From: an uncultured Methanosarcinales archaeon
GTDB lineage: Archaea; Nanobdellota; Nanobdellia; Woesearchaeales; WJKR01
Length of the DNA: 64,000 nucleotides
Assembly (NCBI GenBank): GCA_964556395.1
Contig: CAZKVR010000005.1
Coordinates: 1,470 to 65,469 of the forward strand
Reading direction: 5' to 3'
The notes beneath the pieces are model-generated. The model saw only the letters and a program-made list of their open reading frames with translations, was not told where the DNA came from and did not search any database. The translations under genes and the position numbers were made by a program. How positions within the stretch are numbered: the first letter of the stretch is position 1; every line of letters begins with the position of its first letter. This document shows, piece after piece, positions 1 through 64,000 of the stretch.

Positions 1-241
1 ACTCGACGCGTCGTCCCTGGAGCTGCTGCCTCTCGACCATGGAAAGCGAGATGGAAAGGCTCGTTTTAAACCTTTTCCCCTAGGGGTGGCCAGTGGCGGC
101 AAAAGGTTTTTAACCTTCCGTGACATGCCTGGATGGTATGGGACAGGCGGTTTCTCTCACGTCGGACTTGGAGAAGAGTGTCGTCGAGTACAGCCGGATG
201 GCCGGCTGGAGCGGTGTACCTGGCGATACGAGCGGGTGCAG

Positions 242-697
242 CTAGGTTCCTCTTATTTCTTCCATGGTCTTGCCGGTCTTGGCGGACCTGTCTTGTTTGA
301 GGATGTCTTTGTTGCGGTCGGCGTGCTCGTCGTCTTTCTTGATGAGCAGCCAGTTTTTGCCTCTGAAGCGGTGGAGGGCCCAGCGTCCTTTGAGTTTTTC
401 TCCGTGTAGTGTGAAGGTGAGGTGTCCTTCTTCACGGCTGCCTTCGAGGTCGCTGTGCGTGCCTCGGTCCCAGGCCATGACGGTGCCGGCGCCGTACTGC
501 CCTTCGGGGATGGTCCCTTCGTAGTCCTTGTAGTCTAACGGGTGGTCGTCGGTGGGGATGGCGAGTCGTTTCTGGGACGGGTCGAGGGATGGCCCTTTGG
601 GGACGGCCCAGGAGGCGAGCTTCCCGTCGATCTCTAGGCGTAGGTCGTAGTGGGTAGTGCTGGCTTCGTGCTTGTGGGTGACGTAGGCGTTGCCCAT
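242..697 (-). CDS. DNA ligase D-type 3'-phosphoesterase (PE) domain protein
   Basis: 151 aa; HYDLRLE...WAVPKGPS motif block typical of LigD phosphoesterase domain; stand-alone PE domain. Confidence 0.6.
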   Translation of the reverse strand: MGNAYVTHKHEASTTHYDLRLEIDGKLASWAVPKGPSLDPSQKRLAIPTDDHPLDYKDYEGTIPEGQYGAGTVMAWDRGTHSDLEGSREEGHLTFTLHGEKLKGRWALHRFRGKNWLLIKKDDEHADRNKDILKQDRSAKTGKTMEEIRGT

Positions 698-730
698 GCG
701 TCGGGGTAATGAGCGGTGGTATTTAGGGTT

Positions 731-1756
731 TTAGCCTACGAAGAACTGGGCTGCTGCGAAGTAGTATTCGTTCAGGAGACCGGACCAGCTGAGCACGCCT
801 GTCTCGACGAGCGCTCCGACGGCGAAGACTCCTAGTGCTATGATGAAGAGCCAGTAGTTGTAGATGAAGACTTCCTTGTGGCGCTTGTCTGGGAAGACGT
901 GCTTGAGGAGGTAGAGGAATCCGAGGGCGAGGGTGACATTGACTGCGAGCAGCATCCCGCCGTCGAGCACCATGCTGAAGGCCTTGTTGAGGAGCCAGAA
1001 CACCCCTATGGCGACTGCCAGTGCCGCGACGAACTTGCTGAGGTCCTTGGCGTCTGAGATGACGTCGTCGCTGATGAGGGCTCCTGCGATGCCTGCGAGT
1101 ATGTATGCTCCTCCTTCGAGTATGATGTGTGGTAGCGTGATGGCGAGCATGAGCAGTCCTACGAGGAGTGTTGATTCTCCGAGCATGGCGCCGGCGGCTA
1201 CGCTGCGTAGTCCGAAGATGACACCCCATGCGGAGGCGTTCCAGACGATGAAGAAGGTGGCGCCGTTGCCTGAGATGAGTGAGAGCAGGAAGCAGGCGAG
1301 GAGGACCCACCAATTGTTCATGAGGATGCTTATGAACGCGCCGAGGCTGAAGGTCGCGCGGCCGCTGATGGCAGGGTCGAGGAAGACCTGTTCTCGGAAG
1401 AGGGCGTTGACGTCCCATCCGAAGGCCAGGCCGAAGAACGCTAATGCGAAGTATGCTATGAAGACTCCTAGGAACATGCCGCCGTAGGCGTGGACGAGGT
1501 GCTTGTTGTCCTTATAGAGGTGTTTGAGGCTGAACCGCCGTTCGCGTTCCTCCCGTCGCTCTTCACGTTCGAAGAGTTTCCGGAGCGATGGTATGAGGAG
1601 GATGCTGACGAACATGACGCTGGCGAGTCCGGAGTTGGCGCCGAAGAGGAGCCGTGCGGTGACGATGCCGATGACGCTGTAGACGGCTCCGAGGAGGAAT
1701 GCGTAGCCGGTCTTGTTCTCGAGCCAGTTCTCGGGGAAGAGGTGTTCGAGTACCAT
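731..1756 (-). CDS. SpoIIM-like integral membrane protein (DUF95 family)
   Basis: Multi-pass membrane protein in two halves split by a charged EREERREERER linker; likely start MVLEHLFPENW at 1756 (ATG) rather than ORF-track start 1828. Confidence 0.45.
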   Translation of the reverse strand: MVLEHLFPENWLENKTGYAFLLGAVYSVIGIVTARLLFGANSGLASVMFVSILLIPSLRKLFEREERREERERRFSLKHLYKDNKHLVHAYGGMFLGVFIAYFALAFFGLAFGWDVNALFREQVFLDPAISGRATFSLGAFISILMNNWWVLLACFLLSLISGNGATFFIVWNASAWGVIFGLRSVAAGAMLGESTLLVGLLMLAITLPHIILEGGAYILAGIAGALISDDVISDAKDLSKFVAALAVAIGVFWLLNKAFSMVLDGGMLLAVNVTLALGFLYLLKHVFPDKRHKEVFIYNYWLFIIALGVFAVGALVETGVLSWSGLLNEYYFAAAQFFVG

Positions 1757-1774
1757 GGCTTGTTCTCTCGTCCA

Positions 1775-1850
1775 GCCTATTTTTAAATGTTTGTTATCAC
1801 TGTCGGATTGCCTGGAAGCGCCAAACATTTAAAAACAAAGGGTCGTCTCT
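1775..1850. promoter_or_regulatory. divergent promoter region with palindromic TATA-like boxes (TTTTTAAATGTTTG / CAAACATTTAAAAA)
   Basis: Inverted repeat of 12-14 nt flanking ~38 bp between divergent SpoIIM-like gene and aRF1; each TTTAAA box lies ~15-27 nt from its start codon (leaderless). Confidence 0.4.
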
Positions 1851-1858
1851 ACAATGTC

Positions 1859-2989
1859 ATGGCTGAGATGGGCAAGAAGGGGCAGAACGTGCGCATGACC
1901 GCGAAGCAGCGGCATAAGATGAAGCAGTTCTTGAAAGAGCTGGAGCAGCACAAGGGGCGCGGCACCGAGTTGGTGTCGGTCTACATCCCGGCCGGTTATG
2001 AGCTGAACAAGATCACCACGCACATCTCGCAGGAGCAGGGGACGGCGAGCAATATCAAGTCCAAGCAGACCCGTGACAACGTGATCTCGGCGTTGGAGAA
2101 GATGATCCAGCACTTGAAGTTGTTCAAACGGACGCCTCCGAACGGCTTGGCCGCCTTCGCGGGCAACGTGGCTGAGCGGGAGGGGCAGCAGGACTTCCAG
2201 GTGTGGAGCATCGAGCCGCCCGTGCCGTTGAACACCAGGATTTATAGGTGCGACAAGGAGTTCGTGCTGGAACCTCTTCGTGAGATGGTGGAGGACCGGG
2301 AGGTGTACGGCATGGTCGTGATGGACCGCCGTGATGCCACCATCGCGTTGCTGAAGGGCAAGACTATCGTGCCCTTGTCCAAGACCCACTCCGAGGTTGC
2401 GGGGAAGACCCGTGCCGGGGGCCAGTCAGCCCAGCGTTTCGAGCGTCTCCGCGAGGGTGCGACGAAGGACCATTACAAGAAGGTGGCTGATTACATGAAG
2501 GAGCAGTTCCTCTTCATGGAAGGCTTGAAGGGCATCTTGCTCGGCGGTCCTTCTACGACGACGAACGACTTCCTCAACAAGGATTACCTGACGGGTGATG
2601 TGAAGAAGAAGATCATCGCCGTCAAGGACTTGTCGTACACTGACGAGTTCGGATTGCAGGAGTTGTTGGAGAAGTCACGGGACGTGTTGGCGGACGAGGA
2701 GGTGACGCAGGAGAAGGAGCTCATGCAGCGCTTCCTCACAGCCCTGTCTAAGAATCCTGATAACGTCTCGTACGGGCTGGATGCTACGAGGCGGGCGTTG
2801 GAGCTCGGCGCGGTGGACACGTTGCTCTTGTCCGAGGAGTTGGACGAGGCGACCGGTGACGAGCTGGATGCCAAGGCTCAGGAGACAGGGTCGAAGGTGG
2901 AGATCGTCTCGACCGACACGCGCGAGGGCGTACAGTTGCGGGACCTGGGCAAGATAGCGGCTCTCTTGCGGTTCCCGTTGCAGGCGTAG
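1859..2989 (+). CDS. prf1: peptide chain release factor aRF1
   Basis: Strong aRF1/eRF1 similarity (HKGRGTELVSVYIP, NIKS-like SNIKSKQTRDNV, GGQSAQRFERLR GGQ motif); start at ATG 1859 rather than ORF-track 1787. Confidence 0.9.
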   Translation: MAEMGKKGQNVRMTAKQRHKMKQFLKELEQHKGRGTELVSVYIPAGYELNKITTHISQEQGTASNIKSKQTRDNVISALEKMIQHLKLFKRTPPNGLAAFAGNVAEREGQQDFQVWSIEPPVPLNTRIYRCDKEFVLEPLREMVEDREVYGMVVMDRRDATIALLKGKTIVPLSKTHSEVAGKTRAGGQSAQRFERLREGATKDHYKKVADYMKEQFLFMEGLKGILLGGPSTTTNDFLNKDYLTGDVKKKIIAVKDLSYTDEFGLQELLEKSRDVLADEEVTQEKELMQRFLTALSKNPDNVSYGLDATRRALELGAVDTLLLSEELDEATGDELDAKAQETGSKVEIVSTDTREGVQLRDLGKIAALLRFPLQA

Positions 2990-3048
2990 TCCTGAGACAT
3001 AAAGTTTTTTATAGTGGTTGCGACGGGCCTTCTTCTTGGTGGTATCCT

Positions 3049-4353
3049 ATGAAGAGTTATGAGCACATCGGCGTCAAGGTTCCTGAGATTTTGCTTCCGA
3101 ACGACAGGGTTGACATGACGAAGTGGTCTGTCATCGCGTGCGACCAGTACACGAGCAGTCCTGAGTACTGGGAGAAGGTCGCGCGGGTCGTGGGCGACGC
3201 GCCGTCCACGCTCAACCTGGTCTTTCCCGAGGTCTACTTGAAGGAGAAGGATAAGGGTAGGCGTATCGAGGACATCCAGCGGCACATGCGGGAGTACCTC
3301 GATGATGGCTTGCTCGAGCCCCGCGAGGGCGTCATCTACGTCGAGCGCCGCGTCGGGGACAAGGTCCGGCCCGGACTGGTGTTGGCTCTCGACCTGGAGA
3401 AGTACGATTTCAGCGAGGGTTCCAAGAGCCTCATCCGCGCGACCGAGGGCACTATCACGGATCGGTTGCCGCCACGGATTGAGATCCGCAAGGGGGCTCC
3501 TCTCGAGTTGCCGCACATCCTCGTGGCGATCGACGACCGCGAGGGGTGTGTCATCGAGCCGTTGGCCGACGAGAAAGGGTCGTTGGAACAGGCGTACGAT
3601 TTCGACTTGATGCTGGACAGCGGCCACCTCTCCGGCTGGTGGTTGGATGAGGAGCGGACGGAGCGAGTCTTCCGGGCGTTGGAGCGCTTGGCTGATCCGG
3701 AGGCGTTCAAGGGGCGTTACGGCGTGGATTCTGATGACGTGTTGTTGTTCGCGATGGGCGACGGCAACCACTCCTTGGCGACTGCGAAGCGTATCTGGGA
3801 GGAGACGAAGGATGAGAAGGGGGCGGACCACCCGTCCAGGTACGCGTTGGTCGAGGTGGTGAACATCCATTCGGATGCCATCGTGTTCGAGCCCATCCAC
3901 CGGGCGGTCTTCGGCCTGAAGGGTCACGTGGTGGACGCGTTGCGCGAGGAGTTCGGCGGCGGCCTCGACGTGGAGGAGGCTTCCTCGCTGGATGAGATGC
4001 GGAAAAAGGTGGAGGCGTCCGAGGGCCAGACGTGCGGCCTCATCACGCCCGACGGCTACAGGGTGGTGACGTTCACCGAGCCTTCGTCCAGCTTGAGCTA
4101 CGGCACCTTGCAGGGGTTGCTGAACGGGTTGTTGGAGCGCGGCGAGGCTTCCGACGTGGATTACGTCCACGGGACCGGGACTGCTGAGAAGCTCGGCCAG
4201 AAGGAGGGGCATGCGGTGTTCTTCATGAAGCCTATCACGAAGGAGAGCTTCTTCCGCAGCGTCGTGGTTGATGGGGCGTTGCCTCGCAAGACGTTCTCCA
4301 TGGGCGAGGCCGAGGAGAAGCGGTTCTACACCGAGGCCCGTAGGATACAGTAG
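3049..4353 (+). CDS. DUF1015 family protein
   Basis: 434 aa; N-terminal LPNDRVDMTKWSVIACDQYTSSPEYW block characteristic of DUF1015; antisense 536-aa ORF is shadow. Confidence 0.5.
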   Translation: MKSYEHIGVKVPEILLPNDRVDMTKWSVIACDQYTSSPEYWEKVARVVGDAPSTLNLVFPEVYLKEKDKGRRIEDIQRHMREYLDDGLLEPREGVIYVERRVGDKVRPGLVLALDLEKYDFSEGSKSLIRATEGTITDRLPPRIEIRKGAPLELPHILVAIDDREGCVIEPLADEKGSLEQAYDFDLMLDSGHLSGWWLDEERTERVFRALERLADPEAFKGRYGVDSDDVLLFAMGDGNHSLATAKRIWEETKDEKGADHPSRYALVEVVNIHSDAIVFEPIHRAVFGLKGHVVDALREEFGGGLDVEEASSLDEMRKKVEASEGQTCGLITPDGYRVVTFTEPSSSLSYGTLQGLLNGLLERGEASDVDYVHGTGTAEKLGQKEGHAVFFMKPITKESFFRSVVVDGALPRKTFSMGEAEEKRFYTEARRIQ

Positions 4354-4384
4354 GGATAGGTTGAAAAAGGAGTGATGGACACCC

Positions 4385-5065
4385 TTGGTTATGGATCCGG
4401 CTGTCCGTGCGAAGGAGGAGTTGTTCCCGGACAAGGCTGACGGGAGGGCTTTCTCGACGCGGTACTCGGGGCGTTTCTCCCGTTTCAACGCGAACGTGCG
4501 TTATACGCGGAAGGAGATGGTGTTCTCCCTGTCCAGGTCCTTCCTCGAGGTGTCCGAGGAGATCCGGCAGGGTATCATCGAGCACCTGTTGTGCCGGGTG
4601 TACGGCGAGGAGCGGCCGAGCCTGAACCAGGACCTGTACCGGTCGTTCATGAGGCACCTGAACAAGGTGGCGGTGATCGACGAGAAGGACCCTTTCTTGT
4701 TGTCGCGGTTCAAGGTCATCAACGAGGGTTATTTCAACGGGATGATGACCGAGCCCAACCTGAAGTGGGGGCAGGAGTCGTTCCGGAAGCTGGGCCATTA
4801 CGAGTATTCTTCGGACACGATCGTCATCAGCAAGGTTTTTGCGAAGGCTGTGGATGACGAGCGGGTGCGGGGGTTGCTTGATTTTGTGTTGTACCATGAG
4901 ATGCTGCACAAGAAGCACCAGTACGACCACACGAAGAAGCGTGCGCGGCACCACACCAAGGCGTTCCGGGAGGATGAGCGGCGGTGGCACGACCCGGACG
5001 TGGAGCGGAAGCTGGGCTCTTTTCTAGGTAAGAAGAGGCTGCGGAAGGCGTTATGGGACTGGTGA
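4385..5065 (+). CDS. putative zinc-dependent hydrolase (HExxH, YgjP/DUF45- or SprT-like)
   Basis: LYHEMLHKKHQYDH HExxHxxH-type motif near C-terminus; no other recognisable domain. Confidence 0.35.
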   Translation: MVMDPAVRAKEELFPDKADGRAFSTRYSGRFSRFNANVRYTRKEMVFSLSRSFLEVSEEIRQGIIEHLLCRVYGEERPSLNQDLYRSFMRHLNKVAVIDEKDPFLLSRFKVINEGYFNGMMTEPNLKWGQESFRKLGHYEYSSDTIVISKVFAKAVDDERVRGLLDFVLYHEMLHKKHQYDHTKKRARHHTKAFREDERRWHDPDVERKLGSFLGKKRLRKALWDW

Positions 5066-5137
5066 CCAACAACAACATTTATAAACCGCTTCCTGTTCCT
5101 CGGCTTATCCTAAAACTGTTTAGAGGTTGTTTTCAAC

Positions 5138-5542
5138 ATGGCAGACATCAAGCACAAGCCCGCGGGCAGCATGCAGAAGGGCAATTACGTGGTCATCGAC
5201 GGCAATGCGTGCGTCGTCCAGGACGTGAAGATCAGCAGGCCTGGCAAGCACGGTCACGCCAAGGTCAATCTCATGGCCGTCGGCATGATTGACGAGAAGA
5301 AGCGCAACATCATCGTCCCGGGGCATGACAACCTCGAGGTGCCTGTCATTGAGAAGAAGAACGCTCAGGTCCTTTCTGTCACGGATGCCACGTGCAACGT
5401 GATGGATATGGAGACGTACGAGACGTTCGACCTGAAGATCCCGTCAGAGCTCCAGGGCCAGGTGGCTGAGGGGCAGGTCGTGGTGTATTGGGTCATCCTC
5501 GACGACAAGGTGTTGAAGCAGATCAAGAGCGAGGGTGAATGA
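5138..5542 (+). CDS. eif5a: translation initiation factor 5A (aIF-5A)
   Basis: 134 aa; hypusine-loop region SRPGKHGHAKVNL fully conserved. Confidence 0.9.
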   Translation: MADIKHKPAGSMQKGNYVVIDGNACVVQDVKISRPGKHGHAKVNLMAVGMIDEKKRNIIVPGHDNLEVPVIEKKNAQVLSVTDATCNVMDMETYETFDLKIPSELQGQVAEGQVVVYWVILDDKVLKQIKSEGE

Positions 5543-5545
5543 TTC

Positions 5546-5707
5546 ATGGCGAAGTTCCCAGAAGCTGAGGCTCGGTTGTTCAAGGACATGTTCGTGTGCC
5601 GTTCCTGCAAGTCTAAGATTCGTGCGGGCAACCTGCGCGTGCTGGCCGGTAAGGTCAAGTGCAGGAAGTGCGGCGGCAAGGCCTTGAAGCCGGTGCGCAA
5701 GAAATAA
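5546..5707 (+). CDS. rpl40e: 50S ribosomal protein L40e
   Basis: 53 aa not in ORF track; MAKFPEAEARLF...CRSC...CRKCG zinc-ribbon typical of L40e; followed by T-run terminator 5712-5720. Confidence 0.8.
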   Translation: MAKFPEAEARLFKDMFVCRSCKSKIRAGNLRVLAGKVKCRKCGGKALKPVRKK

Positions 5708-6202
5708 GACGATTTTTTTCTTCTTGAATCCTTTCTTTGTTGGATGGCGTGACGTCCGCAGGCCTTTCTTCCTCCAGGGCTCTTTGCGTGACAGGGGAGC
5801 TGCCGCGCGTCCTGGTGCGGAAACGCCCTTTTGTAGAGGTTTGAGGCCTGCGGACGCGTTTACTCACGTCCGCCATTGGCGAGCGGGTGCTCGCCGATGA
5901 CCAGATAGGTAGTGCGCGATGGATATTCTTATTTAAATGTGTATTTTTGTATGGGATAATAGAATATTCTTTATTATCCTGAAAAAGAAAAACGTTGCTA
6001 AAGCGCTTCTCGACGGGAAAAACCCTTCTCAGGAATGATACCGTCCGAAAAATACACAAGTGCCAGAACCAGACAAGATAAAAAAAGAGAAAAACAGGAT
6101 AAAAATAAGATAAAAATAAACTATTTTAAGAAGAAATGGATAAAAAAATAGCGTTTTGATTTTTATAACGCCCTTGAGCGCCTCACCCATAGGGGTGAGA
6201 CC

Positions 6203-7621
6203 ATGAATTCTGTACATACAGAGAGAAAGAAGACGAAAATAGATTGGAGACACTACCAGCGCCTCAGCGCGAGAGCGACCGAGAAGTACATCGAAGACCT
6301 CGTGAAGAACGAGGAAGGGAAGCTGTGGAGCACGTACGCGGCGTCGTACGACAGGCTCATCGCCCACTTTCCCATATACCAGGAATTGCGCGGATTGGTG
6401 CTGGAGAGCATGGACACTATCAACACTGGCCGGGAAGACTCGTTCCTCATCGACATGGGGGCCGGCGCAGGTCACATGCTCGGACCGTTGAGCGCCTACG
6501 GCCACGTGCAGGGAGTGGAGAAGAACCCTGAGATGATAGCGAAGGCAAAGGAGAGGACGAAACGCAACAGCCGCGTCGGGATAATCCAAGGCGACATGCG
6601 GACATACCGGCCGCCGCACATGGCGGACGGCGTGGTGTTCGCGAACAGCCTCTACGTGCTCGACCAGGACGTCGCCGACAGGGTGCTCGAGAATGCCGTG
6701 GACTACCTGCGGCAGGGCGGCGTCATCTCAGTCGCAGGCCCGCGGCCCGGCGTCGACCTGGACGACATCTGGGAGAAGGAGAAGCCGGCGCTCCAGAGGA
6801 AAGGCATCGACCGGCGGTTCCCGAAGGAGTTCGTCGAGTTCGAGATCTGCAACCGCGTCATCGCGCGGATGGGGATGCGGAACAAGATGACAAACGGGGA
6901 GCTGGAGGACAAGCTCAAGCACTACGGGGCAGACATCATCGAGTCCCAAAGGGTCTACCACGGCCACGAGCACTTCGTGGCGGGCCAGAAGCCGGTCCGG
7001 AAGGAGGACTTGCCGGGTCACGAGGCTGTGAAGCGTAACGTCGTGCACGACCTTGACGCAGAGGTCACCGCGCCCGTGGCCAGGGAGGAGTACATCCTGG
7101 ACGTGGCCCGCGCCCCGAAGGATTTTGAGGAGTCGTTCAGCCTCAGGTACAGGAACTTCTGGGAGGACGACATCCTACGGTTCCGGAACCGTGAAGGATT
7201 GCTCATGGACAGGTACGATAAGGACGCGGTGCAGGTCGTCGCCAAGAAGAAGGACGACGGTAAAGTGATAGGCACCGTGAGGCTCCTGCCACGGAAGCCC
7301 GGCGCCGCGCTCAATTTCGGCGACCGGTATGAAGGCGCGATCAAGGAGGACGAGCCGACGGCCGAGACCTCGCGGCTGGCGGTGGATCGGTCGTCCAACG
7401 GCAAGGACATCGGCGCTGACATGCTGCGGTACGCGAACGCCATCGCGCACCGGATGGGCATTCCGACCGTCGTGAGCTTTGGCCGGGCGGACCTTGAAGG
7501 ATACCTGTCGCGATGCGGCTACCGGCGAAGGTCGGGAGAGCAGCGCTTCACCAGAGGGTTGTTCACGACGACCCATGCGGGCGTGGTGTACACGTGCGAC
7601 ACCTCGCGCCATGGGTTATGA
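6203..7621 (+). CDS. fusion protein: class I SAM-dependent methyltransferase (N-term) + GNAT-fold N-acyltransferase/N-acyl amino acid synthase-like domain (C-term)
   Basis: Motif I LIDMGAGAGHM and motif post-I; C-terminal TVRLLP...AETSRLAVDR resembles FeeM/LuxI-like GNAT-fold acyl synthases. Confidence 0.45.
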   Translation: MNSVHTERKKTKIDWRHYQRLSARATEKYIEDLVKNEEGKLWSTYAASYDRLIAHFPIYQELRGLVLESMDTINTGREDSFLIDMGAGAGHMLGPLSAYGHVQGVEKNPEMIAKAKERTKRNSRVGIIQGDMRTYRPPHMADGVVFANSLYVLDQDVADRVLENAVDYLRQGGVISVAGPRPGVDLDDIWEKEKPALQRKGIDRRFPKEFVEFEICNRVIARMGMRNKMTNGELEDKLKHYGADIIESQRVYHGHEHFVAGQKPVRKEDLPGHEAVKRNVVHDLDAEVTAPVAREEYILDVARAPKDFEESFSLRYRNFWEDDILRFRNREGLLMDRYDKDAVQVVAKKKDDGKVIGTVRLLPRKPGAALNFGDRYEGAIKEDEPTAETSRLAVDRSSNGKDIGADMLRYANAIAHRMGIPTVVSFGRADLEGYLSRCGYRRRSGEQRFTRGLFTTTHAGVVYTCDTSRHGL

Positions 7622-8821
7622 GAGGAGGTAGTACTTGCGCCCCATGCGCTGGTCTATGAGCTGCCTGAGGCTGGGCGGCAGTTTTTCTTTTTCTTTCTCG
7701 ACCAGTCCTTTCCCGCCGTCGAGGCGTAGCGTGTAGGTGACGTCCTCACCTTTGATGGCGGACTCGCAGGCGGTGACCGCGACGTCGTATGAGTGGGTGG
7801 CGGCGCCTACGATCATCCCTTCCACGAACCAGTCCCTGAAGCCCGAGGAGGTCCCGACCATGTTGCGGTATTGGACGAGCGGGTAGGAGTGGCCGCATCG
7901 CACCACGATACGCCGAGGCGTGCTCTCCTCCACCTCTATCTTGCCGATGCCGCAGAAGTAGAGTTGGTTGAGCACGGCCTTGAACGACTCGTCGCCTTTG
8001 GCGACGCCGAAGTTGTTGACTTGGAAGAGGACGGCGTGCTTGGCTTGGACATGCGTGAGATAGGAGAGTTCGGGTGTGATGTCGAACCCTTTCGCGCGGA
8101 GGGTGCGGGGGATGATCTCGTACACGTTGAGGGGAAAGAAGTGTGCGAGGATGTTGAACACCGAGAGGTGGCCTTCTTCCAGGCGTATCTGCTTGGTCGC
8201 CACGACTCGTTGGATGAGGGTGTTGGGATACTCGGCCACCGTCGAGGAGTAGAGGTTGTCCCATGTGAGGTCCTCGTCGAGCTCTTCTTGCGAGAAGAAG
8301 CCTTGGTAGGGGTCTTGGGTGACGAGCCTGAACCGGCACCGGTCGCCTTGGTGGACTGCGCATCCGACCTCTTCGAAGTGGCAGTCGGTGCCAGAGAGAA
8401 GTGAGAACGCGCCGGCGTAGAGTCCTGCGAGGAAGTGGTTGACCGGCTCTTGCTGCGTGCCGAAGGATCGTTTCCACTGCTTGGCGAGGGGGCTGTTGTT
8501 GGTGAGGTGGCATGAGGGTGTAGTGAAGCTCATTCTTGTAATGGTGGTCTTGCCGAAGCCGAGGGCTTCGAAGTCCTTGAAGAGGTTCTCCAGGACGCGT
8601 TTGCGGTCGAGCTTGAGCCCGTGCTTAAGCTTGGCTGTGATGCTCTTGCCGAGCGCCTTGCCGATCCTGAAGAGGAGTTCGCGGGATCGTTCTCCGAACT
8701 TCCGGTCGAGGAGGTGTTGGAAGACGACGTAGGCGTAGAGCACGCTGACGAATTTTGGTATGGGCCCAATGACTGAGTGTTGCCGGTTGCCGAAGAACCC
8801 GTTGAAGAATCGCTTCGCCAT
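7616..8821 (-). CDS. V4R (4-vinyl reductase) domain protein, two V4R-like modules
   Basis: HFEEVGCAVHQGDRCRFRL matches V4R ExxCxxxGxxxCxF signature; degenerate second copy TACESAIKGEDVTYTL. Confidence 0.45.
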   Translation of the reverse strand: MAKRFFNGFFGNRQHSVIGPIPKFVSVLYAYVVFQHLLDRKFGERSRELLFRIGKALGKSITAKLKHGLKLDRKRVLENLFKDFEALGFGKTTITRMSFTTPSCHLTNNSPLAKQWKRSFGTQQEPVNHFLAGLYAGAFSLLSGTDCHFEEVGCAVHQGDRCRFRLVTQDPYQGFFSQEELDEDLTWDNLYSSTVAEYPNTLIQRVVATKQIRLEEGHLSVFNILAHFFPLNVYEIIPRTLRAKGFDITPELSYLTHVQAKHAVLFQVNNFGVAKGDESFKAVLNQLYFCGIGKIEVEESTPRRIVVRCGHSYPLVQYRNMVGTSSGFRDWFVEGMIVGAATHSYDVAVTACESAIKGEDVTYTLRLDGGKGLVEKEKEKLPPSLRQLIDQRMGRKYYLLS

Positions 8822-8822
8822 G

Positions 8823-9557
8823 CTAGTCCTCGTAGGAGTGGATGACTATGCCTTCCGGTCCTATCTCGACCGGGTGTATGTCCTCGTCGTTCTTGGTCTC
8901 GCGCATCTTCCTGACCGTCAGGTGGCGCGAGTAGTCGGCGCCCATCGTCTCGTACTTGAGGTGTAGGATGCCGTCGGCGACGTATTCTGAGACGCCGTCG
9001 CTGGAGAGCTTGCCGTCCGTACTCTGCGACACGAGGAGCGTCGTGGTGTCCGGCAACGATCGGAGGTCGTTGATGAACCCGTAGATGAAGCGTTGGATGT
9101 AGAGGTGCGTTATGGATGTCAATGACACTTGGGTTGTGGGGACGTTGATGGCGAGCGCCGAGAGCGAGTCTATGACGAGCCTGCTGACGTTCTCGTTCTT
9201 GGCGTACTTGATGATTTCCTGGGCGGTCTCTTCTGTCAGGTCTTTGACGGGGAAGGAGAGGAGTTTCATGAGGCCTTTCTTCTCCATGGCGTCGATGTCC
9301 CATCCGAAGGCTTTGGCTTGGGACTTGAGGTTGCTGGCGCTCTCCTCGAAGGTGATGTAGAGTCCTTTCTCGCCGTGCTCCTTGGCACCCTTGTAGAGGT
9401 ATTGGAGTGAGAAGATGGTTTTGCCCGTGCCTGGCGTGCCGCTGAGGAGGACGCACTTGCCCGCGGGCAGGCCTCCGCCTACGAGCTTGTCGAAGCCTTC
9501 TATGCCTGTCTTGACGAGCCGCTTCTGCGGTGCGGCCTTGGGTTTCTTCGCAGTCAT
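8823..9557 (-). CDS. KaiC-like/RadA-like RecA-superfamily ATPase
   Basis: GIEGFDKLVGGGLPAGKCVLLSGTPGTGKT Walker A, KaiC/RecA core; true start MTAKKPK (ATG 9557), long ORF-track N-extension rejected. Confidence 0.75.
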   Translation of the reverse strand: MTAKKPKAAPQKRLVKTGIEGFDKLVGGGLPAGKCVLLSGTPGTGKTIFSLQYLYKGAKEHGEKGLYITFEESASNLKSQAKAFGWDIDAMEKKGLMKLLSFPVKDLTEETAQEIIKYAKNENVSRLVIDSLSALAINVPTTQVSLTSITHLYIQRFIYGFINDLRSLPDTTTLLVSQSTDGKLSSDGVSEYVADGILHLKYETMGADYSRHLTVRKMRETKNDEDIHPVEIGPEGIVIHSYED

Positions 9558-9859
9558 TTCAATCCCAGCTTGTTGATGACGTAGAGGAATATGATGTTGG
9601 TGCTCGTCTCGATCTTCTGGCATCGGGCCTTGCGCTTGAGCTTGAGGCCTTTGCGGAGGGCTTTGGGGACGAGGAAGTAGGTGGTGGCCTCGTTCCGGCC
9701 CCTTTTCGTCATGGTGGTCTCGACTTCGGCGACGTCTTCTGAGAAGAGGTGGACGTTGTTGAGGTTGCCCTTGAGTTGCAACGCCTCCTCGTAGTCGACG
9801 AGGACCTCGAAGACGACCTTGCCGTCCTCTTTCGTCCTGGAGCTCAGGATGGTTCCCAT
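9554..9859 (-). CDS. small protein with AbrB/MazE-like swapped-hairpin C-terminal region
   Basis: 101 aa from MGTILSS (ATG 9859); ATTYFLVPKALRKGLKL resembles AbrB/SpoVT VxIPxELRxxLxI motif; ATGA overlap with KaiC-like gene. Confidence 0.3.
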   Translation of the reverse strand: MGTILSSRTKEDGKVVFEVLVDYEEALQLKGNLNNVHLFSEDVAEVETTMTKRGRNEATTYFLVPKALRKGLKLKRKARCQKIETSTNIIFLYVINKLGLK

Positions 9860-10040
9860 GGTGGTCTTGTGTGGTGAACAACTCATATTTAAGGATATGG
9901 ACGGAGGATGACACCAAAACAAATAACAGGATAACAAAGAGAAAAGCAGTAACACCCATTCCTTCATGACAAGACTACAGCGTCAAACCACGAAGAAGAG
10001 CACAACCTTTAAAAAGAAGCCTTGCAGGAACCCTCTCACC

Positions 10041-11309
10041 ATGTCCTTCCTGGCACAGTACGGCAGCGTCATCGCGTTCTACCTCATCATCATCTTCCTC
10101 ATCGTGCGCTACAGGAAGCGGTTCGACTTCCAAGGGAAAATCATCGCCATGCTCCGGACGAAGATAGGCCTCAAGCTCATGCACAAGTGGGGGACCAACG
10201 GCCGGCGGTTCGTCAAAGGGCTCGCCACGGCAGGCATCTACGCAGGCTTCCTCGGCATGGCGGCCACCATCTACATGATCATCGACGGGTTGTGGAAACT
10301 CCTCTTCGTACCCTCGGCACCGCCGACGTTCGCCCCGGTCCTGCCAGGCGTCAACATCCCGGGCGTGGAGATCTTCGTCCCGTTCTGGTACGGCATCATC
10401 GCGTTGTTCCTCACCATCGTCGTGCACGAGTTCAGCCACGGCGTCGTCGCGGCGGCGCACAGGATGAAGGTGAAGAACTCAGGCTTCGTCATGTTCGGAC
10501 CGCTCCCCGGCGCGTTCGTCGAGCCCGACGAGGAGCAGCTCCAGAAGGCGAAGCCGAAAGCCCAGTTGTCGGTCTACGCCGCCGGCCCGTTCAGCAACAT
10601 CCTATTGACGATCATCCTCATACTCCTCTTCGGATTCCTGCCATTGTTCGTGTCAGGCATGGGCGGCACGCCCTCGGAAGGCCTCCAGACGTTCACCAGG
10701 TACACGAGCGTCGTCAACTTCGGAGCGCTACGCGACGACATGTACCAAGCCACCGGCCTACGCATACTCGACGTGAAAGAGGATTCGGGCGCCGACGAGG
10801 CAGGACTGGCCAACGACACGGTGATCAGGAGCATCGACGGCGTCGACGTGCGTGACAACCTGACGGCCTTCGGCGACGAGATAGTATCCTTCCAAGACCT
10901 CGCGCCTGGCGACACGGTAACATTCAGCAACGAGAACGAGACGTGGACTATCACCACGCAAGAGCACCCTGACAACGAGAGCCGCGGCTGGATCGGCATC
11001 GTGTTCGACACCGGCTTCGTCACGGAGAAGAACCCGAAGGCGGTCGAGAAGTACGGCGAGGCAGGCTTCAAAGGCCTGGAGATACTCTACCAGCAGGTCC
11101 TCTGGCTCATCATCCTGAGCAGCGGCATCGGACTGGCCAACCTCCTCCCCCTGGGACCGGTGGACGGCGGACGCATGCTCCTCGTAGCCCTGGAACGATA
11201 CCTGCCGAAGAAGAAGGCGCAGATGGTATGGGGGAAGGTCAGCATGGTCGTCTTCCTCCTCGTCATCATACTGCTCCTAGGTCCCATCCTGCAGAACCTG
11301 CTCGGATAG
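10041..11309 (+). CDS. site-2 protease (M50 family) with PDZ domain
   Basis: HEFSHG HExxH in TM helix, LDG-like NLLPLGPVDGG motif, central PDZ (ILDVKEDSGADEAGL); TATA CCTTTAAAAAG ~25 nt upstream of ATG 10041. Confidence 0.8.
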   Translation: MSFLAQYGSVIAFYLIIIFLIVRYRKRFDFQGKIIAMLRTKIGLKLMHKWGTNGRRFVKGLATAGIYAGFLGMAATIYMIIDGLWKLLFVPSAPPTFAPVLPGVNIPGVEIFVPFWYGIIALFLTIVVHEFSHGVVAAAHRMKVKNSGFVMFGPLPGAFVEPDEEQLQKAKPKAQLSVYAAGPFSNILLTIILILLFGFLPLFVSGMGGTPSEGLQTFTRYTSVVNFGALRDDMYQATGLRILDVKEDSGADEAGLANDTVIRSIDGVDVRDNLTAFGDEIVSFQDLAPGDTVTFSNENETWTITTQEHPDNESRGWIGIVFDTGFVTEKNPKAVEKYGEAGFKGLEILYQQVLWLIILSSGIGLANLLPLGPVDGGRMLLVALERYLPKKKAQMVWGKVSMVVFLLVIILLLGPILQNLLG

Positions 11310-11373
11310 AAGACAGCCTCTTGTTCTTATCCGACCGAGGCCTTTAAATAACACTGCTTATTCTTCCCCTCTC

Positions 11374-12105
11374 ATGGATTGGCAAAGCCTCCGCAAGCAG
11401 GCCCTCGACGAGACGAAGAAAGCCCTCTCCGAATCAGTGGGCGACGACCAGCTCATCGTCCAAGCAGTGAGCGCCGTCGAGGACTGCGACAAGGCGGCCA
11501 ACCTGTTGGCGAGGCGTCTCAGGGAGTGGTACGAGTGGTACTTCCCAGAGCTCTCGAGGAAGGTCTCTGACAACGAGGCGTTCGCACGGCTGGTGACTGA
11601 AAAGCCGCGCGCAGAGCTCATGGCGGAGATGGACATCCACGAGACGATGGGCGCCCCGTTCAAGGAAGCTGACGTGACGGACATGGTCACGCTAGCGGGC
11701 AGCGTCGGCGCGTTGTACAAGGAGCGGGACCTCCTGGAAGCCTCCATCAAAAGGGTGATGGGCAGGCATTGCCCCAACCTCCTCGCCCTCGCCGGCCCCA
11801 CGATAGGCGCCAAGCTCTTGCGAGAGGCTGGTTCCTTGAGGAGGCTGGCGACCATCCAGGCCAGCACCATCCAGGTGTACGGGGCCGAGAAAGCCCTGTT
11901 CCGACACCTCAGGAGCGGTGCCAAGCCGCCGAAGCACGGCTACATCATACACCACCCGTTGTTGACGCAAGCCCCCCAGAAGGATAAGGGCAAGGTGGCC
12001 CGGGCGTTGGCCGACAAGCTCAGCATCGCCTCCAGAGTAGATTACTTCAAGGGAGAGCCCATCGGCGAGAAGCTGAAGAAGGAGTTGGAGGCGCGATTCT
12101 CATGA
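11374..12105 (+). CDS. nop5: Nop5/Nop56-related C/D box snoRNP protein, short form (Nop domain only)
   Basis: 243 aa; Nop/NOSIC-domain region (GAKLLREAGSLRRLA, ALFRHL...PKHGYIIHHP); lacks N-terminal and coiled-coil domains. Confidence 0.8.
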   Translation: MDWQSLRKQALDETKKALSESVGDDQLIVQAVSAVEDCDKAANLLARRLREWYEWYFPELSRKVSDNEAFARLVTEKPRAELMAEMDIHETMGAPFKEADVTDMVTLAGSVGALYKERDLLEASIKRVMGRHCPNLLALAGPTIGAKLLREAGSLRRLATIQASTIQVYGAEKALFRHLRSGAKPPKHGYIIHHPLLTQAPQKDKGKVARALADKLSIASRVDYFKGEPIGEKLKKELEARFS

Positions 12106-12782
12106 AGCAGGCCCGGTTCGACAACATCTACACGATGCGCACGAAGAAAGGCCTCAGGCTGTTCACCAGGAGCCTCTACCCGTCTTTCAGGGGTTTCGAA
12201 GAGACGGTCATCAAGAAGCAAGGAGTCGCTTACCGCGAGGTCGACCCTGAGCGCAGCAAGCTCTTCGCAGGCGTCGCCAAGGGCGCGTCGCAGATCGGCA
12301 TCCGCGAGGGCAGCTCGGTCCTCTACCTCGGCGCCAGCCACGGCTACACGCCGTCGTTCGTCAGCGACGTCATCGGCAGGCAAGGCCGGATGGTGTGCGT
12401 GGACATCGCGCCCAGGGTGGTGCGGGACCTCGTCTTCCTCTGCGAGCGGCGGGAGAACATGGCGCCGGTGATGGCGGACTGCAACAAGCCCGAATCGTAC
12501 GAGCACCTCGTCCCGGAAGAGGTCGACGTCGTGTTCCAGGACATCGCCCAGCGGGACCAGGCAGGCATCTTCCTGAAGAACTGCCGCAAGTATCTGAAGA
12601 AGAACGGGTTCGGCTTGTTGGCATTGAAAGCGCGGAGCGTGGACGTGACGAAGAAGCCGCACCAGGTGTTCAAGGAGACGTTCCAGGAACTCGAGCAAGC
12701 GGACGGCTTCGCCGTGGTTGACAAGCGCGAGCTCGCGCCTTATGAGAAGGACCACATCCTGTTCGTGGTGAAGCGCCGGTGA
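12102..12782 (+). CDS. flpA: fibrillarin-like rRNA/tRNA 2'-O-methyltransferase
   Basis: Fibrillarin signature (LYLGASHGYTPSFVSDV, VFQDIAQRDQA); ATGA overlap with nop5. Confidence 0.9.
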   Translation: MKQARFDNIYTMRTKKGLRLFTRSLYPSFRGFEETVIKKQGVAYREVDPERSKLFAGVAKGASQIGIREGSSVLYLGASHGYTPSFVSDVIGRQGRMVCVDIAPRVVRDLVFLCERRENMAPVMADCNKPESYEHLVPEEVDVVFQDIAQRDQAGIFLKNCRKYLKKNGFGLLALKARSVDVTKKPHQVFKETFQELEQADGFAVVDKRELAPYEKDHILFVVKRR

Positions 12783-12883
12783 CGGAGTGGGTGCCTAAAC
12801 CATCATTCTACGGACACGCATCCTGAGGAGCACGTCCACCTCCAGGGCAAGTGATTTAAACCATTCTAGACTCCTCTTCGCTC

Positions 12884-13564
12884 ATGGATTTCTCCTGCCA
12901 GGACAAGACCGAGGCTTTGTGTGCGAGCGCGCGCGAGGCCGTGAGGAAGACCCGGTTCGTCGTCGTCGGCGTCGGCGCGTTGGGCTGCGCGGCCGCCCAG
13001 GCGTTGGTGCGGAGCGGCGCTGAGGAGTTGGTGTTGGTCGATGATGATTCTGTGGAGGTGGATAACCTTCCGCGGCAGGTGTTGTTCGTGAAAGAGGATG
13101 TGGGGATGCGTAAGGCTTCGGTGGCTGCGGAGCGTTTGCGCGCGCTGGATCCTGGCCTCCGCGTCAGTGTCGAGAATGAGAGGCTCGATGCGGATAACGT
13201 TTCTTCCTTGCTCGAGGGGGCTGGCGTCGTGGTGGAGTGCACTGACAACCTCGCGGCGCGGCGGGTCATCGACGGGTATTGTGCAGCTTCGTCCACGCCT
13301 TGGGTGCACGCCGCCGTCGCGGGCGCCAAGGGTGAGGCGATGGCTGTGCTGCCCGGCTCCAAAGGGTATGGTGACATGGTTGAGGGTAAGGTGGTTTCTG
13401 AGGATTGCGCTAACGAGGGAGTCCTTTCTGTCAACGCTATCATGACGGGTACGTTCGAGGCGATGTTGGCGTTGCGCGTCGCTTCCGGCCAGGACGAGGG
13501 GTTGCTCGGCGTGTTGTTCCGCTTGGACGCTTGGTCCGGCGCTGTGGACCGTTTCAGGCTCTAG
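12884..13564 (+). CDS. ThiF/MoeB/HesA-family E1-like adenylyltransferase
   Basis: VVVGVGALGCAAAQALVRSGAEELVLVDDDSVEVDNLPRQVLF nucleotide-binding/E1 motif. Confidence 0.75.
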   Translation: MDFSCQDKTEALCASAREAVRKTRFVVVGVGALGCAAAQALVRSGAEELVLVDDDSVEVDNLPRQVLFVKEDVGMRKASVAAERLRALDPGLRVSVENERLDADNVSSLLEGAGVVVECTDNLAARRVIDGYCAASSTPWVHAAVAGAKGEAMAVLPGSKGYGDMVEGKVVSEDCANEGVLSVNAIMTGTFEAMLALRVASGQDEGLLGVLFRLDAWSGAVDRFRL

Positions 13565-15987
13565 CCTTTCTTCGGCGCTTCGCCGAGCGTGATGGTGACC
13601 TTGAGGCCTTCTCGGAGCTCTTCCTCCGCGTCGCCGTACGTCACCTGTTCGGCTTTCGTCGCGGCTTTCAGGTCGTCCTCGACGAGCTTGAGGAGTTTCG
13701 CGTCTTCTTCCGGGCACTCGACGGCGAGGCTGGTGACTGGTGTCCTGAGGGAGACTTGTTCTTCTGACTTGCGTTTGCGGACGGCGTTGAGCACTTCCAC
13801 CAGTAGGTCTCCGGCCTTCTCGGCGTCCCGGTCGATGAGCGCGTCCTCGTAGGAGGGCCACGGGCTGGTGTGGATGCTGTCCTTCTCGTCCTCGGCGTAG
13901 GCGTAGCTGTATATCTCTTCGGTGATGTACGGCATGATGGGCGCGAAGAGTTTGAGGATGGCTTCGTGCGCTTTGCGCAGGGTCCATTGCGCGCTGGTCT
14001 TCGCGTCTTTGCCGTACGTGTCAGGGTTGTAGATGCGCTCCTTGATTATTTCCAGGTACTGGTCGCAGAACGTGTTCCAGAAGAAGTTGTCGACCAGCCC
14101 TTTGGACTTGGCGTATTCGAAGGCTTCGTAGGTGTCCGTGCTCTCCTTGATGATGCCTTGCAGCTTGGTGAGGATCCACTTGTCGGCGGCCTGAAGCTTC
14201 TCAGGTTTGGTGCCGTCGTGGTCCTGGAGCTGCATGAGGGCGAACCTGGAGGCGTTCCACAGCTTGGTGACGGTCTTCTTCCCGGTCTGGAGGTCTTTCT
14301 CCTGGTAGGGGAGGTCGTCTCCGAGCTTGGAGCCTGCGGCCCAGTACCTGAGGGCGTCGGCGCCGTACTTGTCCATGACGTCCTGGGGGGCGATGGCGTT
14401 TCCTTTGCTCTTGCTCATCTTGTTCCCTTTGGGGTCGAGGACGTGTCCTGAGATCATGATGTTCTTCCATGGTATCTGCTGGTGGTGGTAGAGTCCTTTG
14501 GCGATGGTGTAGAACGCCCACGTCCGTATGATGTCGTGGGCTTGCGGCCGTAGGTCCATGGGGTAGAGCTTCCTGAAGCCTTCCTCGTCGTCTGGCCAGC
14601 CGGCTGCTATCTGTGGCGTGAGGGCTGAGGTCGCCCAGGTGTCGAGGACGTCGGTGTCTGGTTGCAGCTCTCCTTCGTGGCTTTCGGGCCGGTCGCTGAG
14701 GGGGTCGACGGGGAGCTCCTCCTTCTTGGGCAGGATGACCTTGCCTTCCTCGTCGTACCAGACGGGGAATGGTATGCCGAAGTGTCGTTGCCGTGAGATG
14801 CACCAGTCCCAGTTGAGGTTCTCCACCCAGTGGATGTACCGGGTCTTCATGTGCTTGGGATACCAGCTTATCTCGTCGGCGGCGTCGAGCAGTTCTTGCT
14901 TGTGGTCGAGGACGTTGACGAACCATTGCGGCGTGTTGAGGTATTCCACTTCTGTTCCGCAGCGTTCGTGGACGTTGACGGGGTGCGTGATGTCCTTGCT
15001 CGCGATGAGGAATCCTGCTTCTTCGAGGTCGTGCCTGATGGCTTTCCGGGCTTCCTTGACGGGCATGCCTTCGTACTTCTGGGCGCGCTCGTTCATCTTG
15101 CCGTCCCTGGTGAACGCGACGCGTAGGGGGAGGTCGTGCTTGTGCCATTTCTCGATGTCTTCCTTGTCGCCGAACGTGCAGCACATCATCAGGCCGGTAC
15201 CCACGTCCTTGTCGACGGTCTCGTCCTCGAGTATGGGGACTTCGTGGTCGAACAACGGTACGGTCGCGAACTTGCCCTTGAGGCTCTGGTAGCGTTCGTC
15301 GTCGGGGTGGTAGAAGAGCGCGACGCAAGCTGGCAGTAGTTCGGGCCTGGTGGTGGCTATGGTGAGGTCCTTGCCGCCTGATTTGAAGGTGAGGTCGTTG
15401 AAGTGGCTGGTCATGTCGACGTTCTCGAACTCTGCCTGGGCGATGGCGGTCTGGCACGTCGGGCACCAGCTCACCGGCGTCTCCTTGCGGTAGACGAGCC
15501 CTTTCTCGTGGAGTTCTATGAATGAGTGCTGGCTGGCTTTCTGGACTTCCTTGGAGATGGTGCTGTACGGTTGTTTGAAGTCGCAGCTCATGCCGAGGAT
15601 TTTCCAGTCCTCTATGAATGCGGGTAGTAGTTCTTGGACGGTCTGGTGTGCGAGCTTGAGGTACTCGTCGCGTTCCATCCGCTTCGCCTTGACCTTCTTG
15701 GTCTTCTCGACGAGCTTGTCGGTGGGGAGCCCGTTGTCGTCAGTGCCGAAAGGATAGAGGACGTTCTTGCCCCGCATGCGGTGGTAGCGTACTATGAAGT
15801 CTTGTTGTGCGAAGCTGAAGCTGTGGCCGAGGTGCATCCTGCCGGAGACGGTGGGGGGTGGGGTGTCGACGCTGAAGATCGGCTTGTCGCTGTCGGGGTC
15901 GTACGCGTAGGTGTCTCGTTCCTCCCACGATTGTTTCCATCGTTGTTCGGCTTCTTTGAAGTCGTATTTCTTCGGCAGTTCTCTCAT
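13561..15987 (-). CDS. valS: valyl-tRNA synthetase
   Basis: Class I aaRS HIGH (RMHLGHSFS) and KMSKS motifs, ValRS-specific editing/anticodon regions; start MRELPKKYDF at 15987. Confidence 0.9.
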   Translation of the reverse strand: MRELPKKYDFKEAEQRWKQSWEERDTYAYDPDSDKPIFSVDTPPPTVSGRMHLGHSFSFAQQDFIVRYHRMRGKNVLYPFGTDDNGLPTDKLVEKTKKVKAKRMERDEYLKLAHQTVQELLPAFIEDWKILGMSCDFKQPYSTISKEVQKASQHSFIELHEKGLVYRKETPVSWCPTCQTAIAQAEFENVDMTSHFNDLTFKSGGKDLTIATTRPELLPACVALFYHPDDERYQSLKGKFATVPLFDHEVPILEDETVDKDVGTGLMMCCTFGDKEDIEKWHKHDLPLRVAFTRDGKMNERAQKYEGMPVKEARKAIRHDLEEAGFLIASKDITHPVNVHERCGTEVEYLNTPQWFVNVLDHKQELLDAADEISWYPKHMKTRYIHWVENLNWDWCISRQRHFGIPFPVWYDEEGKVILPKKEELPVDPLSDRPESHEGELQPDTDVLDTWATSALTPQIAAGWPDDEEGFRKLYPMDLRPQAHDIIRTWAFYTIAKGLYHHQQIPWKNIMISGHVLDPKGNKMSKSKGNAIAPQDVMDKYGADALRYWAAGSKLGDDLPYQEKDLQTGKKTVTKLWNASRFALMQLQDHDGTKPEKLQAADKWILTKLQGIIKESTDTYEAFEYAKSKGLVDNFFWNTFCDQYLEIIKERIYNPDTYGKDAKTSAQWTLRKAHEAILKLFAPIMPYITEEIYSYAYAEDEKDSIHTSPWPSYEDALIDRDAEKAGDLLVEVLNAVRKRKSEEQVSLRTPVTSLAVECPEEDAKLLKLVEDDLKAATKAEQVTYGDAEEELREGLKVTITLGEAPKKG

Positions 15988-16200
15988 GGTGGCTCCCCTG
16001 TGGCGCTCCTCTCCGCGGACAGTGTCTGGTCGTCGTTGCTCGTCGTCGCGCTGCCTGGAGAAGGAGTGGATGTGTGGGCGACGGTTCACGCCCGTACTAC
16101 GACGACTACTGGTGCCATGAATGGTGGAGAGCTAGAGATGTTATTTAAAGGTTGCGTTGGAGAAAGGGAGAAAAGAGAAAAATGAAAATGTGTGTTCTTT

Positions 16201-16464
16201 TCAGAACTTTTTGATCGCCGCGGCGGGGCTGAACTTGACCGTCTTGTAGCCCTTGATCTTGATCTTCTCGCCGGTGGACGGGTTGACGCCGGTTCGCGCC
16301 TTCCTCTTGACCGGTTTGAAGGTGCCGAGTCCGAGGAGCATGACTGGCTCTTTCTTCGCGGTCTTGGCGATAAGGTCTATCGTCGTGTTGAGCACTTCCG
16401 TGATCGCGGTCTTCGGGTAGTCTGTCTTGCTGGCGACTTTCTCGATTATTTCTCCTTTGTTCAT
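16201..16464 (-). CDS. hup: bacterial-type HU/IHF-family DNA-binding protein
   Basis: 87 aa; MNKGEIIEKVA...GFGTFKPVKRKARTGVNPSTGEKIKI HU arm signature. Confidence 0.85.
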   Translation of the reverse strand: MNKGEIIEKVASKTDYPKTAITEVLNTTIDLIAKTAKKEPVMLLGLGTFKPVKRKARTGVNPSTGEKIKIKGYKTVKFSPAAAIKKF

Positions 16465-16611
16465 TCTTACATCACCTGTTTCGTCTCACTCCCCCATGAA
16501 TGCTAGGGTGTTGGTAGAGTTGTTAGATGAGGTAGTATATAAAACCTGCTGTTTTACGGCTTCTTCAGGGGATAAAGGTTTAAATAGGCGGGCCGTCTCT
16601 GCCTCGTAGTT

Positions 16612-16712
16612 GGGCCTGTAGCTTAGCCTGGATGGAGCGGCGGCCTTCTATAGCCGGCTTGGTGCTGGTTGGAGCGAGCCGCAGGTCGGGGGTTCGAATC
16701 CCCTCAGGCCCG
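16612..16712 (+). tRNA. tRNA-Arg(TCT) with 26-nt intron after position 37
   Basis: Acceptor GGGCCTG/CAGGCCC, D-arm GCTT..GAGC, anticodon stem GCGGC/GCCGC with loop CTTCTA|intron|A, T-arm GGGGG TTCGAAT CCCCT; TATA GGTTTAAATA ~25 nt upstream; oligo-T after 3' end; no encoded CCA. Confidence 0.7.
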
Positions 16713-16756
16713 TATTTTTTGTCGTTCTCAAGAAGGAAGAAAGGAAAAATAGGTTT

Positions 16757-17005
16757 CTATGCGCCGCAGCCGCAGTTGGCGGCTCCGCAGCTTCCGCCGC
16801 ACGCGCCGCCGCAGCTGCCGTCACAGTTCCCGCTCGCGCCGCACGTGCTGCCCGGTGCTGGCTGGCTTGGCTGCGCGGTCGGGGCTGTGGTGGTGTCCGC
16901 GTGGGCGCTGCCCGGGCTTCCGAGCATGGCGACGCCGACTACGGCGATGGCGATCACGCCGAGGGCGAGTCCGAACACTCCTAGCAGTTTTCCTTTGTTA
17001 CCCAT
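16757..17005 (-). CDS. small membrane-anchored/secreted Cys-Gly-rich peptide
   Basis: 82 aa; N-terminal hydrophobic helix then TCGASGNCDGSCGGACGGSCGAANCGCGA (10 Cys in 29 aa); last gene of permease-NifX operon. Confidence 0.4.
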   Translation of the reverse strand: MGNKGKLLGVFGLALGVIAIAVVGVAMLGSPGSAHADTTTAPTAQPSQPAPGSTCGASGNCDGSCGGACGGSCGAANCGCGA

Positions 17006-17047
17006 AGAATTATATGAAAGAAAAAAAATATATTTATAGGTTCCCCT

Positions 17048-17341
17048 TCACAGCACGTCCTTGACCTGCTCGCCAGGGCGTTCCTCATAGTCAACGCTTT
17101 TCTCCTCCAAGGCCTTAGTGAAGTTGCCGCCGATCCGTCCGGCGACCACTTTTCGGACGCCTTTCTCGGCGAGCTTGTGCGCGACGGACCAGCCCGCGCC
17201 TCCGCCGCCGACGGCGAACGGGTTCTTCCACGCCTCGACGAGGTCGCCGTCCTCGTAGATGAGGTAGTAGGGTGCGCGTCCGGCGCGGTCGCTCACCATG
17301 GCTTCGGCATCCTTGCCGTCAGCCGCTATCGCTTGCTTCAT
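17048..17341 (-). CDS. NifX/NifB-type dinitrogenase FeMo-cofactor-binding domain protein
   Basis: DRAGRAPYYLIYED...VAHKLAEKGVRKVVAGRIGGNFTKAL matches Dinitrogenase_FeMo-co family fold. Confidence 0.6.
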   Translation of the reverse strand: MKQAIAADGKDAEAMVSDRAGRAPYYLIYEDGDLVEAWKNPFAVGGGGAGWSVAHKLAEKGVRKVVAGRIGGNFTKALEEKSVDYEERPGEQVKDVL

Positions 17342-17834
17342 GGTTCCACCTCCTGTTCATGATCGCCCCTTGCAGGAGCGATGCGAGTATCATGGTCGCA
17401 GTGAGGACGAGCGTGTAGGTCCAGCCGAAGTAGACGACGATGAGCGGCAGCAAGGGTATCTTGACGGCGCGGTTGTAGAGGAAGCACGCGACCATGCCGT
17501 CCGGCAGGCCTTTCTTCCGGAGGTCGGCCAACAAGGGATACCAGAGGTAGATGGGGCCGGTGCTGATGAGACCGCCGACGACGGCGAACGCCCACCCTTT
17601 CCACGACCGGCCTTCGAGGCGTTTCGCGAGGGCCTTGGCGGTGACGTACTTGTTCGTGAGCGCCATGAGGACGAGGACTATGGCGAAGACCGGGAGGACA
17701 CTGAGGAAGATGTCGCAGGCCTTCCTCAAGGAGGCGAGGGCTTCCGCACTATCGAAGAACGCTACGACGACGTAGCCCGCGAGGACTACGATGAGGAAGA
17801 GCCATGGTCCTGAGAGGTTCCTGAGGGCCCTCAT
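17319..17834 (-). CDS. permease subunit B (DUF318/YraQ-like two-component membrane permease)
   Basis: 171 aa, 4-5 TM; start MRALRNL overlaps stop of upstream subunit (ATGA at 17831-17834). Confidence 0.45.
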   Translation of the reverse strand: MRALRNLSGPWLFLIVVLAGYVVVAFFDSAEALASLRKACDIFLSVLPVFAIVLVLMALTNKYVTAKALAKRLEGRSWKGWAFAVVGGLISTGPIYLWYPLLADLRKKGLPDGMVACFLYNRAVKIPLLPLIVVYFGWTYTLVLTATMILASLLQGAIMNRRWNHEASDSG

Positions 17835-18241
17835 AGCAACCCCACCACCGTGACGGTCGCGAGCGCGACTATGAACGAGAACAGGAATGACAGGGCGTTG
17901 CGGGCGAGTGCGAAGCGCTTGCCGAGGATGGATGCTTCGGCCGGCAACTGGACGACGCCGACGGTCACCCATGCGGTGATGAAGGCTGTGACTGCGAGGA
18001 GGCTGACGCCGCTCCCTTGGAGTTCGCCTCCAAGTATGAAGCTGGTGGTGGCGTTCCCGGCGGCGACGCTGCCGGACAGGCTGCCGACGACGAGGTCGAG
18101 GAGTCCGCTGTGTCCGAAGAGTGCGGTGTAGGCTTCGTGCGGCACGAGGGTTGTGAGGAGTCCCACGAGGAGCATAGTGCCTATTATCAGGGGAAAGGCT
18201 TTCCACAGGCCCCTGGCGGCTTTGGCGAACGCTTCTCTCAT
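17831..18241 (-). CDS. permease subunit A (DUF318/YraQ-like two-component membrane permease)
   Basis: 136 aa polytopic membrane protein, translationally coupled to subunit B. Confidence 0.45.
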   Translation of the reverse strand: MREAFAKAARGLWKAFPLIIGTMLLVGLLTTLVPHEAYTALFGHSGLLDLVVGSLSGSVAAGNATTSFILGGELQGSGVSLLAVTAFITAWVTVGVVQLPAEASILGKRFALARNALSFLFSFIVALATVTVVGLL

Positions 18242-18264
18242 GAGAAGAAGTAATGAATTATTAT

Positions 18265-18708
18265 TTATAATTCTTTTCCTGCCTCACGGCCTGAGCGGAG
18301 GATGACGGTCTCGCCCGACTCCTTGATACGGCTCGCAGAGATGTCCTCTTCAACCTTCTTCAGACCTCTCTTCCGCGCCACCCGTATGGCACTGAGCTTG
18401 TGCTCATCCACAACGACGTCCTCGACCGTGCCGTAATGGTTGCCATCGCTGTCGTACACCTCGAGCCCTTTCAGCAAATGATAAGGAGTAGTGGTAAGGA
18501 GGACTGCGTCGATGCCGAACCGTTTGACGTGCTCGACGCCCATGAACAGGTCCGGCTTGAAGAACCCCTGGTCGACCGTGATGCCCTGGATGTCCTTGGA
18601 ATCCTGATCTATGTGGAGCTTGACGATGACGCCGAGGATCTCGCCCTGCGGGCCCACGGCTTTCTTGCCGAGGATGTCGTCAGAGGTGATGGAGACCATG
18701 AAAGTCAC
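18265..18708 (-). CDS. PRC-barrel domain protein
   Basis: Two PRC-barrel-like repeats (ILGKKAVGPQGEILGVIVKLHID / YDSDGNHYGTVEDVVVDEHK). Confidence 0.55.
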   Translation of the reverse strand: MTFMVSITSDDILGKKAVGPQGEILGVIVKLHIDQDSKDIQGITVDQGFFKPDLFMGVEHVKRFGIDAVLLTTTPYHLLKGLEVYDSDGNHYGTVEDVVVDEHKLSAIRVARKRGLKKVEEDISASRIKESGETVILRSGREAGKEL

Positions 18709-19178
18709 TTCCCGTACGCCTTGGAGAGGATGATGTTCCGCTTGGAGACGGAGACGTCACCATAAGGTATCTTGCGCGGCTTTGCGAAGAGGTGTTTCTT
18801 GACGAGGAGGTTGTCGCAGTAGTTCGCGGTCGTGCTACGCTCGATATCCTTGACCTTACCGAGCTTGCGGCCATCGCTGTCGAACACGATCTTGCCCTTG
18901 AGCATGTTGACCGGGTCGATGGCGAGGATTATGGCGTCGACGATTTCCGGCTGGACGTAGTCCTTGTGGATGAACAGCGTCCCCCTCCCCTTGATGATGA
19001 GGCCTGCGATGCGGTCCTGCGAGTAGACGATGTCCTTGACGCGCCCGACGCGGTCGCCAGAGGTGGAGTAGACCTTCTTGCCGAGGTAGTCCTTGGCGGT
19101 CTTCGCCTTGTCCACCTGTTTGAATCCCGGGGAGATGATGAAGGGTTCTTTCTGCTTCATATAAAACCACCACGTCAC
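18705..19178 (-). CDS. PRC-barrel domain protein (paralog)
   Basis: YLGKKVYSTSGDRVGRVKDIVY and VFDSDGRKLGKVKDIER repeats; 4-nt overlap with downstream PRC gene; true start possibly MKQKEPF. Confidence 0.55.
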   Translation of the reverse strand: MTWWFYMKQKEPFIISPGFKQVDKAKTAKDYLGKKVYSTSGDRVGRVKDIVYSQDRIAGLIIKGRGTLFIHKDYVQPEIVDAIILAIDPVNMLKGKIVFDSDGRKLGKVKDIERSTTANYCDNLLVKKHLFAKPRKIPYGDVSVSKRNIILSKAYGK

Positions 19179-19798
19179 GCGAATATATAAAGGTATGCTA
19201 TGGCCATGACAAGGTACTTGACGGCCTGGCCGCCGAGGGAGTACACGTAGAACTTGGCCTTGTTGTACCGGAACACGCCGAGGATGGCGCTGAGGGGCTG
19301 GGCTGGGAAGAAGGGTATGAGGTTGATGACGAGGACGGCGACCGCTCCGTGCCTGTTGAGGACTCCTTTGAGCTTGTAGAACTTCTGAGGGCCGACGAGC
19401 TTCTTGGAGAACGCGTTGAGCTTGAGGCCTATGATGTAGTTGAGGGTGAAGGCGACTCCGAAGCCGAAGATGTACGTGACGAGCAAGAGAGGAGTGCTGA
19501 CGCCTTGGCTGAGGAACTTGATGTAGATGGCCTCCATAGGGAGGGTGACGAAGAACAGGCCTCCGAAGAGCGCGGTGTAGAGGACGCCGATGGGCGTGGC
19601 GGCGCTGATCTCACCCTGGACGTGGCTGATGAGGCCTATGAGGAAGTCGACGATGAGCAATTCCTGGTCCTGGAGGAAGAGGAAGTAGGCGGCGACGAGG
19701 AGGAGAATGAACACTATCACGGCGAGCGAGATGATGGCGAACCGCAGCTTGGCGGCGCGGCGGTACTCGAACACCCCTGTTTTTGAGAACTCCACCAT
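19175..19798 (-). CDS. DedA/TVP38/SNARE-associated family membrane protein
   Basis: LIPFFPAQPLSAILG motif and TM topology typical of DedA. Confidence 0.7.
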   Translation of the reverse strand: MVEFSKTGVFEYRRAAKLRFAIISLAVIVFILLLVAAYFLFLQDQELLIVDFLIGLISHVQGEISAATPIGVLYTALFGGLFFVTLPMEAIYIKFLSQGVSTPLLLVTYIFGFGVAFTLNYIIGLKLNAFSKKLVGPQKFYKLKGVLNRHGAVAVLVINLIPFFPAQPLSAILGVFRYNKAKFYVYSLGGQAVKYLVMAIAYLYIFA

Positions 19799-19879
19799 AG
19801 ACGGGCTGACGAGGAGGAGGTATTTAACCTTTTCTCACAGAAACCTATTTAAATCTCGTGCGTGTCGCCCTTGATTGGC

Positions 19880-19982
19880 GCGCAGGTAGCCAAGCGGCTA
19901 AGATGCGGCGACGAGCCGTCGCGGCATAGCAAGCGACCGCCTGCAGAGCGGTTATTCGGGGGTTCGAATCCCTCCCTGCGCT
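19880..19982 (+). tRNA. tRNA-Cys(GCA)-like gene with ~30-nt unresolved insertion in the D-arm region
   Basis: Perfect acceptor GCGCAGG/CCTGCGC, anticodon arm ACCGC-CTGCAGA-GCGGT (canonical Cys loop), T-arm GGGGG TTCGAAT CCCTC; 19889-19935 (47 nt, containing hairpin GCGACG-AGC-CGTCGC) cannot be folded as a standard 16-nt D-arm: non-canonical intron(s) suspected. Confidence 0.5.
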
Positions 19983-20013
19983 CATCTTCTTCTCCGATAG
20001 AGTTAAAAAGGCC

Positions 20014-21345
20014 TTGGCCGGCGGCGCTGTCGTGATAAAGACCATGCCAGCAGTGTCAGACCATTTCAAAAAAAGGCAACCCTCAGGTATCAGGGTGGCC
20101 CAGATAGAGTTCGGAAAACGCCAGGACGACGTCGAGGCGGTCAACCTCGCCATCGGCAACGTGTCGTTGCCCATGCACCCCGCCATGCAGGAACGCATGC
20201 GCAACTTGGAGCAACACCCAGAGTTCCAGGAGGGCGTCGTGCGGTACACGAAGACGCAGGGTTTCGACGAGACGAACGAGGCTTTCATGAACATCATCGC
20301 GTCGAGCGGGTTCTCCACCGAGGGCTTGCACTCGCAGGTGACGACGGGCGGCTCGCAGGCGATGATGCTCGCCACCCTCGGCGTCACCGGCCCGGCCGGC
20401 ACTAGCGAGAAGCCACTCCTGTTGATAGACGCGGCGTATACGAACTACAACTCGATGGCGAAGCGCCTCGGCCGCAAGACGGTGTCGATCAGGCGGGACC
20501 TGGAGGACCACGGCGTGTTCACCTTGCCCGAGCTGGAGAGCATCGAGGAGACCATAAAGACGCACCGTCCGGGGGCCATGGTGGTCATCCCGTACGACAA
20601 CCCGACCGGTCACTTCTACGACCACGAGACCCTCAAAAAGTTAGGAGAACTGGCGGTGAAGTACGACATGTGGATCGTCAGCGACGAGGCGTACCGCGAA
20701 CTCCATTACACCGACCACGACACGGTGAGCTTGTGGGGTCTCACCGAGGACGAGGTGCCCGGCATCACAGGCCACAGGATCAGCATCGAGACCGCTTCCA
20801 AGGTGTGGAACGCCTGCGGCCTCCGCATCGGAGCGTTGGTGACCGACAATGAGGAGTTCCACCGGAAGGCGGTGGCAGAGAACACGGCGGAGCTGTGCAG
20901 CCCTGCCATCGACCAGTACGTCTTCGGAGCCCTCGCCCACGTCGGCCACGACGAGCTTCAGGAGTGGTACGAACAGCAGCGGAAGTATTACGGCGGCATG
21001 CTCTTCTCGTTCACCAAGCGTTTGAAGGAGGAGTTGCCGGACGTGATCGTCTCCAGCCCTGACGCGTCGCTGTACTCGGTCGTGGACGTGAAGAACGTCG
21101 CCAAGCCGGGCTTCGACGCGATGGACTTCGTCATGTTCTGCGCCAAGGAAGGCAAGGCCGAGGTCGGAGGCGTGGAGAAGACGCTCCTCGTCGCGCCCAT
21201 GGAGGGGTTCTACAACGTGGCTCCTGGTGAGGACAACCCCGGGAAGACGCAGATGCGCGTCGCCTACGTGGAGAAGCCCGAGGTGATGGAGCGGGTGCCC
21301 GAACTATTCGCAGACCTGTTCCGCCAGTACGAGGCGAGTCGTTGA
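20014..21345 (+). CDS. PLP-dependent aminotransferase (class I/II)
   Basis: 443 aa; aminotransferase I/II fold spacing (SDEAYREL, catalytic Lys region SKVWNACGLRIGALV). Confidence 0.7.
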   Translation: MAGGAVVIKTMPAVSDHFKKRQPSGIRVAQIEFGKRQDDVEAVNLAIGNVSLPMHPAMQERMRNLEQHPEFQEGVVRYTKTQGFDETNEAFMNIIASSGFSTEGLHSQVTTGGSQAMMLATLGVTGPAGTSEKPLLLIDAAYTNYNSMAKRLGRKTVSIRRDLEDHGVFTLPELESIEETIKTHRPGAMVVIPYDNPTGHFYDHETLKKLGELAVKYDMWIVSDEAYRELHYTDHDTVSLWGLTEDEVPGITGHRISIETASKVWNACGLRIGALVTDNEEFHRKAVAENTAELCSPAIDQYVFGALAHVGHDELQEWYEQQRKYYGGMLFSFTKRLKEELPDVIVSSPDASLYSVVDVKNVAKPGFDAMDFVMFCAKEGKAEVGGVEKTLLVAPMEGFYNVAPGEDNPGKTQMRVAYVEKPEVMERVPELFADLFRQYEASR

Positions 21346-21384
21346 GACAAACCTTTTTATTCTCTCCTTCCTTCTCTCTTCTTC

Positions 21385-22176
21385 ATGACTCAAGGTAAAG
21401 TGCTCATCAGGCTCCCGAGGAAGACGTTCGTCGAGGACCTGGGGCGCGAGGTGTCGCTCGGCTCGTTCGAGAAGCATGTCATCCGCAACCCCAGCCGTTC
21501 GTTCAGCGACAAGAAGAACACGTTCAGGCCTGAGAAGTTGCAGGAGGAGCCTCACCGGTTCGTGAGGCGCAAGGACGACTACATCTTGATGGACGCCGAC
21601 TTCCTGGACGAGTACAAACAGCTCCGCCGGTTGGCGCAGATCATCACGCTCAAAGACCTCGGCCGCATCGTCACGCTGCTCGGGGTCACCGATGATTCTG
21701 TGGTGGTCGAGGCAGGGAGCGGCAGCGGTGCGGCGACGTGCTACTTGTCGCGCCTGGCGAAAAGAGTCCATTCGTACGAGGTGTCCGACGACCACCTCGC
21801 CGTAGCCAGGGATAACGTGAAGGCTTTGGGCCGGGACAACGTGGAGTTCCACAAGCAGGATGTCTATGAGGATGCGGAGGCGCATGGGGCTGACGCGTTC
21901 CTCCTCGACGTCCCTGACCCGGCGAAGGCTTTGCCGCAGGTGTCGAAGGCGCTTCGCGTGGGCGGGCGGTGCGTCATCTACACTCCGAACCTGACCCAGG
22001 CGCAGCAAGCGATAACCTCGTTGCCTGAAGATTTCTTGTACGAGGGGACTTCTGAGTTGACGGAGCGGCAATGGGAGGTGCACGACAGGGTGTTGCGGCC
22101 TCGCATGCAGGGGCTCGGCCACACGGCTTTCCTGACGCTCATCAGGAAGTTGCCTGAGAAAGGAGGTGAGCAGTGA
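21385..22176 (+). CDS. trmI: tRNA (adenine57/58-N1)-methyltransferase TrmI (Gcd14 family)
   Basis: VVEAGSGSGAATCYLSRL SAM motif, GCD14 architecture. Confidence 0.8.
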   Translation: MTQGKVLIRLPRKTFVEDLGREVSLGSFEKHVIRNPSRSFSDKKNTFRPEKLQEEPHRFVRRKDDYILMDADFLDEYKQLRRLAQIITLKDLGRIVTLLGVTDDSVVVEAGSGSGAATCYLSRLAKRVHSYEVSDDHLAVARDNVKALGRDNVEFHKQDVYEDAEAHGADAFLLDVPDPAKALPQVSKALRVGGRCVIYTPNLTQAQQAITSLPEDFLYEGTSELTERQWEVHDRVLRPRMQGLGHTAFLTLIRKLPEKGGEQ

Positions 22177-22403
22177 TGGAAGCGTACGTGATGATAGGTT
22201 TGCGTGGAGAGTCGGAGCAGGCGGTCCTTGAGGAGTTGATGTCTCATGTCGAGGTCGTCGAGGGTCACGTGTTGTTCGGAGAGTGGGACCTCATCATCAA
22301 GCTGGACGTCGAGTCAGCCGAGGCTGCGGGGACGTTCGTGATGGAGCACGTCCGGAAGATGGACGAGGTCAAGCTGACCTCGACGCTCATCGTGGCGAAG
22401 TGA
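22173..22403 (+). CDS. stand-alone Lrp/AsnC C-terminal ligand-binding (RAM) domain protein
   Basis: 76 aa; MMEAYVMIGLRGESEQAVLEEL...GEWDLIIKLDVES typical AsnC_trans_reg domain; ATGA overlap with trmI. Confidence 0.7.
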   Translation: MMEAYVMIGLRGESEQAVLEELMSHVEVVEGHVLFGEWDLIIKLDVESAEAAGTFVMEHVRKMDEVKLTSTLIVAK

Positions 22404-23004
22404 GGTTCTTGAGGGCTTGTCCGAGGCCTAAGATGAAGGTTGCAGCTAGCGCTAGCTTCACGCAGACGTAGGCCGCGGCGTGTATGAAGAAGCTGCCGCC
22501 CCATAGCCGCATCATGAGCGTGGCTGGGTGGAAGGTGTAGTTGCCTTGGAAGAACAGCTCGTGGAATCCTGTGAAGAACCATTTCCAGTCGATCGCCAGC
22601 GATGCGAGTATGATGAGTGCTGCGAGGGTGGTGATGCTTGTTCTTCTCATCGTCGTCTGGAACAATGATATCCTTTTCCGTGACATTGCCATGCTGAAGA
22701 GGAGGATCGCCGCTATTCCGGTCAAGATACGCACCAGTGTCGCTCCGAACACGTACAGCTCTTTGACGTCTCTGAGGTGTCGTGCCTGGTCGTCGTGGAA
22801 CACTTTGAGCTCTGCTTCCCCTGCGAGGTATGCTTGGTAGTTCTCGGTGAGCCGCCAGGCGCCGTCCCGTCCTAGCTGTTCGTAGGCGCCGTTGCGCTCG
22901 TACGCGTAGTCGTGGAAGGTGTCGTCGTGGAACGTGCCTAGGACTGCCAATGATATGATGAGCAGGGTGAGGACGGATGCGGTGGTCCATGTGAGGGCTC
23001 GCAT
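22387..23004 (-). CDS. hypothetical integral membrane protein
   Basis: 205 aa, N-terminal TM, aromatic-rich ectodomain, 2-3 C-terminal TMs; family not recognised (possibly DUF1461-like). Confidence 0.3.
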   Translation of the reverse strand: MRALTWTTASVLTLLIISLAVLGTFHDDTFHDYAYERNGAYEQLGRDGAWRLTENYQAYLAGEAELKVFHDDQARHLRDVKELYVFGATLVRILTGIAAILLFSMAMSRKRISLFQTTMRRTSITTLAALIILASLAIDWKWFFTGFHELFFQGNYTFHPATLMMRLWGGSFFIHAAAYVCVKLALAATFILGLGQALKNLTSPR

Positions 23005-23020
23005 GATGAATGAGAAATAA

Positions 23021-24778
23021 TCAGGTGTAATAAAGCTTTCCGCTCTTTTTCTGCTCCTGGTCTTTCTGGCTGTCGGGCTTGTTCACCCGCGGACGGCCTG
23101 ACTCCTCGTCTCGCCTGAACGTGATCTGGACGTCCTTGAGGAACGAGTTCATCCCTTCTTCCATGGCGTAGGGGCCTTCGGCCTTGCCGCGGATGGCGGG
23201 TTCGCCGTCGAACACCATGAGTCCTGAGGAGAGGTAGTCTAGGAAGAGGAGGTCGTGGTCGACTATCAGGGCTGACTTACCACGTGACACCATCATGTCC
23301 TCCACCACCTTGCTGATGGTGAGTCGTTGCTCGACGTCGAGGTAGGCTGAGGGTTCGTCCATGAGGTAGAGGTCTGCGTCCCGTGCGAGGCAGGCGGCGA
23401 TGGAGACCCGTTGCAGCTCGCCGCCGGAGAGTTGGCTGAGCGTCTTCTCGTACAAGGGCTTGAGCTCGAGCGGTTTGACGAGTTGGTTCTCGTATTTCAT
23501 CGCGCCGGCTTCCTGGAGGTAGGTGATGACGAGGTCTTCTGACTTGCCGAGGTATTGCGGCTTGTAGCTTATTTCTAAGTTGTCAAGGGCGACGCCGGCG
23601 TCGATCTGGCCTGCGAGGACTTTGACGAGGCTTGTCTTCCCGATGCCGTTCTCGCCGAGGATTCCGATGACGTCGTGCTTGCGGATGGTACCCTCGGAGC
23701 TTTCGAGCGTGAACGCCCCTAGTTGGTGGGTGAATCCTTGCCAGCTGGTGAGGATTTCTCGTCCTTTGGCTTCGCCGGGCGGGTTCCGTTCGAAGCGTAT
23801 GGGTTTCTCCCGGAACCGGACGTTGGACTGGGGCAGGTATCCTTGGAGGTAGATGTTGATGCCGGCCTTGGTGCTGTAGGGCTGGCTGACGACGCCGAAC
23901 GCGCCTGGCGTTCCGTACATGAGGTGTACGAGGTCTGTCATGGCGTCCATGATGATGAGGTCGTGCTCGATGACCATCACCGCGGTGCCTTCGTCGGCGA
24001 GGTTCCGTATGAACGCGGCGGTCTTGAGGCGTTGTTTTATGTCGAGGTAGCTGGTCGGCTCGTCGAACAGGTAGAGGTTGGCTTTCTTCACCACGGTGGC
24101 GGCTATCGCGACGCGTTGGAGCTCTCCGCCGGAGAGGTGTTCGACGTCGCGGTCGAGGAGTTTTTCCAGGTCTAGTGCTTGTGAGATCTCTTCGAGCTTT
24201 CCGCGCTCGTCGACCTTTTCCAGGAGTTGTCTCGTGGTGCCTTGGAACTGTTTGGGAATCATGTCGACCTGTTGCGGCTTGTACGCGACGGTGATGTCGC
24301 CGGCGTCGAGTTTCTCGAAGAACTGCTGCGCTTCCGAGCCGCGGTAGCGCTTGCTGAGCTCGTCGTAAGTCGCTTCTTTCTCTTGTTGTCCGAGGTTTGG
24401 CTTGAGGAGTCCTGCGATGACCTGCAATGCGGTCGTCTTTCCGATGCCGTTGCGACCGACGATGCCGACGACCTTTCCGAAGATCGGTATGGGTAGTTGG
24501 AAGAGTGCGAAGCCGTTCTTGCCGTAGCGGTGGATGGGGTCCTCGTCGAGCTCTGCCGGGAGGTTGACCATCTGGAGTGCTCCGAAGGGGCACTTGTTCG
24601 CGGCGATGCGGTCGACGTCGCTGATGACGTTCTCATTCACCTCGACCTTGCCGTCGTCGGACTTGACGATGGCGTCCTTGCCGGCGCGGTTGCTGGGCGA
24701 CACCCTGATGCAGAGGTAGCCGCCGCACCCTTGAGGGTTGCACTTCTCCTTGTGGACGATCATGATGCGCTTGGGCAT
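23021..24778 (-). CDS. abce1: ribosome recycling ATPase ABCE1 (RNase L inhibitor homolog)
   Basis: N-terminal 4Fe-4S Cys cluster (CNPQGCGGYLC, CPFGAL), two ABC cassettes with Walker A/B and LSGGELQRV signatures. Confidence 0.9.
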   Translation of the reverse strand: MPKRIMIVHKEKCNPQGCGGYLCIRVSPSNRAGKDAIVKSDDGKVEVNENVISDVDRIAANKCPFGALQMVNLPAELDEDPIHRYGKNGFALFQLPIPIFGKVVGIVGRNGIGKTTALQVIAGLLKPNLGQQEKEATYDELSKRYRGSEAQQFFEKLDAGDITVAYKPQQVDMIPKQFQGTTRQLLEKVDERGKLEEISQALDLEKLLDRDVEHLSGGELQRVAIAATVVKKANLYLFDEPTSYLDIKQRLKTAAFIRNLADEGTAVMVIEHDLIIMDAMTDLVHLMYGTPGAFGVVSQPYSTKAGINIYLQGYLPQSNVRFREKPIRFERNPPGEAKGREILTSWQGFTHQLGAFTLESSEGTIRKHDVIGILGENGIGKTSLVKVLAGQIDAGVALDNLEISYKPQYLGKSEDLVITYLQEAGAMKYENQLVKPLELKPLYEKTLSQLSGGELQRVSIAACLARDADLYLMDEPSAYLDVEQRLTISKVVEDMMVSRGKSALIVDHDLLFLDYLSSGLMVFDGEPAIRGKAEGPYAMEEGMNSFLKDVQITFRRDEESGRPRVNKPDSQKDQEQKKSGKLYYT

Positions 24779-24836
24779 GATGTTTCCGGAAGGAGCGGAT
24801 GGTTTATAAATATTTGTCAGTCAGGCTTAAATAAGG

Positions 24837-25295
24837 GTGTTTCGTGTCTTTGTCTGTATGCGCCTTCCGATCCAGGTGATGGGTATCGTCTTCCGCCGTT
24901 CTGAGAAAGGCTTTGAGTTCTTGCTGTTGAAACGCACTCCCAAAAAGGGCGGTTTCTGGCAGCCCGTCTCCGGCGGGTTGGAGGAGGGCGAGACGTTGCG
25001 GCAGGCCTTGCTCCGGGAGTTGGTCGAGGAGTGCGGCCTCAAGGAGCCTCTCAATATCATTGAGAACATCCATCGCTTCCTCTTCACGGAGCGGGATTCG
25101 TTGTGGCCCGGCACGGTTCACATGACCGAGTTCGTCTATGGCGTCGAGGTCCCCGAGGATTTCGAGCCTGACATCTCGTCCAACCATTGCGTCGAGCACG
25201 AGGAGTGGCGGTGGTGCTCCCACGAGGAGGCGTTGGAGTTGCTGTACTGGGATAACAACAAGGTCGCGTTCGAGAGGCTTCTCGAGCGGCTCTAG
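24837..25295 (+). CDS. Nudix hydrolase
   Basis: Nudix box GGLEEGETLRQALLRELVEECGL. Confidence 0.8.
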   Translation: MFRVFVCMRLPIQVMGIVFRRSEKGFEFLLLKRTPKKGGFWQPVSGGLEEGETLRQALLRELVEECGLKEPLNIIENIHRFLFTERDSLWPGTVHMTEFVYGVEVPEDFEPDISSNHCVEHEEWRWCSHEEALELLYWDNNKVAFERLLERL

Positions 25296-25744
25296 GCGAG
25301 GCTTTTCAGCATGTCGAGGACTGCGGCGGCGTGGCCGCCCGCCTGTACCTGCGGCCAGTGGTGGACGATCGTCCCTTCAGGGTCTATGAGGATGGTGCTG
25401 CGCACCATCTTCCCGTCACTCGCCGCCTCGTACTGCTGCGCGACCTCCTTGTTGGGGTCTGACAGGAGCGTGACGTTGAGGTCGTGCTTGTCCATGAAAT
25501 GCTGGTGGCTCTCGCACGAGTCGGGGCTCACCCCTAACACGGTGGCGTTCATCGCTTTGAACTCTTCGGCGAGGCTTGTGAACTCGCTGGCTTCGGTGGT
25601 GCAGCCTGGCGTGTCGTCGGCAGGGTAGAAGTAGAGTATCACCCACCGCCCCCGGTAGTCTTTCAGGCATTGTTGTTCGTGGTTGGCGTCTTGGAGGCAG
25701 AACTCCGGCGCTTGCGTCCCTTTGTCTAGTGTCATGTCGCTCAC
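25292..25744 (-). CDS. bcp: peroxiredoxin Bcp (AhpC/TSA family thiol peroxidase)
   Basis: VILYFYPADDTPGCTTEA peroxidatic Cys motif. Confidence 0.85.
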   Translation of the reverse strand: MSDMTLDKGTQAPEFCLQDANHEQQCLKDYRGRWVILYFYPADDTPGCTTEASEFTSLAEEFKAMNATVLGVSPDSCESHQHFMDKHDLNVTLLSDPNKEVAQQYEAASDGKMVRSTILIDPEGTIVHHWPQVQAGGHAAAVLDMLKSLA

Positions 25745-25864
25745 CCGGGAAGAGGGTAAGTGAAAACTATTTATATCTATTTTCCATCATATAAAAGGAA
25801 CAGAACTTTTATAAATGAAGCGGTGTTGAAGCCCTCTAATCCAGAAAAACAAGAGAGATAAACA

Positions 25865-26851
25865 ATGGCAACATTCTCGCAACGAGTGCAGAAAGAGGCG
25901 AAGAGGCTCAAGCGCATCATAGTCTTCCCCGAACCCACCGACCCGCGCATCCTGGAAGCGGCGTCGAAGCTGCAGAAGAAAGGAGTCGTCATCCCAATCC
26001 TCGTCGGACACGCTCAGGACGTGGCGGACGCGGCGAGGAAGCACAACATCCGGCTACGAGGACTACAACTCCTCGACCCGGCGGAGAGCACGCTCAAGGA
26101 ACCGCTCGCGAAAGAGCTGTACAAGCGTCGGCGCCGGAAAGGAGTCACCCTCACGAAAGCCCGGGAGAAGGTCCTCGACCCATACATGTTCGGAAGCCTC
26201 CTCGTCCGGAAAGGCGTGGCGCACGGCATGGTCGCCGGCGCGACGAGGCCGACGAAGGAGACCATCAAGGCGGCGCTCCACGGCGTCGGACTCCGCAAGG
26301 GTGTCAAGACGGCTTCGAGCTGCTTCTTCATGGAATTCCCCAAGGAGACCTTGGTGTTCGCCGACTGCGGGTTCAACATCGACCCTGACGCCAAACAACT
26401 AGCAGCGATAGCCACCGAGACTGCGCGGACCGCAACACAGTTCGGCATCAAGCCCAAGGTGGCGATGCTCTCGTTCAGCACGAAAGGGAGCGCGGAGCAC
26501 GACAGGAGCAAGAAGGTGTCGAAGGCCACCAGGCTGGCGCAGCGCAAGAGACCGGACCTCGCCATCGACGGAGAGCTCCAGTTCGACGCCGCCTACACCC
26601 CCGAAATCCAAAAGCAGAAGGCGCCGGACAGCCCGTTGAAAGGACCCGCAACGGTCTTCGTCTTCCCGGACCTGGACAGCGGCAACAACGCGTACAAGAT
26701 CGCCGAACGATTGGGCGGAGCGAAGGCTTACGGCCCGGTCATGCAAGGGTTGGCCAAGCCTGTCAACGACCTGTCGCGCGGCTGCAGCGCCGAGGACGTG
26801 ATGACCGTCGCCGCCATCACCGCACTGCAGGCCGAAAGCAAAGATTTATAA
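25865..26851 (+). CDS. pta: phosphate acetyltransferase (phosphotransacetylase)
   Basis: PTA_PTB fold over 328 aa; directly upstream of ackA. Confidence 0.8.
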   Translation: MATFSQRVQKEAKRLKRIIVFPEPTDPRILEAASKLQKKGVVIPILVGHAQDVADAARKHNIRLRGLQLLDPAESTLKEPLAKELYKRRRRKGVTLTKAREKVLDPYMFGSLLVRKGVAHGMVAGATRPTKETIKAALHGVGLRKGVKTASSCFFMEFPKETLVFADCGFNIDPDAKQLAAIATETARTATQFGIKPKVAMLSFSTKGSAEHDRSKKVSKATRLAQRKRPDLAIDGELQFDAAYTPEIQKQKAPDSPLKGPATVFVFPDLDSGNNAYKIAERLGGAKAYGPVMQGLAKPVNDLSRGCSAEDVMTVAAITALQAESKDL

Positions 26852-26883
26852 GAATCGAATCCATCCTTTTTAAACAGAGGTGA

Positions 26884-28074
26884 GTGAAGACGAGCGACAG
26901 CTTCTACCTGGTCCTGAACGCCGGTTCCTCCTCATTGAAGTACGCGCTCTTCACGAAAGAACTAGAAAGAGCGTTCAAGGGCCACATCGACGGCATAGGC
27001 CTCGAACGATGCATCCACAAGTGCGCGAAGGAAAGCGGCGAAAAGCTCGAGGAAGAGTTCAAGGCTGACGACCACGTCCACGCAGTGCTGAAAGCGATGC
27101 ACTCGCTCAAGGAGCACGGCGTCATCGAGGAATTCTCGGAGATCGACAAGGTCGGCCACCGAGTAGTCCACGGCGCCGAAAGGTTCGTCGAACCCACAGC
27201 CATCAACGACCAGGTCGTGGAGAAGCTGAAATCGTTGTCGGTCCTGGCACCACTCCACAACCCGCCCGCCATCGCAGGCATCCTCGCCGTCAAGAAGCTG
27301 CTCCCGGATACGGAGCAGGTGGCGGTGTTCGACACGTCGTTCCACCACACCATCCCGAAGGAGGCGTTCCTCTACGGCATCCCATACGAGTTGTACGAGC
27401 AGCACGGCATCCGCAAGTACGGCTTCCACGGCATCAGCCACGAGTACGTCTCGCGACAAGCCATCGAGGCGCTGGGCAACCGCTTCAAGGACAAGAGCGA
27501 AGTGGTCACGTGCCACCTCGGCAACGGCTCCTCCATCACCGCCGTGAAGGACGGGCGGTCCATCGACACGAGCATGGGGTTCACGCCCCTCGACGGACTC
27601 ATCATGGGCACCCGGTCCGGAGAGCTCGACCCCGAAATCATACTACACCTCATGCGGCAGGAAGGCTACAGCGCAGACCAGGTGGCGGAGCTCCTGCACA
27701 AGAAGTCAGGCCTGAAGGGGTTGACGGGCGACAGCGACGTCCGAGAGCTCTGGAGCCGCGCACAGGACAAGGACGAGCGGGCCAACCTGGCGTTGGACAT
27801 GATCTCCTACCGCATCGCCAAGTACATCGGCTCCTACGCCGCGGCGCTCCACGGCGTCGACGCGGTCGTGTTCACCGGCGGCATCGGCGAGAACGCGTAT
27901 TACATCAGGCGTCGGGCGTGCGCCTACCTCGAGCACCTCGGCGTCGAGCTCGACACCCATGCGAACCGTAAGAACGAGACGTTCATCCAGAGCGACAAGA
28001 GCCGTGTGAAGGTGCTCGTCCTCGAGACGGATGAGGAGCGCGCCATCGCGGAGAAGCTCTCGGAAGCGGCGTAA
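26884..28074 (+). CDS. ackA: acetate kinase
   Basis: MKTSDSFYLVLNAGSSSLKYALF N-terminal signature and ASKHA fold motifs. Confidence 0.9.
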   Translation: MKTSDSFYLVLNAGSSSLKYALFTKELERAFKGHIDGIGLERCIHKCAKESGEKLEEEFKADDHVHAVLKAMHSLKEHGVIEEFSEIDKVGHRVVHGAERFVEPTAINDQVVEKLKSLSVLAPLHNPPAIAGILAVKKLLPDTEQVAVFDTSFHHTIPKEAFLYGIPYELYEQHGIRKYGFHGISHEYVSRQAIEALGNRFKDKSEVVTCHLGNGSSITAVKDGRSIDTSMGFTPLDGLIMGTRSGELDPEIILHLMRQEGYSADQVAELLHKKSGLKGLTGDSDVRELWSRAQDKDERANLALDMISYRIAKYIGSYAAALHGVDAVVFTGGIGENAYYIRRRACAYLEHLGVELDTHANRKNETFIQSDKSRVKVLVLETDEERAIAEKLSEAA

Positions 28075-28119
28075 GCCTTAAATACGTCCTCCGCCACGGC
28101 CCTTGATGGGTGGTGTCGT

Positions 28120-28323
28120 GTGAAGAGCAAGGAATTGGAGGAGTTCGAGAAGGAGCTGAAGGGGATGTCCGCGCGCGAGCTGCGCGAGCTCGTCATGGTG
28201 AACGCGTACAAGCTGGCCTTGACGCGGAACCAGCTCGATGCCGTGGTGGACATCCTGATAAGGCACAAGCTGGCGACGTACGAGGAAGTGTGGAAGCGCA
28301 CCAACGAGCGTTTCCAATCATGA
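28120..28323 (+). CDS. hypothetical small helical protein (GTG start)
   Basis: 67 aa, charged helical composition; between ackA and gap; coding status uncertain. Confidence 0.2.
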   Translation: MKSKELEEFEKELKGMSARELRELVMVNAYKLALTRNQLDAVVDILIRHKLATYEEVWKRTNERFQS

Positions 28324-28360
28324 TACCTGCAGAGAGACAAAAAGAAGAGGTGTTATTTGA

Positions 28361-29362
<1,002 letters not shown>

Positions 29363-29397
29363 TACTTTTTTATACCCTTCTTTCTTCCCTTCCCTCT

Positions 29398-29826
29398 ATG
29401 AGGAAGCGTTTCTCGAAGCGGGATATCAAGGAGTTTCTCGAAGAGCACCCGTACGCGGAGCCGTTCATGACGAAGAAGTCCGACGTCGTCCAGGAGGATC
29501 ACCGCCTGTTCGTGGATGGCGAGGTGCGGTTCCGGCTGCACGAGGACCGGTGGATACCGTCTTTGGAGCTGTTGCGGGAGCACGAGGTCCTACCGAAAGT
29601 CATCGTCGACAAGGGCACGCCGCCGTTCATCCTCAAGGGGGCGGACCTGATGAGGCCTGGCGTGGTGGAGTGCGGCGAGTTCTCGAAGGGTGACGTCGTC
29701 GTCGTGGTGGACGAGGTTCACGGCTACCCGTTGGCGACGGGGGAGGCGTTGCTCTCGTCTGGAGAATTGTTGGATAAGGATGAGGGTAAGGTCATTAGGA
29801 TATTGCACAACCTCAAGTCCGATTAG
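29398..29826 (+). CDS. PUA domain RNA-binding protein
   Basis: PPFILKGADLMRPGVVECGEFSKGDVVVVVDE PUA-like core; start ATG 29398 preceded by TATA-like box. Confidence 0.55.
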   Translation: MRKRFSKRDIKEFLEEHPYAEPFMTKKSDVVQEDHRLFVDGEVRFRLHEDRWIPSLELLREHEVLPKVIVDKGTPPFILKGADLMRPGVVECGEFSKGDVVVVVDEVHGYPLATGEALLSSGELLDKDEGKVIRILHNLKSD

Positions 29827-32800
29827 ATCCTGAGCGTGGTGACCTTGCTCTGGCCGTGCTCGTTCATGCTGATGCCGTAGAGCGTCTCGGCTTCGGTGAT
29901 GACGCCGTCGTTGTGGCTGATGATGATGTACTGGGCGTTCTTAGAGTAAGCCTTGATGAGGTTGGCTAACCTTTCCGAGTTCTTCTTGTCCAGGGCCGCG
30001 TCGACCTCGTCGAAGATGTAGAAGGGTGCGGGCTCGTGCTCCTGCACTGCGAAGATGAACGCCAGTGCGGTGAGGGTCTTCTCGCCGCCTGACAGGCTCC
30101 GGATGTCCATGAACTTCTTGCCTGAGATGCGTACCTTGAGGGTCATGCCGCCGTTGAAGACTTCCTTCTCGTCCTCGAGCTCGAGCGTGGCTTCGCCTTT
30201 CGTGCTGAGGGATCCGAACAAGCGCTTGAAGTTCTTGTTGATGATGTCGTACGTCTTCATGAAGAGCTCCTTCTTCTTGGCGTCGACCTCGTTTATCATG
30301 ACGAGGACGTTCTCGCGCTCCTTGCCGAGGCGTTCCTTCTTGTCCATCAGCTTGTGGTATTCTGCCTCGACGGTCTCGTAGATCTCGAGGGCTTTCATGT
30401 TGACGGCGCCCATGTCCTCGACCATCTTCTCGAACTCGCTGATCTCCTTCTGCACCTGTGCGAAGCTCTTGTTCTCATAAGGCTCGACGTCCTCGTACTG
30501 CTTCGCCTCCTCCTCGAGTCCTGAGAGTTCGGCTTTCACCTTGGCCTGTTCGAGGCTGGCGGTGTTCGCCTTGGTCTCGTGGCTGCGGATCTCCTCGTTG
30601 AGGCCCATGATGTCGTTCTCGGCCTTGTTCGCCTCGTCCGTCAGCTTCGAGCGTTTGTTGAAGAGTTCCTTGAACTGCTCGTAGAACTTCTTCTCGGCCT
30701 CTTCCTTCTTGGCGAGGTCTGCCTCCTGTTTCTGGACCTTCGCTTCCAAGTCCTGTTTTTCCTTCTTGAAGTCGGCCTCTTCCTTCTCGTGCTGCTTGAG
30801 GATCTTCTGGATGTTCTCACCTTCAGGCCCTAGTATGTTGGCGACTTCGGAGTCGTTCGCCTTGAGGTCGAGGGTGAGCTTGTTGATGTGCTCTTTGAGC
30901 TCGTCCTTCTTGTCCTGGAAGCTGTTGAGCTCCGCCAACAGGCTCGGGTTCTGGAGCTCGTTGATCTGGTCCCGTAGCTTCTGCTTCTCGATCTTGAGGT
31001 TTGCGAGCTTCTTGTTCTTCTCGCTGATCTGCTGGGTGACGTCGTCGTACTGCTTGTCCAGCTCTTTCAGTTCGGACTCGAGCTTCTGCTTCTCGTCCTT
31101 GCTGACGCCGACGTCTTCAGAGTCTAGGTGGAGGCTCTTCTCGAGCTTGATGACCTCTCCTTCCAGCTCGGCCTTCCGTTCGCGGAGCCGTTGGATGGCT
31201 TCCTCGTTGTCCTGCTTCTTCTGAGCGGTATGGTCCACGACTGATTGCAGGTCTGCGATCTCCTTCTCGAGCTTGTCGAGCTGTTCGTTGAGCTCTTGTT
31301 CCTGGAAGCCGAGCCCCTTGGATTTCTGGCGGTGGCCTCCTTGCATGGCGCCGCTCGTCTCGACGAGGTCTCCGGTGAGGGTGACCATGCGCGTGGTGCC
31401 GACGCCGAGCTTCCGCGCCGTGCTGACGTCATCCACCACCAGGGTGTTGCCGAACACGTACCTGAAGACCGGATCGTACTTCTTGGCGTGGCTGATGAGG
31501 TCTATGGCGAGGCCGTGCGTGCCGGCCTTCTTCTGGCGGAGCTCTTCCTTGACAGGCGGGGCTTTGAGCTTGTTGAGGGGTAGGAATGTGGCGACTCCTA
31601 GGCGGTGCTTCTTGAGGTGGCTGATGCACTCCTGTGCGACCTTGTCGTCCTCGACGACGATGCTGCGGACGCGGCCGCCGGCCGCGACTTCGAGCGCTTG
31701 CGAGTAGTCCTTCTTGACGTGGCCTAGTTCTGAGACCGTGCCGTGGACCCCTTTCTTCTTGAGGTCCATGATGGCATTTATCGCAGTACCGCCGGCGATG
31801 CTCTCCCTCACCCTGGCTTGCTGCCCCTGCAGCTTCGACTGCTCTTCCTGCCGGGCCAGCAGCTTGGTGCGGGCGTTGGCGAGCTCGGCCGCGAGGGTCG
31901 AGTCCTGGTTGAGGCAGCTGGAGAGCTCTTTCGTGGCTTGCTTGAACGTGGCTTTCTTGTCCTTGAGCTTCTGGAGCTGTTCCTTGTGCTCCTTCTCGAG
32001 TCCTTTCACCTTCGAGATCTTGTCGTCGATGCCTTGGACTTTCATCTCGAGCTTGTCGCGTTCGCGGAGGAGGTCTTGCTGTTTCTGACGGAGGTCCGCG
32101 ATCTCTTCGGACGCCTTGTCGGCTTCCTCGTCGATCTCTTCGACGCGCTGGTTCATCCCGGCGGCGTCTTCCATCTTGTGCTTCTTCTTGAACTCTTCGA
32201 GGCGCTTGTCGACCTGTCCGATCTCCTTCTTCTTGGATTCGATCTGTTGTTGGAGGTCTTTCTTGGTCTGCTCGAGCCGTCGGCTCTTGCTCGACACCTC
32301 TCCGAGGTTCTTGTTGAGCTCTTCCTTGCGTTGCTCGAGCTTGTCGAGCTCTCCCTGGATGGTAGAAAGGCGTTGCTTGTTCACTGCGACGTCGACTTTT
32401 ATGGTCTCGACTTCCTTGTGGAGTTCTACCTGCTCCTTCTCGCCTTTGGATTCGACTTCCTTGTTGATCTCGTCGATCCTCTTCTTCTTCTCCTCGATGG
32501 TGTCGCGGAGCTTCTGTATCTTGTCCTGGCGTTTCTGCACCTGCTCCTTAGCCTTGTCGATGGCTTTCTGGTGCTCTGCGGCCTTGGCTTGCTTGTCCTT
32601 GATCTTCTTGTCCAGCAAAGTGGCCTTGTTGCGCTTGATCTTCTCGTCGAGTTCCTTGAACTTCTGGGCCTGGTCGCGCTCCTCCTTGAGCTCCTTGAGA
32701 TAGGTTTCCCGTTCCTTGAGTATGATGTCGGCCTCGTTGAGGCGCTCCTCCACCCGGGAGAGTTCTCGGAGGGCTTTCTCTTTCTTCTCCTCGTAGATGC

Positions 32801-33305
32801 TGATGCCCGCCACCTCTTCGAGGATCTTGCGACGCTCGTTAGGGCTCATCTCGACGAGGTTGACGATGTCGCCCTGCAGTATGATGTTGTAGCCGTCGGG
32901 GTCGACCTTGGCCCTGCTCAGCAGTTCGAGGACCTGCTGCCGGGTCATGGTCTTGTCGTTGATCTTGTACGTGCTCTGCCCTGACTGCTTGATGATGCGC
33001 GTGAGCTTGAGCTCGTCGCCGCCGACGCCGAACGCGTCGTCAGGGTTTGAGAACCAGAGGCTGACCTCGCCTTGCTTGGCGGGCTTCTTCTTCTTGCCGC
33101 CGTTGTAGATGAGGTTTGCGGACTTCTCGGCCCGCAGACCCTTGGCGGAGGCTTTCCCGAGGACGAAGCAGAGGGCGTCCATGATGTTGCTCTTGCCCGA
33201 CCCGTTGGGGCCGAGGACGCAGTTGAAGGCGTCGCCGAACTCGACGTCGGTCTTGTTGGCGAAGGACTTGAAGCCCCTCATCTGCATGCGTTTCACGAGC
33301 ACCAT
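29823..33305 (-). CDS. smc: chromosome segregation protein SMC
   Basis: 1160 aa; N-terminal Walker A GPNGSGKSN, long coiled-coils, hinge, C-terminal LSGGEKTLTALAF signature and Walker B/D-loop. Confidence 0.9.
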   Translation of the reverse strand: MVLVKRMQMRGFKSFANKTDVEFGDAFNCVLGPNGSGKSNIMDALCFVLGKASAKGLRAEKSANLIYNGGKKKKPAKQGEVSLWFSNPDDAFGVGGDELKLTRIIKQSGQSTYKINDKTMTRQQVLELLSRAKVDPDGYNIILQGDIVNLVEMSPNERRKILEEVAGISIYEEKKEKALRELSRVEERLNEADIILKERETYLKELKEERDQAQKFKELDEKIKRNKATLLDKKIKDKQAKAAEHQKAIDKAKEQVQKRQDKIQKLRDTIEEKKKRIDEINKEVESKGEKEQVELHKEVETIKVDVAVNKQRLSTIQGELDKLEQRKEELNKNLGEVSSKSRRLEQTKKDLQQQIESKKKEIGQVDKRLEEFKKKHKMEDAAGMNQRVEEIDEEADKASEEIADLRQKQQDLLRERDKLEMKVQGIDDKISKVKGLEKEHKEQLQKLKDKKATFKQATKELSSCLNQDSTLAAELANARTKLLARQEEQSKLQGQQARVRESIAGGTAINAIMDLKKKGVHGTVSELGHVKKDYSQALEVAAGGRVRSIVVEDDKVAQECISHLKKHRLGVATFLPLNKLKAPPVKEELRQKKAGTHGLAIDLISHAKKYDPVFRYVFGNTLVVDDVSTARKLGVGTTRMVTLTGDLVETSGAMQGGHRQKSKGLGFQEQELNEQLDKLEKEIADLQSVVDHTAQKKQDNEEAIQRLRERKAELEGEVIKLEKSLHLDSEDVGVSKDEKQKLESELKELDKQYDDVTQQISEKNKKLANLKIEKQKLRDQINELQNPSLLAELNSFQDKKDELKEHINKLTLDLKANDSEVANILGPEGENIQKILKQHEKEEADFKKEKQDLEAKVQKQEADLAKKEEAEKKFYEQFKELFNKRSKLTDEANKAENDIMGLNEEIRSHETKANTASLEQAKVKAELSGLEEEAKQYEDVEPYENKSFAQVQKEISEFEKMVEDMGAVNMKALEIYETVEAEYHKLMDKKERLGKERENVLVMINEVDAKKKELFMKTYDIINKNFKRLFGSLSTKGEATLELEDEKEVFNGGMTLKVRISGKKFMDIRSLSGGEKTLTALAFIFAVQEHEPAPFYIFDEVDAALDKKNSERLANLIKAYSKNAQYIIISHNDGVITEAETLYGISMNEHGQSKVTTLRI

Positions 33306-33396
33306 GGTCCAGGCGGACTTGACAAGGAGTCATATTTAAACCTATCGCACGCTTGGAGCACAAGGTTTTTTAACCAGTCCCTACCTGACACCTCTC

Positions 33397-34455
33397 ATGG
33401 TCGACTGGCAAGCGTTGCTCTCCGTCTCGTGGCAGGGCAACACCGTCAAGGAGTATGCGGTCGCGGTACTCGTCTTCCTGGCCGCCTGGTTCGTGCTGCG
33501 GTTCTTCAAGTTCGTCGTCATACAACGTCTCAAGACATTGGCGAAGAAGACCAAGACTGACGTGGACGACGCGCTCATCGAGGCTAAGGACAGCATCGGC
33601 TGGCCGTTCTACGCCATCCTCGCCATCTTCATAGGACTCAAGTTCATAGACGTCCACCCGGCCTTGGACAAGGGGATGTACTACCTGCTCATCGTCACCA
33701 TCACGTATTACGTGGCGCGCATAGCCCACCGTATGGTCGGGTTCTTCGCCGACAAGTGGGATGAGAAGAAGGGGCGGAAGGGGACGAGGCAGAGCCCTAT
33801 CGTCAACCTGCTCAAGGGGTTCATCCAAGGGTTGTTGTGGGTGCTCGTCATACTCCTCATCCTCGACAACCTCGGGTACAACGTCTCGGCGTTGCTGGCG
33901 GGCGTGGGTATCGGCGGCATCGCCATCGCGTTCGCCTTGCAAGGGGTGTTGTCGGACCTGTTCGCGTCCATGTCGATCTACTTCGACAAGCCGTTCGAGG
34001 TGGGCGACTTCCTCATCATCGGAGGCGACATGGGGACTGTGAAGAAAATCGGCATCAAGTCTACGAGGCTCCAGACACTCCAGGGCCAGGAGCTCGTCGT
34101 GTCCAACCAGGAGCTCACCAGCACGAGGATCAACAATTACAAGAAGCTCGAGAAGCGCCGCGTCGCGTTCAAGTTCGGCGTGACGTACGACACGCCCGCC
34201 ACCAAATTGAAGCGCATCCCCGGCATGGTGGAGCGGATCGTCAAGGACAAGGAGTTGGCGGAGTTCGACCGGGCGCATTTCAAGGAGTTCGCGGACTCCA
34301 GCCTGCTGTTCGAGGTCGTCTACTATCTCAACTCGAGCGATTACAAGGAGTACATGGACACCCAGCAGGACATCAACCTGGACATCGTCAAGGCTTTCAA
34401 CAAGGCGAAGGTCGAGATGGCGTTCCCGACGACGACAGTCCACCTGAAGAAGTGA
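33397..34455 (+). CDS. small-conductance mechanosensitive channel (MscS family)
   Basis: TM3-beta domain region GVLSDLFASMSIYFDKPFEVGDFLIIGGDMGTVKKIGIKSTRL typical of MscS. Confidence 0.85.
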   Translation: MVDWQALLSVSWQGNTVKEYAVAVLVFLAAWFVLRFFKFVVIQRLKTLAKKTKTDVDDALIEAKDSIGWPFYAILAIFIGLKFIDVHPALDKGMYYLLIVTITYYVARIAHRMVGFFADKWDEKKGRKGTRQSPIVNLLKGFIQGLLWVLVILLILDNLGYNVSALLAGVGIGGIAIAFALQGVLSDLFASMSIYFDKPFEVGDFLIIGGDMGTVKKIGIKSTRLQTLQGQELVVSNQELTSTRINNYKKLEKRRVAFKFGVTYDTPATKLKRIPGMVERIVKDKELAEFDRAHFKEFADSSLLFEVVYYLNSSDYKEYMDTQQDINLDIVKAFNKAKVEMAFPTTTVHLKK

Positions 34456-34571
34456 CGTTCTCAAAAATCACTTTCTGCCCTTCCCATGACGGTCTGGAAC
34501 TGCAGGTCTCTGGCAAAGGATTATAGCGGATAGGAATAACGATGGGAGAAGTCTTTCTCATAGGAGCGACC

Positions 34572-35273
34572 TCAACACCTGCTCGGTGTGATGAGCTCTA
34601 CCAGGCCGACTTTCACCCAGCCGACGTAGGGTACGCGCACCTTGGCGACGCCGAGTATCTGTTCTTCGCGCACGTCGGCCTCATCGAGTCCGGGGTCGAT
34701 GCCGCCGCTTATCTGGATGGGGTTGTGGTCGCCTTTCGTCTCGAACACGTATCCTTGCGGGGTGTCGTGCTTGTCGATGACGCGGTGGATGATGGGGTAT
34801 GGTTTGCGGGCCTGGAAGACGACGACGTCCCCGACCGAGATGTCTTCGGGTTCCTCGCCCGCGAGGATGATGATGTCACCTTTGGAGAAGCCGTTGCTGA
34901 AAGGGTAGTCGCGGAACTCGTCGGGGTTGATGTTCCGTTCCTCGTACCAGTCGCCGCACTCGTTCCAGAACTCATCGAACGTGACGCCTGATGGCCGTTC
35001 GGATAGCGTGTGTCCGCAGAGCTCGTACTCCTTGTTGCAGGCGGCGTCGTACTCTTTCGTGTAGCCGTGGTCCATGCTCTCGCTCACCACCGCGACTATG
35101 GGGAGGCCCGTCCCCAACGCTACGGACAGCAGGGGGTAGACGAGGAACTTTATGATGAGGAACGCCAGGACGACGTTGACGACCCAGCTGGCGATGCTGT
35201 CCTCGTACCAGATGAAGTGCCAGGCTTTCCCCCGCCACGTTTCGGGCTGCTTCTTGGGCTTGCGTCGGGCCAC
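34572..35273 (-). CDS. signal peptidase I, archaeal/eukaryal Sec11 type
   Basis: N-terminal TM, SESM catalytic Ser box, GDHN box near C-terminus; unusually long insertion between boxes. Confidence 0.65.
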   Translation of the reverse strand: MARRKPKKQPETWRGKAWHFIWYEDSIASWVVNVVLAFLIIKFLVYPLLSVALGTGLPIVAVVSESMDHGYTKEYDAACNKEYELCGHTLSERPSGVTFDEFWNECGDWYEERNINPDEFRDYPFSNGFSKGDIIILAGEEPEDISVGDVVVFQARKPYPIIHRVIDKHDTPQGYVFETKGDHNPIQISGGIDPGLDEADVREEQILGVAKVRVPYVGWVKVGLVELITPSRC

Positions 35274-35489
35274 GGTCTCTTGCTGTCAGGAGCCAGGCCT
35301 TTTAAACGTTTCTGCTCCGGAAGGCTCGATGCTGTTGGGAGGGTTCTTCATCCTTGCAAGAGACTTCCAAAGCTCTTTGTCCGACGGGAACCGTGCGGGT
35401 TTTCAGGAGAACTGTCATTGTCGAGGCGGTCGCGACCCGTGCCTGCGAGGAGAACAGCTTTTATAAACAGGTCTTCATTCCTCTACGGC

Positions 35490-36446
35490 ATGGCGTTCTG
35501 CCCGGTCTGCGGAAAGAATATACGGCGAGGCGAGTCGTTCTGCGAGGACCACAAGCCCTCCAGGCTAGAGGTCAAGCCATTCGACGTACGCCTCTGCTCG
35601 TGCGGACGGCTGTTCGCGCACAACCACTGGTTCCACCCCCAAGACCTCGAGTCCTCAATCCTCAAGGTGGTGAAGGACCACGTCAAGCAGAAAGTGCCCA
35701 TACGCCTGGAGTCCCTGGATGTGCCTGAGAAGCGCGGCAACAAGGGCTACGGCAAGGCGGTGGCGACGGTGCAGGGCGAGGAGGTCCCTTTAGACTTCCC
35801 GGTGAAGCTGCAGCGCTGCGAGAAGTGCGCCCTGGCGGGGACGGAGTACTTCACCGCCAAGCTACAGCTACGCGAACCGCCGGAAGAGGCGTTGCCCTTC
35901 GTCCAGGAACAGCTGGCAGGGGTGGAGGACAAAGGCGTGGCTGTCAACAAGGTGGCTGACACCCCTCGTGGCCCCGACCTGTACCTGACGCACAAGTCGG
36001 CCGCCCGGCAAGTGGGCGAGAAGCTGGTGCGACGTTTCGGCGGCCGGATGAAGGCTTCCGAACAGTTGTTCTCGCAGGACCGCCAGACGAGCAAGGGCCT
36101 GTATCGGTTGAACGTCGTGGTCGATTTCCCTCACTTCTCGACAGGCGACGTGGTCTCGCTGAAAGGGCGTCCGGTCCTCGTGACGGGTTTGGGCAAGCAG
36201 TGCACGGGCCGGGACCTGTTCGCGGACAAGAAAGCGGTCTTCACGGCGGGCGACGAGGACGAGGTGTTGAAGCGCCACAAGACCACCGTGGCGGTCACCC
36301 ACCCGGAGGCGGAAGTCATACACCCAGTGACGTTCCAGCAGGTGCCGGTGGCGACGCACGAGAACCTCTTGGAGGGGTTGCAGGACGGCCAGAAGGTGCG
36401 CGTCGTCATCCTGAAGAAGCGGGTGTACGTCATCCCCAGGCTCTAG
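35490..36446 (+). CDS. NMD3-family protein (archaeal 60S export adaptor homolog)
   Basis: N-terminal CPVCG...CEDH and CSCG...H zinc-binding pairs, NMD3 core; start ATG 35490 with TTTTATAAA ~25 nt upstream; ORF-track 5' extension is antisense to signal peptidase. Confidence 0.6.
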   Translation: MAFCPVCGKNIRRGESFCEDHKPSRLEVKPFDVRLCSCGRLFAHNHWFHPQDLESSILKVVKDHVKQKVPIRLESLDVPEKRGNKGYGKAVATVQGEEVPLDFPVKLQRCEKCALAGTEYFTAKLQLREPPEEALPFVQEQLAGVEDKGVAVNKVADTPRGPDLYLTHKSAARQVGEKLVRRFGGRMKASEQLFSQDRQTSKGLYRLNVVVDFPHFSTGDVVSLKGRPVLVTGLGKQCTGRDLFADKKAVFTAGDEDEVLKRHKTTVAVTHPEAEVIHPVTFQQVPVATHENLLEGLQDGQKVRVVILKKRVYVIPRL

Positions 36447-36493
36447 CCAGAGCCGACACCAGAATAATTTGTGATCGAGAGGCTGAACAGACC

Positions 36494-36688
36494 ATGAGCG
36501 AGAGGTTCTTCAAAGTGTGCCCCCGGTGCGGCAGCCTGAACACCAAGTTCAACGATAGGCAGATGGATGGGGGACCCCTGTGGGACAAGTGCCTTGACTG
36601 CACGTACGGCGAGTCCGTACTGGTCATCTTCCCAGAGGTCGAGGAGTCGCGGTTGGAAGAATTCAAGGCGGAAAGGGAGAAGGAGTGA
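36494..36688 (+). CDS. small zinc-ribbon protein
   Basis: 64 aa; CPRC...CLDC four-Cys ribbon. Confidence 0.4.
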   Translation: MSERFFKVCPRCGSLNTKFNDRQMDGGPLWDKCLDCTYGESVLVIFPEVEESRLEEFKAEREKE

Positions 36689-36728
36689 ATCCACCCCTCA
36701 AATCATTCTCATAAAGGCACCCACACCT

Positions 36729-38354
36729 CTAGCCCCAGTCTCCCAGCGCTTTCTGCCCTTTGCGCTTCCGAGGCTTGACTTGGACGTCGTCGGGGTCGAC
36801 TTTCTGGCCTACGCGCTCCTTCAGTTTCAAGGCGGTGGCTTTCCCGACGAGCTGCGCCAGCGTCGTCGCGTCGGCCCGTTGCACGCCGCCGACGTCCCGG
36901 AGGCCGTTCTGATACAGTTTCCTGGCGCGTACGCGTCCGACGTCGCGTAGCTTGAGCAACGGCAACAGTTCTTCCTTGGCGCCGTGCTTGAGACGCTTGC
37001 GGAGTTTCAAGAACATGCCCCGCTGTTCGTGGAAGCCCGCGATCTTGGCGAGCTCTCCCGCGCCGTAGACGATCCAGTCGACGAGTTCGAGCTTCGCGTG
37101 GAGCTCTCCCGGCCGGACGTTGTACTTCTCCATGAGCTCCGGCTCGGAGTCCTCCTCCATCCAACGCTCGAGAAGCATGGCGGTCTTGACCGTGTCGAGG
37201 TAGGTGTCGTACTCTTCAGTGTAGCGGTTGGGCGGGAGGTGGAGGAGGCCGTACTCTTCCACGGCGAGCTTCTCCTCGATGACGTCCATGTCCGCCGCGC
37301 GGGCCTTCACGTACGGCCGCAGCTCGAGGCAGGCTGCGCAGAGGTGGAGGTAGCTGAACGTGCTCGGCCTTCTCGACGTGCTTCTCATCATCCCCTTGAG
37401 GAGGTGGTGCGCGGTCAACGGGTCGAGGTAGAGTTCCGAGACGCGGCGACCCATCTTGGTGGCTTCCAACGACTCGTCATCGTCTTGTTCCATAGAGAGG
37501 TCTGCCGCGGTGGTGAAGCCATCCGTCACGGCCGGGCCTTCGTCACTTCCGGGCTTGAGGAACTCCCACTCCCGCAACAGCCGCGTCATGTCATCGAGTA
37601 TGCGGTTGAGCTTGGCCGTATCCCCATATTGGTGTGCGTAGAACGTCCGGCTGAAGAACCCGTACAAGTCCTTCTTCGTGGTGATGAACTCGCTCGCCAC
37701 CAACGACAACAAGTACGTGCGGAGCACCGGTTCGACGGCGAGCTTGGAGTAGATGGCCTCCGGCTCGCCATGGAGGTAGTGGTTGACGATCTCCTCCGCC
37801 TGCCTGTCGTCCTTGGCGACGCAGAGGGCCTCACCCCATGGATCCTTGCCGGGCCGGCCGGCGCGGCCCGTCATCTGCTCGTACTCGAGGACCGGGATAG
37901 AGGTCATCCCCCACGGCCCGCCGTAGCGCTTGAGGTCTCGGACGACGACTCGGAAGGCGGGGAGGTCGACGCCTGCGGCCAGCGTCGGCGTGGCGCAGAT
38001 AGCCTTGACATGCTTCTCCCGGAAGGCCTGCTCGACGAGTCCTCGTTGCTTTGCGTGGAGGCCTGCGTGGTGGAACGCCACCCCCTTCTCGAGGCAGCCC
38101 GCCAGGCGCCGGCACTGCTTGGTCGGGCTGGACAAGGCTTTCAACGCTTCCTCCGCCAATTCCTTGCCTTTCTCCGTGGCTCCCAGGACCTTGGCGACCT
38201 TCTCGGCCTGGCTCTCAGCGCCGCGCTTGGTGTTGACGAAGACGATGAGCTGCCGTTCATCGACGAGTACGGTCTGCTTGGCGATGTCGGTAGCGGCGTC
38301 CTTGACACCCTCCAGCTTACGGGTCTCGCCCGGCTCCGGCTCCTTGAGCGGCAT
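36729..38354 (-). pseudogene. Hel308/Ski2-like helicase, C-terminal portion only (RecA2 + winged helix + ratchet + HLH); 5'-truncated
   Basis: Begins at motif IV (LIVFVNTKRGAE), has motif V/VI (ATPTLAAGVDLPA, QMTGRAGRPG) but no Walker A/DExH RecA1 domain; only ~100 nt lie upstream before an opposite-strand homing endonuclease gene. Confidence 0.5.
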
Positions 38355-38456
38355 GCCTTCCGGAGTGGAAGCGTGGTTTTTATAGGTTTGCCGCGCAGGT
38401 GGCCACTGGACAGGCGTGGGCGGTAGAGTTATTAAGGTCTCTCGATATTCTCATCC

Positions 38457-39233
38457 ATGACGCTGCCACCGGAGAAACGACGGTTTTTTCGGAAGCTCTA
38501 CGGCGAGGGCTTGTCGATGCGAGCCATCGCGCGGAGGGAGGAGGTAGCGGTGGCTACGATCAAGAAGTATCTTCTTCTCTCAGGCGTCGAGGTGCGTGAG
38601 AGGAACATCGTCCGACACTTGGTATGTGATGATGAGCGCCTGATAGGGACCTACTGCGGTTTGTGGGCCGGGGATGGCAGCCAGTATTATGACAAGGGCT
38701 ATCGTGTCAAGTTTTGCTTGCATTCGGGGAACAAGGAGCTCATCAAGTTCGTGCAACTGGTGTTGAGGAAGCTTTTCGGCAAAGAGAGCCGGTTCACCCA
38801 TGACCACGGCAAGTACAGCGGCTTTGTCATCTTCAGTTCAAGGTTCATCTTCGAGTTCGTCAAGGAGTACCTGACCTATAAGAGGTACAAGACGAAGACA
38901 GTGAGGTTGAAGAGGGATGTTAACCGATACTCTTTCGCGTTCCTTGAGGGTTTCTTCTTGGGGCTGATGCTTTCTGACGGCCATCTGAGACATAAGGTCC
39001 AGTACAATTCGATCTCAGCCGGACTCATCGCGAACGTCATCGAGGTGTTGTGGCTTTTCGGCATCACCGGACCGTTGAGCATTTCAGACAGGTCCAAGTA
39101 CGGATGGAACGACCTGTTCTGCCTCTCCTTGGGCAAGAAGCAGACGCTCGAGGCGGAGATGCTGCTTGATGAGACCTTGAGGAAGATTGGGTATGGGAAA
39201 CCTTTCAGGGAGCTCAAGGGCGTGTTCAGGTGA
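38457..39233 (+). CDS. LAGLIDADG homing endonuclease with N-terminal HTH
   Basis: Two LAGLIDADG motifs (YCGLWAGDGS, FLGLMLSDGH), N-terminal sigma-70 region-4-like HTH; lower GC and distinct codon usage versus flanks. Confidence 0.7.
   Translation: MTLPPEKRRFFRKLYGEGLSMRAIARREEVAVATIKKYLLLSGVEVRERNIVRHLVCDDERLIGTYCGLWAGDGSQYYDKGYRVKFCLHSGNKELIKFVQLVLRKLFGKESRFTHDHGKYSGFVIFSSRFIFEFVKEYLTYKRYKTKTVRLKRDVNRYSFAFLEGFFLGLMLSDGHLRHKVQYNSISAGLIANVIEVLWLFGITGPLSISDRSKYGWNDLFCLSLGKKQTLEAEMLLDETLRKIGYGKPFRELKGVFR
38457..39233 (+). mobile_element. free-standing homing endonuclease gene insertion
   Basis: Atypical composition, sits between truncated helicase and tRNA pair. Confidence 0.5.
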
Positions 39234-39244
39234 GAAGAAAAAAA

Positions 39245-39318
39245 GTGGGCCCGCCGAGATTTGAACTCGGGACCTCATGATTATCAGTCATGCGCTCCAC
39301 CAGGCTAAGCTACGGGCC
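39245..39318 (-). tRNA. tRNA-Ile(GAT)
   Basis: Full cloverleaf traced: GGGCCCG acceptor, anticodon stem CATGA/TCATG loop CTGATAA, T-arm CCGAG TTCAAAT CTCGG; no CCA encoded. Confidence 0.85.
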
Positions 39319-39322
39319 CATA

Positions 39323-39337
39323 AGGACGCCTCCGGCC
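39323..39337. repeat. 15-nt direct repeat GGACGCCTCCGGCCG duplicating the tRNA-Asn 3' acceptor end plus 3 flanking nt (att-like remnant)
   Basis: Identical to 39377-39391. Confidence 0.5.
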
Positions 39338-39379
39338 GATATCCTCAGGTTTCCCTTTGGGACCGGCCTTTGGCTTTGG

Positions 39380-39488
39380 ACGCCTCCGGCCGGGTTCGAA
39401 CCGGCGACCTTGCGGTTACGGTCCGCCGCACAGCGATGGTCGCTGCGGGCTGTTAACAGCCGCACGCTCTACCGCTAAGCTACGGAGG
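39380..39488 (-). tRNA. tRNA-Asn(GTT) with 37-nt intron after position 37
   Basis: Acceptor GCCTCCG/CGGAGGC, D-arm GCTT AGCGGTA GAGC, anticodon stem TGCGG/CCGCA, loop CTGTTA|intron 39416-39452|A, T-arm GCCGG TTCGAAC CCGGC. Confidence 0.75.
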
Positions 39489-39679
39489 CTCAACCCCGAT
39501 GGATTGACGGCGCATTTATAAAATTAACTGATGGGTGGTGGTGAGCGGAAACCGTGCGCGTCCGACACCGAGCAGGAGCGACAGCATATAAGCCTGCCGC
39601 TCTCCAGCCTGACACGCGTGAGGAGTTACAAAACGAAACATATATAAAACAGCGGCGTGAGAACAACAGCCTGGTGTGA

Positions 39680-39928
39680 GTGATCATGACAGAAGATATT
39701 TCAAAGAACACGCTGCTTGTCCTCGTCGTACTCACTATCGTCGTCTCCCTCTTGGGGACGTGGACGGTGATCAACGAGGCGAGCAAGGTCCGCGTGGCCG
39801 ACGAGCAAGCGGATGACAACCCCTCCACCACCGGCAAGGTATCCCTCTCCGTCAAAGAGGCTCCGGAGCCGGTCGGCGCGACGGGGCAGGTAGTGCTCAA
39901 CATCATAAACGAAGGAGCGGAGGAATGA
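39680..39928 (+). CDS. small N-terminally anchored pilin-like/secreted protein
   Basis: 82 aa; MIMTEDISKNTLLVLVVLTIVVSLLG hydrophobic N-terminus related to N-termini of 39935, 42290 and 42550 genes. Confidence 0.35.
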   Translation: MIMTEDISKNTLLVLVVLTIVVSLLGTWTVINEASKVRVADEQADDNPSTTGKVSLSVKEAPEPVGATGQVVLNIINEGAEE

Positions 39929-39934
39929 CTAAAA

Positions 39935-40594
39935 ATGGATATTTCTAACAAGACCTTGGCAATGTTCCTGGTGGCAGCGATCGTCGTCTCTATCGCTGGG
40001 ACCACCATCAGCTTGAACAAGCTGGAGACGATGAGGGAAGGACCGACCGGTTATGCGACGTACGATGAGGGTAACGTCAGCCTGACAGTGTCGGACAGCT
40101 TGTCCATCGTGCTTGAGAATGACCGGGACCTTCTCAACTTCGGCTCGTGCCAGCCTCCGGAAGATGGTATAGTCATCGATTCGGACGCGGATTGGGGCGG
40201 TGCAAAACACGACGGCGCTTGTGGAGGTTACTCTGATGAAGGATTCCTCCAACTCCGCAACAACGGCAACATGGACGCGAACGTCACGATGAACGTCACG
40301 GACGCGGGCGAGGCCCATGGCGGTACATTCCTGGAAAGCAATGATGCTTTAGGCTCGTGGATCGCTTACAAGATCGCGAACAACACTGACCACCCTGGCT
40401 GCGTCAGTGGTGCGGCGACGAACTATACGAACATCACCAATGCCGATAGGCAAGATCTCCCTGCATGCGACAACCTCCAAGCAGCCGGGAATGACCACAG
40501 TATGAACCTTTACGCTAAGGTCTATCTGCCTCAGACGACACATATAGGACAGGACGACCTCCAGATAACGTTCTGGGCTCAGGAGGCCTCGTGA
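39935..40594 (+). CDS. N-terminally anchored surface protein, paralog family A
   Basis: 219 aa; MDISNKTLAMFLVAAIVVSIAG anchor; shares NGNMDANVT, GEAHGG, WIAYK, TFWA motifs with 42550 gene; several Cys and N-x-T sequons. Confidence 0.4.
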   Translation: MDISNKTLAMFLVAAIVVSIAGTTISLNKLETMREGPTGYATYDEGNVSLTVSDSLSIVLENDRDLLNFGSCQPPEDGIVIDSDADWGGAKHDGACGGYSDEGFLQLRNNGNMDANVTMNVTDAGEAHGGTFLESNDALGSWIAYKIANNTDHPGCVSGAATNYTNITNADRQDLPACDNLQAAGNDHSMNLYAKVYLPQTTHIGQDDLQITFWAQEAS

Positions 40595-41805
40595 TCAGGA
40601 TGAGATTTTTTTCTTCAATATTTTTCCTCTCTTTCATAGTCCTCTCGATTCCCATAGCGACTGCGATAGGGGTTTCTCCGGCCAAGTACGAGTTGGACTT
40701 CGTGCCTGGGCACGAGCTAGACCTGTCGTTCAGCGTGAGGAACAGCCTCGACCACGAGGTTCCCATAAGCATAAGCCTCAGCGGGAGGTTCGCTGACAAC
40801 GCCACCTTGTCGCAGGAGCAGATATCAGTCCCGGCCAGGAACCATGAGGAGTTCGACCTCAATCTCGCCCTTCCTGAGAGCGTCGACAAGCCTGGCAAGA
40901 ACATCCTTAAGGTGAACATCGTGGAGGATGTCGACAGCTCAGGTATCAGCGCGCGGACGGGCGTCCGCGCCATCGTCGTCGTGCACGTACCCTATCCTGG
41001 GCGGTACGCTGAAATAACCTCGTTCAAGGTCGGCGGCGAGAAGGGCGGTGTGAACGAAGGCCAAAACGCCTCTATGGAGTTTTCGGTCATCAACCGCGGT
41101 AAGGAAGCCTTGGCCGGCACGGAGGCTGAGATGACGCTCTCGCAGGACGGCGAGGCAGTCTTGGAGGAGTCGTTCGGCGACATATCGATGGCTCCTGGCG
41201 AGACGCATACGGGTTCTGCCCGGCTCGACACGTCTTCATTGCCTGCGGGCGCGTATGACGCCCGGCTCGACTATCATTATGATGACGTCACGCGTACTTC
41301 CGAACATAGGTTCCTGGTCGGCTACCTCGACGTTGACCTCTCAAAGCACCCTGAAGTCGTTGAGAAACAGGGTATCGTGAAGTTCCCAATAAGGGTGTCG
41401 AACAAGTGGGGTTCCACCGTCGAGGTGTCAGGACACGTCGAGGTCGGCGGGCAACGCACTGACGAATCATCCGCCGTCCGTCTGGACGCTTTCGAGCAGA
41501 GGGGTTTGACGACCTATCTGGACACGAATGCCATGGATTTCGGTCTTCACGAGGGCGAGGTGGTCTTGCGTTTCGAGCGCGTCGGCAAGTCCGATGACGC
41601 CGACGACCCTCTCAACAAGGAGCACACGAAGCGCGTCCCTGTCACGTTCAACCTCACGGAACCTCGCGAGGCCGTGGAGGAGAGTCCTGGCTTCATCAGC
41701 GAGGGGTCCTTGCTTCCGGTCGTCATCGTGGTGCTCGTCATCCTCCTCTTGGTCAACGGTTTCTTCATGGTCCGCGCCCTGGCGTCGCGGCGCGGGAAGG
41801 AGTGA
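40591..41805 (+). CDS. secreted CARDB-like domain protein with PGF-CTERM-like C-terminal anchor
   Basis: Signal peptide MIRMRFFSSIFFLSFIVLSIPIATA, CARDB-like beta-sandwich segments, C-terminal SPGF...LLPVVIVVLVILLLV...RRGKE. Confidence 0.45.
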   Translation: MIRMRFFSSIFFLSFIVLSIPIATAIGVSPAKYELDFVPGHELDLSFSVRNSLDHEVPISISLSGRFADNATLSQEQISVPARNHEEFDLNLALPESVDKPGKNILKVNIVEDVDSSGISARTGVRAIVVVHVPYPGRYAEITSFKVGGEKGGVNEGQNASMEFSVINRGKEALAGTEAEMTLSQDGEAVLEESFGDISMAPGETHTGSARLDTSSLPAGAYDARLDYHYDDVTRTSEHRFLVGYLDVDLSKHPEVVEKQGIVKFPIRVSNKWGSTVEVSGHVEVGGQRTDESSAVRLDAFEQRGLTTYLDTNAMDFGLHEGEVVLRFERVGKSDDADDPLNKEHTKRVPVTFNLTEPREAVEESPGFISEGSLLPVVIVVLVILLLVNGFFMVRALASRRGKE

Positions 41806-41808
41806 CGC

Positions 41809-42249
41809 ATGATGGCTGGATGGTTCCTTGGTGTGCGGAGTCTCTTCTGGATGGCCGCGGCTTTGGCTGCGGCTCTTCTCGTGTTGGTCGCGCTCGTATG
41901 GATCCTCACTCCAGTGCACACGACGAGTATCGGGACAGAGGTCCAGGTGTCTGACTACGTGGGTTTCAAGCTCGATACCGACAAGCTATACTTCGGCACG
42001 GTCTCCCCTGGCAATGGTGCGACTAGGCGGGCGACGTTGGATATCCCTGACGATTCGTTCGTCATGGTGAGGGTTGAGGGGGAGATGGCCTCGTGGGTGA
42101 CCCCTATCCCTTCGGAAGCGTTGGTTTCGGGCGGCCCACAGGATATCTTTTTCCGGTTGGAGACTCCAGGCGGTGTTGAGCCCGGCAACTACTCGTCGAC
42201 CGTCCGCGTGACCGCTTACAGGCCTGCTGCGCGTTGGTTCTTGGGTTGA
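41809..42249 (+). CDS. N-terminally anchored small surface protein
   Basis: 146 aa, N-terminal TM then beta-rich domain. Confidence 0.3.
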   Translation: MMAGWFLGVRSLFWMAAALAAALLVLVALVWILTPVHTTSIGTEVQVSDYVGFKLDTDKLYFGTVSPGNGATRRATLDIPDDSFVMVRVEGEMASWVTPIPSEALVSGGPQDIFFRLETPGGVEPGNYSSTVRVTAYRPAARWFLG

Positions 42250-42289
42250 GCGCAATCCTTATTAATGAGAGCCGACCGCTACGTCAGGT

Positions 42290-42517
42290 ATGGATTCCCG
42301 TAAGATGATGTTGGTCGTCATCAATGTAGCGTTGGTCATCCTTGTGGTATCGGTCTCGGTCTTGCTGGTGGCGATGCTCGATACGGACGGGTCAGGAGAG
42401 TCTTCTACAGGTGAGGACATTCCTTCGGGACGCATCAGTATCGACGTGGTCTCTCCTAATGCCACTTCTGGTGACGGCAACGCCTCGCTCGTTGATGAGA
42501 CAGACCATAATGCTTAA
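42290..42517 (+). CDS. small pilin-like protein
   Basis: 75 aa; MDSRKMMLVVINVALVILVVSVSVLLVAML then acidic Ser/Gly-rich tail. Confidence 0.3.
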   Translation: MDSRKMMLVVINVALVILVVSVSVLLVAMLDTDGSGESSTGEDIPSGRISIDVVSPNATSGDGNASLVDETDHNA

Positions 42518-42549
42518 ATAGGCGGTGAACGCTGGAGAGTCGTGTAATC

Positions 42550-43194
42550 ATGGATAACAAGCGCGTGTTGGGCGTCATGGCTTTGATGCTGGTAATCTTC
42601 GTGGTTGGCTTCGTGCTCTCCATAGGGTTGTTGCAGCAGGTGGTTGACAGGAGCGATCCTGTGAGCGGCCACGCGACGTCAGACTCCGGTAATATCTCAA
42701 TCACCATATCGACGGGGGTATCGATCACCACGGCTGACGATGGCACTATCAATTTTACCGGCTGCAGCGCGGGCGGCACAATATTCTCTGATGTGGAGAA
42801 CGGTAGCGATGAGGATGTCTGCCCTTCGTTCTTGCCTGACAGTATCCTCGTCCGTAATGATGGGGGCATGGATGCGAACGTCACGTTGCAGGCTTCTGAT
42901 TGGGGTGAGGCTCATGGCGGCTCGTTCTTGGATGCCGCTACTGATGATTCCTGGATCGCTTATAAGGTATCCAACTCGTCTTCGAACTCTTCTTTTTCGG
43001 GCGGTTGCGTCGGCGGCTTCCCTCAGGATTGGACGAACATCACTGATGGTAATGAGACTTTGGTGTGTGATACCTTGCTGCCTGACGGTGTGAACAATAG
43101 CGTTGAGTTCGACGTCGCCATCTTCATCCCGGAGTCTGTCGAGACTGGTGAGAACACGTTGACCTTGACGTTCTGGGCGAGCGCGGTCATTTGA
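42550..43194 (+). CDS. N-terminally anchored surface protein, paralog family A
   Basis: 214 aa; MDNKRVLGVMALMLVIFVVGFVL anchor; shared motifs with 39935 gene. Confidence 0.4.
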   Translation: MDNKRVLGVMALMLVIFVVGFVLSIGLLQQVVDRSDPVSGHATSDSGNISITISTGVSITTADDGTINFTGCSAGGTIFSDVENGSDEDVCPSFLPDSILVRNDGGMDANVTLQASDWGEAHGGSFLDAATDDSWIAYKVSNSSSNSSFSGGCVGGFPQDWTNITDGNETLVCDTLLPDGVNNSVEFDVAIFIPESVETGENTLTLTFWASAVI

Positions 43195-43233
43195 AGGCTT
43201 TCTTGAACGAAAAGCTTTTAATACTTCCTTGGA

Positions 43234-45231
43234 GTGGTATTGCGTATGGATAGGGTGTTGCTGGGTTCCTCCTTGGTGTTCGTCGCGCTCTTGCTCTTGG
43301 GTGGGGGCGTCCTCTTCCTGGAGGGTCAGGATTCGTTGGAGTTCCCGTTCACGGGCCAGGCTACTGATAGCTTCCTCTTCTTGTGCATCAATGATCCTCC
43401 TAGTTTGGAGTTCTCGTGTCCGGATACGATAAACCAGACTACGCGGGTGACTGATAACACGGTGACCTGTCAGTTGAACGCTTCCGATCCTGATAATGAT
43501 TCGTTGGTTCTTTCCGTGGGTCCTGGTAACTTGTCGGAGTGGGCTTGGATCAATGACTCTGGCTGGTTGTGGTTGCGTCCGCGCCAGGATCAGGTCGGTG
43601 TGAATGGTTTGACGGTCTCCGCCCGTGACGCTTCCGGCTGCGCCAACGGCCTCGTCGAGGAGGAGTATGAGCTTACGGTCCTTGACATCAATGATCCTCC
43701 GGAGTATTTCAAGACCATCCCTGATGTCGAGTTCATGCAGGGGAGCAGTTCGTCTCCTTACACGTTGTATGATCACTTCCGGGATCCTGATCGCGACCCG
43801 TTGTCGTTCGAGGTTTTCGGCACTGACGTGGTGTCCGCTTCTGTCAATCCTGATAGTGGTATGGTGAACTTTAGGGCTGATGATGATTGCGGTACTGATT
43901 ACTTGTTGTTCCGGGCGACGGATCCTTTTAATGCTTCTGCTGAGAGCGATGTCGTCCAGGTCAAGGTTATCTGTAAGGAGGATCAGGAGTCCGGCGGTGG
44001 CGGCGGTGGCGGCGGTGGTTCGTTCTCGCCTTGCACTCCGAAGTGGAAGTGTGATGATTGGTCTGAGTGCTTGCCTAATGGTACGCGGTACAAGGAGTGT
44101 ATCGATTTGAATGGTTGTAATCCTAATGATTATGAGCGTACGTTCTGGGAGAACTGCACGTACGTCCCGACTTGTTCTGATGGCATCCAGAACCAGGGTG
44201 AGGAGGGTGTCGATTGCGGCGGGCCGTGCCCGCCTTGCGGTACGTGCTTCGATGGCATCCAGAACAATGATGAGGAGGGTGTCGATTGCGGTGGTGAGTA
44301 TTGCGAGCCTTGTAAGAATTGTTCTGATGGCATCCAGAATTGGGGTGAGACCGGGGTCGACTGCGGCGGGCCGTGCCCGCCTTGTCCTTCATGCTTCGAT
44401 GGCATCCAGAACCAGAATGAGACCGGTATCGATTGCGGCGGGCCGTGCCCGCCTTGCGCTGTCGAGGAGTCTCCCGGGATCGCTGAGGAGCAGTCGAATG
44501 TGACCTTGTTGCTTATGGTGTCGGGCGGTTTCTTGTTGGCCTTGCTCATTCTCTTCCGGTTGTATCACCGTCAGATCGTGAAGGCTGTGGCTCGTCTCGG
44601 CGTCGTGTTGACGCGTCATAAGCGTAAGCAGGTGTTGTTGTCCAAGGCTGAGAAGGAGTCGTTGTTGGCTGGTATCATCTCGTTGGAGGCGAAGCTTGAG
44701 GAGCGTACCGAGCCTGCGAGTTCTCTCTTGGAGTCTCTTACGTTGTTGTCCCGTTCGTTTTTCAGGTTCGCGTTGGACTTGGTGGAGTCGTTCCAGGCTC
44801 CTGACATGGAGGGGGCTTTGAAGGAGCTGGTGAAGCATCGTTCGTTGCGGAAGGTGTTGGAGCGTTTCTTCGTGGTGACGCGGACTGCGGAGCAGGCTGT
44901 TGTCGAGCATTCCTATGTCGAGGTCGAGTTGTTCTTGGAGGAGTTGCGTCTGCTTGTCTTTGAGACCAGCGATGCTTCTGCTGAGGACCTGGTCCATGAG
45001 GCTAAGGAGAAGGATGTTTCCGGTTCGGTGTTGGAGCGTTGTTCGGCGGCGTTCTTCGACGTGTTGTTGGCGTTGGAGTTCGAGGAGTTGGAGTCTGCGC
45101 GTCAGCGGTACGTCCAGCTCGTCGCGGCGTATGAGGAGTTGCCTGAGGGTCGTAAGGCTGAGGTGTACGATCGCGTCGTGCGGGCGTATCATCATCTGAA
45201 GTATGCTTATTCTTGGTCTGATAGGGGTTGA
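43234..45231 (+). CDS. type I membrane protein with cadherin/Ig-like modules, poly-Gly linker, four tandem Cys-rich repeats, TM and ~240-aa cytoplasmic helical tail
   Basis: Signal/TM N-terminus; INDPP motifs; repeat units C[SF]DGIQN..E.G[VI]DCGG.C.PC x4; TM VTLLLMVSGGFLLALLILF; acidic N-glycosylation-sequon-rich ectodomain. Confidence 0.5.
   Translation: MVLRMDRVLLGSSLVFVALLLLGGGVLFLEGQDSLEFPFTGQATDSFLFLCINDPPSLEFSCPDTINQTTRVTDNTVTCQLNASDPDNDSLVLSVGPGNLSEWAWINDSGWLWLRPRQDQVGVNGLTVSARDASGCANGLVEEEYELTVLDINDPPEYFKTIPDVEFMQGSSSSPYTLYDHFRDPDRDPLSFEVFGTDVVSASVNPDSGMVNFRADDDCGTDYLLFRATDPFNASAESDVVQVKVICKEDQESGGGGGGGGGSFSPCTPKWKCDDWSECLPNGTRYKECIDLNGCNPNDYERTFWENCTYVPTCSDGIQNQGEEGVDCGGPCPPCGTCFDGIQNNDEEGVDCGGEYCEPCKNCSDGIQNWGETGVDCGGPCPPCPSCFDGIQNQNETGIDCGGPCPPCAVEESPGIAEEQSNVTLLLMVSGGFLLALLILFRLYHRQIVKAVARLGVVLTRHKRKQVLLSKAEKESLLAGIISLEAKLEERTEPASSLLESLTLLSRSFFRFALDLVESFQAPDMEGALKELVKHRSLRKVLERFFVVTRTAEQAVVEHSYVEVELFLEELRLLVFETSDASAEDLVHEAKEKDVSGSVLERCSAAFFDVLLALEFEELESARQRYVQLVAAYEELPEGRKAEVYDRVVRAYHHLKYAYSWSDRG
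43993..44018 (+). repeat. (GGY)n simple sequence repeat encoding 9 consecutive Gly
   Basis: ggcggtggcggcggtggcggcggtggt within 43234 gene. Confidence 0.6.
44173..44463 (+). repeat. four tandem ~72-75 bp coding repeats (Cys-rich module CxDGIQNxxExGxDCGGxCxPC)
   Basis: Near-identical tgttctgatggcatccagaacc...gattgcggcgggccgtgcccgccttg units; off-frame ORF-track translations (e.g. 44111-44503) show the same periodicity. Confidence 0.75.
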
Positions 45232-45261
45232 ATGGTTGTCAGAAGCGGAAGTTTTTTATAG

Positions 45262-45340
45262 CAGAGAGTTAAGTTAATATACTATAGTTAGCTAAAAAAA
45301 CTAACTTTAATAAGTTAACTAAGTTAGTTAAGTTATATTT
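45262..45340. promoter_or_regulatory. AT-rich operator-like array of AGTTA(A/G)/TTAACT half-sites and palindromes upstream of tandem RHH genes
   Basis: gttaagttaa, palindrome agttagctaaaaaaactaact, taagttaactaagttagttaagtta; TATA-like gttatattt ~20 nt before GTG 45356. Confidence 0.45.
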
Positions 45341-45355
45341 TTGGTGTGGAAGACC

Positions 45356-45490
45356 GTGGCCAACATCAACATCAGCATCCCAGAAGACCTGCACCGCAAC
45401 CTTAAAATAAGGGCTGCGACAGAAGGCAAGAGTCTGAAAACAGTAGTGCTGGAAGGCCTGAAGAGGAAGCCGCAGAGGAGAAAGGCATGA
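45356..45490 (+). CDS. ribbon-helix-helix (CopG/Arc-like) DNA-binding protein 1 (GTG start)
   Basis: 44 aa; ANINISIPEDLHRNLKIRAATEGKSLKTVVLEGL classic RHH beta-strand + helices; not in ORF track (<60 aa). Confidence 0.6.
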   Translation: MANINISIPEDLHRNLKIRAATEGKSLKTVVLEGLKRKPQRRKA

Positions 45491-45627
45491 CGAACATCAA
45501 CATCAGCATCCCCGACGACCTCCACAAAGAACTCAAAGTAGCCGCCGCCATAGAAGAGAAACCGCTCAAGACAGTGGTAGTAGAGCGATTGGAAGCGCAC
45601 GCAAGGAAGAGAGGTGGCGGCCGATGA
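45487..45627 (+). CDS. ribbon-helix-helix DNA-binding protein 2
   Basis: 46 aa; TNINISIPDDLHKELKVAAAIEEKPLKTVVVERL paralog of RHH-1; ATGA overlaps with both RHH-1 stop and downstream giant gene start. Confidence 0.6.
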   Translation: MTNINISIPDDLHKELKVAAAIEEKPLKTVVVERLEAHARKRGGGR

Positions 45628-48600
45628 ACAAGAACCGCCTGCTAGCGACGCTAGCAGCAGCCCTTGTCATCCTCACACCCCTCCTCACAGGGTTGAGCAT
45701 GGACGAAGGACCCTTCATCGACTCCAAGACCACGACCGAGGACGAGCTCGAGTGCGCCTGGACCGGCTCTCCAGACACGACAAGCCAGAACGCGACGTGG
45801 TACAACGGGAGCACGGTCCACACAGGCCCGAATTCCATCTCATTAAGCCAGAACAAGAGCTCGATACCGTCGTACACCGCGAGGAAAGACGAGAACTGGA
45901 CCTGCGAGGTGACGCTCTCGAACGGCACGGCCACGGAATCTCTCAACACCTCGGTCGTCATCAAGAACGCGTTGCCCACGGCACCGAACGCGACCGACGA
46001 GACGCTCTACGAGGACCAGACCCGAGAGATCAAGGTGGAGAGCACGGACGCCGACAACGACACGATACGATACTCCAAACTATACGAATCAGAACCAGCA
46101 TACTGTGAGATCGGAGAATACACCGGAATTATAACCTGCGACCCCACCGAGAGCGACATCGGAGTCTCCAACGCGACCTGGCTCGCCAGCGACGGCGACT
46201 CGGACTACATCGCGAAAGCGAACGTCACGTACACGGTCATAGAAGTGAACGACCCGCCTACGGCGAGCGTCGAGGACCAGGAAGTGCTGGAAGGGGAGAC
46301 GTTCCGGTACAACATCACCGCCACGGACGAGGAAGACCACTTCCCCATAGACTTCACCGTGGAGAGCAACCTGTCCTCCGTGAACTACACGGTCCTCGAT
46401 GACAACGAGGTGCAGGTCTACCTGGGAGACGACGGGGTTGCGACCTATGCCGATGTGGGCACCTGGTGGATCAGGATCAACATGACGGACAACGGCCCGT
46501 CCTCAAACACACCCTACGATGATCCGAACGGCACCGCCACGTTCAACCTCACCGTCAACAGCACCAACCACGCCCCGAACATCACGACCGACTTCGAGAC
46601 CTACGATCCGGAAGGAGTGCAAGGCGAGGAGTTCGTGTTCGACGTCAACGCGACCGACATCGACGAGACGGACGCGCTCGTCTTCGGCATCACGAGCAAC
46701 TGCAGCCTCTCGAACCCGTGGAGCATCGACACCATCAACGGGAGCGCCTCCAACGCCTCAGGAAGGGTGAACGAGACGCTCACCAACAGCCACGTGGCGT
46801 GCAGGTGGGTGAACGTCACGGTCTCGGACGACGAAGAGACCACATGGGAAGCCGTATTCCTCAACCTGACAAACACGAACGACCAGCCGGCCATCCATGA
46901 GGAGAGCTTCTACTCAAGCAACAACGGCGGCGACAACATGAGCAACCTCACGACGGTGAAGGGACGGGAGTTCTGGTACCGCGTCAACGCGACCGACCCC
47001 GACGAGCTGACCTACGAAGACGAGACCCTCACATTCAGCGACAACAGCACGAACGACATCGCGGTCAACGAGACGACCGGCGTCGTCTCCTTCACGCCCG
47101 ACGACAGCCACATCGGAAACCACGTCATAAGGGTGAACGTGAGCGACGACGACGGCGCGTGGGCGGCCCGCGACCTCCACCTAGAGGTGAAGAACAACAC
47201 CGCCCCCCAACTGCAACCGCTCGGCAACGTCACTTGCAAGCAGGACGAACAATGCGAGGTGTTCGTAGAGGCGTACGACCCGGACCCTGCCGAGAACCTC
47301 GAATTCACGAGCAACAACACAGAGGTCTTCCCGCTCTCAGACTACAACGAGACCGCCCGCGTAGTCGACTACACCCCGACGAACAGCGACGTAGGGACCT
47401 ATAGGGTGAACGTGACCGTCGAGGACAGGTACGGCTTCACGGACGTGGAAGAGTTCACCTTCACCGTCAACAACACGAACGACCCGCCTTCACTACCGGA
47501 AGTCGACTTCGGCACGGTCGTGGCAGACCACCCGGTCAACATGATCGTGGAAGTATCGGACCCTGACGTGGATATCGGATTGGACAACCTCTCCTACAAT
47601 TGGGAGTTCCTCAAGGACGACCAAGGCCTGAACGAGACGTTCGCCTTCATCGACGAGGGGAATTCGTCCTTCACCATAGGCTTCACGCCGGACGCCAGCC
47701 ACGTCGGCACGTACTGGGTCAACCTCTCGGTGACCGACATCGGGAACCTGACCGACTGGGAGAACGTGTCTTTCGAGGTGTTGCCGAAGACCTCGTCGCC
47801 AGAGGTCGAAGGAGTCATGCCGTACTGGAACGCCTCCGCCAACCGGACCGAACTGGACTCGTTCGGCAACGCGTCACTGTTCACTGACCGAACGGTGGCT
47901 GTCAACGTGTCCGAGAACATGAGCGTGGCTTATGATGCTCTCATCACGAACGACACCGGCATCGAGAACAACTCCCTCACGTACGAGTGGTTCGTCGATG
48001 GAGAACCCAATAAGACCTTGACAGGCGTGGAACCGGGCGCGAACTCGTCTATAGAGATCCCGTACGGCTTCTTCGACGCGGGGGACCACGAGGTCGTCGT
48101 GAGGGCGACCGACGAGCGTTATGCGACGGTGAACTGGACGTGGGACGTCACGGTGGCTGACGTCAACAGGCCTCCAGAGCTCCGCAACCCGCTCGACAAC
48201 GTGACGCTGAACACGTCCACGTCGATATCGCATTACATGAGCTACCGTTATGGGAAGGTAGACAACAAGTCCGAACGGCTCCAGCTCTTCTACGACCCTG
48301 ACGACGACCTCGACGGCGACGGCAAGCGAGGAGAGGACACCGGAGAAGGCACCAACCTGTCGTACAGCATCACGCCGGAATACGACTGCTCGGTAGCCTC
48401 TATCTCGCACTCCGGAGACGACCTGGACCTCAAGCCGAAAAAGGAGGGGACGTGCATCATCAAGTTCCGGGCGACGGACCCCGCGGGCGAGTTCGTCGAC
48501 AGCAACAACGTGTGGATCACGGTGACGAGCGTCCAGGTCGAGGAGACCGAGACGCCGGTGAGCTCCGGCGGCGGCGCGACGAGACCCCGTCCGATACCCT

Positions 48601-49310
48601 ATCCTTTCGAGGAGCCTGTGGAGTCGCCTTACCCTATCGAGCTGATAACCCCTGAAGAGGTGTTCTCGTACGTCAACGAGTCTGTCGAGGTGCCATTGTC
48701 ATTGGCGAACACGTGGAACGAGAGCCTCACGGACGTGACGCTCAACGCGACGACGGAGAACTCGTCGAACAACCTCAGCTTCTCGTTCTCGGAGAGCTAT
48801 TTCCCCACCTTGGCGACAGGCGAGAACCATTCGGTCACGCTCACCATAGATGGGTATCGCCAGGAGGGGCCGTTGTCGGTGATAGTGTCGGCGAACGTCG
48901 AGGACCCTGAGTATGAGGATTCCACTACTATCATGATCAACGCGATGGAGCAGAAGCAGTCAGGGGATGATGTGGAGAGCAGGGTGACGTTCGCCCGCGA
49001 CCTGTTGAATGAGAATCCTGAGTGCCAGGAGCTGAACGAGCTGCTCAACGAGGCTGAGAGGAAGCGTCAGCAGCAGGAGTACGACGAGGCTATAAAGCTC
49101 GTCAACACTGCCGTGGACGGTTGCAAGTACCTCGTCAACCACGAGAAGGAACCGACGACAGAGGAGCCCAAGTCATTCTTCACGGTCATGACGTTGGGTC
49201 CTGACCAGTTGCCGGTGCTCATCATAGGTGCGGCCATCATACTCTCGCTGCTCGTGTTCGGGATCATGATGATAATCTCGGGGCGGCGCGGCGGCAAGTA
49301 CGACATCTGA
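45624..49310 (+). CDS. giant (1228 aa) cell-surface adhesin-like protein with multiple cadherin-like repeats and C-terminal TM anchor
   Basis: N-terminal signal/anchor, recurring VNDPP/NDQPA/NHAPN/NDPPS cadherin-type motifs, very acidic, dozens of N-x-[ST] sequons, C-terminal LPVLIIGAAIILSLLVFGIMMIISGRRGGK. Confidence 0.6.
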   Translation: MNKNRLLATLAAALVILTPLLTGLSMDEGPFIDSKTTTEDELECAWTGSPDTTSQNATWYNGSTVHTGPNSISLSQNKSSIPSYTARKDENWTCEVTLSNGTATESLNTSVVIKNALPTAPNATDETLYEDQTREIKVESTDADNDTIRYSKLYESEPAYCEIGEYTGIITCDPTESDIGVSNATWLASDGDSDYIAKANVTYTVIEVNDPPTASVEDQEVLEGETFRYNITATDEEDHFPIDFTVESNLSSVNYTVLDDNEVQVYLGDDGVATYADVGTWWIRINMTDNGPSSNTPYDDPNGTATFNLTVNSTNHAPNITTDFETYDPEGVQGEEFVFDVNATDIDETDALVFGITSNCSLSNPWSIDTINGSASNASGRVNETLTNSHVACRWVNVTVSDDEETTWEAVFLNLTNTNDQPAIHEESFYSSNNGGDNMSNLTTVKGREFWYRVNATDPDELTYEDETLTFSDNSTNDIAVNETTGVVSFTPDDSHIGNHVIRVNVSDDDGAWAARDLHLEVKNNTAPQLQPLGNVTCKQDEQCEVFVEAYDPDPAENLEFTSNNTEVFPLSDYNETARVVDYTPTNSDVGTYRVNVTVEDRYGFTDVEEFTFTVNNTNDPPSLPEVDFGTVVADHPVNMIVEVSDPDVDIGLDNLSYNWEFLKDDQGLNETFAFIDEGNSSFTIGFTPDASHVGTYWVNLSVTDIGNLTDWENVSFEVLPKTSSPEVEGVMPYWNASANRTELDSFGNASLFTDRTVAVNVSENMSVAYDALITNDTGIENNSLTYEWFVDGEPNKTLTGVEPGANSSIEIPYGFFDAGDHEVVVRATDERYATVNWTWDVTVADVNRPPELRNPLDNVTLNTSTSISHYMSYRYGKVDNKSERLQLFYDPDDDLDGDGKRGEDTGEGTNLSYSITPEYDCSVASISHSGDDLDLKPKKEGTCIIKFRATDPAGEFVDSNNVWITVTSVQVEETETPVSSGGGATRPRPIPYPFEEPVESPYPIELITPEEVFSYVNESVEVPLSLANTWNESLTDVTLNATTENSSNNLSFSFSESYFPTLATGENHSVTLTIDGYRQEGPLSVIVSANVEDPEYEDSTTIMINAMEQKQSGDDVESRVTFARDLLNENPECQELNELLNEAERKRQQQEYDEAIKLVNTAVDGCKYLVNHEKEPTTEEPKSFFTVMTLGPDQLPVLIIGAAIILSLLVFGIMMIISGRRGGKYDI

Positions 49311-49512
49311 AGAAGGTACTGGTTCTTCAAGAATCCTTGTCAGGAGACGGTTTGCAGAGAAAGCCCGCATGGTATTCGGTGTTGGTGCTGTCAGTGACAA
49401 CCTTGATGTCGTTTATGAAGACTCATCCTTGCAAGAGTCATCCAGGCAGGAGGGGCGTGCACAAGAGCGAGAGTTTCTACAAACCCGTCAGGAGAAAAAA
49501 AAACGCTTATTC

Positions 49513-51162
49513 TTATCCGTGCCTTTGGAGTAGTTCGTAGAGGCGGTTGACCTGTTCGTAGTACGCGTGCTTGGCGTGCTCCGGCAGGGCGTGGTAGCGT
49601 CCGATGAGTTCCTTGTAGGTGCTCTTCGCCTCGTCCGTCCGACGCTCTACGATGAGCCGCTCGACCGTCGTGACGAGCTGTTGGAGGGTGTCCGCGGTTC
49701 CTACCTGGCCCTGTTGCGTGGGCGCTTGCTGTTGCGGTTCCGGTTGTCCTCCTTGCTGCTGTGCTTGCTGGGGCTCGTCGGAGTGTATGACGTCGTCCAG
49801 CTGGTGTGCTAGGGCGTCGAGGTCTTGCGAGAGCTGTCGTTCGTCCTCGCCGAAGTAGAAGTCATGTGATCGCTCTGCGTGCGGCCGGGCCTCGAGCGGT
49901 TGCTGCTCGGCCTTTTCCGAAGGTGCGGACTCCTCTGCGGGCTTCTCGCTCGTGGCGGGTTGCACTGATGGTTGCGGTTGAGGCTTGTCATCAGTCCCGC
50001 TCAGGGGTTGCTGGCCTTCTTGCGCCGCTTCCGAAGATGTCTCTGCAGACGCTTCCTGTCCTTCGTCGGGGTGGCCGGCGCCGTCTTCGCGGCCTGTGTC
50101 GTCGGGGTCTTCAGCCCATCCGGCGCTGGCGCCTGCGGCTTGTCCTGAGTCCTGCTCGTCTTGTTCGGGGTCTGCTTCTTCCGGGAAGAGCGATCCTGGT
50201 GAGCCAGTCTCTTGTCGTGACGCTTCTGGTCGGTCTTGAGGAGTCGCCTGTTGCGGCTGGTTCTGTCGTTCCTGTGACGACGAGGGTTGTCCTGGCGCCT
50301 GTTGTTCTTGTGAGGGTTGACCTGGTGACTCCTGTGAATGTGATTGCGCGGCCGGTTCTCCGGGCAGGTCGGGTAGTTGGAAGCCGTCCTCGGCCTCTTG
50401 TCCTCCTTCGCCTTGCTCAGCCTGGTCTGCGTGCGGCTCTTGCGGTGGCTGCTTGTGGGGTTCGGGTACGTCGAGCTCTTCGGCAGACGGGCGTTCCTGT
50501 GACCCTTGGACGGGTGTCGACTCGCCCGGCGCAGAGGATGCGCCCTGTTCTTCCTGCGGCGTTTCCTGCATGGAAGGCGGGACTTGTGATGGCTTCTCTT
50601 GTTGCTGGGCTTGTGGCGGCTCTTCCTGCGGAGAGTGTTGTTGCGCCGGTGTTGGTGCCTGGCTCTCAGGAGCCGGCTCGGGCACTGCGGGTTCTTCAGG
50701 CGTCGCCTGGGCTGCGGCTCCAGTCGCTTCCGCTCGCTGGCTTGATTCCTTCTCGCGCGTCGCTTTCGTAGTCTCCGTGCTTGCTGCGGATGGCGCCTGC
50801 TTCACCTCCGGCCCCTTTCCGTTGCCGAACAGTTTCGAGAGGAATCCCTGTTTCTTCTCTGAAGGCGACTTGATGAGCGCGTCGACTAGTTTGGAGAAGG
50901 TGGAGAGGACTTGCTGCAGCGTCTCCTGGGGCATCTCCTCGTCCTTGTACTCGATGGTGCTGAAGTCCCTGAGGAGCTTGTAGACGTTCTCCCTCAGTTT
51001 CTTCTCGATGTACACCTTGTCTAGTTCCTTGACGAGCTCGTCGAACGTGAACTCGTAGTGGGCGTGGAGGTATTCCTTGAAGAACTCTTTTATGAGCCTG
51101 TAGACCTCGAGGTCCTTGAGCGAGCGCTTGCTCTGCAGATATGCTATCTTCTTCTGCGTCAC
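49513..51162 (-). CDS. hypothetical protein with folded N- and C-terminal domains joined by ~330-aa Pro/Gln/Glu-rich disordered region
   Basis: 549 aa, no signal peptide, low-complexity PQE-rich core; poly-T terminator downstream (49495-49505 on minus strand). Confidence 0.4.
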   Translation of the reverse strand: MTQKKIAYLQSKRSLKDLEVYRLIKEFFKEYLHAHYEFTFDELVKELDKVYIEKKLRENVYKLLRDFSTIEYKDEEMPQETLQQVLSTFSKLVDALIKSPSEKKQGFLSKLFGNGKGPEVKQAPSAASTETTKATREKESSQRAEATGAAAQATPEEPAVPEPAPESQAPTPAQQHSPQEEPPQAQQQEKPSQVPPSMQETPQEEQGASSAPGESTPVQGSQERPSAEELDVPEPHKQPPQEPHADQAEQGEGGQEAEDGFQLPDLPGEPAAQSHSQESPGQPSQEQQAPGQPSSSQERQNQPQQATPQDRPEASRQETGSPGSLFPEEADPEQDEQDSGQAAGASAGWAEDPDDTGREDGAGHPDEGQEASAETSSEAAQEGQQPLSGTDDKPQPQPSVQPATSEKPAEESAPSEKAEQQPLEARPHAERSHDFYFGEDERQLSQDLDALAHQLDDVIHSDEPQQAQQQGGQPEPQQQAPTQQGQVGTADTLQQLVTTVERLIVERRTDEAKSTYKELIGRYHALPEHAKHAYYEQVNRLYELLQRHG

Positions 51163-51340
51163 TTCTCGCAGGAGGGCCTGCGTCTTGTCTGACTCTGTCT
51201 TTACGCCTTTGGCAGGAATAGCCGTTCACCCCTTTTTTTCCTTTTACGTGATGCGAGGCACGACTATTTAAATCTTTCTCTGTCTCTCCTCGAGGTGGAA
51301 TACAAAAAGTATTTAAACCACCCGCAGCACTGGAAGTTCA

Positions 51341-52348
51341 ATGTCTGATCCTTTCGAAGGAATGCAGGCTGAGGATCTGCAAAAAGAGGTGGAGAAGTAT
51401 CAGCGAAAGTTCGCGCTGATCAGGGCTGAGATCGGCAAGGTCGTCGTCGGCCAGGCGCACATCGTGGACTCGCTCATCGAGGCGTTGCTGTGCAACGGCC
51501 ACGTGCTGTTGGAAGGCATCCCAGGATTGGGCAAGACATTGCTGGTGCGTACGTTGTCGAAGATCACCGGCTCGTCGTTCTCCCGTATCCAGTTCACGCC
51601 TGACTTGCTACCCACCGACATCATCGGTATCACGACGTACGAGGAGGGGAAGGGCTTCTACACCGTCAAGGGCCCTATCTTCGCGAACTTCGTCCTGGCG
51701 GATGAGATCAACCGCGCCCCTCCCAAGGTGCAGTCCGCCTTGCTGGAGGGCATGCAGGAGCTCCAAGTCACCATCGGCAAGGAGACTTTCAGGTTGCCGT
51801 TTCCGTTCTTCGTCATGGCGACCGAGAACCCGGTGGAGCAGCTCGGCACGTATAAGCTTCCCGAGGCGCAGCTCGACCGCTTCTTGTTCAAGCTCAACAT
51901 GGTGTACCCGACGTTCGAGGAGGAGCTGAAGATATTGACGCAGAACATCACGACGAGCCAGTTCGACGACTACAACCTCTCGCCGGTATTGTCGCCTGAG
52001 GAGATAATCCGTGCGCAGCACCTCGTCAAGCACATCCGCCTGGATGAGAAGATCGAGAAGTACCTCGTCCGCATCGTCGAGGCTACGAGGAAGCCTGACA
52101 AGTACGACCTCGAGATGGGCAAGTACGTCAGCTTCGGTAGCTCTCCCCGTTCGAGCATCGCGTTGTTCATAGCTTCCAAGGCGCACGCCATCATGAGGGG
52201 TAGCAGCGTGGTGACGCCGAGCGATGTCAAGGCGGTGGCGCACAACGTGCTGCGTCATCGTATCATCCTCAACTTCGAGGGGCAGGCTGAGGAGATCGGC
52301 ACGGATCCCATCATCGATGAGATCCTGAAGAAGGTCCCTATAGTGTGA
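51341..52348 (+). CDS. MoxR-family AAA+ ATPase
   Basis: VVVGQAHIVDSLIEALLCNGHVLLEGIPGLGKT Walker A region and MoxR-specific spacing. Confidence 0.9.
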   Translation: MSDPFEGMQAEDLQKEVEKYQRKFALIRAEIGKVVVGQAHIVDSLIEALLCNGHVLLEGIPGLGKTLLVRTLSKITGSSFSRIQFTPDLLPTDIIGITTYEEGKGFYTVKGPIFANFVLADEINRAPPKVQSALLEGMQELQVTIGKETFRLPFPFFVMATENPVEQLGTYKLPEAQLDRFLFKLNMVYPTFEEELKILTQNITTSQFDDYNLSPVLSPEEIIRAQHLVKHIRLDEKIEKYLVRIVEATRKPDKYDLEMGKYVSFGSSPRSSIALFIASKAHAIMRGSSVVTPSDVKAVAHNVLRHRIILNFEGQAEEIGTDPIIDEILKKVPIV

Positions 52349-52366
52349 GGGGCTGGTGGTTTTCAG

Positions 52367-53269
52367 ATGGGTGTCAAGGATTTACGCGTTGAACTCACGC
52401 CGCATATCCGTAACGCGGAGATCTTCGCGAAGCGTTCCGTCCTGTCCAAGACCATCACGGGAAATTGGGTGACGAGCTATAAGGGTCGCGGCATCGAGTT
52501 CGCCGGCTACAGGTCTTACCAGTTCGGTGACGACGCCTCCCTGATCGACTGGAGGGCTTCGTTGCGTGCCAAGGAGCCCATGGTGCGGGAGTTCGAGGAG
52601 TACAAGAGCTTTTCCGTGTTCATATTGCTCGACGTCTCGAACAGCATGCTGTTCTCCTCTAACAAGAAGCTGAAGGCGGAGTACGCGGCTGAGATGGCGT
52701 ACGCGTTGGGCGAAGGTATCCTGCGCGGCGGCGACGCCGTCGGACTCGGCATGTTCACGGACGAGCTGAAGGCGAGCCTCCATCCGAACATCGGCCATGG
52801 CGTGCTGGATCGCTTCGCGCAGCACCTCAAGGATCCTTCGATGTATGGCGGGAAGTTCGACCTGCAGCGGGTGTTGAAGCAGACGGTGTCGTTCCTGCAG
52901 AACAACGCTATCATCATAGTCATCTCCGACTTCCTCGGGTTGCAGGAGGGGTGGCAGCGGTACGTGCGTATGGTGTCGCAGAACTTCGAGATGATCGGCC
53001 TCATGGTCCGCGACCCCCGCGACAGGGAGTTGCCGCGGCACGTCGGCCAGTACGCGTTGGAGGATCCTTATTCCGACAATACGTTGTACATCGATGTGAA
53101 TGATTTCGCAAAACCCTACAAGCGCTTCGTCGAGGAGGAGGAGCGCAGGATTATGAACGTGTTCGAGAGCGTGAAGGGCGGGATGGCGCTCATCACGACC
53201 GACAAGGATTATCTGGCGCCGCTCACCAAGTTCCTGCGGCAGAGGAAGTTCATCACCATGACGACGTGA
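52367..53269 (+). CDS. DUF58 domain protein (MoxR partner)
   Basis: Canonical position after MoxR; DUF58 ILLDVSNSM degenerate vWA-like motif. Confidence 0.7.
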   Translation: MGVKDLRVELTPHIRNAEIFAKRSVLSKTITGNWVTSYKGRGIEFAGYRSYQFGDDASLIDWRASLRAKEPMVREFEEYKSFSVFILLDVSNSMLFSSNKKLKAEYAAEMAYALGEGILRGGDAVGLGMFTDELKASLHPNIGHGVLDRFAQHLKDPSMYGGKFDLQRVLKQTVSFLQNNAIIIVISDFLGLQEGWQRYVRMVSQNFEMIGLMVRDPRDRELPRHVGQYALEDPYSDNTLYIDVNDFAKPYKRFVEEEERRIMNVFESVKGGMALITTDKDYLAPLTKFLRQRKFITMTT

Positions 53270-53275
53270 AACAAC

Positions 53276-54235
53276 ATGCACCTGACGTTCGAGAACCCTA
53301 TCTATCTCTGGTACCTGGCCAGTATCCCCTTGCTGGTCCTCACCCACTTCCTCTCTTTACGGATGGCGAAGCGGAAGGCGATGCGGTTCGCGAACTTCCA
53401 GACGTTGAAGCGTATCGCAGGTGAGAGGATGGTGACTAAGAATGTCAGCGTGCTCATCTTCCGAGTCCTCACCGTGGCGTTGCTCGTGTTGGCGGCTTCC
53501 GGTGTCAGGTTGTGGTACATGGCTCCGCAGAGCGATAACAACTATGTCATCGGGCTTGACGTGTCTTCTTCGATGTCGGCTAAGGATTTTTTGCCTGACC
53601 GTCTCGAGACGGCCAAGTCTTATGCTAAGGATTTCGTCGACACGTTGGGCGGCAAGACCAAGGTGGGGGTGGTGTCTTTCGCGGGTGTGAGCATGATCGA
53701 GCAGACCTTGACCGAGGATAAGACTGCTGTCAAGTCTTCGATAGATAGTATCAGTTTGACGAGGACTGGCGGTACTGACATGCCAGGAGCCCTCATTACT
53801 GGCACGAACATCCTCTTGTCCGAGCCTGACAATGGGAGGGTGATGATTCTGTTTACGGATGGCAGCTCGACGCTAGGTAATTTCGTCGGTGATTCCATGC
53901 GCGAGGCGGTCGAGTATGCGCGTGAGAACAAGGTCGTGGTGAACGGCGTCGGTATCGGCACCGAGAGCGCTCCTATCGGCTACTTGCCCGAGTATTATAA
54001 CATCTCGTCGGTGTTCGCCTTGGATGATCTGCGTTTCGTGACCAACCGTACGTCAGGCGTGACTATCCCTGCGAGCGAGGAGCAGGACTTGGAGGCCGCT
54101 TACGTCGACTTGTTGAAGCGTTCTGATGAGAGCCTCGTGGATGTGCGGCTCGACCTCATGGCGTTGGTGGCCGGCTTGCTCTTGCTGTTCATCGAGTGGG
54201 GGCTCATCAATTCTCGTTATAGGAGGGTTGCGTGA
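53276..54235 (+). CDS. von Willebrand factor A domain membrane protein (BatA-like)
   Basis: Two N-terminal TMs, vWA MIDAS motif VIGLDVSSSMSAKD, C-terminal TM. Confidence 0.75.
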   Translation: MHLTFENPIYLWYLASIPLLVLTHFLSLRMAKRKAMRFANFQTLKRIAGERMVTKNVSVLIFRVLTVALLVLAASGVRLWYMAPQSDNNYVIGLDVSSSMSAKDFLPDRLETAKSYAKDFVDTLGGKTKVGVVSFAGVSMIEQTLTEDKTAVKSSIDSISLTRTGGTDMPGALITGTNILLSEPDNGRVMILFTDGSSTLGNFVGDSMREAVEYARENKVVVNGVGIGTESAPIGYLPEYYNISSVFALDDLRFVTNRTSGVTIPASEEQDLEAAYVDLLKRSDESLVDVRLDLMALVAGLLLLFIEWGLINSRYRRVA

Positions 54236-54669
54236 TGGCTGCTTGGGGGGTGTTGTGGAGGCCTTTGGTGGTGAGCGTCGTGGTCGCCGCCTTGTTGTCC
54301 GGCGTGGGCAAGTGGTTGTGGGATGCGTATCATCATAGGCGTCGGGCGTTCGCTGAGGAGTTGGTGAAGACTGGCGGTATGCCGTCCGGCCATAGCGCCG
54401 TCGTGGCGTCTTTGAGCACGTCGGTGTTCTTGCTCCAGGGTTTCTCGACGTTGTTCTTCGTCGTGTTCGTGTTCAGCCTCCTCGTGATCAGGGATAGTTT
54501 TGGGGTTCGTTGGAGCGTGGGCCAGCAGGCGGAGCTGTTGAACCGGCTTGCCAGCCATGATCATGTGCGTCGTAAGGTGAAGGTCGTCGAGGGCCACACG
54601 TTGGTGCAGGTGGTGACTGGCGTGGCTCTCGGTATCCTGGTGACGTTGCTGGTGTTCGCGGTCTGGTGA
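54232..54669 (+). CDS. divergent PAP2-family membrane protein (DUF212)
   Basis: GGMPSGHSAVVASL motif typical of divergent PAP2 family. Confidence 0.6.
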   Translation: MMAAWGVLWRPLVVSVVVAALLSGVGKWLWDAYHHRRRAFAEELVKTGGMPSGHSAVVASLSTSVFLLQGFSTLFFVVFVFSLLVIRDSFGVRWSVGQQAELLNRLASHDHVRRKVKVVEGHTLVQVVTGVALGILVTLLVFAVW

Positions 54670-54709
54670 AGAAACCTTTAAAAACCTCTGTTTGGTTCTC
54701 TCGCGTGCT

Positions 54710-54781
54710 GCTCCTGTAGCACAGTGGTAGTGCGCCGGTCTTGTAAACCGGAGGTCGCGAGTTCGAATCTCGCCAGGAGCT
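54710..54781 (+). tRNA. tRNA-Thr(TGT)
   Basis: Cloverleaf: GCTCCTG acceptor, anticodon stem CCGGT/ACCGG loop CTTGTAA, T-arm GCGAG TTCGAAT CTCGC; TATA CCTTTAAAAA ~25 nt upstream. Confidence 0.85.
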
Positions 54782-54801
54782 TCTCAGGCACAGTTTTATA
54801 T

Positions 54802-56433
54802 ATGAGTTTCTGTCTTGCTTGTTTCATGCAGCCTCCTGGTTTGCGGTGGGTTTTCAGGTCCAAGCTGTTCCGTAACGCCCTTGCTAGGTATCAGGCCGCG
54901 TTGCGCAATCCTCGTAAGGCTCAGGAGAAGCTGTTGCTGCACATCGTCAAGCGTAATCGCAAGACCGCGTATGGCCGTAAGTACGGCTTCTCTGATATCA
55001 AGTCCGTTCGGGATTTCCAGAAGCGGGTGCCGGTCGTCTCCTATGAGGACTTGCATCCTTATGTCGATTGCATGCTGCAGGGGATGCGTAACGTCTTGGT
55101 GAAGGATAAGGTGGTGTTCTTCGCGACGACGAGCGGTACGACGAGCAGGCCGAAGCTGATCCCCGTGACGAACACTCGTCGTAAGCAGTTGCATCAGGAG
55201 TTGTTGCTGTGGATGTTCTTCCTGATGAAGAAGAAGGCTGTGCGTAAGGGCGTGAAGGGTAAGACGTTGTACTTCGCGGGTCCGTATCATGAGGATATCT
55301 CGCAGGGCGGCACGTTGATGGGGTCCATCTCCGGTTTCATGGCTTGGAAGACGCCTTTCTGGGCTAAGGCCAAGATGGTCGTGCCGCCCGAGATCTATAA
55401 CGAGATGGATTTCGACAAGAAGACCCGTATCATCGCGTTGAAGGCTTTGGCTACGAAGAACATCACGCAGGTCGGCTTCGCGGCTCCTATCGAGGTAATC
55501 TTGTTCTTCGATTACATCAAGCGTCATAGGCGTTCGTTGCTGAACGAGCTGAAACGTTCTGGTAAGCGGTGGCGTGCCCGGCAGTTGGAAAGGCTTGACG
55601 AGTTCACTCCTGCTAAAATCTGGCCGAACCTGTGCCTGATGAACTGCATCAAGTCGGATGCGAACCTGCCGTACCTGGACGTGTTGCGGGAGAAGGCCGG
55701 CATCCCTGATTTGACCATCCGTGATCCTGGCATCTATGCGAGCGAGGGCCGTCTCACGTTGGGCTTGACGGATGACGACCGCTCAGGGGTTGTGGTGGCT
55801 CAGGAGAATTTCTTCGAGTTCATGGAGCAGAAGGGCAAGGATGAGTACAGGGATCCGGTGACGATCGACAAGGTCAAGGAGGGTCGGAAGTACAAGGTGG
55901 TCGTCACGACGCAGGAGGGCTTGTATCGTTATGACATGGGCGACGTGGTCGAGGTCGTGGGTTTCAAGGGTCGTCTGCCGGTGGTCAAGTTCGTCCAGCG
56001 CGACCACTTCCTCAACATCGTGGGCGAGTTCTGTCCTGAGAACCAGTTGTTGGCGGCGATGAATGCCGTGAAGGAGCAGGAGGGTTTGGGTGTGGGAGAG
56101 TTCACGTTCCTCCCTTATACTCGTGACTTGGAGGATCGTCCGCGGTACGAGGTGTTGCTCGAGTTGGGCGAGAAGGCTTCTGACAGGGATTTGCGGTCGT
56201 TCGCCAAGGCTTTGGATGAGGAGTTGAAGCGTCGCGTCCAGGATTACCGTCAGATGCGTGAGGAGTTCGGTCGCCTCGGCCACTTGAGCGTGGCTGTCGT
56301 GGAGCCCGGTTCTTATCGCGAGTTGGAGAGGGAGCGTTTGCAGCGGGCGGGTCAGCCCAAGCCTGTGCGGGTTGCGAAGGATGTCTCGTTCCGGGATAAG
56401 TTCTCCGTTGTCAAGGAGATTGTCGTGAAATGA
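54802..56433 (+). CDS. GH3-family acyl-acid amido synthetase-like protein
   Basis: GH3 family blocks (FATTSGTTSRPKLIPVT adenylation motif, YRYDMGDVVEVVGF); start ATG 54802 after TTTTATATA box. Confidence 0.7.
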   Translation: MSFCLACFMQPPGLRWVFRSKLFRNALARYQAALRNPRKAQEKLLLHIVKRNRKTAYGRKYGFSDIKSVRDFQKRVPVVSYEDLHPYVDCMLQGMRNVLVKDKVVFFATTSGTTSRPKLIPVTNTRRKQLHQELLLWMFFLMKKKAVRKGVKGKTLYFAGPYHEDISQGGTLMGSISGFMAWKTPFWAKAKMVVPPEIYNEMDFDKKTRIIALKALATKNITQVGFAAPIEVILFFDYIKRHRRSLLNELKRSGKRWRARQLERLDEFTPAKIWPNLCLMNCIKSDANLPYLDVLREKAGIPDLTIRDPGIYASEGRLTLGLTDDDRSGVVVAQENFFEFMEQKGKDEYRDPVTIDKVKEGRKYKVVVTTQEGLYRYDMGDVVEVVGFKGRLPVVKFVQRDHFLNIVGEFCPENQLLAAMNAVKEQEGLGVGEFTFLPYTRDLEDRPRYEVLLELGEKASDRDLRSFAKALDEELKRRVQDYRQMREEFGRLGHLSVAVVEPGSYRELERERLQRAGQPKPVRVAKDVSFRDKFSVVKEIVVK

Positions 56434-56541
56434 AGAGTGTAGATTCTCTACCTACTGTCATCCATAAAGCTTTTAAATATGTAATGTTTTGCTATATTAT
56501 AAAATTCATTAAATTCAAAATATTAAAGAAGGTTCATATAT

Positions 56542-57072
56542 ATGCGCGTCTACGACCTCCCCATGGAAAAAAGGCTTCACGAGGCTGTCAAGGAGATGGC
56601 CTTGAAGAGCGGTGCCAAGACGCTCTTCGCTAAGGTGAACGCCATAGCCTTCTTCGAGCCAGAAGAGGTCTCGCTCGACGAGCTTGCGGAGCGCACAGGC
56701 TACTCGCCGGCCTCGATCAGCACGACCGTCAGGGATCTCGAACGTATGGGCAAGCTCAAGCGCATCAAGAAGCCCGGCACCAAGAAGGTGTACGTCAAGG
56801 GCGAGAAGAACCTCATCAAGTCCTTGCACGACCACTTCAACAACGCGTTGGAGAACGTCCTGAAGCCGATGGAGGAGATACTCCCCCCAGCCATCAAGGA
56901 GCTCAAGCAAGAGCTCAAGAACAAGGACCTCGGCAAGGAGGAGAAGGACCATCTGAAGAAGAAGATCAAGTGGTACGAGGAATACCTCGAGCAGAACAAG
57001 CGGGCCAAAGAGATATTCGACAAGATGGGACATGAGTTCAGGAAGCACGAACAGGAGATGGAACGCCCATGA
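56542..57072 (+). CDS. winged-helix transcriptional regulator (MarR/PadR-like) with C-terminal coiled-coil
   Basis: SLDELAERTGYSPASISTTVRDLERMGKLKRIKKPG HTH-wing; AT-rich promoter/operator with repeats upstream (56434-56541). Confidence 0.45.
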   Translation: MRVYDLPMEKRLHEAVKEMALKSGAKTLFAKVNAIAFFEPEEVSLDELAERTGYSPASISTTVRDLERMGKLKRIKKPGTKKVYVKGEKNLIKSLHDHFNNALENVLKPMEEILPPAIKELKQELKNKDLGKEEKDHLKKKIKWYEEYLEQNKRAKEIFDKMGHEFRKHEQEMERP

Positions 57073-57770
57073 CCAAGCAGCAAAGCGTCATCAGGATCAA
57101 GGACGTGTGGAAGACCTACACGATAGGCGACAACAAGGTGCACGCCTTGAGAGGCCTTAACCTAGAGGTCAAGAAAGGCGAGTTCCTCGCCATCATGGGA
57201 CCCTCAGGGTCTGGGAAGAGCACGAGCATGAACATGGTGGGCTGCCTCGACATCCCCACCAAAGGCCACGTCTACCTCGACGGCAAGGACATCTCGGCCA
57301 TGTACGAGTCGGACCTCGCCCAGATACGGGGGAAGAAGATAGGGTTCATATTCCAGAAGTTCAACCTCATCAACACGCTCACGGCCAAGGAGAACGTCAT
57401 GCTACCCATGATGTTCCAGGACGTGCCGCAGGAGGAGCGTTCGAAGAAGGCAGAAATGCTGCTCAGGATGGTGGACTTGCAGGAACGCAAAAACCACCTC
57501 CCTAGCGAATTGTCAGGCGGACAGCAGCAAAGGGTCGCCATCGCACGATCATTGGCGAACGACCCCGAAGTGATATTGGCGGACGAGCCGACAGGCAACC
57601 TCGACACGGCGACAGGCGAGAACGTGATGGGCTTCCTCGAGAAGCTCCACGATGAGAAGGGCACCACCATCGTCATGGTGACGCACGACGAGGAAGTGGC
57701 GAAGCACGCCGACCGGATAGAATTCCTCCGGGACGGCAAGATTGTCAAGACTATGAAGAACAAAAGGTGA
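57069..57770 (+). CDS. ABC transporter ATP-binding protein (MacB/LolD-like)
   Basis: Walker A GPSGSGKST, signature LSGGQQQRVAIARSL, Walker B ILADEPTGNLD. Confidence 0.9.
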   Translation: MTKQQSVIRIKDVWKTYTIGDNKVHALRGLNLEVKKGEFLAIMGPSGSGKSTSMNMVGCLDIPTKGHVYLDGKDISAMYESDLAQIRGKKIGFIFQKFNLINTLTAKENVMLPMMFQDVPQEERSKKAEMLLRMVDLQERKNHLPSELSGGQQQRVAIARSLANDPEVILADEPTGNLDTATGENVMGFLEKLHDEKGTTIVMVTHDEEVAKHADRIEFLRDGKIVKTMKNKR

Positions 57771-57776
57771 GAACCG

Positions 57777-59021
57777 ATGAAGAAAGCATTCGCATTACTG
57801 GTACTGATGGTATTGATGACGACAGGCATGGCGATGGACGCCGCGGCGGCGGACAAGCCCCAACTGGACGTGACACTCCTGAGCTACACGCCAGTCCCGG
57901 CAGAGCCCGGAAACTACGTGACGGTCACGCTGAAGCTTGAGAACAAGGGTGATGCGGCCGCCAAGGATGTGGCGGTGGAATTCGTTGACAACTACCCGTT
58001 CAGCCTTGACGACGAGTCGAAGAAGCGTAAGGAGGTCGGAGAACTCGGCCAGAGCGAGACTTACCTGGCAGAGTATCGCGTGCGTGTGGATAGCAACGCG
58101 GTCGAAGGGATGAACTATCTCAATATCCGTTACGCGCAAGGAAAGACGTCTGACAACTGGGTCGAGAAGAGTATACCTCTGACGGTGAGTACCGTCCGGA
58201 AGACGCTGAGCGTCAACTCCGTAAGCGTGGAACCGGAAGTGGTAGCGCCCGGGAACAGGATGGACATCACGCTCAAGTTGAAGAACCTGGCGTCAAGCCA
58301 CGTCCGCGACGTCGGAGTCAAGCTAGAGCTAGCGGATGTCTCGGCGAACGACCAGGCGTACGACATACCTCTGGCACCTATGGGCTCTTCCATCGAGAAG
58401 CGCATCCCTACCCTCCAAGGCGGTGAGACGGCTGATTTCGGGTTCGCGCTCCAGGCATACCCTGAAGCGGAGGCCGGCATCTACAAGGTACCAGTCACTG
58501 TAACCTACACTGACGAGGATGGCAACGACCAGTCAAGGACGGACATGGTCAGCGTTGTTGTGAACGACGAGCCGGACCTCATGACCGTCATCGACCGTAG
58601 TAGCATCTATAGCGACAAAGGGCGTGGAGAGGTGAGGTTGACCATCACGAACAAGGGGTTGTCGGAGATAAAATTCCTTACAATATTGCTAGGTGAGAGC
58701 GAGTCGTTCGACATCCTCTCCGCTTCGGACGAGTTGTATTTAGGCAACGTCGAAAGCGACGACTACGAAAGGGCGTCATTCGACCTGAGGCTTAAGGAGG
58801 AAGGTGTGGATGAGATAACGCTGCCGGTCACCCTCACGTTCAAGGATGCCATGAATAAGGATTACGAGGTTGAGCAGAACTTGACGCTTGACCTCCTATC
58901 GAACTCGGACGACGGGGAAGGGGATTCCTCGACAGGGACTGTGATGACGGTCATCGTCGTGTTGGCACTGGCCGGTTTTCTCATCTACAGGCGCAGGAAG
59001 TGTCGTAAGCAGAGGCGTTGA
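57777..59021 (+). CDS. secreted CARDB/COG1361-like beta-sandwich repeat protein with C-terminal TM anchor
   Basis: Signal peptide MKKAFALLVLMVLMTTGMAMDAAAA, repeated beta-sandwich modules, C-terminal VMTVIVVLALAGFLIYRRRKCRKQRR. Confidence 0.5.
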   Translation: MKKAFALLVLMVLMTTGMAMDAAAADKPQLDVTLLSYTPVPAEPGNYVTVTLKLENKGDAAAKDVAVEFVDNYPFSLDDESKKRKEVGELGQSETYLAEYRVRVDSNAVEGMNYLNIRYAQGKTSDNWVEKSIPLTVSTVRKTLSVNSVSVEPEVVAPGNRMDITLKLKNLASSHVRDVGVKLELADVSANDQAYDIPLAPMGSSIEKRIPTLQGGETADFGFALQAYPEAEAGIYKVPVTVTYTDEDGNDQSRTDMVSVVVNDEPDLMTVIDRSSIYSDKGRGEVRLTITNKGLSEIKFLTILLGESESFDILSASDELYLGNVESDDYERASFDLRLKEEGVDEITLPVTLTFKDAMNKDYEVEQNLTLDLLSNSDDGEGDSSTGTVMTVIVVLALAGFLIYRRRKCRKQRR

Positions 59022-59062
59022 ACACGCCAAGGATAACCGCATATCGGTGAGCGAGGACTATC

Positions 59063-60286
59063 ATGCTAGAGGACTTTTTCAGGCAGGGCGTGAAGAACCT
59101 GACTAATCGCAGGCTCCGTAGCTGGCTGACCATGATAGGCATCTTCATAGGTGTCGCCCTCGTCGTCTCGCTCCTCAGCCTCGGCCAGGGGATGCAGGAT
59201 GCCATTGTCGGCCAGTTCTCAGACTTGGGAGCTGACACCATCACCATCCAGGCCGCTGGCGGCGGCTACGGGCCGCCGGGGACGTACCAGTCCGTCAAGG
59301 TCACGGAGGACGACCTCGAGGTGGTCAAGAGGACCGATGGGGTCGAGGAAGCGTTCGGTCGGATTATCGGCTCCGTCAAGGTAGAGATCGATGATAAGGA
59401 TGAGTACGGCTATGTTTCGACGGTAGCTGAGGATTCTCGGGAGTACGAGATGTCGGTCACGACGCCTGATGATCTCTCGGCCGGACAGGGACGTCTGATA
59501 GAGCCTGGCGACCGCTACGAAGCGGTGGTGGGCTATCGTCTCGGCCACGAGGCTTTGTACGGGAGAGACTTAGAGGTGGGTGATGACATCCTCATCAACG
59601 AGCAGGATTTCGAGATTGTAGGCGTCCTCGAGAAGACCGGCAACCCGCAGCTCGACAGCATCACATGGCTCATGGAGGATGCGGGCCGGGAAGTGACCGG
59701 CACGGATGAGGCTTATGGGCTCATAGTGGCCAAGCTCGAGCGAGGCATGGACCCTAACGTGGCCAAGGAGCGCTTGTTGGAGGAGTTGCGCGACAGCCGT
59801 GACGTCAAGGAGGGCAAGGAGGATTTCACGGTCACGACGGCTCAGGAGACCATCGAATCGCTGAACTCCATCCTAGGCGCTGTCAAGTGGTTCCTCATCG
59901 GCATCGCCGCCATCAGCCTCCTCGTCGGCGGGGTTGGAATCACGAACACCATGTACACTTCGGTCTTGGAGCGTACGCGCGAGATCGGCATCATGAAGGC
60001 TATCGGGGCGAAGAACGAGGACGTCCTGACACTCTTCCTCATAGAATCAGGACTGCTAGGATTGGTAGGAGGCCTCATCGGAATCGCCTTGGGGTTAGGA
60101 TTCGCGTTCGCCACCGCGGCTATCGCGCGGCAGGCCCTCGGGGCGGACATCATCAGGGCTCACGTCTCGTTCGGACTCCTGGCAGGGGCCATGCTGGGCT
60201 CGTTCCTCGTCGGTTCCATCGCAGGCTTGACGCCTGCACGGCAGGCTTCGAGGATGAAGCCTGTGGAGGCGTTGCAGTATGGCTAG
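59063..60286 (+). CDS. ABC transporter permease, FtsX/MacB-type
   Basis: N-terminal TM, large periplasmic MacB_PCD-like domain, C-terminal FtsX 3-TM module (GIMKAIGAKNEDVLTLFLIESGLLG). Confidence 0.8.
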   Translation: MLEDFFRQGVKNLTNRRLRSWLTMIGIFIGVALVVSLLSLGQGMQDAIVGQFSDLGADTITIQAAGGGYGPPGTYQSVKVTEDDLEVVKRTDGVEEAFGRIIGSVKVEIDDKDEYGYVSTVAEDSREYEMSVTTPDDLSAGQGRLIEPGDRYEAVVGYRLGHEALYGRDLEVGDDILINEQDFEIVGVLEKTGNPQLDSITWLMEDAGREVTGTDEAYGLIVAKLERGMDPNVAKERLLEELRDSRDVKEGKEDFTVTTAQETIESLNSILGAVKWFLIGIAAISLLVGGVGITNTMYTSVLERTREIGIMKAIGAKNEDVLTLFLIESGLLGLVGGLIGIALGLGFAFATAAIARQALGADIIRAHVSFGLLAGAMLGSFLVGSIAGLTPARQASRMKPVEALQYG

Positions 60287-61499
60287 TGACCAGCAGCTCG
60301 AGGATTTTTTCAGCATCTCGTTGAAGAGCATCAGGCAGCGCCGCATGCGTAGTTGGCTGACGATGATCGGGATCTTCATCGGCATCGCGGCGGTGGTGGC
60401 TCTCGTCAGCCTCGGCCAGGGCTTGGAGAACGCCATCAATGAGGAGTTCCAGGAGTTGGGCACTGACAAGATGTTCATCTCGCCTGCCGGTTCTCTTTTC
60501 GGAGCAGGGGGTGTGGACTCGTTGACCGAGGATGATGTCGAGCTTCTCGGGGACGTTCGGGGCGTGGATGAAGCTGCGGGCTACATGATGAGTTCGGCTA
60601 AGGTGGAGTGGGATGGCGAGTTGTGGTTCCCGTTCGTCTGGGGAGTGCCTTCTGATGACGACCAGATAAGGCTTCTTGAGGAGATGTTCCCTCTCGAGGA
60701 GGGACGGTTGTTCGAGGAGGGCGCGAAGGGCGTGGCGATCGTGGGTTATGATTACGCCACTGACTCTGCTTTCGACGAGCCCCTTATTATAGGCGATGAC
60801 GTCATGGTGAACGGTGAGAAGTTCGAGGTTGTCGGGTCGTTCGAAGAGGTAGGGAACCGCGATGACGATCGGGTCGTCGCCATCCCGATGGAGCAGGCCC
60901 GCGACTTGTTGGACGTGCCTGAACGCCTGGACAGCATCATCGTCCGTATGGATGAGGGTGAGGATGTGGAGGACGTCGAGGAACGCATCAAGAAGGAGAT
61001 GCGTGATGAGCGTGACCAGGACGAGGGTGAGGAGGATTTCTACGTCCAGACGTTCATGGATGTCATCGAGAGTTTCATGAGCATCCTGAACATCGTGACG
61101 GCGGTCCTCGTGGGTATCGCTGCTATCAGCTTGCTCATCGGTGGCATCGGTATCATGAACACCATGTACACTTCTGTCTTGGAGCGTACGAAGGATATCG
61201 GTATCATGAAGGCTATCGGGGCGAAGAACGAGGACGTCCTGACACTCTTCCTTATAGAGTCAGGGTTGCTGGGGCTCGCGGGCGGTGTCGTCGGCGTGCT
61301 CCTCGGCATGGGGTTGGCGTGGGTGGCGTCGTTCCTGGCCCGGACTGTAGGAGGGTTCGAGTATCTCGTGGCGCAGTTCCCGTGGTGGCTTATCGTCGGC
61401 GCGTTGGCGTTCTCAGTCATAGTCGGCATCCTGTCGGGTATCCTTCCTGCGCGGCAGGCTTCTCGCAAGAACCCGGTTGACGCGTTGCGGTACGAGTAA
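60279..61499 (+). CDS. ABC transporter permease, FtsX/MacB-type (paralog)
   Basis: Same architecture, identical GIMKAIGAKNEDVLTLFLIESGLLG block; 8-nt overlap with upstream permease. Confidence 0.8.
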   Translation: MASDQQLEDFFSISLKSIRQRRMRSWLTMIGIFIGIAAVVALVSLGQGLENAINEEFQELGTDKMFISPAGSLFGAGGVDSLTEDDVELLGDVRGVDEAAGYMMSSAKVEWDGELWFPFVWGVPSDDDQIRLLEEMFPLEEGRLFEEGAKGVAIVGYDYATDSAFDEPLIIGDDVMVNGEKFEVVGSFEEVGNRDDDRVVAIPMEQARDLLDVPERLDSIIVRMDEGEDVEDVEERIKKEMRDERDQDEGEEDFYVQTFMDVIESFMSILNIVTAVLVGIAAISLLIGGIGIMNTMYTSVLERTKDIGIMKAIGAKNEDVLTLFLIESGLLGLAGGVVGVLLGMGLAWVASFLARTVGGFEYLVAQFPWWLIVGALAFSVIVGILSGILPARQASRKNPVDALRYE

Positions 61500-61530
61500 A
61501 GAAAAAGCATATAAATGACTGGTACAGCGT

Positions 61531-62694
61531 GTGGTGTTAGGTGAGCGTGTGAAGGAGAAGCTGAGCTCGAACTTTTTCATCATAGTCCTACTGTCGGTGC
61601 TGTTCTTGGCGGCGCTCGTGGTAGGGCCTTACATGGGTTATATCGTCTTGGCGATGGTCATAGCCTACGCGGCCCGTCCGCTCTACTTGTGGTTCGTGAG
61701 GCGTCTGAAGGTTCCGAAGGGGTGGTCTGCCGGCATCATGGTGGTGCTTACTATCCTCTTCCTGTTCCTCCCATCTATCTTCATCATGCGTTCGCTCGTT
61801 GTGCAGGCTTCTAACACCTTGGCCGGGTTTGACTCTGGAACTTTGGAGCGTTTCAGCGGGGTCATCGGCGACAGGTTCAGCCTGAACCTCGACGCAGGGT
61901 CGGCGTTGGAGCTGGTCAGCTCCCGTATCCAGAACTTCCTCATCACGGAGAGCTTCAACGTCATCGGGAGCATCGCGGATATCGTGATTGGCGTGCTCAT
62001 CACGTTCTTCGTCCTGTTCTACCTTTTCCGGGATGGTGACAAGATATACCGCTCAATCGGAGAGACCTTGCCGTTGAAGAAGGAGCACAAGCAGGTGTTG
62101 TTTGGCGAGATGCAACTGGTGACGAACGCCGTGATATACGGACAGCTCATCATAGCGCTCATCCAAGGGGTCGCGGGCGGTCTGGCTTGGGCTATTTTCG
62201 GCCTGAACAACGCCGTTTTCTGGGGTTTCGTCATCGCTATAATCTCATTCCTTCCTTTGGTGGGGACTCTCACCATCTTCATACCGGCTGGGTTGTTGCA
62301 GATAGTCCAGCATGGCAATTACTTCTCAGGCATCGGTATCATGGTGTTCGGTGTCATCCTCGTGATGAACGTGGACAGCATCGTCCGGCCTTTGATCATC
62401 AGCGAGCGTTCACGGCTGAACGCGGCGCTCATCCTCATCGGCGTCATCGGTGGCGTGAAGGCGTTCGGCTTCATGGGCTTCATCATAGGGCCTTTGGTGT
62501 TGGCGTTGCTCATAGCATTGTTGCAGGCGTTCCGGAAGAACTTCCGGCCTTCTGAGGAGCTCGAGTGGGCTCGGAAGGGCAAGTCAGACCATCTTATCAT
62601 CCCGCTCCATGAGCGGCCTCCTGACAAGCACAGGCAGGGACGGGAGTGGTCGGAGTCGGTGAGGTCTGGTAAGAAGAGCAAGAGAGTCTCGTGA
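61531..62694 (+). CDS. AI-2E family transporter (PerM/UPF0118)
   Basis: 8-TM topology and conserved loop pattern of AI-2E family. Confidence 0.7.
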   Translation: MVLGERVKEKLSSNFFIIVLLSVLFLAALVVGPYMGYIVLAMVIAYAARPLYLWFVRRLKVPKGWSAGIMVVLTILFLFLPSIFIMRSLVVQASNTLAGFDSGTLERFSGVIGDRFSLNLDAGSALELVSSRIQNFLITESFNVIGSIADIVIGVLITFFVLFYLFRDGDKIYRSIGETLPLKKEHKQVLFGEMQLVTNAVIYGQLIIALIQGVAGGLAWAIFGLNNAVFWGFVIAIISFLPLVGTLTIFIPAGLLQIVQHGNYFSGIGIMVFGVILVMNVDSIVRPLIISERSRLNAALILIGVIGGVKAFGFMGFIIGPLVLALLIALLQAFRKNFRPSEELEWARKGKSDHLIIPLHERPPDKHRQGREWSESVRSGKKSKRVS

Positions 62695-62706
62695 GGTGTA
62701 TTTTGT

Positions 62707-63003
62707 ATGGCTACCAAGAAGAGCGGAAAGAAATCTTCCGGGAATAAGAAGCAGTCCGGCGGGGACAAGAAGCAGCTCAGCCAGGGCATGGCGATAGCGG
62801 CGTTGTTGTTGAACATCCTGGTGTTGCCGGGTTTGGGAACGATCATCGGTGGCGACACGAACAACGGCATCATCCAGCTCGTGTTGTTCATCGTCGGCAT
62901 CCCGTTGGCGTTCGTGATAGTAGGCATCCCTTTGATGATCGCGATGTGGGTCTGGGCTTTGGTGTCCGGTATCCAGATGGTCAAGGAAGCTGACGCGGCT
63001 TAG
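62707..63003 (+). CDS. small lysine-rich membrane protein (2 TM)
   Basis: 98 aa; basic N-terminus MATKKSGKKSSGNKKQSGGDKKQ then two TM helices. Confidence 0.3.
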   Translation: MATKKSGKKSSGNKKQSGGDKKQLSQGMAIAALLLNILVLPGLGTIIGGDTNNGIIQLVLFIVGIPLAFVIVGIPLMIAMWVWALVSGIQMVKEADAA

Positions 63004-64000
63004 AACTTCTTTTCTTTCTTTTTTCTCATTCTTTCCAGGTAGTCGTCAAGGGTGCGTTTCAGTGTTGCTTCTTCGTCTGCCGTGAGGTCTATGTTTCTTA
63101 TCCACGCGTCCCACTCCGCCGCTTGCGCGGGGTCGTCGTGGCTGATCGTGCTCGTCCACTTTCTACCCGTGCTTTCCACGAGTCGTTCGAGTTCTTCCGC
63201 CTTGGCGGTGTTGAACATCTTCGTGGCTGGGAGCTTGGTGAGGGCGTTGGCGCCCGCTTCCAATAACAGGGGTGTCTCGTCGAGGCGGTATTCGGCCGTG
63301 CCTGCGATGATCTCGATGTGTGGGAAGGCGGCTCTCGTCTTGGCGACCCACCAAGTGACTTGTTCTCTGGTCGGCCCTTTGGTGTGGGGCGTGCCTTTGA
63401 CGGGTCGTAGCGCGTAGAATGTTATCCTCTCGATGCCGTGCTTCTTGATGAACTCCTCCAGTAGCGGAAAGTCTTCTTCTCGTTCTCCGAGTCCTATGAT
63501 GAGTGTCATGCCGTTCTTCAGGCCCAGTTTTTTCGCTTCGGACATCATCTCCTCGTAGGGTTCGATGGGCTTGTCGGGGCAGACCTGTTCGTGCAACGCA
63601 GGGTTCATGGTTTCTATGCTGCTGACGACTCCTTCGACGTATGGCGTCATCCTCTCCAAGAGGTCTTTCGGTATGGCTCCGAGGTTGACCCAGAGCTTCC
63701 TGCCAAGGGCTTGGCTCGTCAGCTTGATGGTCCTGAGGAGTTCTTCGTCGTCGAGGATGCCGTAGCCGCCGGTGAGGAATTCGATGCGCCAGTTGAAGGC
63801 TCTGATGAGGAGTGCTTCGGTGAGGATGCTGGCGAGGCTTCTGCGCGCCTTCCTGGCGTGTCGTCGCTGGTGTTTGGCGACGCTTCGGAAGCAGAACGTG
63901 CACGTGCCTCGTTCGCAGTAGAAGCTGAGGAAGATGCACCTGCCGAACCACGCATCGCCGTCGAAGCTGTCTTGATAGGCTTTCTGTGCCTGTTCGAGGA
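63000..64000 (-). CDS. radical SAM domain protein (5' end beyond window)
   Basis: In-frame translation upstream of ORF-track start continues without stops to window edge and contains YCERGTCTFCF (Cx4Cx2C) cluster and GGYG motif; BioB/HydE-like C-terminal region. Confidence 0.55.
   Translation of the reverse strand, partial: LEQAQKAYQDSFDGDAWFGRCIFLSFYCERGTCTFCFRSVAKHQRRHARKARRSLASILTEALLIRAFNWRIEFLTGGYGILDDEELLRTIKLTSQALGRKLWVNLGAIPKDLLERMTPYVEGVVSSIETMNPALHEQVCPDKPIEPYEEMMSEAKKLGLKNGMTLIIGLGEREEDFPLLEEFIKKHGIERITFYALRPVKGTPHTKGPTREQVTWWVAKTRAAFPHIEIIAGTAEYRLDETPLLLEAGANALTKLPATKMFNTAKAEELERLVESTGRKWTSTISHDDPAQAAEWDAWIRNIDLTADEEATLKRTLDDYLERMRKKKEKKF

What the first reader, a model, noticed from the sequence alone, without database searches (positions are those of the whole stretch)
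7616..9859. Operon of AbrB-like small protein, KaiC-like ATPase and double V4R-domain protein
Three translationally coupled minus-strand genes overlap by 4 nt (9554-9557) and by 2 nt. V4R domains are small-molecule-binding modules and KaiC-like ATPases act as signalling switches in archaea. Coupling to a putative swapped-hairpin DNA-binder suggests a ligand-sensing regulatory cassette. I am not aware of it being characterised.
Basis: partly seen in the sequence, partly recalled or inferred. Interest (0 to 1): 0.55.

Follow-up and report, generated by a model that had tools for sequence, protein, structure and literature searches.

The report
DPANN KaiC–V4R–small-protein regulatory cassette
Three tightly packed genes (an unannotated small basic protein, a KaiC-like ATPase and a tandem V4R sensor protein) form a cassette conserved across many uncultured DPANN archaea, with a shared DNA motif and a neighbouring biosynthetic operon. 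It is most likely an uncharacterised ligand-sensing gene switch.

Summary
The three minus-strand genes are real: a small 101-aa protein (9554-9859), a KaiC-like ATPase (8823-9557) and a 401-aa V4R protein (7616-8821). The ATGA overlap at 9554-9557 is correct. The claimed 2-nt overlap is actually a 1-nt spacer.

KaiC-like identity is firm. "Double V4R" holds: the halves are homologous (hhalign E 1.5e-40) and the model matches MopR/PoxR sensors, but the C-terminal copy lacks the Cys pair. "AbrB-like" is only weakly supported, with no significant sequence or fold hit.

The small gene is followed by KaiC in 29 of 32 species-representative DPANN loci. A V4R-family gene follows in all 25 evaluable loci.

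New here:
- A GGATAA/TTATCC motif paired at 19-21 nt is enriched upstream of the small gene. In the window it lies upstream of the convergent methyltransferase-FeeM gene.
- That gene recurs in 13 of 14 close-type loci, often with a B12-radical-SAM or ThiF gene.

Best model, inferred: a split analogue of XylR/DmpR regulators, running V4R sensor to ATPase to small DNA binder. I found no description in the held literature. It is a new variant of the proposed KaiC signalling hubs.

The parts
9554..9859 (-). Small protein gene (101 aa, pI 9.6). It has an acidic N-half and a very basic C-half with a predicted beta-beta-alpha-beta-beta unit. It is the first gene of the cassette and the candidate DNA-binding output.
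   Evidence: ORF; a conserved DPANN-only family with no Pfam entry and an invariant Met-Gly start. AF2 model with pLDDT 77.5. AbrB-type proteins are top-ranked but not significant; pI of the halves is 4.5 and 10.9.
8823..9557 (-). Single-domain KaiC-like (RecA-superfamily) ATPase, 244 aa. Its start overlaps the small gene's stop (ATGA at 9554-9557).
   Evidence: PF06745 E 6.9e-57; closest solved relatives are the KaiC CI/CII domains, PH0186, PH0284 and SSO2452. GTPGTGKT, TFEES and RLVIDS are conserved; junction.
8237..8821 (-). V4R protein, N-terminal module (residues 1-195). It resembles a MopR-like XylR_N+V4R sensor and keeps E151-x2-C154-x7-C162.
   Evidence: PF02830 at 34.4 bits, above the gathering cutoff of 31.; residue-level alignment to MopR QETHCVAQGDEHC; motif survey.
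7616..8236 (-). V4R protein, C-terminal module (residues 196-401). It is a homologous but degenerate second copy that has lost the Cys pair, followed by a conserved C-terminal tail ...IDQRMGRKYYLLS.
   Evidence: no Pfam hit; hhalign N-half against C-half, E 1.5e-40; single-module proteins align to residues 200-360. Cys loss and tail.
9885..9892 (-). TATA-like box TTAAATAT, 25 nt upstream of the small gene's ATG. This implies a leaderless or near-leaderless operon transcript.
   Evidence: the same arrangement is seen in orthologous loci.
9929..9934 (-). One perfect TTATCC half-site (minus-strand sense) about 70 nt upstream of the small gene's ATG. Degenerate copies TCATCC (9906-9911) and ATATCC (9893-9898, abutting the TATA box) follow it.
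5953..5979 (.). Inverted repeat GGGATAA-N14-TTATCC in the AT-rich region upstream of the methyltransferase-FeeM gene. It is the only perfect GGATAA/TTATCC hexamer pair 17-24 nt apart in the 64-kb window; the only other pentamer-core pair (11304/11328) is imperfect.
6097..6143 (+). Two further GGATAA copies (6097-6102 and 6138-6143), 41 nt apart, upstream of the methyltransferase-FeeM gene.
6203..7621 (+). Convergent gene encoding a SAM-methyltransferase fused to a FeeM-like GNAT (N-acyl amino acid synthase / autoinducer-synthase-like). It overlaps the V4R gene's 3' end by 6 nt and is a conserved neighbour of the cassette.
   Evidence: Methyltransf_25 5.6e-13, FeeM 4e-11, Autoind_synth 24.0 bits at its cutoff; recurrence in other loci.

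Best explanation
The three genes form a ligand- or redox-responsive transcriptional switch split over three polypeptides.

Proposed roles:
- The V4R protein is the input. Its N-module has a MopR-like fold with a Glu/Cys/Cys metal-site motif, and it would bind a hydrophobic or aromatic small molecule or sense redox state.
- The V4R protein controls the oligomeric or nucleotide state of the single-domain KaiC-like ATPase, which acts as the transducer.
- The ATPase in turn controls the small basic protein, which is the output.
- The small protein binds paired GGATAA/TTATCC half-sites two helical turns apart, at its own promoter and at the promoter of the convergent methyltransferase-FeeM operon (in relatives, B12-radical-SAM or ThiF plus methyltransferase plus FeeM-like GNAT).

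In logic this is a trans-encoded analogue of the bacterial XylR/DmpR/MopR regulators, which run V4R sensor to ATPase to DNA-binding domain.

Shown: the identities of the ATPase and the V4R modules, conservation of gene order, enrichment and phasing of the motif, and recurrence of the convergent operon.

Inferred: every protein-protein and protein-DNA contact, the direction of signal flow, and the ligand. The ligand is possibly the product of the neighbouring operon.
For: Gene order:
- Small gene then KaiC in 29 of 32 species-representative loci. A V4R-family third gene follows in 14 of 14 evaluable close-type loci and 11 of 11 evaluable distant-type loci.
- The same cassette was recovered starting from distant double-V4R proteins (19-27% identity) in L166, L167 and L168, and as KaiC plus V4R in L044.
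- Junctions are tight (a 4-nt overlap or spacers of a few nt at most junctions; up to ~60 nt in a few loci) across loci.

ATPase: catalytic motifs are intact in both types.

V4R sensor fold:
- Foldseek to MopR/PoxR/DmpR, E 2.6e-6 and probability 1.0.
- Profile hits to MJ1460 and MopR with E-x2-C-x7-C aligned.
- DmpR zinc ligands are Cys151, Glu172, Cys177 and Cys185, and the DmpR domain order is V4R, AAA+, DNA-binding (PMC7264223).

Operator:
- The hexamer occurs at 10.2 per kb in the 200 nt upstream of the small gene, against 1.2 per kb elsewhere.
- At least 2 copies occur in 24 of 28 loci, against 13% of 508 GC-matched control windows.
- Spacing peaks at 19-21 nt in 46 of 76 adjacent pairs.
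- The motif follows the small gene even in L038, which lacks KaiC.
- The same pairs lie upstream of the convergent operon in the window and in L012-15, 19, 20, 21, 24 and 41.

Small protein: the C-half is strongly basic (family median pI 9.9) with a beta-beta-alpha-beta-beta unit and a YFL(V/I)PKxLRKxL motif that aligns to AbrB RVVIPIELRRTL. SpoVT/AbrB/MazE/VapB proteins dominate the compact fold hits.
Against: No significant sequence or fold match ties the small protein to any DNA-binding family. The model is only moderate (pLDDT 77.5, pTM 0.46).

The window's own small-gene promoter has just one perfect half-site.

The motif is not specific at metagenome scale. None of 120 exact inverted-repeat matches were near such genes, although that scan was truncated and dominated by chance hits. 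The motif is weak in L166-L168.

The binder could be encoded elsewhere. No interaction among the three proteins was tested. Convergent orientation of the biosynthetic operon is not co-transcription. The window lacks the radical-SAM gene seen in relatives.
Confidence: 0.45

Rival explanations
1. The cassette is a signalling module, but the small protein is not a DNA binder. It would be an adaptor, cap or substrate of the KaiC-like hexamer, comparable to KaiB or to ArlH partners. The output would be protein-protein control, for example of the enzymes of the neighbouring operon. The GGATAA/TTATCC motif would be bound by a regulator encoded elsewhere.
For: The small protein has no significant match to any DNA-binding family. 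Its acidic N-half suggests a protein-interaction surface. Its tightest and most conserved link is to KaiC, through translational coupling. Archaeal KaiC-like proteins such as ArlH act through protein partners (PMC8978795).
Against: The motif tracks the small gene in 28 of 28 loci, including L038, which has no KaiC. Divergent paralogue pairs flank an inverted repeat, as is typical of autoregulated regulators. The C-half is strongly basic and its fold hits are AbrB-like.
Confidence: 0.25
2. The three genes belong to the biosynthetic or modification pathway of the convergent operon rather than regulating it. For example, the V4R/Bet3-like protein could be an acyl- or intermediate-binding carrier and the KaiC-like ATPase an assembly factor. 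The small protein, with its invariant N-terminal Gly, could be a substrate of the FeeM-like GNAT and methyltransferase.
For: Met-Gly is invariant at the N-terminus of all family members and paralogues. A GNAT-plus-methyltransferase gene is conserved next door. Bet3/TRAPPC3 structures, including a palmitate-bound one, are among the fold matches. A double-V4R protein without KaiC sits beside other GNAT-like genes in L042.
Against: Distant-type loci keep the Met-Gly start but lack the methyltransferase-FeeM operon. The orientation is convergent, not co-transcribed. The phased DNA motif argues for regulation. Nothing links KaiC-like ATPases to such chemistry.
Confidence: 0.08
3. It is a toxin-antitoxin or anti-virus defence module, with an AbrB-type antitoxin plus effector.
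For: There is a weak NCBIfam hit to the PrlF antitoxin (E 0.033). AbrB-fold antitoxins (MazE, VapB) are among the fold hits.
Against: PADLOC gives no relevant hit. There is no toxin-like domain. The cassette holds a stable position among housekeeping genes and has a conserved single-copy distribution across species.
Confidence: 0.03

Closest known systems
Archaeal KaiC-like ATPase 'signal transduction hubs' (Makarova, Galperin and Koonin 2017, mBio 8:e01959-17; cited in PMC5847659; paper itself not held)
   Same: A single-domain KaiC-like ATPase is encoded next to a putative small-molecule-sensing input and a putative DNA-binding output. Some loci (L012) carry further KaiC paralogues, a degenerate KaiC-like (DUF7504) gene and a receiver domain.
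   Different: The specific triad here was not found described in any held paper. That triad is the unannotated DPANN small-protein family, KaiC and one or two V4R modules, together with a phased GGATAA/TTATCC motif and a convergent radical-SAM/ThiF, methyltransferase and FeeM operon. I could not read the 2017 paper to check its neighbourhood tables.
XylR/DmpR/MopR/PoxR aromatic-responsive regulators (NtrC family)
   Same: The sensor has the same fold (XylR_N+V4R), with aligned Glu/Cys/Cys metal-site residues. The logic is the same: sensor, then hexameric or oligomeric ATPase, then DNA binding at paired upstream sites (PMC7264223).
   Different: The ATPase here is RecA/KaiC-type, not AAA+ with a GAFTGA loop. 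There is no sigma-54 in archaea and no Fis-type helix-turn-helix. The three functions sit on three separate proteins, and the sensor is duplicated with a degenerate second copy.
MsvR (methanogen-specific V4R regulator)
   Same: An archaeal regulator that uses a V4R domain with conserved Cys. The N-module gives a weak NCBIfam hit to the MsvR V4R region (E 0.0073).
   Different: MsvR fuses the V4R domain directly to a DNA-binding domain and has no ATPase partner. The score here is far below the family cutoff (16 against 220 bits).
SpoVT/AbrB/MazE/VapB swapped-hairpin DNA binders (PF04014)
   Same: The C-half is predicted as beta-beta-alpha-beta-beta. It carries a hydrophobic-Pro-x-x-hydrophobic-Arg motif and is basic. 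Proteins of this fold are the top-ranked compact fold hits.
   Different: There is no significant profile or fold score. The protein has an extra acidic 47-residue N-half of unknown fold. No internal duplication was found.
LuxI/LuxR-type or FeeM-type N-acyl signal synthase and sensor pairs
   Same: A FeeM/autoinducer-synthase-like GNAT is encoded next to a ligand-sensor and regulator set, and both promoters carry the same motif.
   Different: There is no LuxR-type receptor. The synthase is fused to a methyltransferase, with radical-SAM or ThiF partners in relatives. The product is unknown and no evidence shows that it is a signal.

Membership tests
KaiC-like RecA-superfamily ATPase (PF06745) | Profile match above the curated cutoff | tested here: met
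   192.9 bits against a cutoff of 26.6, E 6.9e-57, covering 228 of 231 profile positions.
KaiC-like RecA-superfamily ATPase (PF06745) | Walker A, catalytic Glu after strand 2, and Walker B | tested here: met
   GTPGTGKT, TFEES and RLVIDS are present and aligned to KaiC. They are conserved in 26 orthologues.
Bona fide circadian KaiC | Two tandem KaiC domains (CI+CII) of about 500 aa | tested here: not met
   The protein is a single 244-aa domain. Both KaiC halves align to the same query region. NCBIfam circ_KaiC scores 109.6 bits against a cutoff of 546.
Bona fide circadian KaiC | KaiA/KaiB partner genes | not tested
   The adjacent genes are the small protein and the V4R protein, neither of which gives a KaiA or KaiB Pfam hit. 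The rest of the genome is not available.
V4R domain (PF02830) / MopR-type sensor | Profile match above the cutoff | tested here: met
   The N-module scores 34.4 bits against 31. The family profile hits MJ1460 at 3.6e-15 and MopR at 3.2e-12 in PDB sequences.
V4R domain (PF02830) / MopR-type sensor | Second (C-terminal) V4R copy | tested here: met
   Pfam does not detect it. The hhalign comparison of N-half and C-half gives probability 100%, E 1.5e-40 over 156 columns. Single-module relatives align to residues 200-360. The AF2 secondary structure repeats.
V4R domain (PF02830) / MopR-type sensor | Fold match to solved V4R sensor domains | tested here: met
   Foldseek matches MopR 5kbg at E 2.6e-6, PoxR 5fru, DmpR 6iy8 and MJ1460 2osd, all at probability 1.0, using a model with pLDDT 89.9.
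V4R domain (PF02830) / MopR-type sensor | Glu/Cys/Cys(/Cys) zinc-site residues | tested here: inconclusive
   In the N-module, E151-x2-C154-x7-C162 aligns with MopR ETHCVAQGDEHC. The position of the fourth ligand (Cys in MopR/DmpR) is Asn or Asp in this family. The C-module lacks both Cys. Metal binding was not tested.
SpoVT/AbrB/MazE swapped-hairpin (PF04014) | Profile match | tested here: not met
   None of 49 members hits PF04014 even at E 10. The PF04014 hit in P0017 lies in a chimeric C-terminal extension. PrlF gives only E 0.033. hhalign against a typed AbrB set gives probability 8-14% over 16 columns.
SpoVT/AbrB/MazE swapped-hairpin (PF04014) | Fold match (beta-beta-alpha-beta-beta half-barrel) | tested here: inconclusive
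SpoVT/AbrB/MazE swapped-hairpin (PF04014) | Dimerisation into an interleaved barrel and DNA binding | not testable with these tools
   No multimer prediction or binding assay was available. The only indirect support is the phased motif upstream of the gene.
NtrC-family XylR/DmpR regulators | AAA+ sigma-54-interaction ATPase and Fis-type helix-turn-helix on the same chain as the V4R sensor | tested here: not met
   The V4R protein has no further domain. The ATPase is KaiC/RecA-type. This is an analogy of logic only.
Known anti-phage defence or toxin-antitoxin systems | Match to PADLOC models | tested here: not met
   There were no hits for the small and V4R proteins and only marginal P-loop hits for KaiC at E about 0.007.

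The most novel reading that the evidence does not exclude
The cassette and the convergent operon may together form an autoinducer-like circuit in episymbiotic DPANN archaea. The FeeM-like GNAT, with its methyltransferase and (in relatives) a TsrM-like B12-radical-SAM or ThiF enzyme, would make a modified N-acyl aromatic amino acid. The MopR-like V4R protein would sense that product. The KaiC-like ATPase would relay the state to the small DNA-binding protein, which would act at shared GGATAA/TTATCC operators on both operons. The result would be a self- or host-sensing switch built entirely from parts not previously combined.
Probability: 0.15. Interest if true: 0.8.

Novelty: new variant of a known kind. 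Interest (0 to 1): 0.6.

Why it matters
Archaea carry many KaiC-like ATPases whose roles are mostly unknown, and DPANN archaea have very few recognisable regulators. This cassette is compact and conserved, and it comes with a predicted sensor, a predicted operator sequence and a candidate ligand-producing operon. Each step can therefore be tested in vitro with recombinant proteins, without culturing the organisms. If confirmed, it would give a first worked example of a KaiC-centred transcriptional switch. It would also define a new family of small DNA-binding proteins, and might identify a small-molecule signal in symbiotic archaea.

Tried and rejected
- Reverse test of the motif: I scanned metagenome contigs for GGGATAA-N13-15-TTATCCC. 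The test is uninformative because chance matches dominate at that scale. It shows that the 14 specified bases alone are not diagnostic.
- Internal duplication of the small protein (two AbrB-like halves): rejected, hhalign probability 0.5%.
- Pfam on all 49 small-protein members, and a PDB sequence profile search: nothing relevant.
- The PF04014 flag on homologue P0017: it lies in a read-through or chimeric extension and is not evidence for the family.
- Word-index protein search with the 401-aa protein: it found only one homologue. The exhaustive search was needed to find the rest.
- BLASTP between the window's V4R protein and the distant-type third genes: nothing. Profile-profile comparison was needed.
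- Rfam and tRNA scans of 5000-11000: nothing.
- PADLOC: nothing relevant.
- The 2017 KaiC-hub paper is not held, so I could not check whether it lists this neighbourhood.
I repeated it with 11 sequences.

Full report
**What is in the sequence**

Three minus-strand ORFs occupy 7616-9859. They are a 101-aa ORF (9554-9859), a 244-aa ORF (8823-9557) and a 401-aa ORF (7616-8821).

The second junction is not a 2-nt overlap. The TAG stop is at 8823-8825 and the ATG at 8819-8821, which leaves one spacer base.

The 101-aa reading of the first gene is preferred over the longer 137-aa ORF for two reasons. Every homologue begins at the same Met-Gly and is about 100 aa long. A TTAAATAT box (9885-9892) lies 25 nt upstream of that ATG, as it does in orthologous loci, which suggests a leaderless operon transcript.

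The best hits carry the label Candidatus Woesearchaeota. All related loci come from DPANN-type MAGs.

**The ATPase**

The middle gene is a single-domain KaiC-like RecA-superfamily ATPase. It scores PF06745 E 6.9e-57. Its closest solved relatives are the KaiC CI/CII domains and the archaeal single-domain proteins PH0186, PH0284 and SSO2452.

Walker A (GTPGTGKT), the catalytic Glu pair region (TFEES) and Walker B (RLVIDS) are intact. They are conserved in 26 orthologues of two subtypes. The protein is not a true two-domain circadian KaiC.

**The V4R protein**

Pfam sees a single V4R domain (residues 120-167, just above the cutoff) and nothing in the C-terminal half. A word-indexed search found only one homologue. 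An exhaustive HMMER search then found 143 relatives. Many are about 400 aa with two matched stretches, and several single-module proteins align to residues 200-360.

Several results establish the tandem duplication and the fold:
- A profile-profile comparison of the N- and C-halves of the family alignment gives probability 100%, E 1.5e-40 over 156 columns. The protein is therefore a tandem duplication of a module of about 160-190 residues.
- The AF2 model is confident (pLDDT 89.9, pTM 0.91). It matches the phenol-sensor domains of MopR, PoxR and DmpR (E from 2.6e-6), MJ1460, YslB and Bet3/TRAPPC3.
- The family profile also finds MJ1460 (3.6e-15) and MopR (3.2e-12) by sequence. E151-x2-C154-x7-C162 aligns to MopR ETHCVAQGDEHC.
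- DmpR uses the equivalent Glu and two Cys, plus a fourth Cys, to hold zinc (PMC7264223). In this family the fourth position is Asp or Asn.

The C-terminal module of the window's clade has lost both Cys. It ends in a conserved tail, (I/V)I(E/D)(E/Q)(K/R)M(K/G)(H/R)(K/Q)YYL. "Double V4R" is therefore right, with a degenerate second copy.

**The small protein**

It belongs to a family found only in DPANN, with 65 clusters by single-sequence search and 130 with a superfamily profile. No member has a name or a Pfam domain.

None of 49 members hits PF04014 or any other family meaningfully. A PDB profile search is empty. The one PF04014 flag, on P0017, lies in a chimeric extension.

The AF2 model is moderate (pLDDT 77.5). 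It shows a hairpin plus helix in residues 3-29 and a beta-beta-alpha-beta-beta unit in residues 50-95.

Foldseek finds nothing significant. However, the compact top hits are almost all SpoVT/AbrB-type proteins: C68, C56, MazE, VapB and AbrB-N, with target-normalised TM 0.55-0.59. The viral library gives a similar picture.

The N-half is acidic (pI 4.5) and the C-half very basic (pI 10.9, family median 9.9). "AbrB-like" is thus plausible but unproven.

**Conservation of the cassette**

A scan of one genome per species returned 32 loci. HMM searches on their ORFs gave the following:
- The small gene is followed directly by a KaiC-like gene in 29 loci. Of the other three, one ends at the contig edge and two lack KaiC.
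- Fifteen loci have a KaiC close to the window's (type A). All 14 evaluable ones have a V4R-family third gene, with a single module of 208-252 aa in nine and a double module of 394-408 aa in five.
- Fourteen loci have a more distant KaiC (type B). Most of these also carry a divergently transcribed paralogue of the small gene.
- All 11 evaluable type B loci have a third gene of 355-426 aa. As a group these genes are homologous to the double-V4R family (hhalign probability 98.4%, E 5.5e-15).

Sampling from the V4R side recovers the same arrangement. Distant double-V4R proteins P0070, P0079 and P0090 each sit behind a small-family gene and a KaiC gene. P0072 sits behind a KaiC gene without a small gene. 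P0085 has neither.

**A conserved DNA motif**

Upstream of the small gene, GGATAA/TTATCC recurs. The numbers are:
- It occurs at 10.2 per kb in the 200 nt upstream, against 1.2 per kb in the rest of the loci.
- At least two copies occur in 24 of 28 loci, against 13% of 508 GC-matched control windows.
- Adjacent copies are spaced 19-21 nt apart in 46 of 76 cases, with a minor peak at 39-43 nt.

Type B loci mostly show GGGATAA-N13-14-TTATCCC between the two divergent small genes. The double-V4R clade shows two direct copies. The proximal site often abuts the BRE/TATA region.

The motif accompanies the small gene in L038, which lacks KaiC. The same pairs lie upstream of the convergent operon in many type A loci.

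In the 64-kb window the hexamer occurs only 24 times. Four copies lie in the AT-rich stretch upstream of the methyltransferase-FeeM gene: the inverted repeat at 5953-5979, plus copies at 6097 and 6138. One perfect and two degenerate copies lie upstream of the small gene.

A reverse scan of metagenomes for the exact inverted repeat was uninformative, with 0 of 120 hits near such genes in a truncated scan.

**The convergent operon**

The gene at 6203-7621 (+) fuses a SAM methyltransferase to a FeeM-like GNAT, of the N-acyl amino acid synthase / autoinducer-synthase type. It overlaps the V4R gene tail-to-tail by 6 nt.

A homologue, either fused or split, lies in the same convergent position in 13 of 14 type A loci. 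It is usually preceded by one of two genes. One is a B12-binding radical-SAM gene, whose best NCBIfam match is tryptophan 2-C-methyltransferase at 303 bits, below the cutoff of 500. The other is a ThiF-family gene. The same arrangement appears in L166 and L167. The window itself has a ThiF-like gene 3 kb away.

Type B loci instead share a convergent gene of about 385 aa with no known family and a UbiA-family gene.

**Interpretation**

The most economical reading is a three-protein switch. The V4R sensor would take as input a hydrophobic or aromatic ligand, possibly the product of the neighbouring operon, or alternatively redox state through the Cys pair as proposed for MsvR. The KaiC-like ATPase would be the transducer. 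The small basic protein would be the output, acting at the paired half-sites.

This mirrors the domain logic of XylR/DmpR/MopR. It uses a RecA-type ATPase and separate polypeptides, so it is not a member of that family. It fits the proposal that KaiC-like ATPases are archaeal signalling hubs (cited in PMC5847659 and PMC6393860).

All contacts and the direction of flow are inferred. The main rival is that the small protein is a KaiC partner rather than a DNA binder. A pathway role and a defence or toxin-antitoxin role are less likely.

**Novelty and score**

No held paper links KaiC with V4R, AbrB or FeeM in this way. I rate it a new variant of a known kind and give it interest 0.6. It is a conserved, compact and testable regulatory system in a lineage with few known regulators. 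It includes an unannotated protein family and a candidate operator, but its mechanism rests on inference.

Noticed in passing
window 5920-6170: An AT-rich island sits in a 58% GC genome, inside the 495-nt gap between the L40e-like gene (5546-5707) and the methyltransferase-FeeM gene. It holds a near-perfect long palindrome (GGATAATAGAATATTCTTTATTATCC) and a TATA-like TTATTTAAATG at 5930-5940. Rfam and tRNA scans found no RNA gene.
   Followed up: partly
window 9554-9859 and all homologues (alignments A2, A5): The N-terminal Met-Gly is conserved in nearly all members and paralogues of the small-protein family (MGxI(L/I)xS(K/R)). This resembles a eukaryotic N-myristoylation context, and a GNAT acyltransferase gene lies next door. 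No test was possible.
   Followed up: no
loci L018, L022, L023, L025-L032, L035, L036: A second paralogue of the small protein is transcribed divergently from the first, with the GGGATAA-N13-14-TTATCCC inverted repeat between them. L028, L039 and L041 carry a third, more distant paralogue a few kb away. L167 has two small genes in tandem.
   Followed up: partly
locus L012 1-3500 (also L014, L015): The double-V4R clade sits in a signalling island. The island holds a second KaiC-like gene, a DUF7504/degenerate KaiC-like gene, another weak KaiC-like gene and a CheY-type receiver. GGATAA/TTATCC pairs occur in several of the intergenic regions.
   Followed up: partly
type B loci, e.g. L025 8280-11485: The distant-type cassettes share a different convergent neighbourhood: a conserved protein of about 385 aa with no known family, an HMGL-like gene and a UbiA-family prenyltransferase.
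   Followed up: partly
window 9966-11309 (+): A site-2-protease-like M50 peptidase with a PDZ domain is transcribed divergently from the small gene, only 106 nt away, so the two genes share one promoter region. This neighbour is not conserved in related loci.
   Followed up: no
window 12884-13564 (+): A ThiF/MoeB-family adenylyltransferase gene lies 3 kb from the cassette. ThiF genes directly precede methyltransferase-FeeM in L035, L039 and L041.
   Followed up: partly
loci L015 and L016; L011-L014, L034: L016, labelled Candidatus Nomurabacteria bacterium, is nearly identical to the Woesearchaeota contig L015. Several contigs labelled 'uncultured Methanosarcinales' carry this DPANN cassette. 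These are probably binning or labelling errors in the public records.
   Followed up: no
loci L006/L007/L040 and L038: In a few species the small gene stands without KaiC. In L006 it is followed by a radical-SAM gene and preceded by a divergent 315-aa protein with a genuine MazE/AbrB N-terminal domain (PF04014, 28.1 bits).
   Followed up: no
window, whole 64 kb: GC content is 54-62% throughout, far above the 27-35% of most related DPANN loci. GC skew is positive in nearly every 2-kb bin, so cumulative skew rises steadily across the window.
   Followed up: no
PMC3149612 (Nanoarchaeum equitans proteome): A single-domain KaiC protein (NEQ174, arCOG01171) is among the three most abundant proteins of N. 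equitans, and a 102-aa protein of unknown function (NEQ026) is also abundant. I could not check whether either relates to this cassette.
   Followed up: no

Follow-up and report, generated by a model that had tools for sequence, protein, structure and literature searches.

An old, position-conserved array of a widespread four-cysteine mini-module, probably a membrane-proximal stalk, in a surface protein of Woesearchaeota

The surface membrane protein described here, encoded within a 64,000-nucleotide stretch of archaeal DNA (the window), carries an array of four Cys-rich units that is old and conserved position by position and is not a recent local expansion. Our preferred reading, to which we give a probability of roughly 0.6, is that the units belong to a widespread, uncurated ~24-aa double-disulfide and probably Ca2+-stabilized mini-module and that the array serves as a membrane-proximal stalk. 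This reading builds on the observed anatomy, conservation and distribution of the unit, on topology indicators, and on the absence of the unit from curated libraries; the disulfide pairing, Ca2+ binding and stalk role are predictions.

The surface protein and its topology

The 661-aa protein (Table 1) is a member of a conserved Woesearchaeota/Nanoarchaeota family without a name, with more than 100 full-length orthologs entered as "hypothetical protein" of Candidatus Woesearchaeota, Nanoarchaeota or Nanobdellota. Synteny places the gene within a surface-protein cluster in three Woesearchaeota genomes. ATG 43246 is more likely to be the start than GTG 43234, because the gene callers in two assemblies picked it and the TATA-like TTTTAATA lies upstream.

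Table 1. Features of the surface protein gene (positions in the window)
Feature	Position	Strand	Basis or remark
TATA-like box TTTTAATA, candidate archaeal promoter	43216..43223	+	Read in the sequence, 23-30 nt upstream of ATG 43246; putative function
Gene for 661-aa type I surface membrane protein	43246..45231	+	ORF; identical protein called on two independent assemblies
N-terminal hydrophobic segment LLGSSLVFVALLLLGGGVLFLE, putative signal peptide or anchor	43258..43323	+	Translation
Two Ig/cadherin-like domains (Big_9, Cadherin_4), distal ectodomain "head"	43420..43881	+	Pfam
Gly9 hinge, perfect 3 x 9-bp repeat CGGCGGTGG	43993..44019	+	Tandem Repeats Finder (TRF): 9-bp period, 3 copies, 100%
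Six-Cys Trp-rich block	44032..44157	+	Ortholog alignment; AlphaFold: predicted three-stranded sheet
Unit 1 CSDGIQNQGEEGVDCGGPCPPCGT	44173..44244	+	Reading frame of the 43246..45231 gene
Unit 2 CFDGIQNNDEEGVDCGGEYCEPCKN, 25 aa; one-residue insertion after DCGG kept in orthologs	44245..44319	+	
Unit 3 CSDGIQNWGETGVDCGGPCPPCPS; position-8 aromatic residue kept in orthologs	44320..44391	+	
Unit 4 CFDGIQNQNETGIDCGGPCPPCAV	44392..44463	+	Reading frame of the 43246..45231 gene
Transmembrane helix LLLMVSGGFLLALLILFRLY, then K/R-rich stretch	44500..44559	+	Hydrophobic-window scan of the family; helix also in AlphaFold model
Conserved cytoplasmic all-helical domain, ~220 aa, without known relatives	44560..45228	+	AlphaFold model

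Within the head, the Big_9 match (E=5.5e-08) lies over its Pfam gathering score and the Cadherin_4 match (E=1.4e-04) slightly under; an NCBIfam tandem-95 repeat match (E=3.9e-06) is under its cutoff. The transmembrane (TM) helix spans approximately residues 419 to 438, and the repeat units lie between it and the N-terminal hydrophobic segment. All 11 N-x-S/T sequons are N-terminal of the TM helix and none is in the tail.

Between the head and the units stand the Gly9 run, replaced in orthologs by G9, (GS)n or mixed Gly/Ser runs, and the six-Cys block, with the pattern C-x3-W-x-C-x2-W-S-x-C-x2-N-G-T-x-x-[KR]-x-C-x-D-x-N-x-C ... W-x-x-C. Across 29 orthologs, C8, C14, C20, C30, C36 and C49 of the block are invariant and W12, W17, N23, D32 and W46 nearly so; AlphaFold predicts strands at 12-14, 25-32 and 42-48 (pLDDT 82-92).

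The cytoplasmic domain was modeled with a pLDDT of 91.8 and a pTM of 0.83. It had no Pfam match, and Foldseek returned nothing among PDB folds at an E value below 0.5. Its weak Foldseek matches were PhoU-like proteins, the prophage protein HepS and the small Sulfolobus chain 2q00. The last two presumably have HEPN-type folds; a HEPN reading of the domain was dropped, as R-x5-H near the C terminus is not kept in orthologs.

Anatomy of the repeat array

The preliminary description of this DNA had placed a tandem repeat at 44173-44463 in the ectodomain, and the TRF array, the in-frame units and the position ahead of the TM helix bear this out. The four in-frame units comprise 24, 25, 24 and 24 aa and follow the pattern C-x-D-G-[IV]-[QK]-N-x-x-E-x-G-[VI]-D-C-G-G-x(1,2)-C-x-x-C. 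The motif first given, CxDGIQNxxExGxDCGGxCxPC, was correct as written, and the upstream Cys-rich block and 9-Gly simple repeat that it mentioned are both present. Two statements need amendment: each unit has exactly four Cys, not five to six invariant ones, and the DNA repeats are far from near perfect, with pairwise identities between units of only 64 to 82% over 24 codon columns and 70 to 86% over the 22-codon core (mean column identity, 79%).

TRF detects a period-72 array covering 44179-44456 (3.8 copies with 72% matches; score, 271) together with a period-147 double unit (1.8 copies with 83% matches; score, 394). For the D-C-G-G codon pattern, 0.91 occurrences would be expected in the window; 5 are present, 4 of them inside the array. 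Where residues are identical between units, the same codon is used at 82 of 105 positions, compared with ~56 expected from genome codon usage, and this excess therefore indicates some concerted evolution at the DNA level. The DNA repeat is nevertheless mostly a by-product of extreme amino acid conservation and codon bias; gene conversion would account for short tracts at most. The palindrome GGCGGGCCGTGCCCGCC, found in units 1, 3 and 4, was considered as a terminator or regulatory hairpin and rejected because it lies inside the ORF, merely encodes G-G-P-C-P-P and is absent from the 84% identical ortholog.

Distribution of the module

Protein clusters that carry the module number 4,741; they come from Bacteroidota, Myxococcota, DPANN and Altiarchaeota, with a few from viral contigs. 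Among the secreted proteins of bacteria and archaea the module is both old and widespread, and it usually forms linker arrays in multidomain proteins. Its bacterial hosts include lipoproteins and type IX secretion (T9SS) cargo proteins, and arrays of 2 to ~35 units stand between catalytic or binding domains (e.g., endonuclease I, M12B, M43, DUF11, fn3, CBM96 and RCC1) and the T9SS C-terminal domain. One uncurated repeat family accommodates all four window units; in it, C1 is followed by 12 residues, D-C-G-G, C3 after 1 or 2 residues and C4 after 2 more, with E at position 10 and with positions 3 and 7 occupied by one Asp and one Asn. This pattern was derived from 785 to 1187 distinct units in 240 to 380 proteins.

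If confirmed, this would be a new and very compact extracellular Cys-rich repeat family (~24 aa) with a sharp signature. It would allow segments now blank to be labeled in at least 4,741 protein clusters, of which T9SS cargo enzymes of Bacteroidota account for many, and would offer a handle on a conserved, uncharacterized Woesearchaeota surface protein and its gene cluster. Woesearchaeota are presumed symbionts, and of all their biology, cell surface attachment proteins are understood least. General principles would be unchanged; stalk repeats that are small and disulfide rich are a well-known design.

A stalk and its possible ligands

We propose that each unit is an autonomous knot with two intramodule disulfides and probably a bound Ca2+. 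Joined head to tail by linkers of 2 residues, the units could form a thin, protease-resistant, semirigid rod which, with the six-Cys three-stranded block and the Gly9 hinge, would make up a membrane-proximal stalk. Such a stalk would hold the two cadherin/Ig-like head domains off the membrane, and the single TM helix would join it to the conserved helical cytoplasmic domain.

That almost all residues of the unit are kept across domains of life speaks against a passive spacer; conservation this complete goes beyond the demands of such a spacer and could point to ligand binding. In that case the conserved Q-N-x-x-E-T-G surface would bind a glycan or partner protein, perhaps via a cation, and the array would be a multivalent adhesin for attachment to a host or substrate. 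Surface positions are indeed conserved across bacteria and archaea (Q6, 57%; N7, 91%; E10, 100%; G12, 76%), the module is promiscuously fused to hydrolases and CBM-type domains in the manner of carbohydrate-binding modules, it reaches a few viral contigs, and here it adjoins cadherin-like domains in a DPANN surface protein. In so small a module, however, almost every residue is structural, and conservation alone is therefore no sign of a ligand; the N7-E10 loop tolerates insertions of 7 to 13 residues (orthologs P0130, P0133, P0151 and P0197), and the membrane-proximal position favors a stalk. We regard ligand binding by the array as unlikely.

A broader proposal, which we consider speculative and rather improbable as a whole, would combine several of these elements. 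The unit would be an undescribed Ca2+-dependent double-disulfide mini-fold without structural relatives, shared, probably through horizontal transfer, by Bacteroidota, Myxococcota, Altiarchaeota, DPANN archaea and some of their viruses. The Woesearchaeota array would be the envelope-spanning stalk of a transmembrane adhesin, itself conserved, and the novel helical domain in the cytoplasmic part of this adhesin would link contact with a host or substrate to the cell interior. The adhesin would belong to a syntenic attachment apparatus with small secreted paralogs, a 1228-aa cadherin-like protein and MoxR-DUF58-BatA.

Cysteines and a candidate cation site

The geometry of the unit is tightly constrained. 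C1 is separated from DCGG by 12 residues at 883 of 932 DCGG sites, the linker is 2 residues long at 269 of 363 unit junctions, and orthologs with a single unit keep exactly four Cys (P0192). A variant family (P0353) is without C2 and has C3-G-C4, which therefore argues against a C3-C4 bond; as evidence on pairing, such natural Cys-loss variants exclude that bond only. No variation occurs at E10 or D14. The strongest covarying pair is formed by positions 3 and 7 (MI-APC 0.40), which swap strictly among 1187 distinct units: D/N in 1039, N/D in 123, D/D in 4 and N/N in 3. If confirmed, so clean an Asp/Asn swap would point to a specific ion or hydrogen-bond site, and this coupled pair, with Glu10 and Asp14, would supply the candidate Ca2+ ligands. 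In the AlphaFold model, the units have local pLDDT values of 75 to 86 but pTM is no higher than 0.42, a combination to be expected of beads on a string. The models contain no ions, and both the pairing and the cation site were predicted independently of model coordinates. The first suggestion of a disulfide- or metal-stabilized mini-domain was a reasonable one, with no match to a named family; the pairing and the Ca2+ are those predicted here.

Woesearchaeota are generally thought to be anaerobes, in which extracellular disulfides are less secure, and this habit counts against a disulfide reading of the unit.

An anaerobe-type DPANN host, whose surface thiols could stay reduced, also leaves room for a metal cluster module, in which the four Cys of a unit, or C2, C3 and C4 with C1 of the next unit, would bind Zn2+ or Fe-S and turn the array into a metal-binding or redox-active surface wire. 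The C-x3-C-x2-C-x2-C spacing across unit junctions, which resembles a reversed ferredoxin-type motif, agrees with this. Several observations nevertheless make it quite improbable: (i) single-unit orthologs and terminal units hold exactly C1 to C4, so that a cluster spanning the junctions would be left incomplete at each end; (ii) Bacteroidota from oxic habitats (e.g., Saprospiraceae, Flammeovirga and Aquimarina) commonly have the module in T9SS-secreted and lipoprotein contexts; (iii) the variant without C2 has C-G-C; and (iv) the non-Cys invariants are acidic or amide residues (D/N, N/D, E and D), typical of Ca2+ sites rather than Zn or Fe-S sites.

Age and conservation of the array

Four units are found in 46 of 78 Woesearchaeota/Nanoarchaeota orthologs, at identities down to ~28%, and in 144 of 168 cases the best match of a unit in another ortholog is the unit at the same position. 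Position-specific signatures, e.g., "NNDEE..DCGGxYCE" in unit 2 and "NW/NY-GE" in unit 3, are common to orthologs down to ~50% identity in the array region (29 aligned orthologs). At the DNA level, in comparisons with genomes that encode 84%, 56% and 53% identical proteins, orthologous units match each other at least as well as the paralogous units within the gene do; unit 2 is 91, 83 and 83% identical to its orthologs and 70 to 79% identical to its neighbors in the same gene. Four units are present in both assemblies of the identical protein and in these three orthologs.

The wider family does differ in architecture: it carries 4, 3, 2 or 1 units, with one thrombospondin type-1 repeat (TSR)-like block and four units in 40 orthologs and two blocks and one unit in 9, while the length of the archaeal proteins stays at ~640 to 690 aa as units are traded for blocks. 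Among close relatives (the two independent assemblies and the 84% ortholog), there is no copy-number variation.

The shared signatures, the same-position matches and the similarity of orthologous DNA overturn the initial view that the array had expanded recently, and the potential for copy-number variation envisaged with it was not borne out among those close relatives. A recent tandem expansion, or a contingency locus with a strain-variable unit number set by slippage or recombination, is on the same grounds highly improbable and, for the 43246..45231 gene, largely refuted, even though the repeat is detectable in DNA by TRF, same-codon use is above genome expectation, copy number varies across the wider family, the module forms ~35 near-identical copies in some Bacteroidota proteins (P0241), and units 1, 3 and 4 have GGCGGGCCGTGCCCGCCTTG where those of the 84% ortholog have CCTTGTCC variants, a pattern that suggests short gene-conversion tracts.

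Relationship to known families and systems

In agreement with the earlier remark that the module was no recognizable named domain, sequence and fold searches gave no match to the unit. Against Pfam-A, the 661-aa protein matched only Big_9 and Cadherin_4, with nothing over the unit at E≤10, and proteins with 5 to 14 units matched no Cys-repeat family at E≤1. An NCBIfam scan for the unit gave only subthreshold noise, a 78-unit profile had no PDB sequence match at E≤10, and a model of the Cys region had no PDB fold match with an E value below 0.4 (Foldseek). Across these sequence libraries, the queries comprised the fragment, the entire protein, multiunit relatives and a unit profile, and none of them placed the unit in a family. 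LDL-receptor class A, EGF-like, thrombospondin type 3 and Myxococcus cysteine-rich repeats were likewise unmatched in Pfam-A and NCBIfam by the 661-aa protein and its multiunit relatives, and nothing relevant was found in the literature on Woesearchaeota/DPANN cysteine-rich proteins or DCGG-type motifs. The unit is therefore uncurated in Pfam-A, NCBIfam and PDB and has no name there; a name may exist in resources outside this coverage (InterPro, SMART, CDD and HHpred).

The only curated repeat model that aligns to the unit is NF033662, the "acidic double-disulfide repeat" of NCBIfam (profile positions 5-22 of 32), by name a short acidic two-disulfide repeat like the unit. The score was 7.1 bits (E=4.7) with the window fragment and 14.2 bits (E=0.026) with P0010, against a cutoff of 41 bits, and four proteins with 5 to 9 units (P0001, P0181, P0246 and P0258) did not match it. 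The resemblance is one of motif and not of membership.

For the six-Cys block, the nearest parallels are TSR (PF00090) and the TSR-like domains of midkine and pleiotrophin. The block resembles these, as far as its model can tell, in being a three-stranded, putatively disulfide-stapled mini-sheet of ~45 to 50 aa that contains Trp and Arg/Lys, with W..W..C...G...R.C; the Trp spacing differs (W-x2-W in TSR, W-x4-W in the block), and Pfam TSP_1 was not matched in the 661-aa protein. The best Foldseek matches of the Cys-region model were TSR-containing chains (C8/C9, Unc5A and midkine/pleiotrophin), weak matches (E 0.46-0.77, not significant; probability 0.16-0.77) that appear attributable to this block.

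LDL-receptor class A (PF00057) and thrombospondin type 3 (PF02412) repeats are compact and disulfide bonded, and their fold needs Ca2+ caged by an acidic cluster. Like the unit, they form tandem arrays as extended ectodomain segments; they differ from it in length, Cys number and spacing, with no sequence or fold match, and Ca2+ in the unit is only predicted.

The Lin-12/Notch repeat (LNR, PF00066) of Notch and pappalysin-1 offers a further parallel. LNRs have 6 Cys (3 disulfides) in ~35 aa and DGGDC, whereas the unit has 4 Cys in 24 to 25 aa and D-C-G-G-x-C-x-x-C, and the 661-aa protein did not match the LNR profile at Pfam E≤10. Both, however, are extracellular, Cys-rich and very small and lack a hydrophobic core, both occur in short tandem arrays near the membrane, and M43 (pappalysin-type) peptidases of Bacteroidota bear arrays of the unit as PAPP-A bears LNRs. 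LNRs are held together by disulfides and by Ca2+ bound by Asp/Asn, and the conserved D/N3, N/D7, E10 and D14 of the unit would be compatible with Ca2+ coordination of this LNR-like kind.

Protein architecture and topology

The window derives from a Candidatus Woesearchaeota metagenome-assembled genome. GCA_046543035.1 (contig JBKHAD010000012.1) and a Logan contig of SRR11308339 both encode the repeat-bearing protein with identical sequence; its NCBI label is "hypothetical protein [Candidatus Woesearchaeota archaeon]." The mechanical ORF begins upstream of the called start, at GTG 43234. From the N to the C terminus, the protein comprises a hydrophobic signal/anchor, two Ig/cadherin-like domains, a Gly9 hinge (coded by a perfect 3 × 9-bp repeat), a six-Cys Trp-rich block, the four units, a transmembrane (TM) helix, and a helical tail. 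We infer a type I topology that places the Cys-rich region on the extracellular side, because all 11 N-x-S/T sequons precede the TM helix, with 0 in the tail, and K/R-rich residues follow it directly. The tail contains conserved motifs (RKQ[IV]LL after the TM helix, EELR..V..TS, and HN..LALQF.E...AK..Y); no Pfam family was found for it, and Foldseek of its model against the PDB gave no fold match below an E value of 0.5.

Features of the repeat-bearing gene and its surroundings (window positions unless given as aa)
Feature	Position	Strand	Details
tRNA match	16612-16712	+	101 nt vs 71-position model
tRNA match	39381-39489	-	109 nt vs 71-position model; missed by ARAGORN
Six genes	39680-43194	+	82, 219, 404, 146, 75, and 214 aa; N-terminal hydrophobic segments; directly upstream of the repeat-bearing gene
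TATA-like element	43216-43223		TTTTAATA; ahead of ATG 43246
661-aa ORF	43246..45231	+	Both gene calls start at ATG 43246
Big_9	aa 63-137 (from GTG 43234)		Pfam E = 5.5e-08
Cadherin_4	aa 147-216 (from GTG 43234)		Pfam E = 1.4e-04
Unit 1	44173-44244	+	CSDGIQNQGEEGVDCGGPCPPCGT
Unit 2	44245-44319	+	CFDGIQNNDEEGVDCGGEYCEPCKN
Unit 3	44320-44391	+	CSDGIQNWGETGVDCGGPCPPCPS
Unit 4	44392-44463	+	CFDGIQNQNETGIDCGGPCPPCAV
TM helix	~aa 419-438 (661-aa numbering)
Cytoplasmic tail	44560-45228	+	All-helical domain, ~220 aa; model pLDDT 91.8, pTM 0.83
Two overlapping tiny ORFs	45341-45490 and 45487-45627	+	49 and 46 aa; between two large surface-protein genes
1228-aa protein	45624-49310	+	Several Big_9/cadherin-like/Ig-like domains; downstream of the repeat-bearing gene
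MoxR-type AAA ATPase, DUF58 protein, BatA/VWA protein	51341-54235	+	Downstream of surface-protein genes

Anatomy of the unit

The in-frame units place the array at 44173-44463, so the preliminary description gave the coordinates and motif correctly; the number of Cys per unit is four (C1 to C4), not the five to six invariant Cys described there. Among 785 to 1187 distinct units, exactly 12 residues separate C1 from D-C-G-G at 883 of 932 DCGG sites, C3 comes after a further 1 to 2 residues, and C4 after 2 more; the linker to the next C1 is 2 residues at 269 of 363 junctions. Glu10 is invariant without being imposed by the search pattern, and Gly12 is conserved in 76% of units. The top covarying pair is positions 3 and 7 (MI-APC of 0.40), occupied by D/N in 1039 units, N/D in 123, D/D in 4, and N/N in 3.

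Single-unit orthologs retain exactly four Cys, so the unit is autonomous. The N7-E10 loop tolerates insertions of 7 to 13 residues, some with an extra Cys pair (orthologs P0130, P0133, and P0197). In these three and in P0184, a 13-residue insert with two extra Cys, e.g., DGVQN-CHFILLDNGSWDQC-ETGVDCGG, resembles a mini-loop nested within the unit. A variant family typified by P0353, a Bacteroidota-type protein, lacks C2 (D-[IVT]-G-G) and reads C3-G-C4, an arrangement that makes a C3-C4 bond unlikely. In P0353 itself, a variant repeat of 43 aa occurs about a dozen times, with one or two residues between C3 and C4 and then a conserved HNY[DN]P.A extension.

Age of the array

The preliminary description proposed a recent expansion of the units from repeats it took to be near perfect. 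DNA identity among the four units is in fact 64 to 86%, and Tandem Repeats Finder detects the array with a period of 72 at 44179-44456 (3.8 copies, 72% matches) and, as a double unit, with a period of 147 (83% matches). Searching with the whole protein recovered >100 relatives of full length (Woesearchaeota, Nanoarchaeota, and Nanobdellota), whose identity ranges down to ~28%; among 78 relatives of 590 to 730 aa, four D-C-G-G units are present in 46, three in 9, two in 9, and a single one in 14. When 29 four-unit orthologs are aligned, each unit position retains its own signature, e.g., NN-x-EE and, in most orthologs, one extra residue after DCGG in unit 2 and an aromatic residue at position 8 in unit 3. 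The closest unit in any other ortholog occupies the same position for 144 of 168 units.

DNA comparison with the orthologs at 84%, 56%, and 53% protein identity (loci L003, L004, and L005, respectively) is consistent with this pattern: unit 2 is 91, 83, and 83% identical to the orthologous units versus 70 to 79% to other units of its own gene, and unit 4 is 85, 85, and 86% identical to its counterparts. The closest sequences showed no difference in unit number, and the potential copy-number variation raised in the preliminary description was thus not seen. The position-specific signatures and ortholog identities show that the four-unit array is old, not recent, and that the DNA repeat mostly reflects very strong amino acid constraint and codon bias, with some remaining DNA-level homogenization. 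Identical residues share the same codon between units in 82 of 105 cases, versus ~56 expected from genome codon usage. GGCGGGCCGTGCCCGCCTTG is common to units 1, 3, and 4, and in the 84% ortholog these three units carry CCTTGTCC variants instead; we read this homogenization as probable short gene-conversion tracts on an old array.

The G-G-P-C-P-P codons of the same units form a perfect palindrome, GGCGGGC-CGT-GCCCGCC (44218-44234, 44365-44381, and 44437-44453, forward strand), which a terminator scan marked once. It is probably incidental because it is missing from L003, but it might favor local gene conversion.

Distribution and relation to known families

The module is far from unique to this gene. 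Word-indexed searching with the Cys region yielded 914 matches, and exhaustive phmmer against 1.84 billion cluster representatives recovered 4,741 proteins at an E value of ≤0.001 (1,899 at ≤1e-10). GTDB species genomes contain at least 458 confirmed loci; the matches listed include Woesearchaeota, Nanoarchaeota, Nanohaloarchaea, Altiarchaeota, Saprospiraceae, Flavobacteriales, Polyangiaceae, Sandaracinus, and Bradymonadales, with cultured strains including Flammeovirga aprica, Aquimarina, and Minicystis rosea DSM 24000. In IMG/VR, 26 viral contigs (L086 to L111) code for 1 to 3 units. In bacteria, the units are found either in small lipoproteins that also carry DUF6252 or arrayed between a type IX secretion (T9SS) C-terminal sorting domain and enzymatic or binding domains, among them endonuclease I, M12B and M43 peptidases, DUF11, fn3, CBM96, and RCC1; one protein, P0241, has ~35 nearly identical copies. 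P0029, a 229-aa protein from a eukaryotic transcriptome set (EukProt "Awhi"), has four units at its C terminus and may be a genuine eukaryotic gene or prokaryotic contamination.

That the unit matches no named domain was borne out. Pfam-A scans gave no match in the Cys region of the protein at an E value of ≤10, none to the units of relatives with 5 to 14 units at ≤1, and none to those of further multi-unit relatives at ≤0.001. NCBIfam NF033662 ("acidic double-disulfide repeat") aligned only below threshold (7.1 and 14.2 bits versus a cutoff of 41), a profile from 78 diverse units found no PDB sequence at an E value of ≤10, and no published description of the unit was found in the literature. 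The AlphaFold2 model of aa 256 to 409, built from a 29-sequence alignment (mean pLDDT of 79.8, pTM of 0.42), shows the upstream block as a three-stranded sheet and the units as irregular with tiny bridges. Foldseek of this model against the PDB found nothing with an E value below 0.4; its top weak matches, chains containing thrombospondin type 1 repeats (TSR; complement C8/C9, Unc5A, and midkine/pleiotrophin), appear to fit the upstream block, not the units. The unit is uncurated within Pfam-A, NCBIfam, and PDB, and, judged on these, we regard it as a new family within the familiar class of small extracellular Cys-rich repeats.

Genomic neighborhood

The gene lies in a cluster syntenic across three Woesearchaeota genomes and composed, in this order, of six small or medium proteins, the repeat-bearing gene, one or two tiny ribbon-helix-helix-type ORFs, a 1228- to 1250-aa cadherin/Ig-like membrane protein, a 411- to 549-aa protein coded on the opposite strand, and MoxR-DUF58-BatA/VWA, the last arrangement also being found in L004 and L005. 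The six-gene run (counterparts at L004 5517-9864 and L005 5529-9957) matched no Pfam or NCBIfam family. Two of its proteins, of 219 and 214 aa, are paralogous to each other (35% identity, E = 4e-35), its 404-aa protein has weak Ig-like/CARDB-type matches and a C-terminal TM helix, and the run could encode subunits of a surface fiber or envelope structure. The 1228-aa protein (1230 aa in L004 and 1250 aa in L005) carries a great many N-x-S/T sequons, and a short tail follows its C-terminal TM helix. The tiny ORFs, mutually similar (NINISIP[ED]DLH..LK..AA.E.K.LK.VV.E.L) and conserved in L004 and L005, have faint or weak matches to ribbon-helix-helix families (FitA-like and ParD) and could be small regulators of the locus. 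The cluster, all of whose members are uncharacterized, looks like a surface-structure or attachment locus.

Elsewhere in the window, the two long tRNA matches are presumably intron-containing tRNA genes of archaeal type, introns accounting for their excess length. A LAGLIDADG-type ORF (weak match) lies at 38457-39233, near the second.

Proposed role of the units

We propose that two disulfides knot each unit together and that its coupled Asp/Asn pair, Glu10, and Asp14 make up a single cation site, probably for Ca2+. Rival readings would have the units act as a ligand-binding repeat or use their four Cys for Cys4 metal or Fe-S binding. Joined head to tail, such knots would form a thin, stiff, protease-resistant rod. 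A rod fits the linker-like placement of units in bacterial multidomain proteins, the exchange of units for TSR-like blocks among archaeal family members of similar overall length, and the low pTM with good local pLDDT of the model. In the Woesearchaeota protein, the rod, TSR-like block, and Gly9 hinge may extend the cadherin-like head outward from the membrane. The preliminary reading of a mini-domain thus stands insofar as the unit is unnamed and plausibly disulfide or metal stabilized, but the array is not recent and the module is not confined to this gene. The main value lies in offering curators a candidate domain family that shows a clean covariation signal and in marking an uncharacterized DPANN surface locus.

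Lin-12/Notch repeat, LDL-A, and thrombospondin type 3 modules are so small that their folding depends on disulfides and Ca2+, and it is their logic of disulfides plus Ca2+ that we would extend to the unit.

Follow-up and report, generated by a model that had tools for sequence, protein, structure and literature searches.

A tandem pair of ribbon-helix-helix genes and a 9-bp repeat array in front of a giant surface-protein gene: a probable feedback circuit of Woesearchaeota-type archaea

Genes and features of the locus

We analysed a 64-kb stretch of DNA (the window) from the genome of a tiny archaeon of symbiotic type, a member of Ca. Woesearchaeota. In it two small genes encoding ribbon-helix-helix (RHH) proteins lie in tandem directly upstream of the gene for a 1228-aa surface protein (Table 1). 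As originally predicted, the two proteins are paralogues of about 45 aa (44 and 46 aa) and share 60% identity (BLASTP E 4e-16); a tblastn search found no third RHH copy in the window. They had been thought to be unannotated, which does not hold for GenBank, where both are present as hypothetical proteins ACLFO2_03750 and ACLFO2_03755. In our ORF list RHH-1 spans 45341–45490 with a TTG start, but its true start is most likely the GTG at 45356, giving a 44-aa protein beginning VANINISIPEDLH..., because the closest orthologous locus (L001) has a stop three codons 5' of the equivalent GTG. The proposed coupling to the giant gene could be confirmed, as ATGA overlaps are present both between RHH-1 and RHH-2 (45487–45490) and between RHH-2 and the giant gene (45624–45627), and among the loci with both genes the latter overlap measures 4–17 nt in 12 of 15.

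Table 1. Positions of genes and sequence features in the window; promoter, ribosome-binding and structural entries are predictions
Feature	Position	Strand	Details
TGA stop codon ending the upstream gene (665-aa type-I membrane protein)	45229..45231	+	5' edge of the 124-bp intergenic region
Predicted archaeal promoter core	45247..45260	+	purine-rich BRE-like GGAAG, then TATA box TTTTTATA (45253-45260)
Distal array part	45267..45306	.	AGTTAAGTT (45267-45275); inverted repeat AGTTAG-N9-CTAACT (45286-45306)
AACTAACTT unit	45299-45307	.	within the inverted repeat of the distal array
Proximal tandem array	45299..45335	.	TRF: period 9, 4.1 copies, unit AACTAAGTT, 75% matches
Second TATA-like T-rich element TTATATTTTT	45333..45342	+	overlaps the last repeat unit; ends 13 nt 5' of GTG
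RHH-1	45356..45490	+	44 aa, GTG start, pI 11.0, no clear Shine-Dalgarno sequence
RHH-1 layout (modelled)			beta-strand 2-8, helices 10-23 and 27-36, basic tail
Shine-Dalgarno-like GAGGAG	45476..45481	+	inside RHH-1 CDS, 5 nt 5' of RHH-2 ATG; equivalent in L001
RHH-2	45487..45627	+	46 aa, ATG start, pI 9.4, overlaps RHH-1 stop (ATGA)
Shine-Dalgarno-like GAGGTGG	45611..45617	+	inside RHH-2 CDS, 6 nt 5' of giant-gene ATG; identical in L001
Giant (payload) gene	45624..49310	+	1228 aa; ATG overlaps RHH-2 stop (ATGA)

The 665-aa membrane protein gene bordering the intergenic region on its 5' side is kept at the equivalent position in L004, L008, L010, L011, L012, L015 and L047. Judged from the sequence, the TATA box at 45253–45260 would be the promoter of the operon, and the run of six T at 45252–45257 could double as an oligo-T terminator of the gene before it. 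Across the loci the consensus TATA box reads TTTAAATA, TTTATAAA or TATATAAA, and in 18 of 22 its position relative to the first repeat unit of the array described below ranges from an overlap of 5 nt to 19 nt upstream. The distance from the TATA box to the RHH-1 start codon is about 95–103 nt in the window and is nearly unchanged in the closest relative L001 despite sequence drift (103 nt here, 107 nt there); it amounts to 26–29 nt in L023 and L025. Given the 95 nt between TATA box and start codon, most of the array may be transcribed and act from a roadblock or 5'-UTR position, or else a second, weaker promoter at 45333–45342 is used. The T-rich element at this site may be an alternative promoter giving a leaderless transcript, and L006 carries a similar element, TTATTTTTG. 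The gap between the window's element and the start codon falls short of the usual 22–27 nt, which makes its role uncertain.

The 1228-aa protein possesses an N-terminal signal/TM segment (residues 6–26), a C-terminal TM anchor (1193–1222), Big_9/cadherin-like/tandem-95 repeats, 63 N-x-S/T sequons and a pI of 4.05, and no relative of solved structure was found by sequence. It had been called an adhesin, which is unproven, as the signal peptide, sequons, repeats and anchor would equally fit an S-layer-like envelope glycoprotein. It is the largest surface glycoprotein encoded at the locus and a likely determinant of envelope structure or host contact. The neighbours in the cluster are membrane and surface proteins and a MoxR-DUF58-BatA operon, with the AAA+ protein MoxR as the only nearby ATPase. 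An Rfam scan of the window revealed only tRNAs.

Fold and pairing of the two RHH proteins

Assignment of both proteins to the RHH fold class is backed by Pfam, by profile matches in the PDB, by AlphaFold2 and by Foldseek. In Pfam both match several RHH families, all below the curated cut-offs (FitA-like_RHH 26.0 against 27 bits, ParD 24.8 against 27.3, RHH_5 20.4 against 26, RHH_1 16.5 against 20.5), with further sub-threshold matches to Omega and to HicB, the latter restricted to the RHH part of the model (positions 19–43 of 51). Thus they are members of the fold class and belong to no named Pfam family at threshold. A profile of the family matched the antitoxin 7e4j, omega (2bnw/1irq), the CopG-family protein 9kkd and ParD in the PDB with E-values of 0.004–0.009. 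The AlphaFold2 model of RHH-1 (pLDDT 78) is a strand-helix-helix with an extended segment 1–9 followed by helices 10–23 and 27–36, and nearly all of its Foldseek matches are RHH proteins, with StnY, Arc, CopG and VapB at the top and AvtR further down; TM values of 0.6–0.7 and probabilities of about 0.9 go along with E-values of only 0.2–4 because RHH-1 is so short.

Across 30 family sequences the strand follows the pattern x-N-I-N-I-S-I-P, in which N3 and N5 are (near-)invariant and positions I4, I6 and I8 are hydrophobic. N3, N5 and S7 of RHH-1 would face the DNA. The archaeal proteins are 41–64 aa long, and instead of a C-terminal toxin-binding extension or an N-terminal HicB domain, both of which are absent, a basic tail of 6–10 residues follows helix 2.

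One lineage carries a natural RHH-RHH fusion (P0012, 102 aa) with a Pro-rich linker in the same genomic context. Its model (pLDDT 78, pTM 0.65) shows strand-helix-helix twice with both strands formed (DSSP E2–9 and E56–63), and the structures closest to it are those of the single-chain tandem-RHH proteins TraY, AvtR and VirC2 and of single-chain Arc; P0012 is modelled as a tandem-RHH pseudo-dimer. It can be regarded as a "Rosetta stone" case of two small paralogues acting as one DNA-binding unit. In many lineages position 7 of the beta-strand also differs by slot, being S/T/I in slot 1 and E/Q/K/S in slot 2. RHH-1 and RHH-2 most likely form a heterodimer, with homodimers being possible. Heterodimerisation is not required everywhere, given loci with a single RHH gene (L005, L025, L049) and pairs that are recent duplicates (94% identical in L015, 89% in L017). 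A clean orthology of slot 1 and slot 2 was rejected, as both the neighbour-joining tree and the identity table were ambiguous, owing to the shortness of the sequences and to the recent duplicates among the pairs.

The 9-bp repeat array and its conservation

The original prediction had described an AT-rich array of palindromic AGTTAA/TTAACT sites upstream of RHH-1 in a genome of about 60% GC. This array is real and non-random, with a GC content below 30% in a window of about 58%, but its unit is not an isolated palindrome: it is a tandem 9-bp quasi-palindrome AACTWAGTT (general form AANTWASTT). Seven of the 12 AGTTA occurrences in the 64 kb fall within 45267–45335. With a position-weight matrix sites were found in the proximal array starting at 45299, 45308, 45313, 45317, 45321 and 45326, and the whole array comprises 7–8 predicted sites. 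In a self-comparison at shift 9 the best 45-nt segment scored 25/36. None of 5000 shuffles of the region equalled this, and elsewhere in the window a poly-Gly coding run alone did so, the remaining AT-rich intergenic regions scoring 12–21/36. The strict motif AANTWASTT matches three times in the 64 kb, always inside the array (0.9 +/- 0.7 in dinucleotide shuffles of the window), and motif scans found no further operator sites in the window outside it. Besides the imperfect 9-bp array TRF reported only a codon repeat.

The same periodicity is found in related loci. Autocorrelation over 13 loci gave z-scores of 11.6 (shift 9) and 8.7 (shift 18), the site spacings cluster at 4/5/9/13/14/18 bp, which are multiples of about 4.5/9, and in 12 of 13 archaeal loci the 60–100 bp 5' of RHH-1 hold the densest motif cluster of the entire locus. 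The number of units varies by lineage from 2 to 10 sites. In L018 the sites lie 5' of the TATA box and in L015 the array is degenerate.

A search for the arrangement in other genomes identified TATA box, array, one or two RHH genes and an orthologue of the giant gene in 16 distinct DPANN loci (GC 0.28–0.58), the giant proteins 3' of the RHH genes being 28–78% identical. The small ORFs are thus conserved and orthologous regions do contain repeated half-sites, as RHH genes, array and giant gene are conserved together, and a dedicated local control module, as had been proposed, is the best reading. The array also precedes single RHH genes without a giant gene (L025/26/29 and L049, the latter beside adenylosuccinate lyase). 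As it tracks the RHH gene even there, the array belongs to the RHH gene as an auto-operator would. Bacterial ParD-type proteins with an N-terminal MTNINISLPD strand (L016, L027, L028, L030) are 85–99 aa long and have no array, the motif array being absent from the bacterial ParD control locus; in bacterial L027 a 104-aa ORF overlaps downstream, in the position of a ParE-type toxin. A viral or mobile origin was rejected, since the 15 RHH relatives from IMG/VR all belong to other subfamilies with different N-termini and no NINI strand; 13 of them have no upstream motif match and two have two scattered matches each, and the relatives stand in unrelated contexts.

Proposed feedback circuit, alternatives and related systems

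Taken together, the module is probably a lineage-specific, self-contained transcriptional feedback circuit of Woesearchaeota-type (DPANN) archaea. In such a circuit a single promoter with the TATA box at 45253–45260 would drive an operon of RHH-1, RHH-2 and the 1228-aa glycoprotein gene, and the three genes would be translationally coupled through the ATGA overlaps and the internal Shine-Dalgarno sequences. The paralogues would pair into one RHH unit whose beta-ribbon (N3, N5 and S/T7 of each chain) would read AACTWAGTT, and several dimers would load cooperatively, side by side, on units 9 bp apart. The array begins a few bp 3' of the TATA box and extends over the predicted transcription start as far as the start codon, and its occupancy would block assembly of TBP, TFB and RNA polymerase or promoter escape. 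Because repressors and surface protein would come from one mRNA, the operon would repress itself; its output would be kept at a set point and would rise as growth dilutes the repressors, tying the amount of surface protein to the repressor concentration. Cooperative binding at repeated sites, repression of the own promoter and competition with TBP/TFB have been described for the archaeal RHH repressors SvtR and AvtR (PMC5569661). We infer repression as the direction of control, although RHH proteins can also activate, as CdrS does with ftsZ2 (PMC7439475).

Among the alternatives, the array might not be the RHH operator at all but a generic promoter, curved DNA or a target of some other factor, with the RHH proteins acting elsewhere in the genome. 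Other intergenic regions of the window are indeed AT-rich with TATA-like boxes, and our site scan covered 64 kb of the genome. Nevertheless we regard this as unlikely, as those regions stay below the array at shift 9, the strict motif is missing from the remaining window, the array is palindromic and periodic like RHH operators, it is retained before RHH genes with different downstream genes (L025, L049), and the near-invariant, predicted DNA-facing N3 and N5 match the conserved core of the unit. Even less probable is an action of the repeats as RNA, that is as a structured or protein-binding 5'-UTR controlling how RHH-1 and the genes after it are translated. Transcription from the upstream TATA box would include about 70 nt of the array in the window, and its inverted repeats are able to fold into hairpins (MFE -20 kcal/mol, z = -2.0), but five other loci fold at z of only -0.7 to -1.4 into differing predicted structures, L023 and L025 with their short spacing would be nearly leaderless and still have the sites, and the units are symmetric on double-stranded DNA as for dimeric DNA binders.

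The remaining three explanations all appear highly improbable to us. That the RHH proteins are orphan type II antitoxin remnants (ParD/HicB/FitA-like) that happen to adjoin a surface-protein gene could be read from the weak Pfam matches to the antitoxin RHH families FitA-like, ParD and HicB, from the NCBI name of the orthologue P0006 ("type II toxin-antitoxin system HicB family antitoxin") and from the N-terminal strand shared with bacterial ParD proteins. However, no toxin gene lies beside the RHH genes in any archaeal locus, the neighbours here being the 665-aa membrane and the 1228-aa secreted proteins; the archaeal proteins are shorter than their bacterial look-alikes and have no toxin-binding C-terminal domain; the HicB match is limited to the RHH part of the model; and the chromosomal neighbours are kept while the giant proteins have diverged to 28–78% identity, the opposite of mobile toxin-antitoxin behaviour. 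The background of antitoxins and plasmid-copy repressors invoked in the original prediction therefore does not apply, with neither a toxin nor a replicon context. Contiguous short repeats in mixed orientation together with small RHH proteins are also the hallmark of omega/parS (PMC9499535), and omega is among the best sequence matches, so that a centromere-like partition or architectural complex with an omega/ParG/ParR-type RHH protein polymerising on the array would be conceivable. Against it, the conserved cluster of membrane/surface proteins and MoxR-DUF58-BatA contains no ParA/Walker ATPase, and the array is bracketed exactly by TATA box and RHH start codon in 18 of 22 loci; as omega is a transcriptional repressor as well, this explanation overlaps with the feedback circuit. 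The original prediction had also suggested a phase-variation-like on/off control, that is a phase-variable or bistable adhesin switch through repeat-number slippage or inversion of the array. The promoter does hold a tandem 9-bp array with inverted repeats, unit number does differ among lineages and the payload is a surface protein, yet the repeats are few and imperfect (75% matches) and thus badly suited to slippage, a look next to the module found no gene for a recombinase or invertase, no invertible segment and no simple-sequence tract, and the TATA-to-start distance is nearly equal in L001. A repressor gene co-transcribed with its target would moreover give negative feedback and graded homeostasis rather than bistability.

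Returning to the feedback circuit, its closest parallels include CopG (pMV158), Arc and Mnt, which are likewise strand-helix-helix-only proteins of about 45 aa, CopG and Arc being among the top Foldseek matches. Their gene comes first in the operon it represses with the payload downstream, as proposed here, and the operator overlaps the core promoter and is bound cooperatively by several dimers, which the proposed module would share. The differences are the sub-threshold sequence similarity, an archaeal TATA/BRE promoter, two paralogues in place of one, a longer array of 9-bp units, and a chromosomal giant envelope glycoprotein as payload instead of a plasmid or phage replication or lysogeny gene. 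Small RHH dimers of MetJ polymerise on contiguous 8-bp metboxes. Omega from pSM19035 binds contiguous 7-bp heptads in direct and inverted orientation (PMC9499535). Both resemble the array described here in their contiguous tandem short units, whereas our 9-bp unit has its own dyad, the proteins have no co-repressor domain, known ligand or ParA partner, and the regulon, judged by the 64-kb window, consists of one promoter.

Archaeal chromosomes also hold operons in which small RHH genes share a transcript with the structural gene behind them, namely cdrL-cdrS-ftsZ2 of Halobacteria and cdrS-ftsZ2 of other archaea; synteny is wide, and CdrL binds only the promoter of this operon (PMC7439475, PMC8406309); CdrS has been reported as absent from DPANN (PMC7439475). 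One or two small RHH genes before a structural gene are thus known from archaea, but the likeness is one of architecture only: the payload here is a Big_9/cadherin-like surface protein and no tubulin homologue, CdrL has an extra zinc-ribbon domain, CdrS is an activator with a wider regulon, and no repeat array has been described there. SvtR from an archaeal virus is an auto-repressor that also represses the gene for a large structural (tail-fibre) protein and can spread on the DNA (PMC5569661), while AvtR, TraY and VirC2 carry two RHH motifs per chain like the P0012 fusion. These systems are viral or plasmid-borne with different operators (imperfect inverted repeats), in contrast to the usually separate two genes in a cellular syntenic context found here. 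The module would be a lineage-specific version of the regulation known from CopG, MetJ, omega and CdrS-ftsZ2, and as RHH auto-repressors on tandem operators are well known it extends known biology and does not overturn it.

More tentatively, and with considerable doubt on our side, the RHH pair and the 9-bp array might be dedicated to controlling the dosage of one Woesearchaeota protein, the main envelope (S-layer-like) or host-contact glycoprotein. If this were true, the cell would "count" surface-protein synthesis through a co-made cytoplasmic repressor and so match envelope production to growth, and the locus, its regulators, operator and target all derived from sequence alone, would be the first cis-regulatory circuit to be specified in full for an uncultivated DPANN archaeon. 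Its promoter/repressor pair could then also find use as a genetic part in such organisms. Gene regulation in DPANN is almost unexplored because most of them are uncultivated, and we found no paper in which surface-protein genes are connected with RHH proteins of Woesearchaeota or DPANN. With two readily synthesised 5-kDa proteins, a defined 9-bp operator unit and a single obvious target, the proposed circuit is complete, conserved and tractable. The analysis also corrects a habit of the databases, in which "HicB family antitoxin" names are given to toxin-less chromosomal regulators.

Gene layout of the module and fold of its small proteins

The window is archaeal, and two of its four tRNA matches (Rfam), 101 and 109 nt long, point to intron-containing tRNA genes. 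Its two small ribbon-helix-helix (RHH) proteins are identical to the GenBank entries ACLFO2_03750 and ACLFO2_03755 from the MAG of a DPANN archaeon, Candidatus Woesearchaeota. At a GC content of about 58% the window holds a few AT-rich intergenic islands with TATA-like boxes. The two RHH genes, the AT-rich array in front of them and the overlaps with the giant gene, as described in the original prediction, were all confirmed in the sequence, with an ATGA overlap at the RHH-1/RHH-2 as well as at the RHH-2/giant junction (see table). RHH-1 most likely starts at the GTG and not at the TTG, because a stop codon lies three codons 5' of the equivalent GTG in the closest orthologous locus (L001). Both proteins share 60% identity (E 4e-16), and no third copy was found in the window.

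Features of the window (strand left empty where none was assigned)
Feature	Position	Strand	Detail
665-aa gene	43234-45231	+	followed by a 124-bp intergenic region
Poly-Gly coding run	43960-44010		nine Gly codons in the 665-aa gene, GGGGGGGGG
TATA box	45253-45260		TTTTTATA; GGAAG just before
Period-9 array	45299-45335		unit AACTAAGTT (TRF)
Second T-rich element	45333-45342		overlaps last unit
RHH-1	45356 (GTG) or 45341 (TTG) to 45490		
Shine-Dalgarno of RHH-2	45476-45481		GAGGAG
RHH-2	45487-45627		
Shine-Dalgarno of giant gene	45611-45617		GAGGTGG
1228-aa giant gene	45624-49310		
549-aa gene	49513-51162	-	
MoxR-DUF58-BatA/VWA operon	51341-54235	+	
MarR-like-led operon	56542-61499	+	
tRNA pair region	39246-39489	-	
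tRNA match, 109 nt	39381-39489		missed by ARAGORN
LAGLIDADG/HTH protein gene	38457-39233		directly beside tRNA pair
tRNA match, 101 nt	16612-16712	+	ARAGORN: 87-nt tRNA-Pro

Pfam matches of both proteins (FitA-like, ParD, Omega, RHH_5 and HicB) stay slightly below threshold, the best being FitA-like with 26.0 bits against a cut-off of 27. Using the family profile against the PDB we obtained RHH matches at E 0.004-0.009 (antitoxin 7e4j, omega 2bnw/1irq, CopG-family 9kkd and ParD). The AlphaFold2 model (pLDDT 78) consists of an extended strand and helices 10-23 and 27-36, and its Foldseek matches are nearly all RHH proteins, with StnY, Arc, CopG and VapB at the top and AvtR lower; the very short length of the protein keeps the E-values weak (0.2-4). 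The RHH-2 orthologue P0006 (L001:411-551) carries the NCBI name 'type II toxin-antitoxin system HicB family antitoxin'. As the HicB match is confined to the RHH part of the Pfam model and no HicA gene was found near P0006 or other family members, this naming is probably an over-annotation that will propagate.

Conservation of the module and its repeat array

Relatives were recovered by exact-protein look-ups and pattern scans, and the arrangement of two RHH genes and the giant gene is present in many distinct Woesearchaeota/'Nanoarchaeota' contigs with GC contents of 0.28-0.58 (loci L001-L015, L017-L023, L046-L048 and L050-L051). A giant-protein orthologue (28-78% identity) directly follows the RHH gene(s) in 16 distinct loci, duplicate contigs being counted once, and RHH-2 overlaps this payload by 4-17 nt in 12 of 15 loci; at the RHH-1/RHH-2 junction the genes range from overlapping by 14 nt to lying 102 nt apart. 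L001, L010, L011 and L012, and in part L015, keep a longer stretch of gene order: 665-aa membrane protein, RHH, RHH, giant, 549-aa protein on the opposite strand, MoxR, DUF58 and BatA/VWA. Both the anatomy of the module and its co-inheritance are observed. The payload is shorter in L009 and L013 (387-394 aa), and L005 has the giant gene with one RHH only. L014 (CAYWRI010000028.1), labelled 'uncultured Methanosarcinales archaeon', carries the full module at a GC of 0.28; the module and this composition make it probably a mis-binned DPANN contig.

Seven of the 12 AGTTA occurrences in the window lie within 45267-45335. The shift-9 self-match of the array (25/36) was attained in none of 5000 shuffles and elsewhere in the window only by the poly-Gly run, whose codon repetition gives a trivial period of 3; scores of 12-21 were obtained for the other AT-rich intergenic regions. 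A position weight matrix refined on 18 loci gave the 9-bp palindrome AA[C/n]T[A/T]A[G/C]TT, with consecutive sites spaced by 4, 5, 9, 13, 14 or 18 bp. All three occurrences of the strict consensus in the 64 kb are inside the array (expected 0.9 +/- 0.7), and the autocorrelation pooled from 13 loci peaks at shifts 9 (z = 11.6) and 18 (z = 8.7) and at the half-period 4/5. Thus, the proposed array stands, but a tandem series of dyad-symmetric 9-bp units describes it better than AGTTAA-type palindromes do.

In 12 of 13 loci, unit-like motifs are clustered more densely in the 60-100 bp before RHH-1 than anywhere else in the locus; no such cluster was found in a control cyanobacterial ParD locus. 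A single RHH gene lacking the giant gene precedes a 124-aa membrane protein in L025, L026 and L029 and lies beside adenylosuccinate lyase in L049. These genes keep the upstream TATA box and units, which is the strongest comparative argument for the array being the predicted operator of the RHH proteins themselves rather than belonging to the giant gene.

Predicted regulation and alternative explanations

In 18 of 22 loci a consensus archaeal TATA box is located close to the first unit, ranging from a 5-nt overlap with it to 19 nt upstream, so that the units would span the region between TATA box and transcription start, and beyond. From there archaeal repressors block pre-initiation-complex assembly (compare PMC5569661). 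In the short versions (L023, L025) only 26-29 nt separate TATA box and ATG, so that the mRNA would have hardly any leader; in the window the 95-nt spacing to the start and the second T-rich element make the transcription start uncertain. RHH-1 is without a Shine-Dalgarno sequence in most loci and both internal genes possess one, which fits coupling of the internal cistrons and a first cistron whose leader is short or missing.

DNA binding, repression, transcription start and physiological role are inferred. By cooperative binding to the 9-bp units, RHH dimers would block the promoter. Co-transcription and translational coupling are proposed for the repressor genes and the surface-protein gene, so that the operon would repress itself and keep its output at a set point. 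The original interpretation as a dedicated RHH control module was right in kind but wrong in flavour: phase variation is less likely than self-repression, as the repeats are imperfect and no recombinase was found in the neighbourhood. Antitoxins are also less likely, for no toxin is adjacent, the RHH proteins have no toxin-binding extension and the synteny is fixed. A generic AT-rich promoter would hardly be periodic, palindromic, unique and travelling with the RHH gene, and similarly less probable are a partition complex, given that no ParA is present in the cluster, and an RNA element, whose folding z-scores are weak and not conserved.

Whether the paralogues act as a pair was addressed by an exhaustive profile search, yielding 888 cluster representatives at E <= 0.001; most of the 150 listed have lengths of 40-60 aa. 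Among those listed P0012 (L046:275-583, Logan SRR22388270 contig) is a 102-aa RHH-linker-RHH fusion with a Pro-rich linker, a TATA box and the same units upstream and a giant-family gene downstream, known from a single short contig and thus possibly an assembly or frameshift artefact. The model predicted for it from this one sequence shows the strand-helix-helix succession two times, and both strands are formed (pLDDT 78, pTM 0.65); its best structural matches are the single-chain tandem-RHH proteins TraY, AvtR, VirC2 and single-chain Arc. Together with differences at strand position 7 between RHH proteins of the first and second gene position, this favours an RHH-1/RHH-2 heterodimer. Against an obligate heterodimer stand the single-RHH loci, a tree without a clean split of first- from second-position proteins and the near-identical recent duplicate pairs in L015 and L017. 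These copies are 94% identical and 63 nt apart in L015 and 89% identical in L017, where a different direct repeat, GATTAGAGTATAA twice (626-701), takes the place of the usual units between them; both pairs look like recent duplication or gene conversion.

The same logic is known from CopG, Arc, MetJ and omega, which are auto-repressors on repeated operators (for omega see PMC9499535). In SIRV1, SvtR acts as a repressor of its own gene and of another one encoding a large structural protein (PMC5569661). Among archaeal architectures cdrL-cdrS-ftsZ2 comes closest, with small RHH genes upstream of a structural gene, where CdrL binds that promoter only and CdrS is reported absent from DPANN (PMC7439475). 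In contrast, the Woesearchaeota module has a distinct RHH subfamily under every Pfam threshold, two paralogues for which a natural fusion exists, a tandem 9-bp dyad unit and, as coupled payload, a giant envelope glycoprotein whose chromosomal cluster is deeply conserved in DPANN. Our literature search found no description of the RHH-RHH-giant module, which is a lineage-specific version, itself new, of a known regulatory design and moderately interesting mainly since DPANN gene regulation becomes directly testable.

The surface protein and its neighbourhood

The 1228-aa protein possesses a signal/TM segment (6-26), a C-terminal TM anchor (1193-1222), Big_9, cadherin-like and tandem-95 repeat domains, a pI of 4.05 and 63 N-x-S/T sequons (5.1 per 100 aa, against 0-0.6 in cytoplasmic neighbours), features that identify it as a surface glycoprotein. 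It would be an adhesin, which is unproven, or an S-layer-like envelope protein, and no solved-structure relative was found.

Both flanking genes, syntenic with the module in several loci, encode a common short C-terminal motif, A+xxYxxLxxxYxxLPExxKxxxYxxVxRxY (39% identity over 31 aa, E 0.006). The 665-aa product, a type-I membrane protein, combines Big_9 domains with four Cys-rich GIQNxxExGVDCGGPCPPC repeats and has a cytoplasmic tail of 220 aa. The 549-aa protein is cytoplasmic, and its very long middle part is acidic, rich in Q/P/E and of low complexity. Both may belong, as cytoplasmic partners, to this envelope system. The MoxR AAA+ ATPase, DUF58 and BatA/VWA operon adjoins the surface-protein cluster, its position unchanged in L001, L010, L011 and L012, and may act as a chaperone-like MoxR-VWA system for the surface proteins next to it. 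A second small-regulator-first operon for envelope functions starts with the gene of a MarR-like winged-helix regulator, after which come those of an ABC ATPase, a CARDB/DUF11 surface protein and MacB/FtsX-type permeases. The two long tRNA matches are consistent with intron-containing archaeal tRNA genes, one of them belonging to the pair beside the LAGLIDADG/HTH protein gene.
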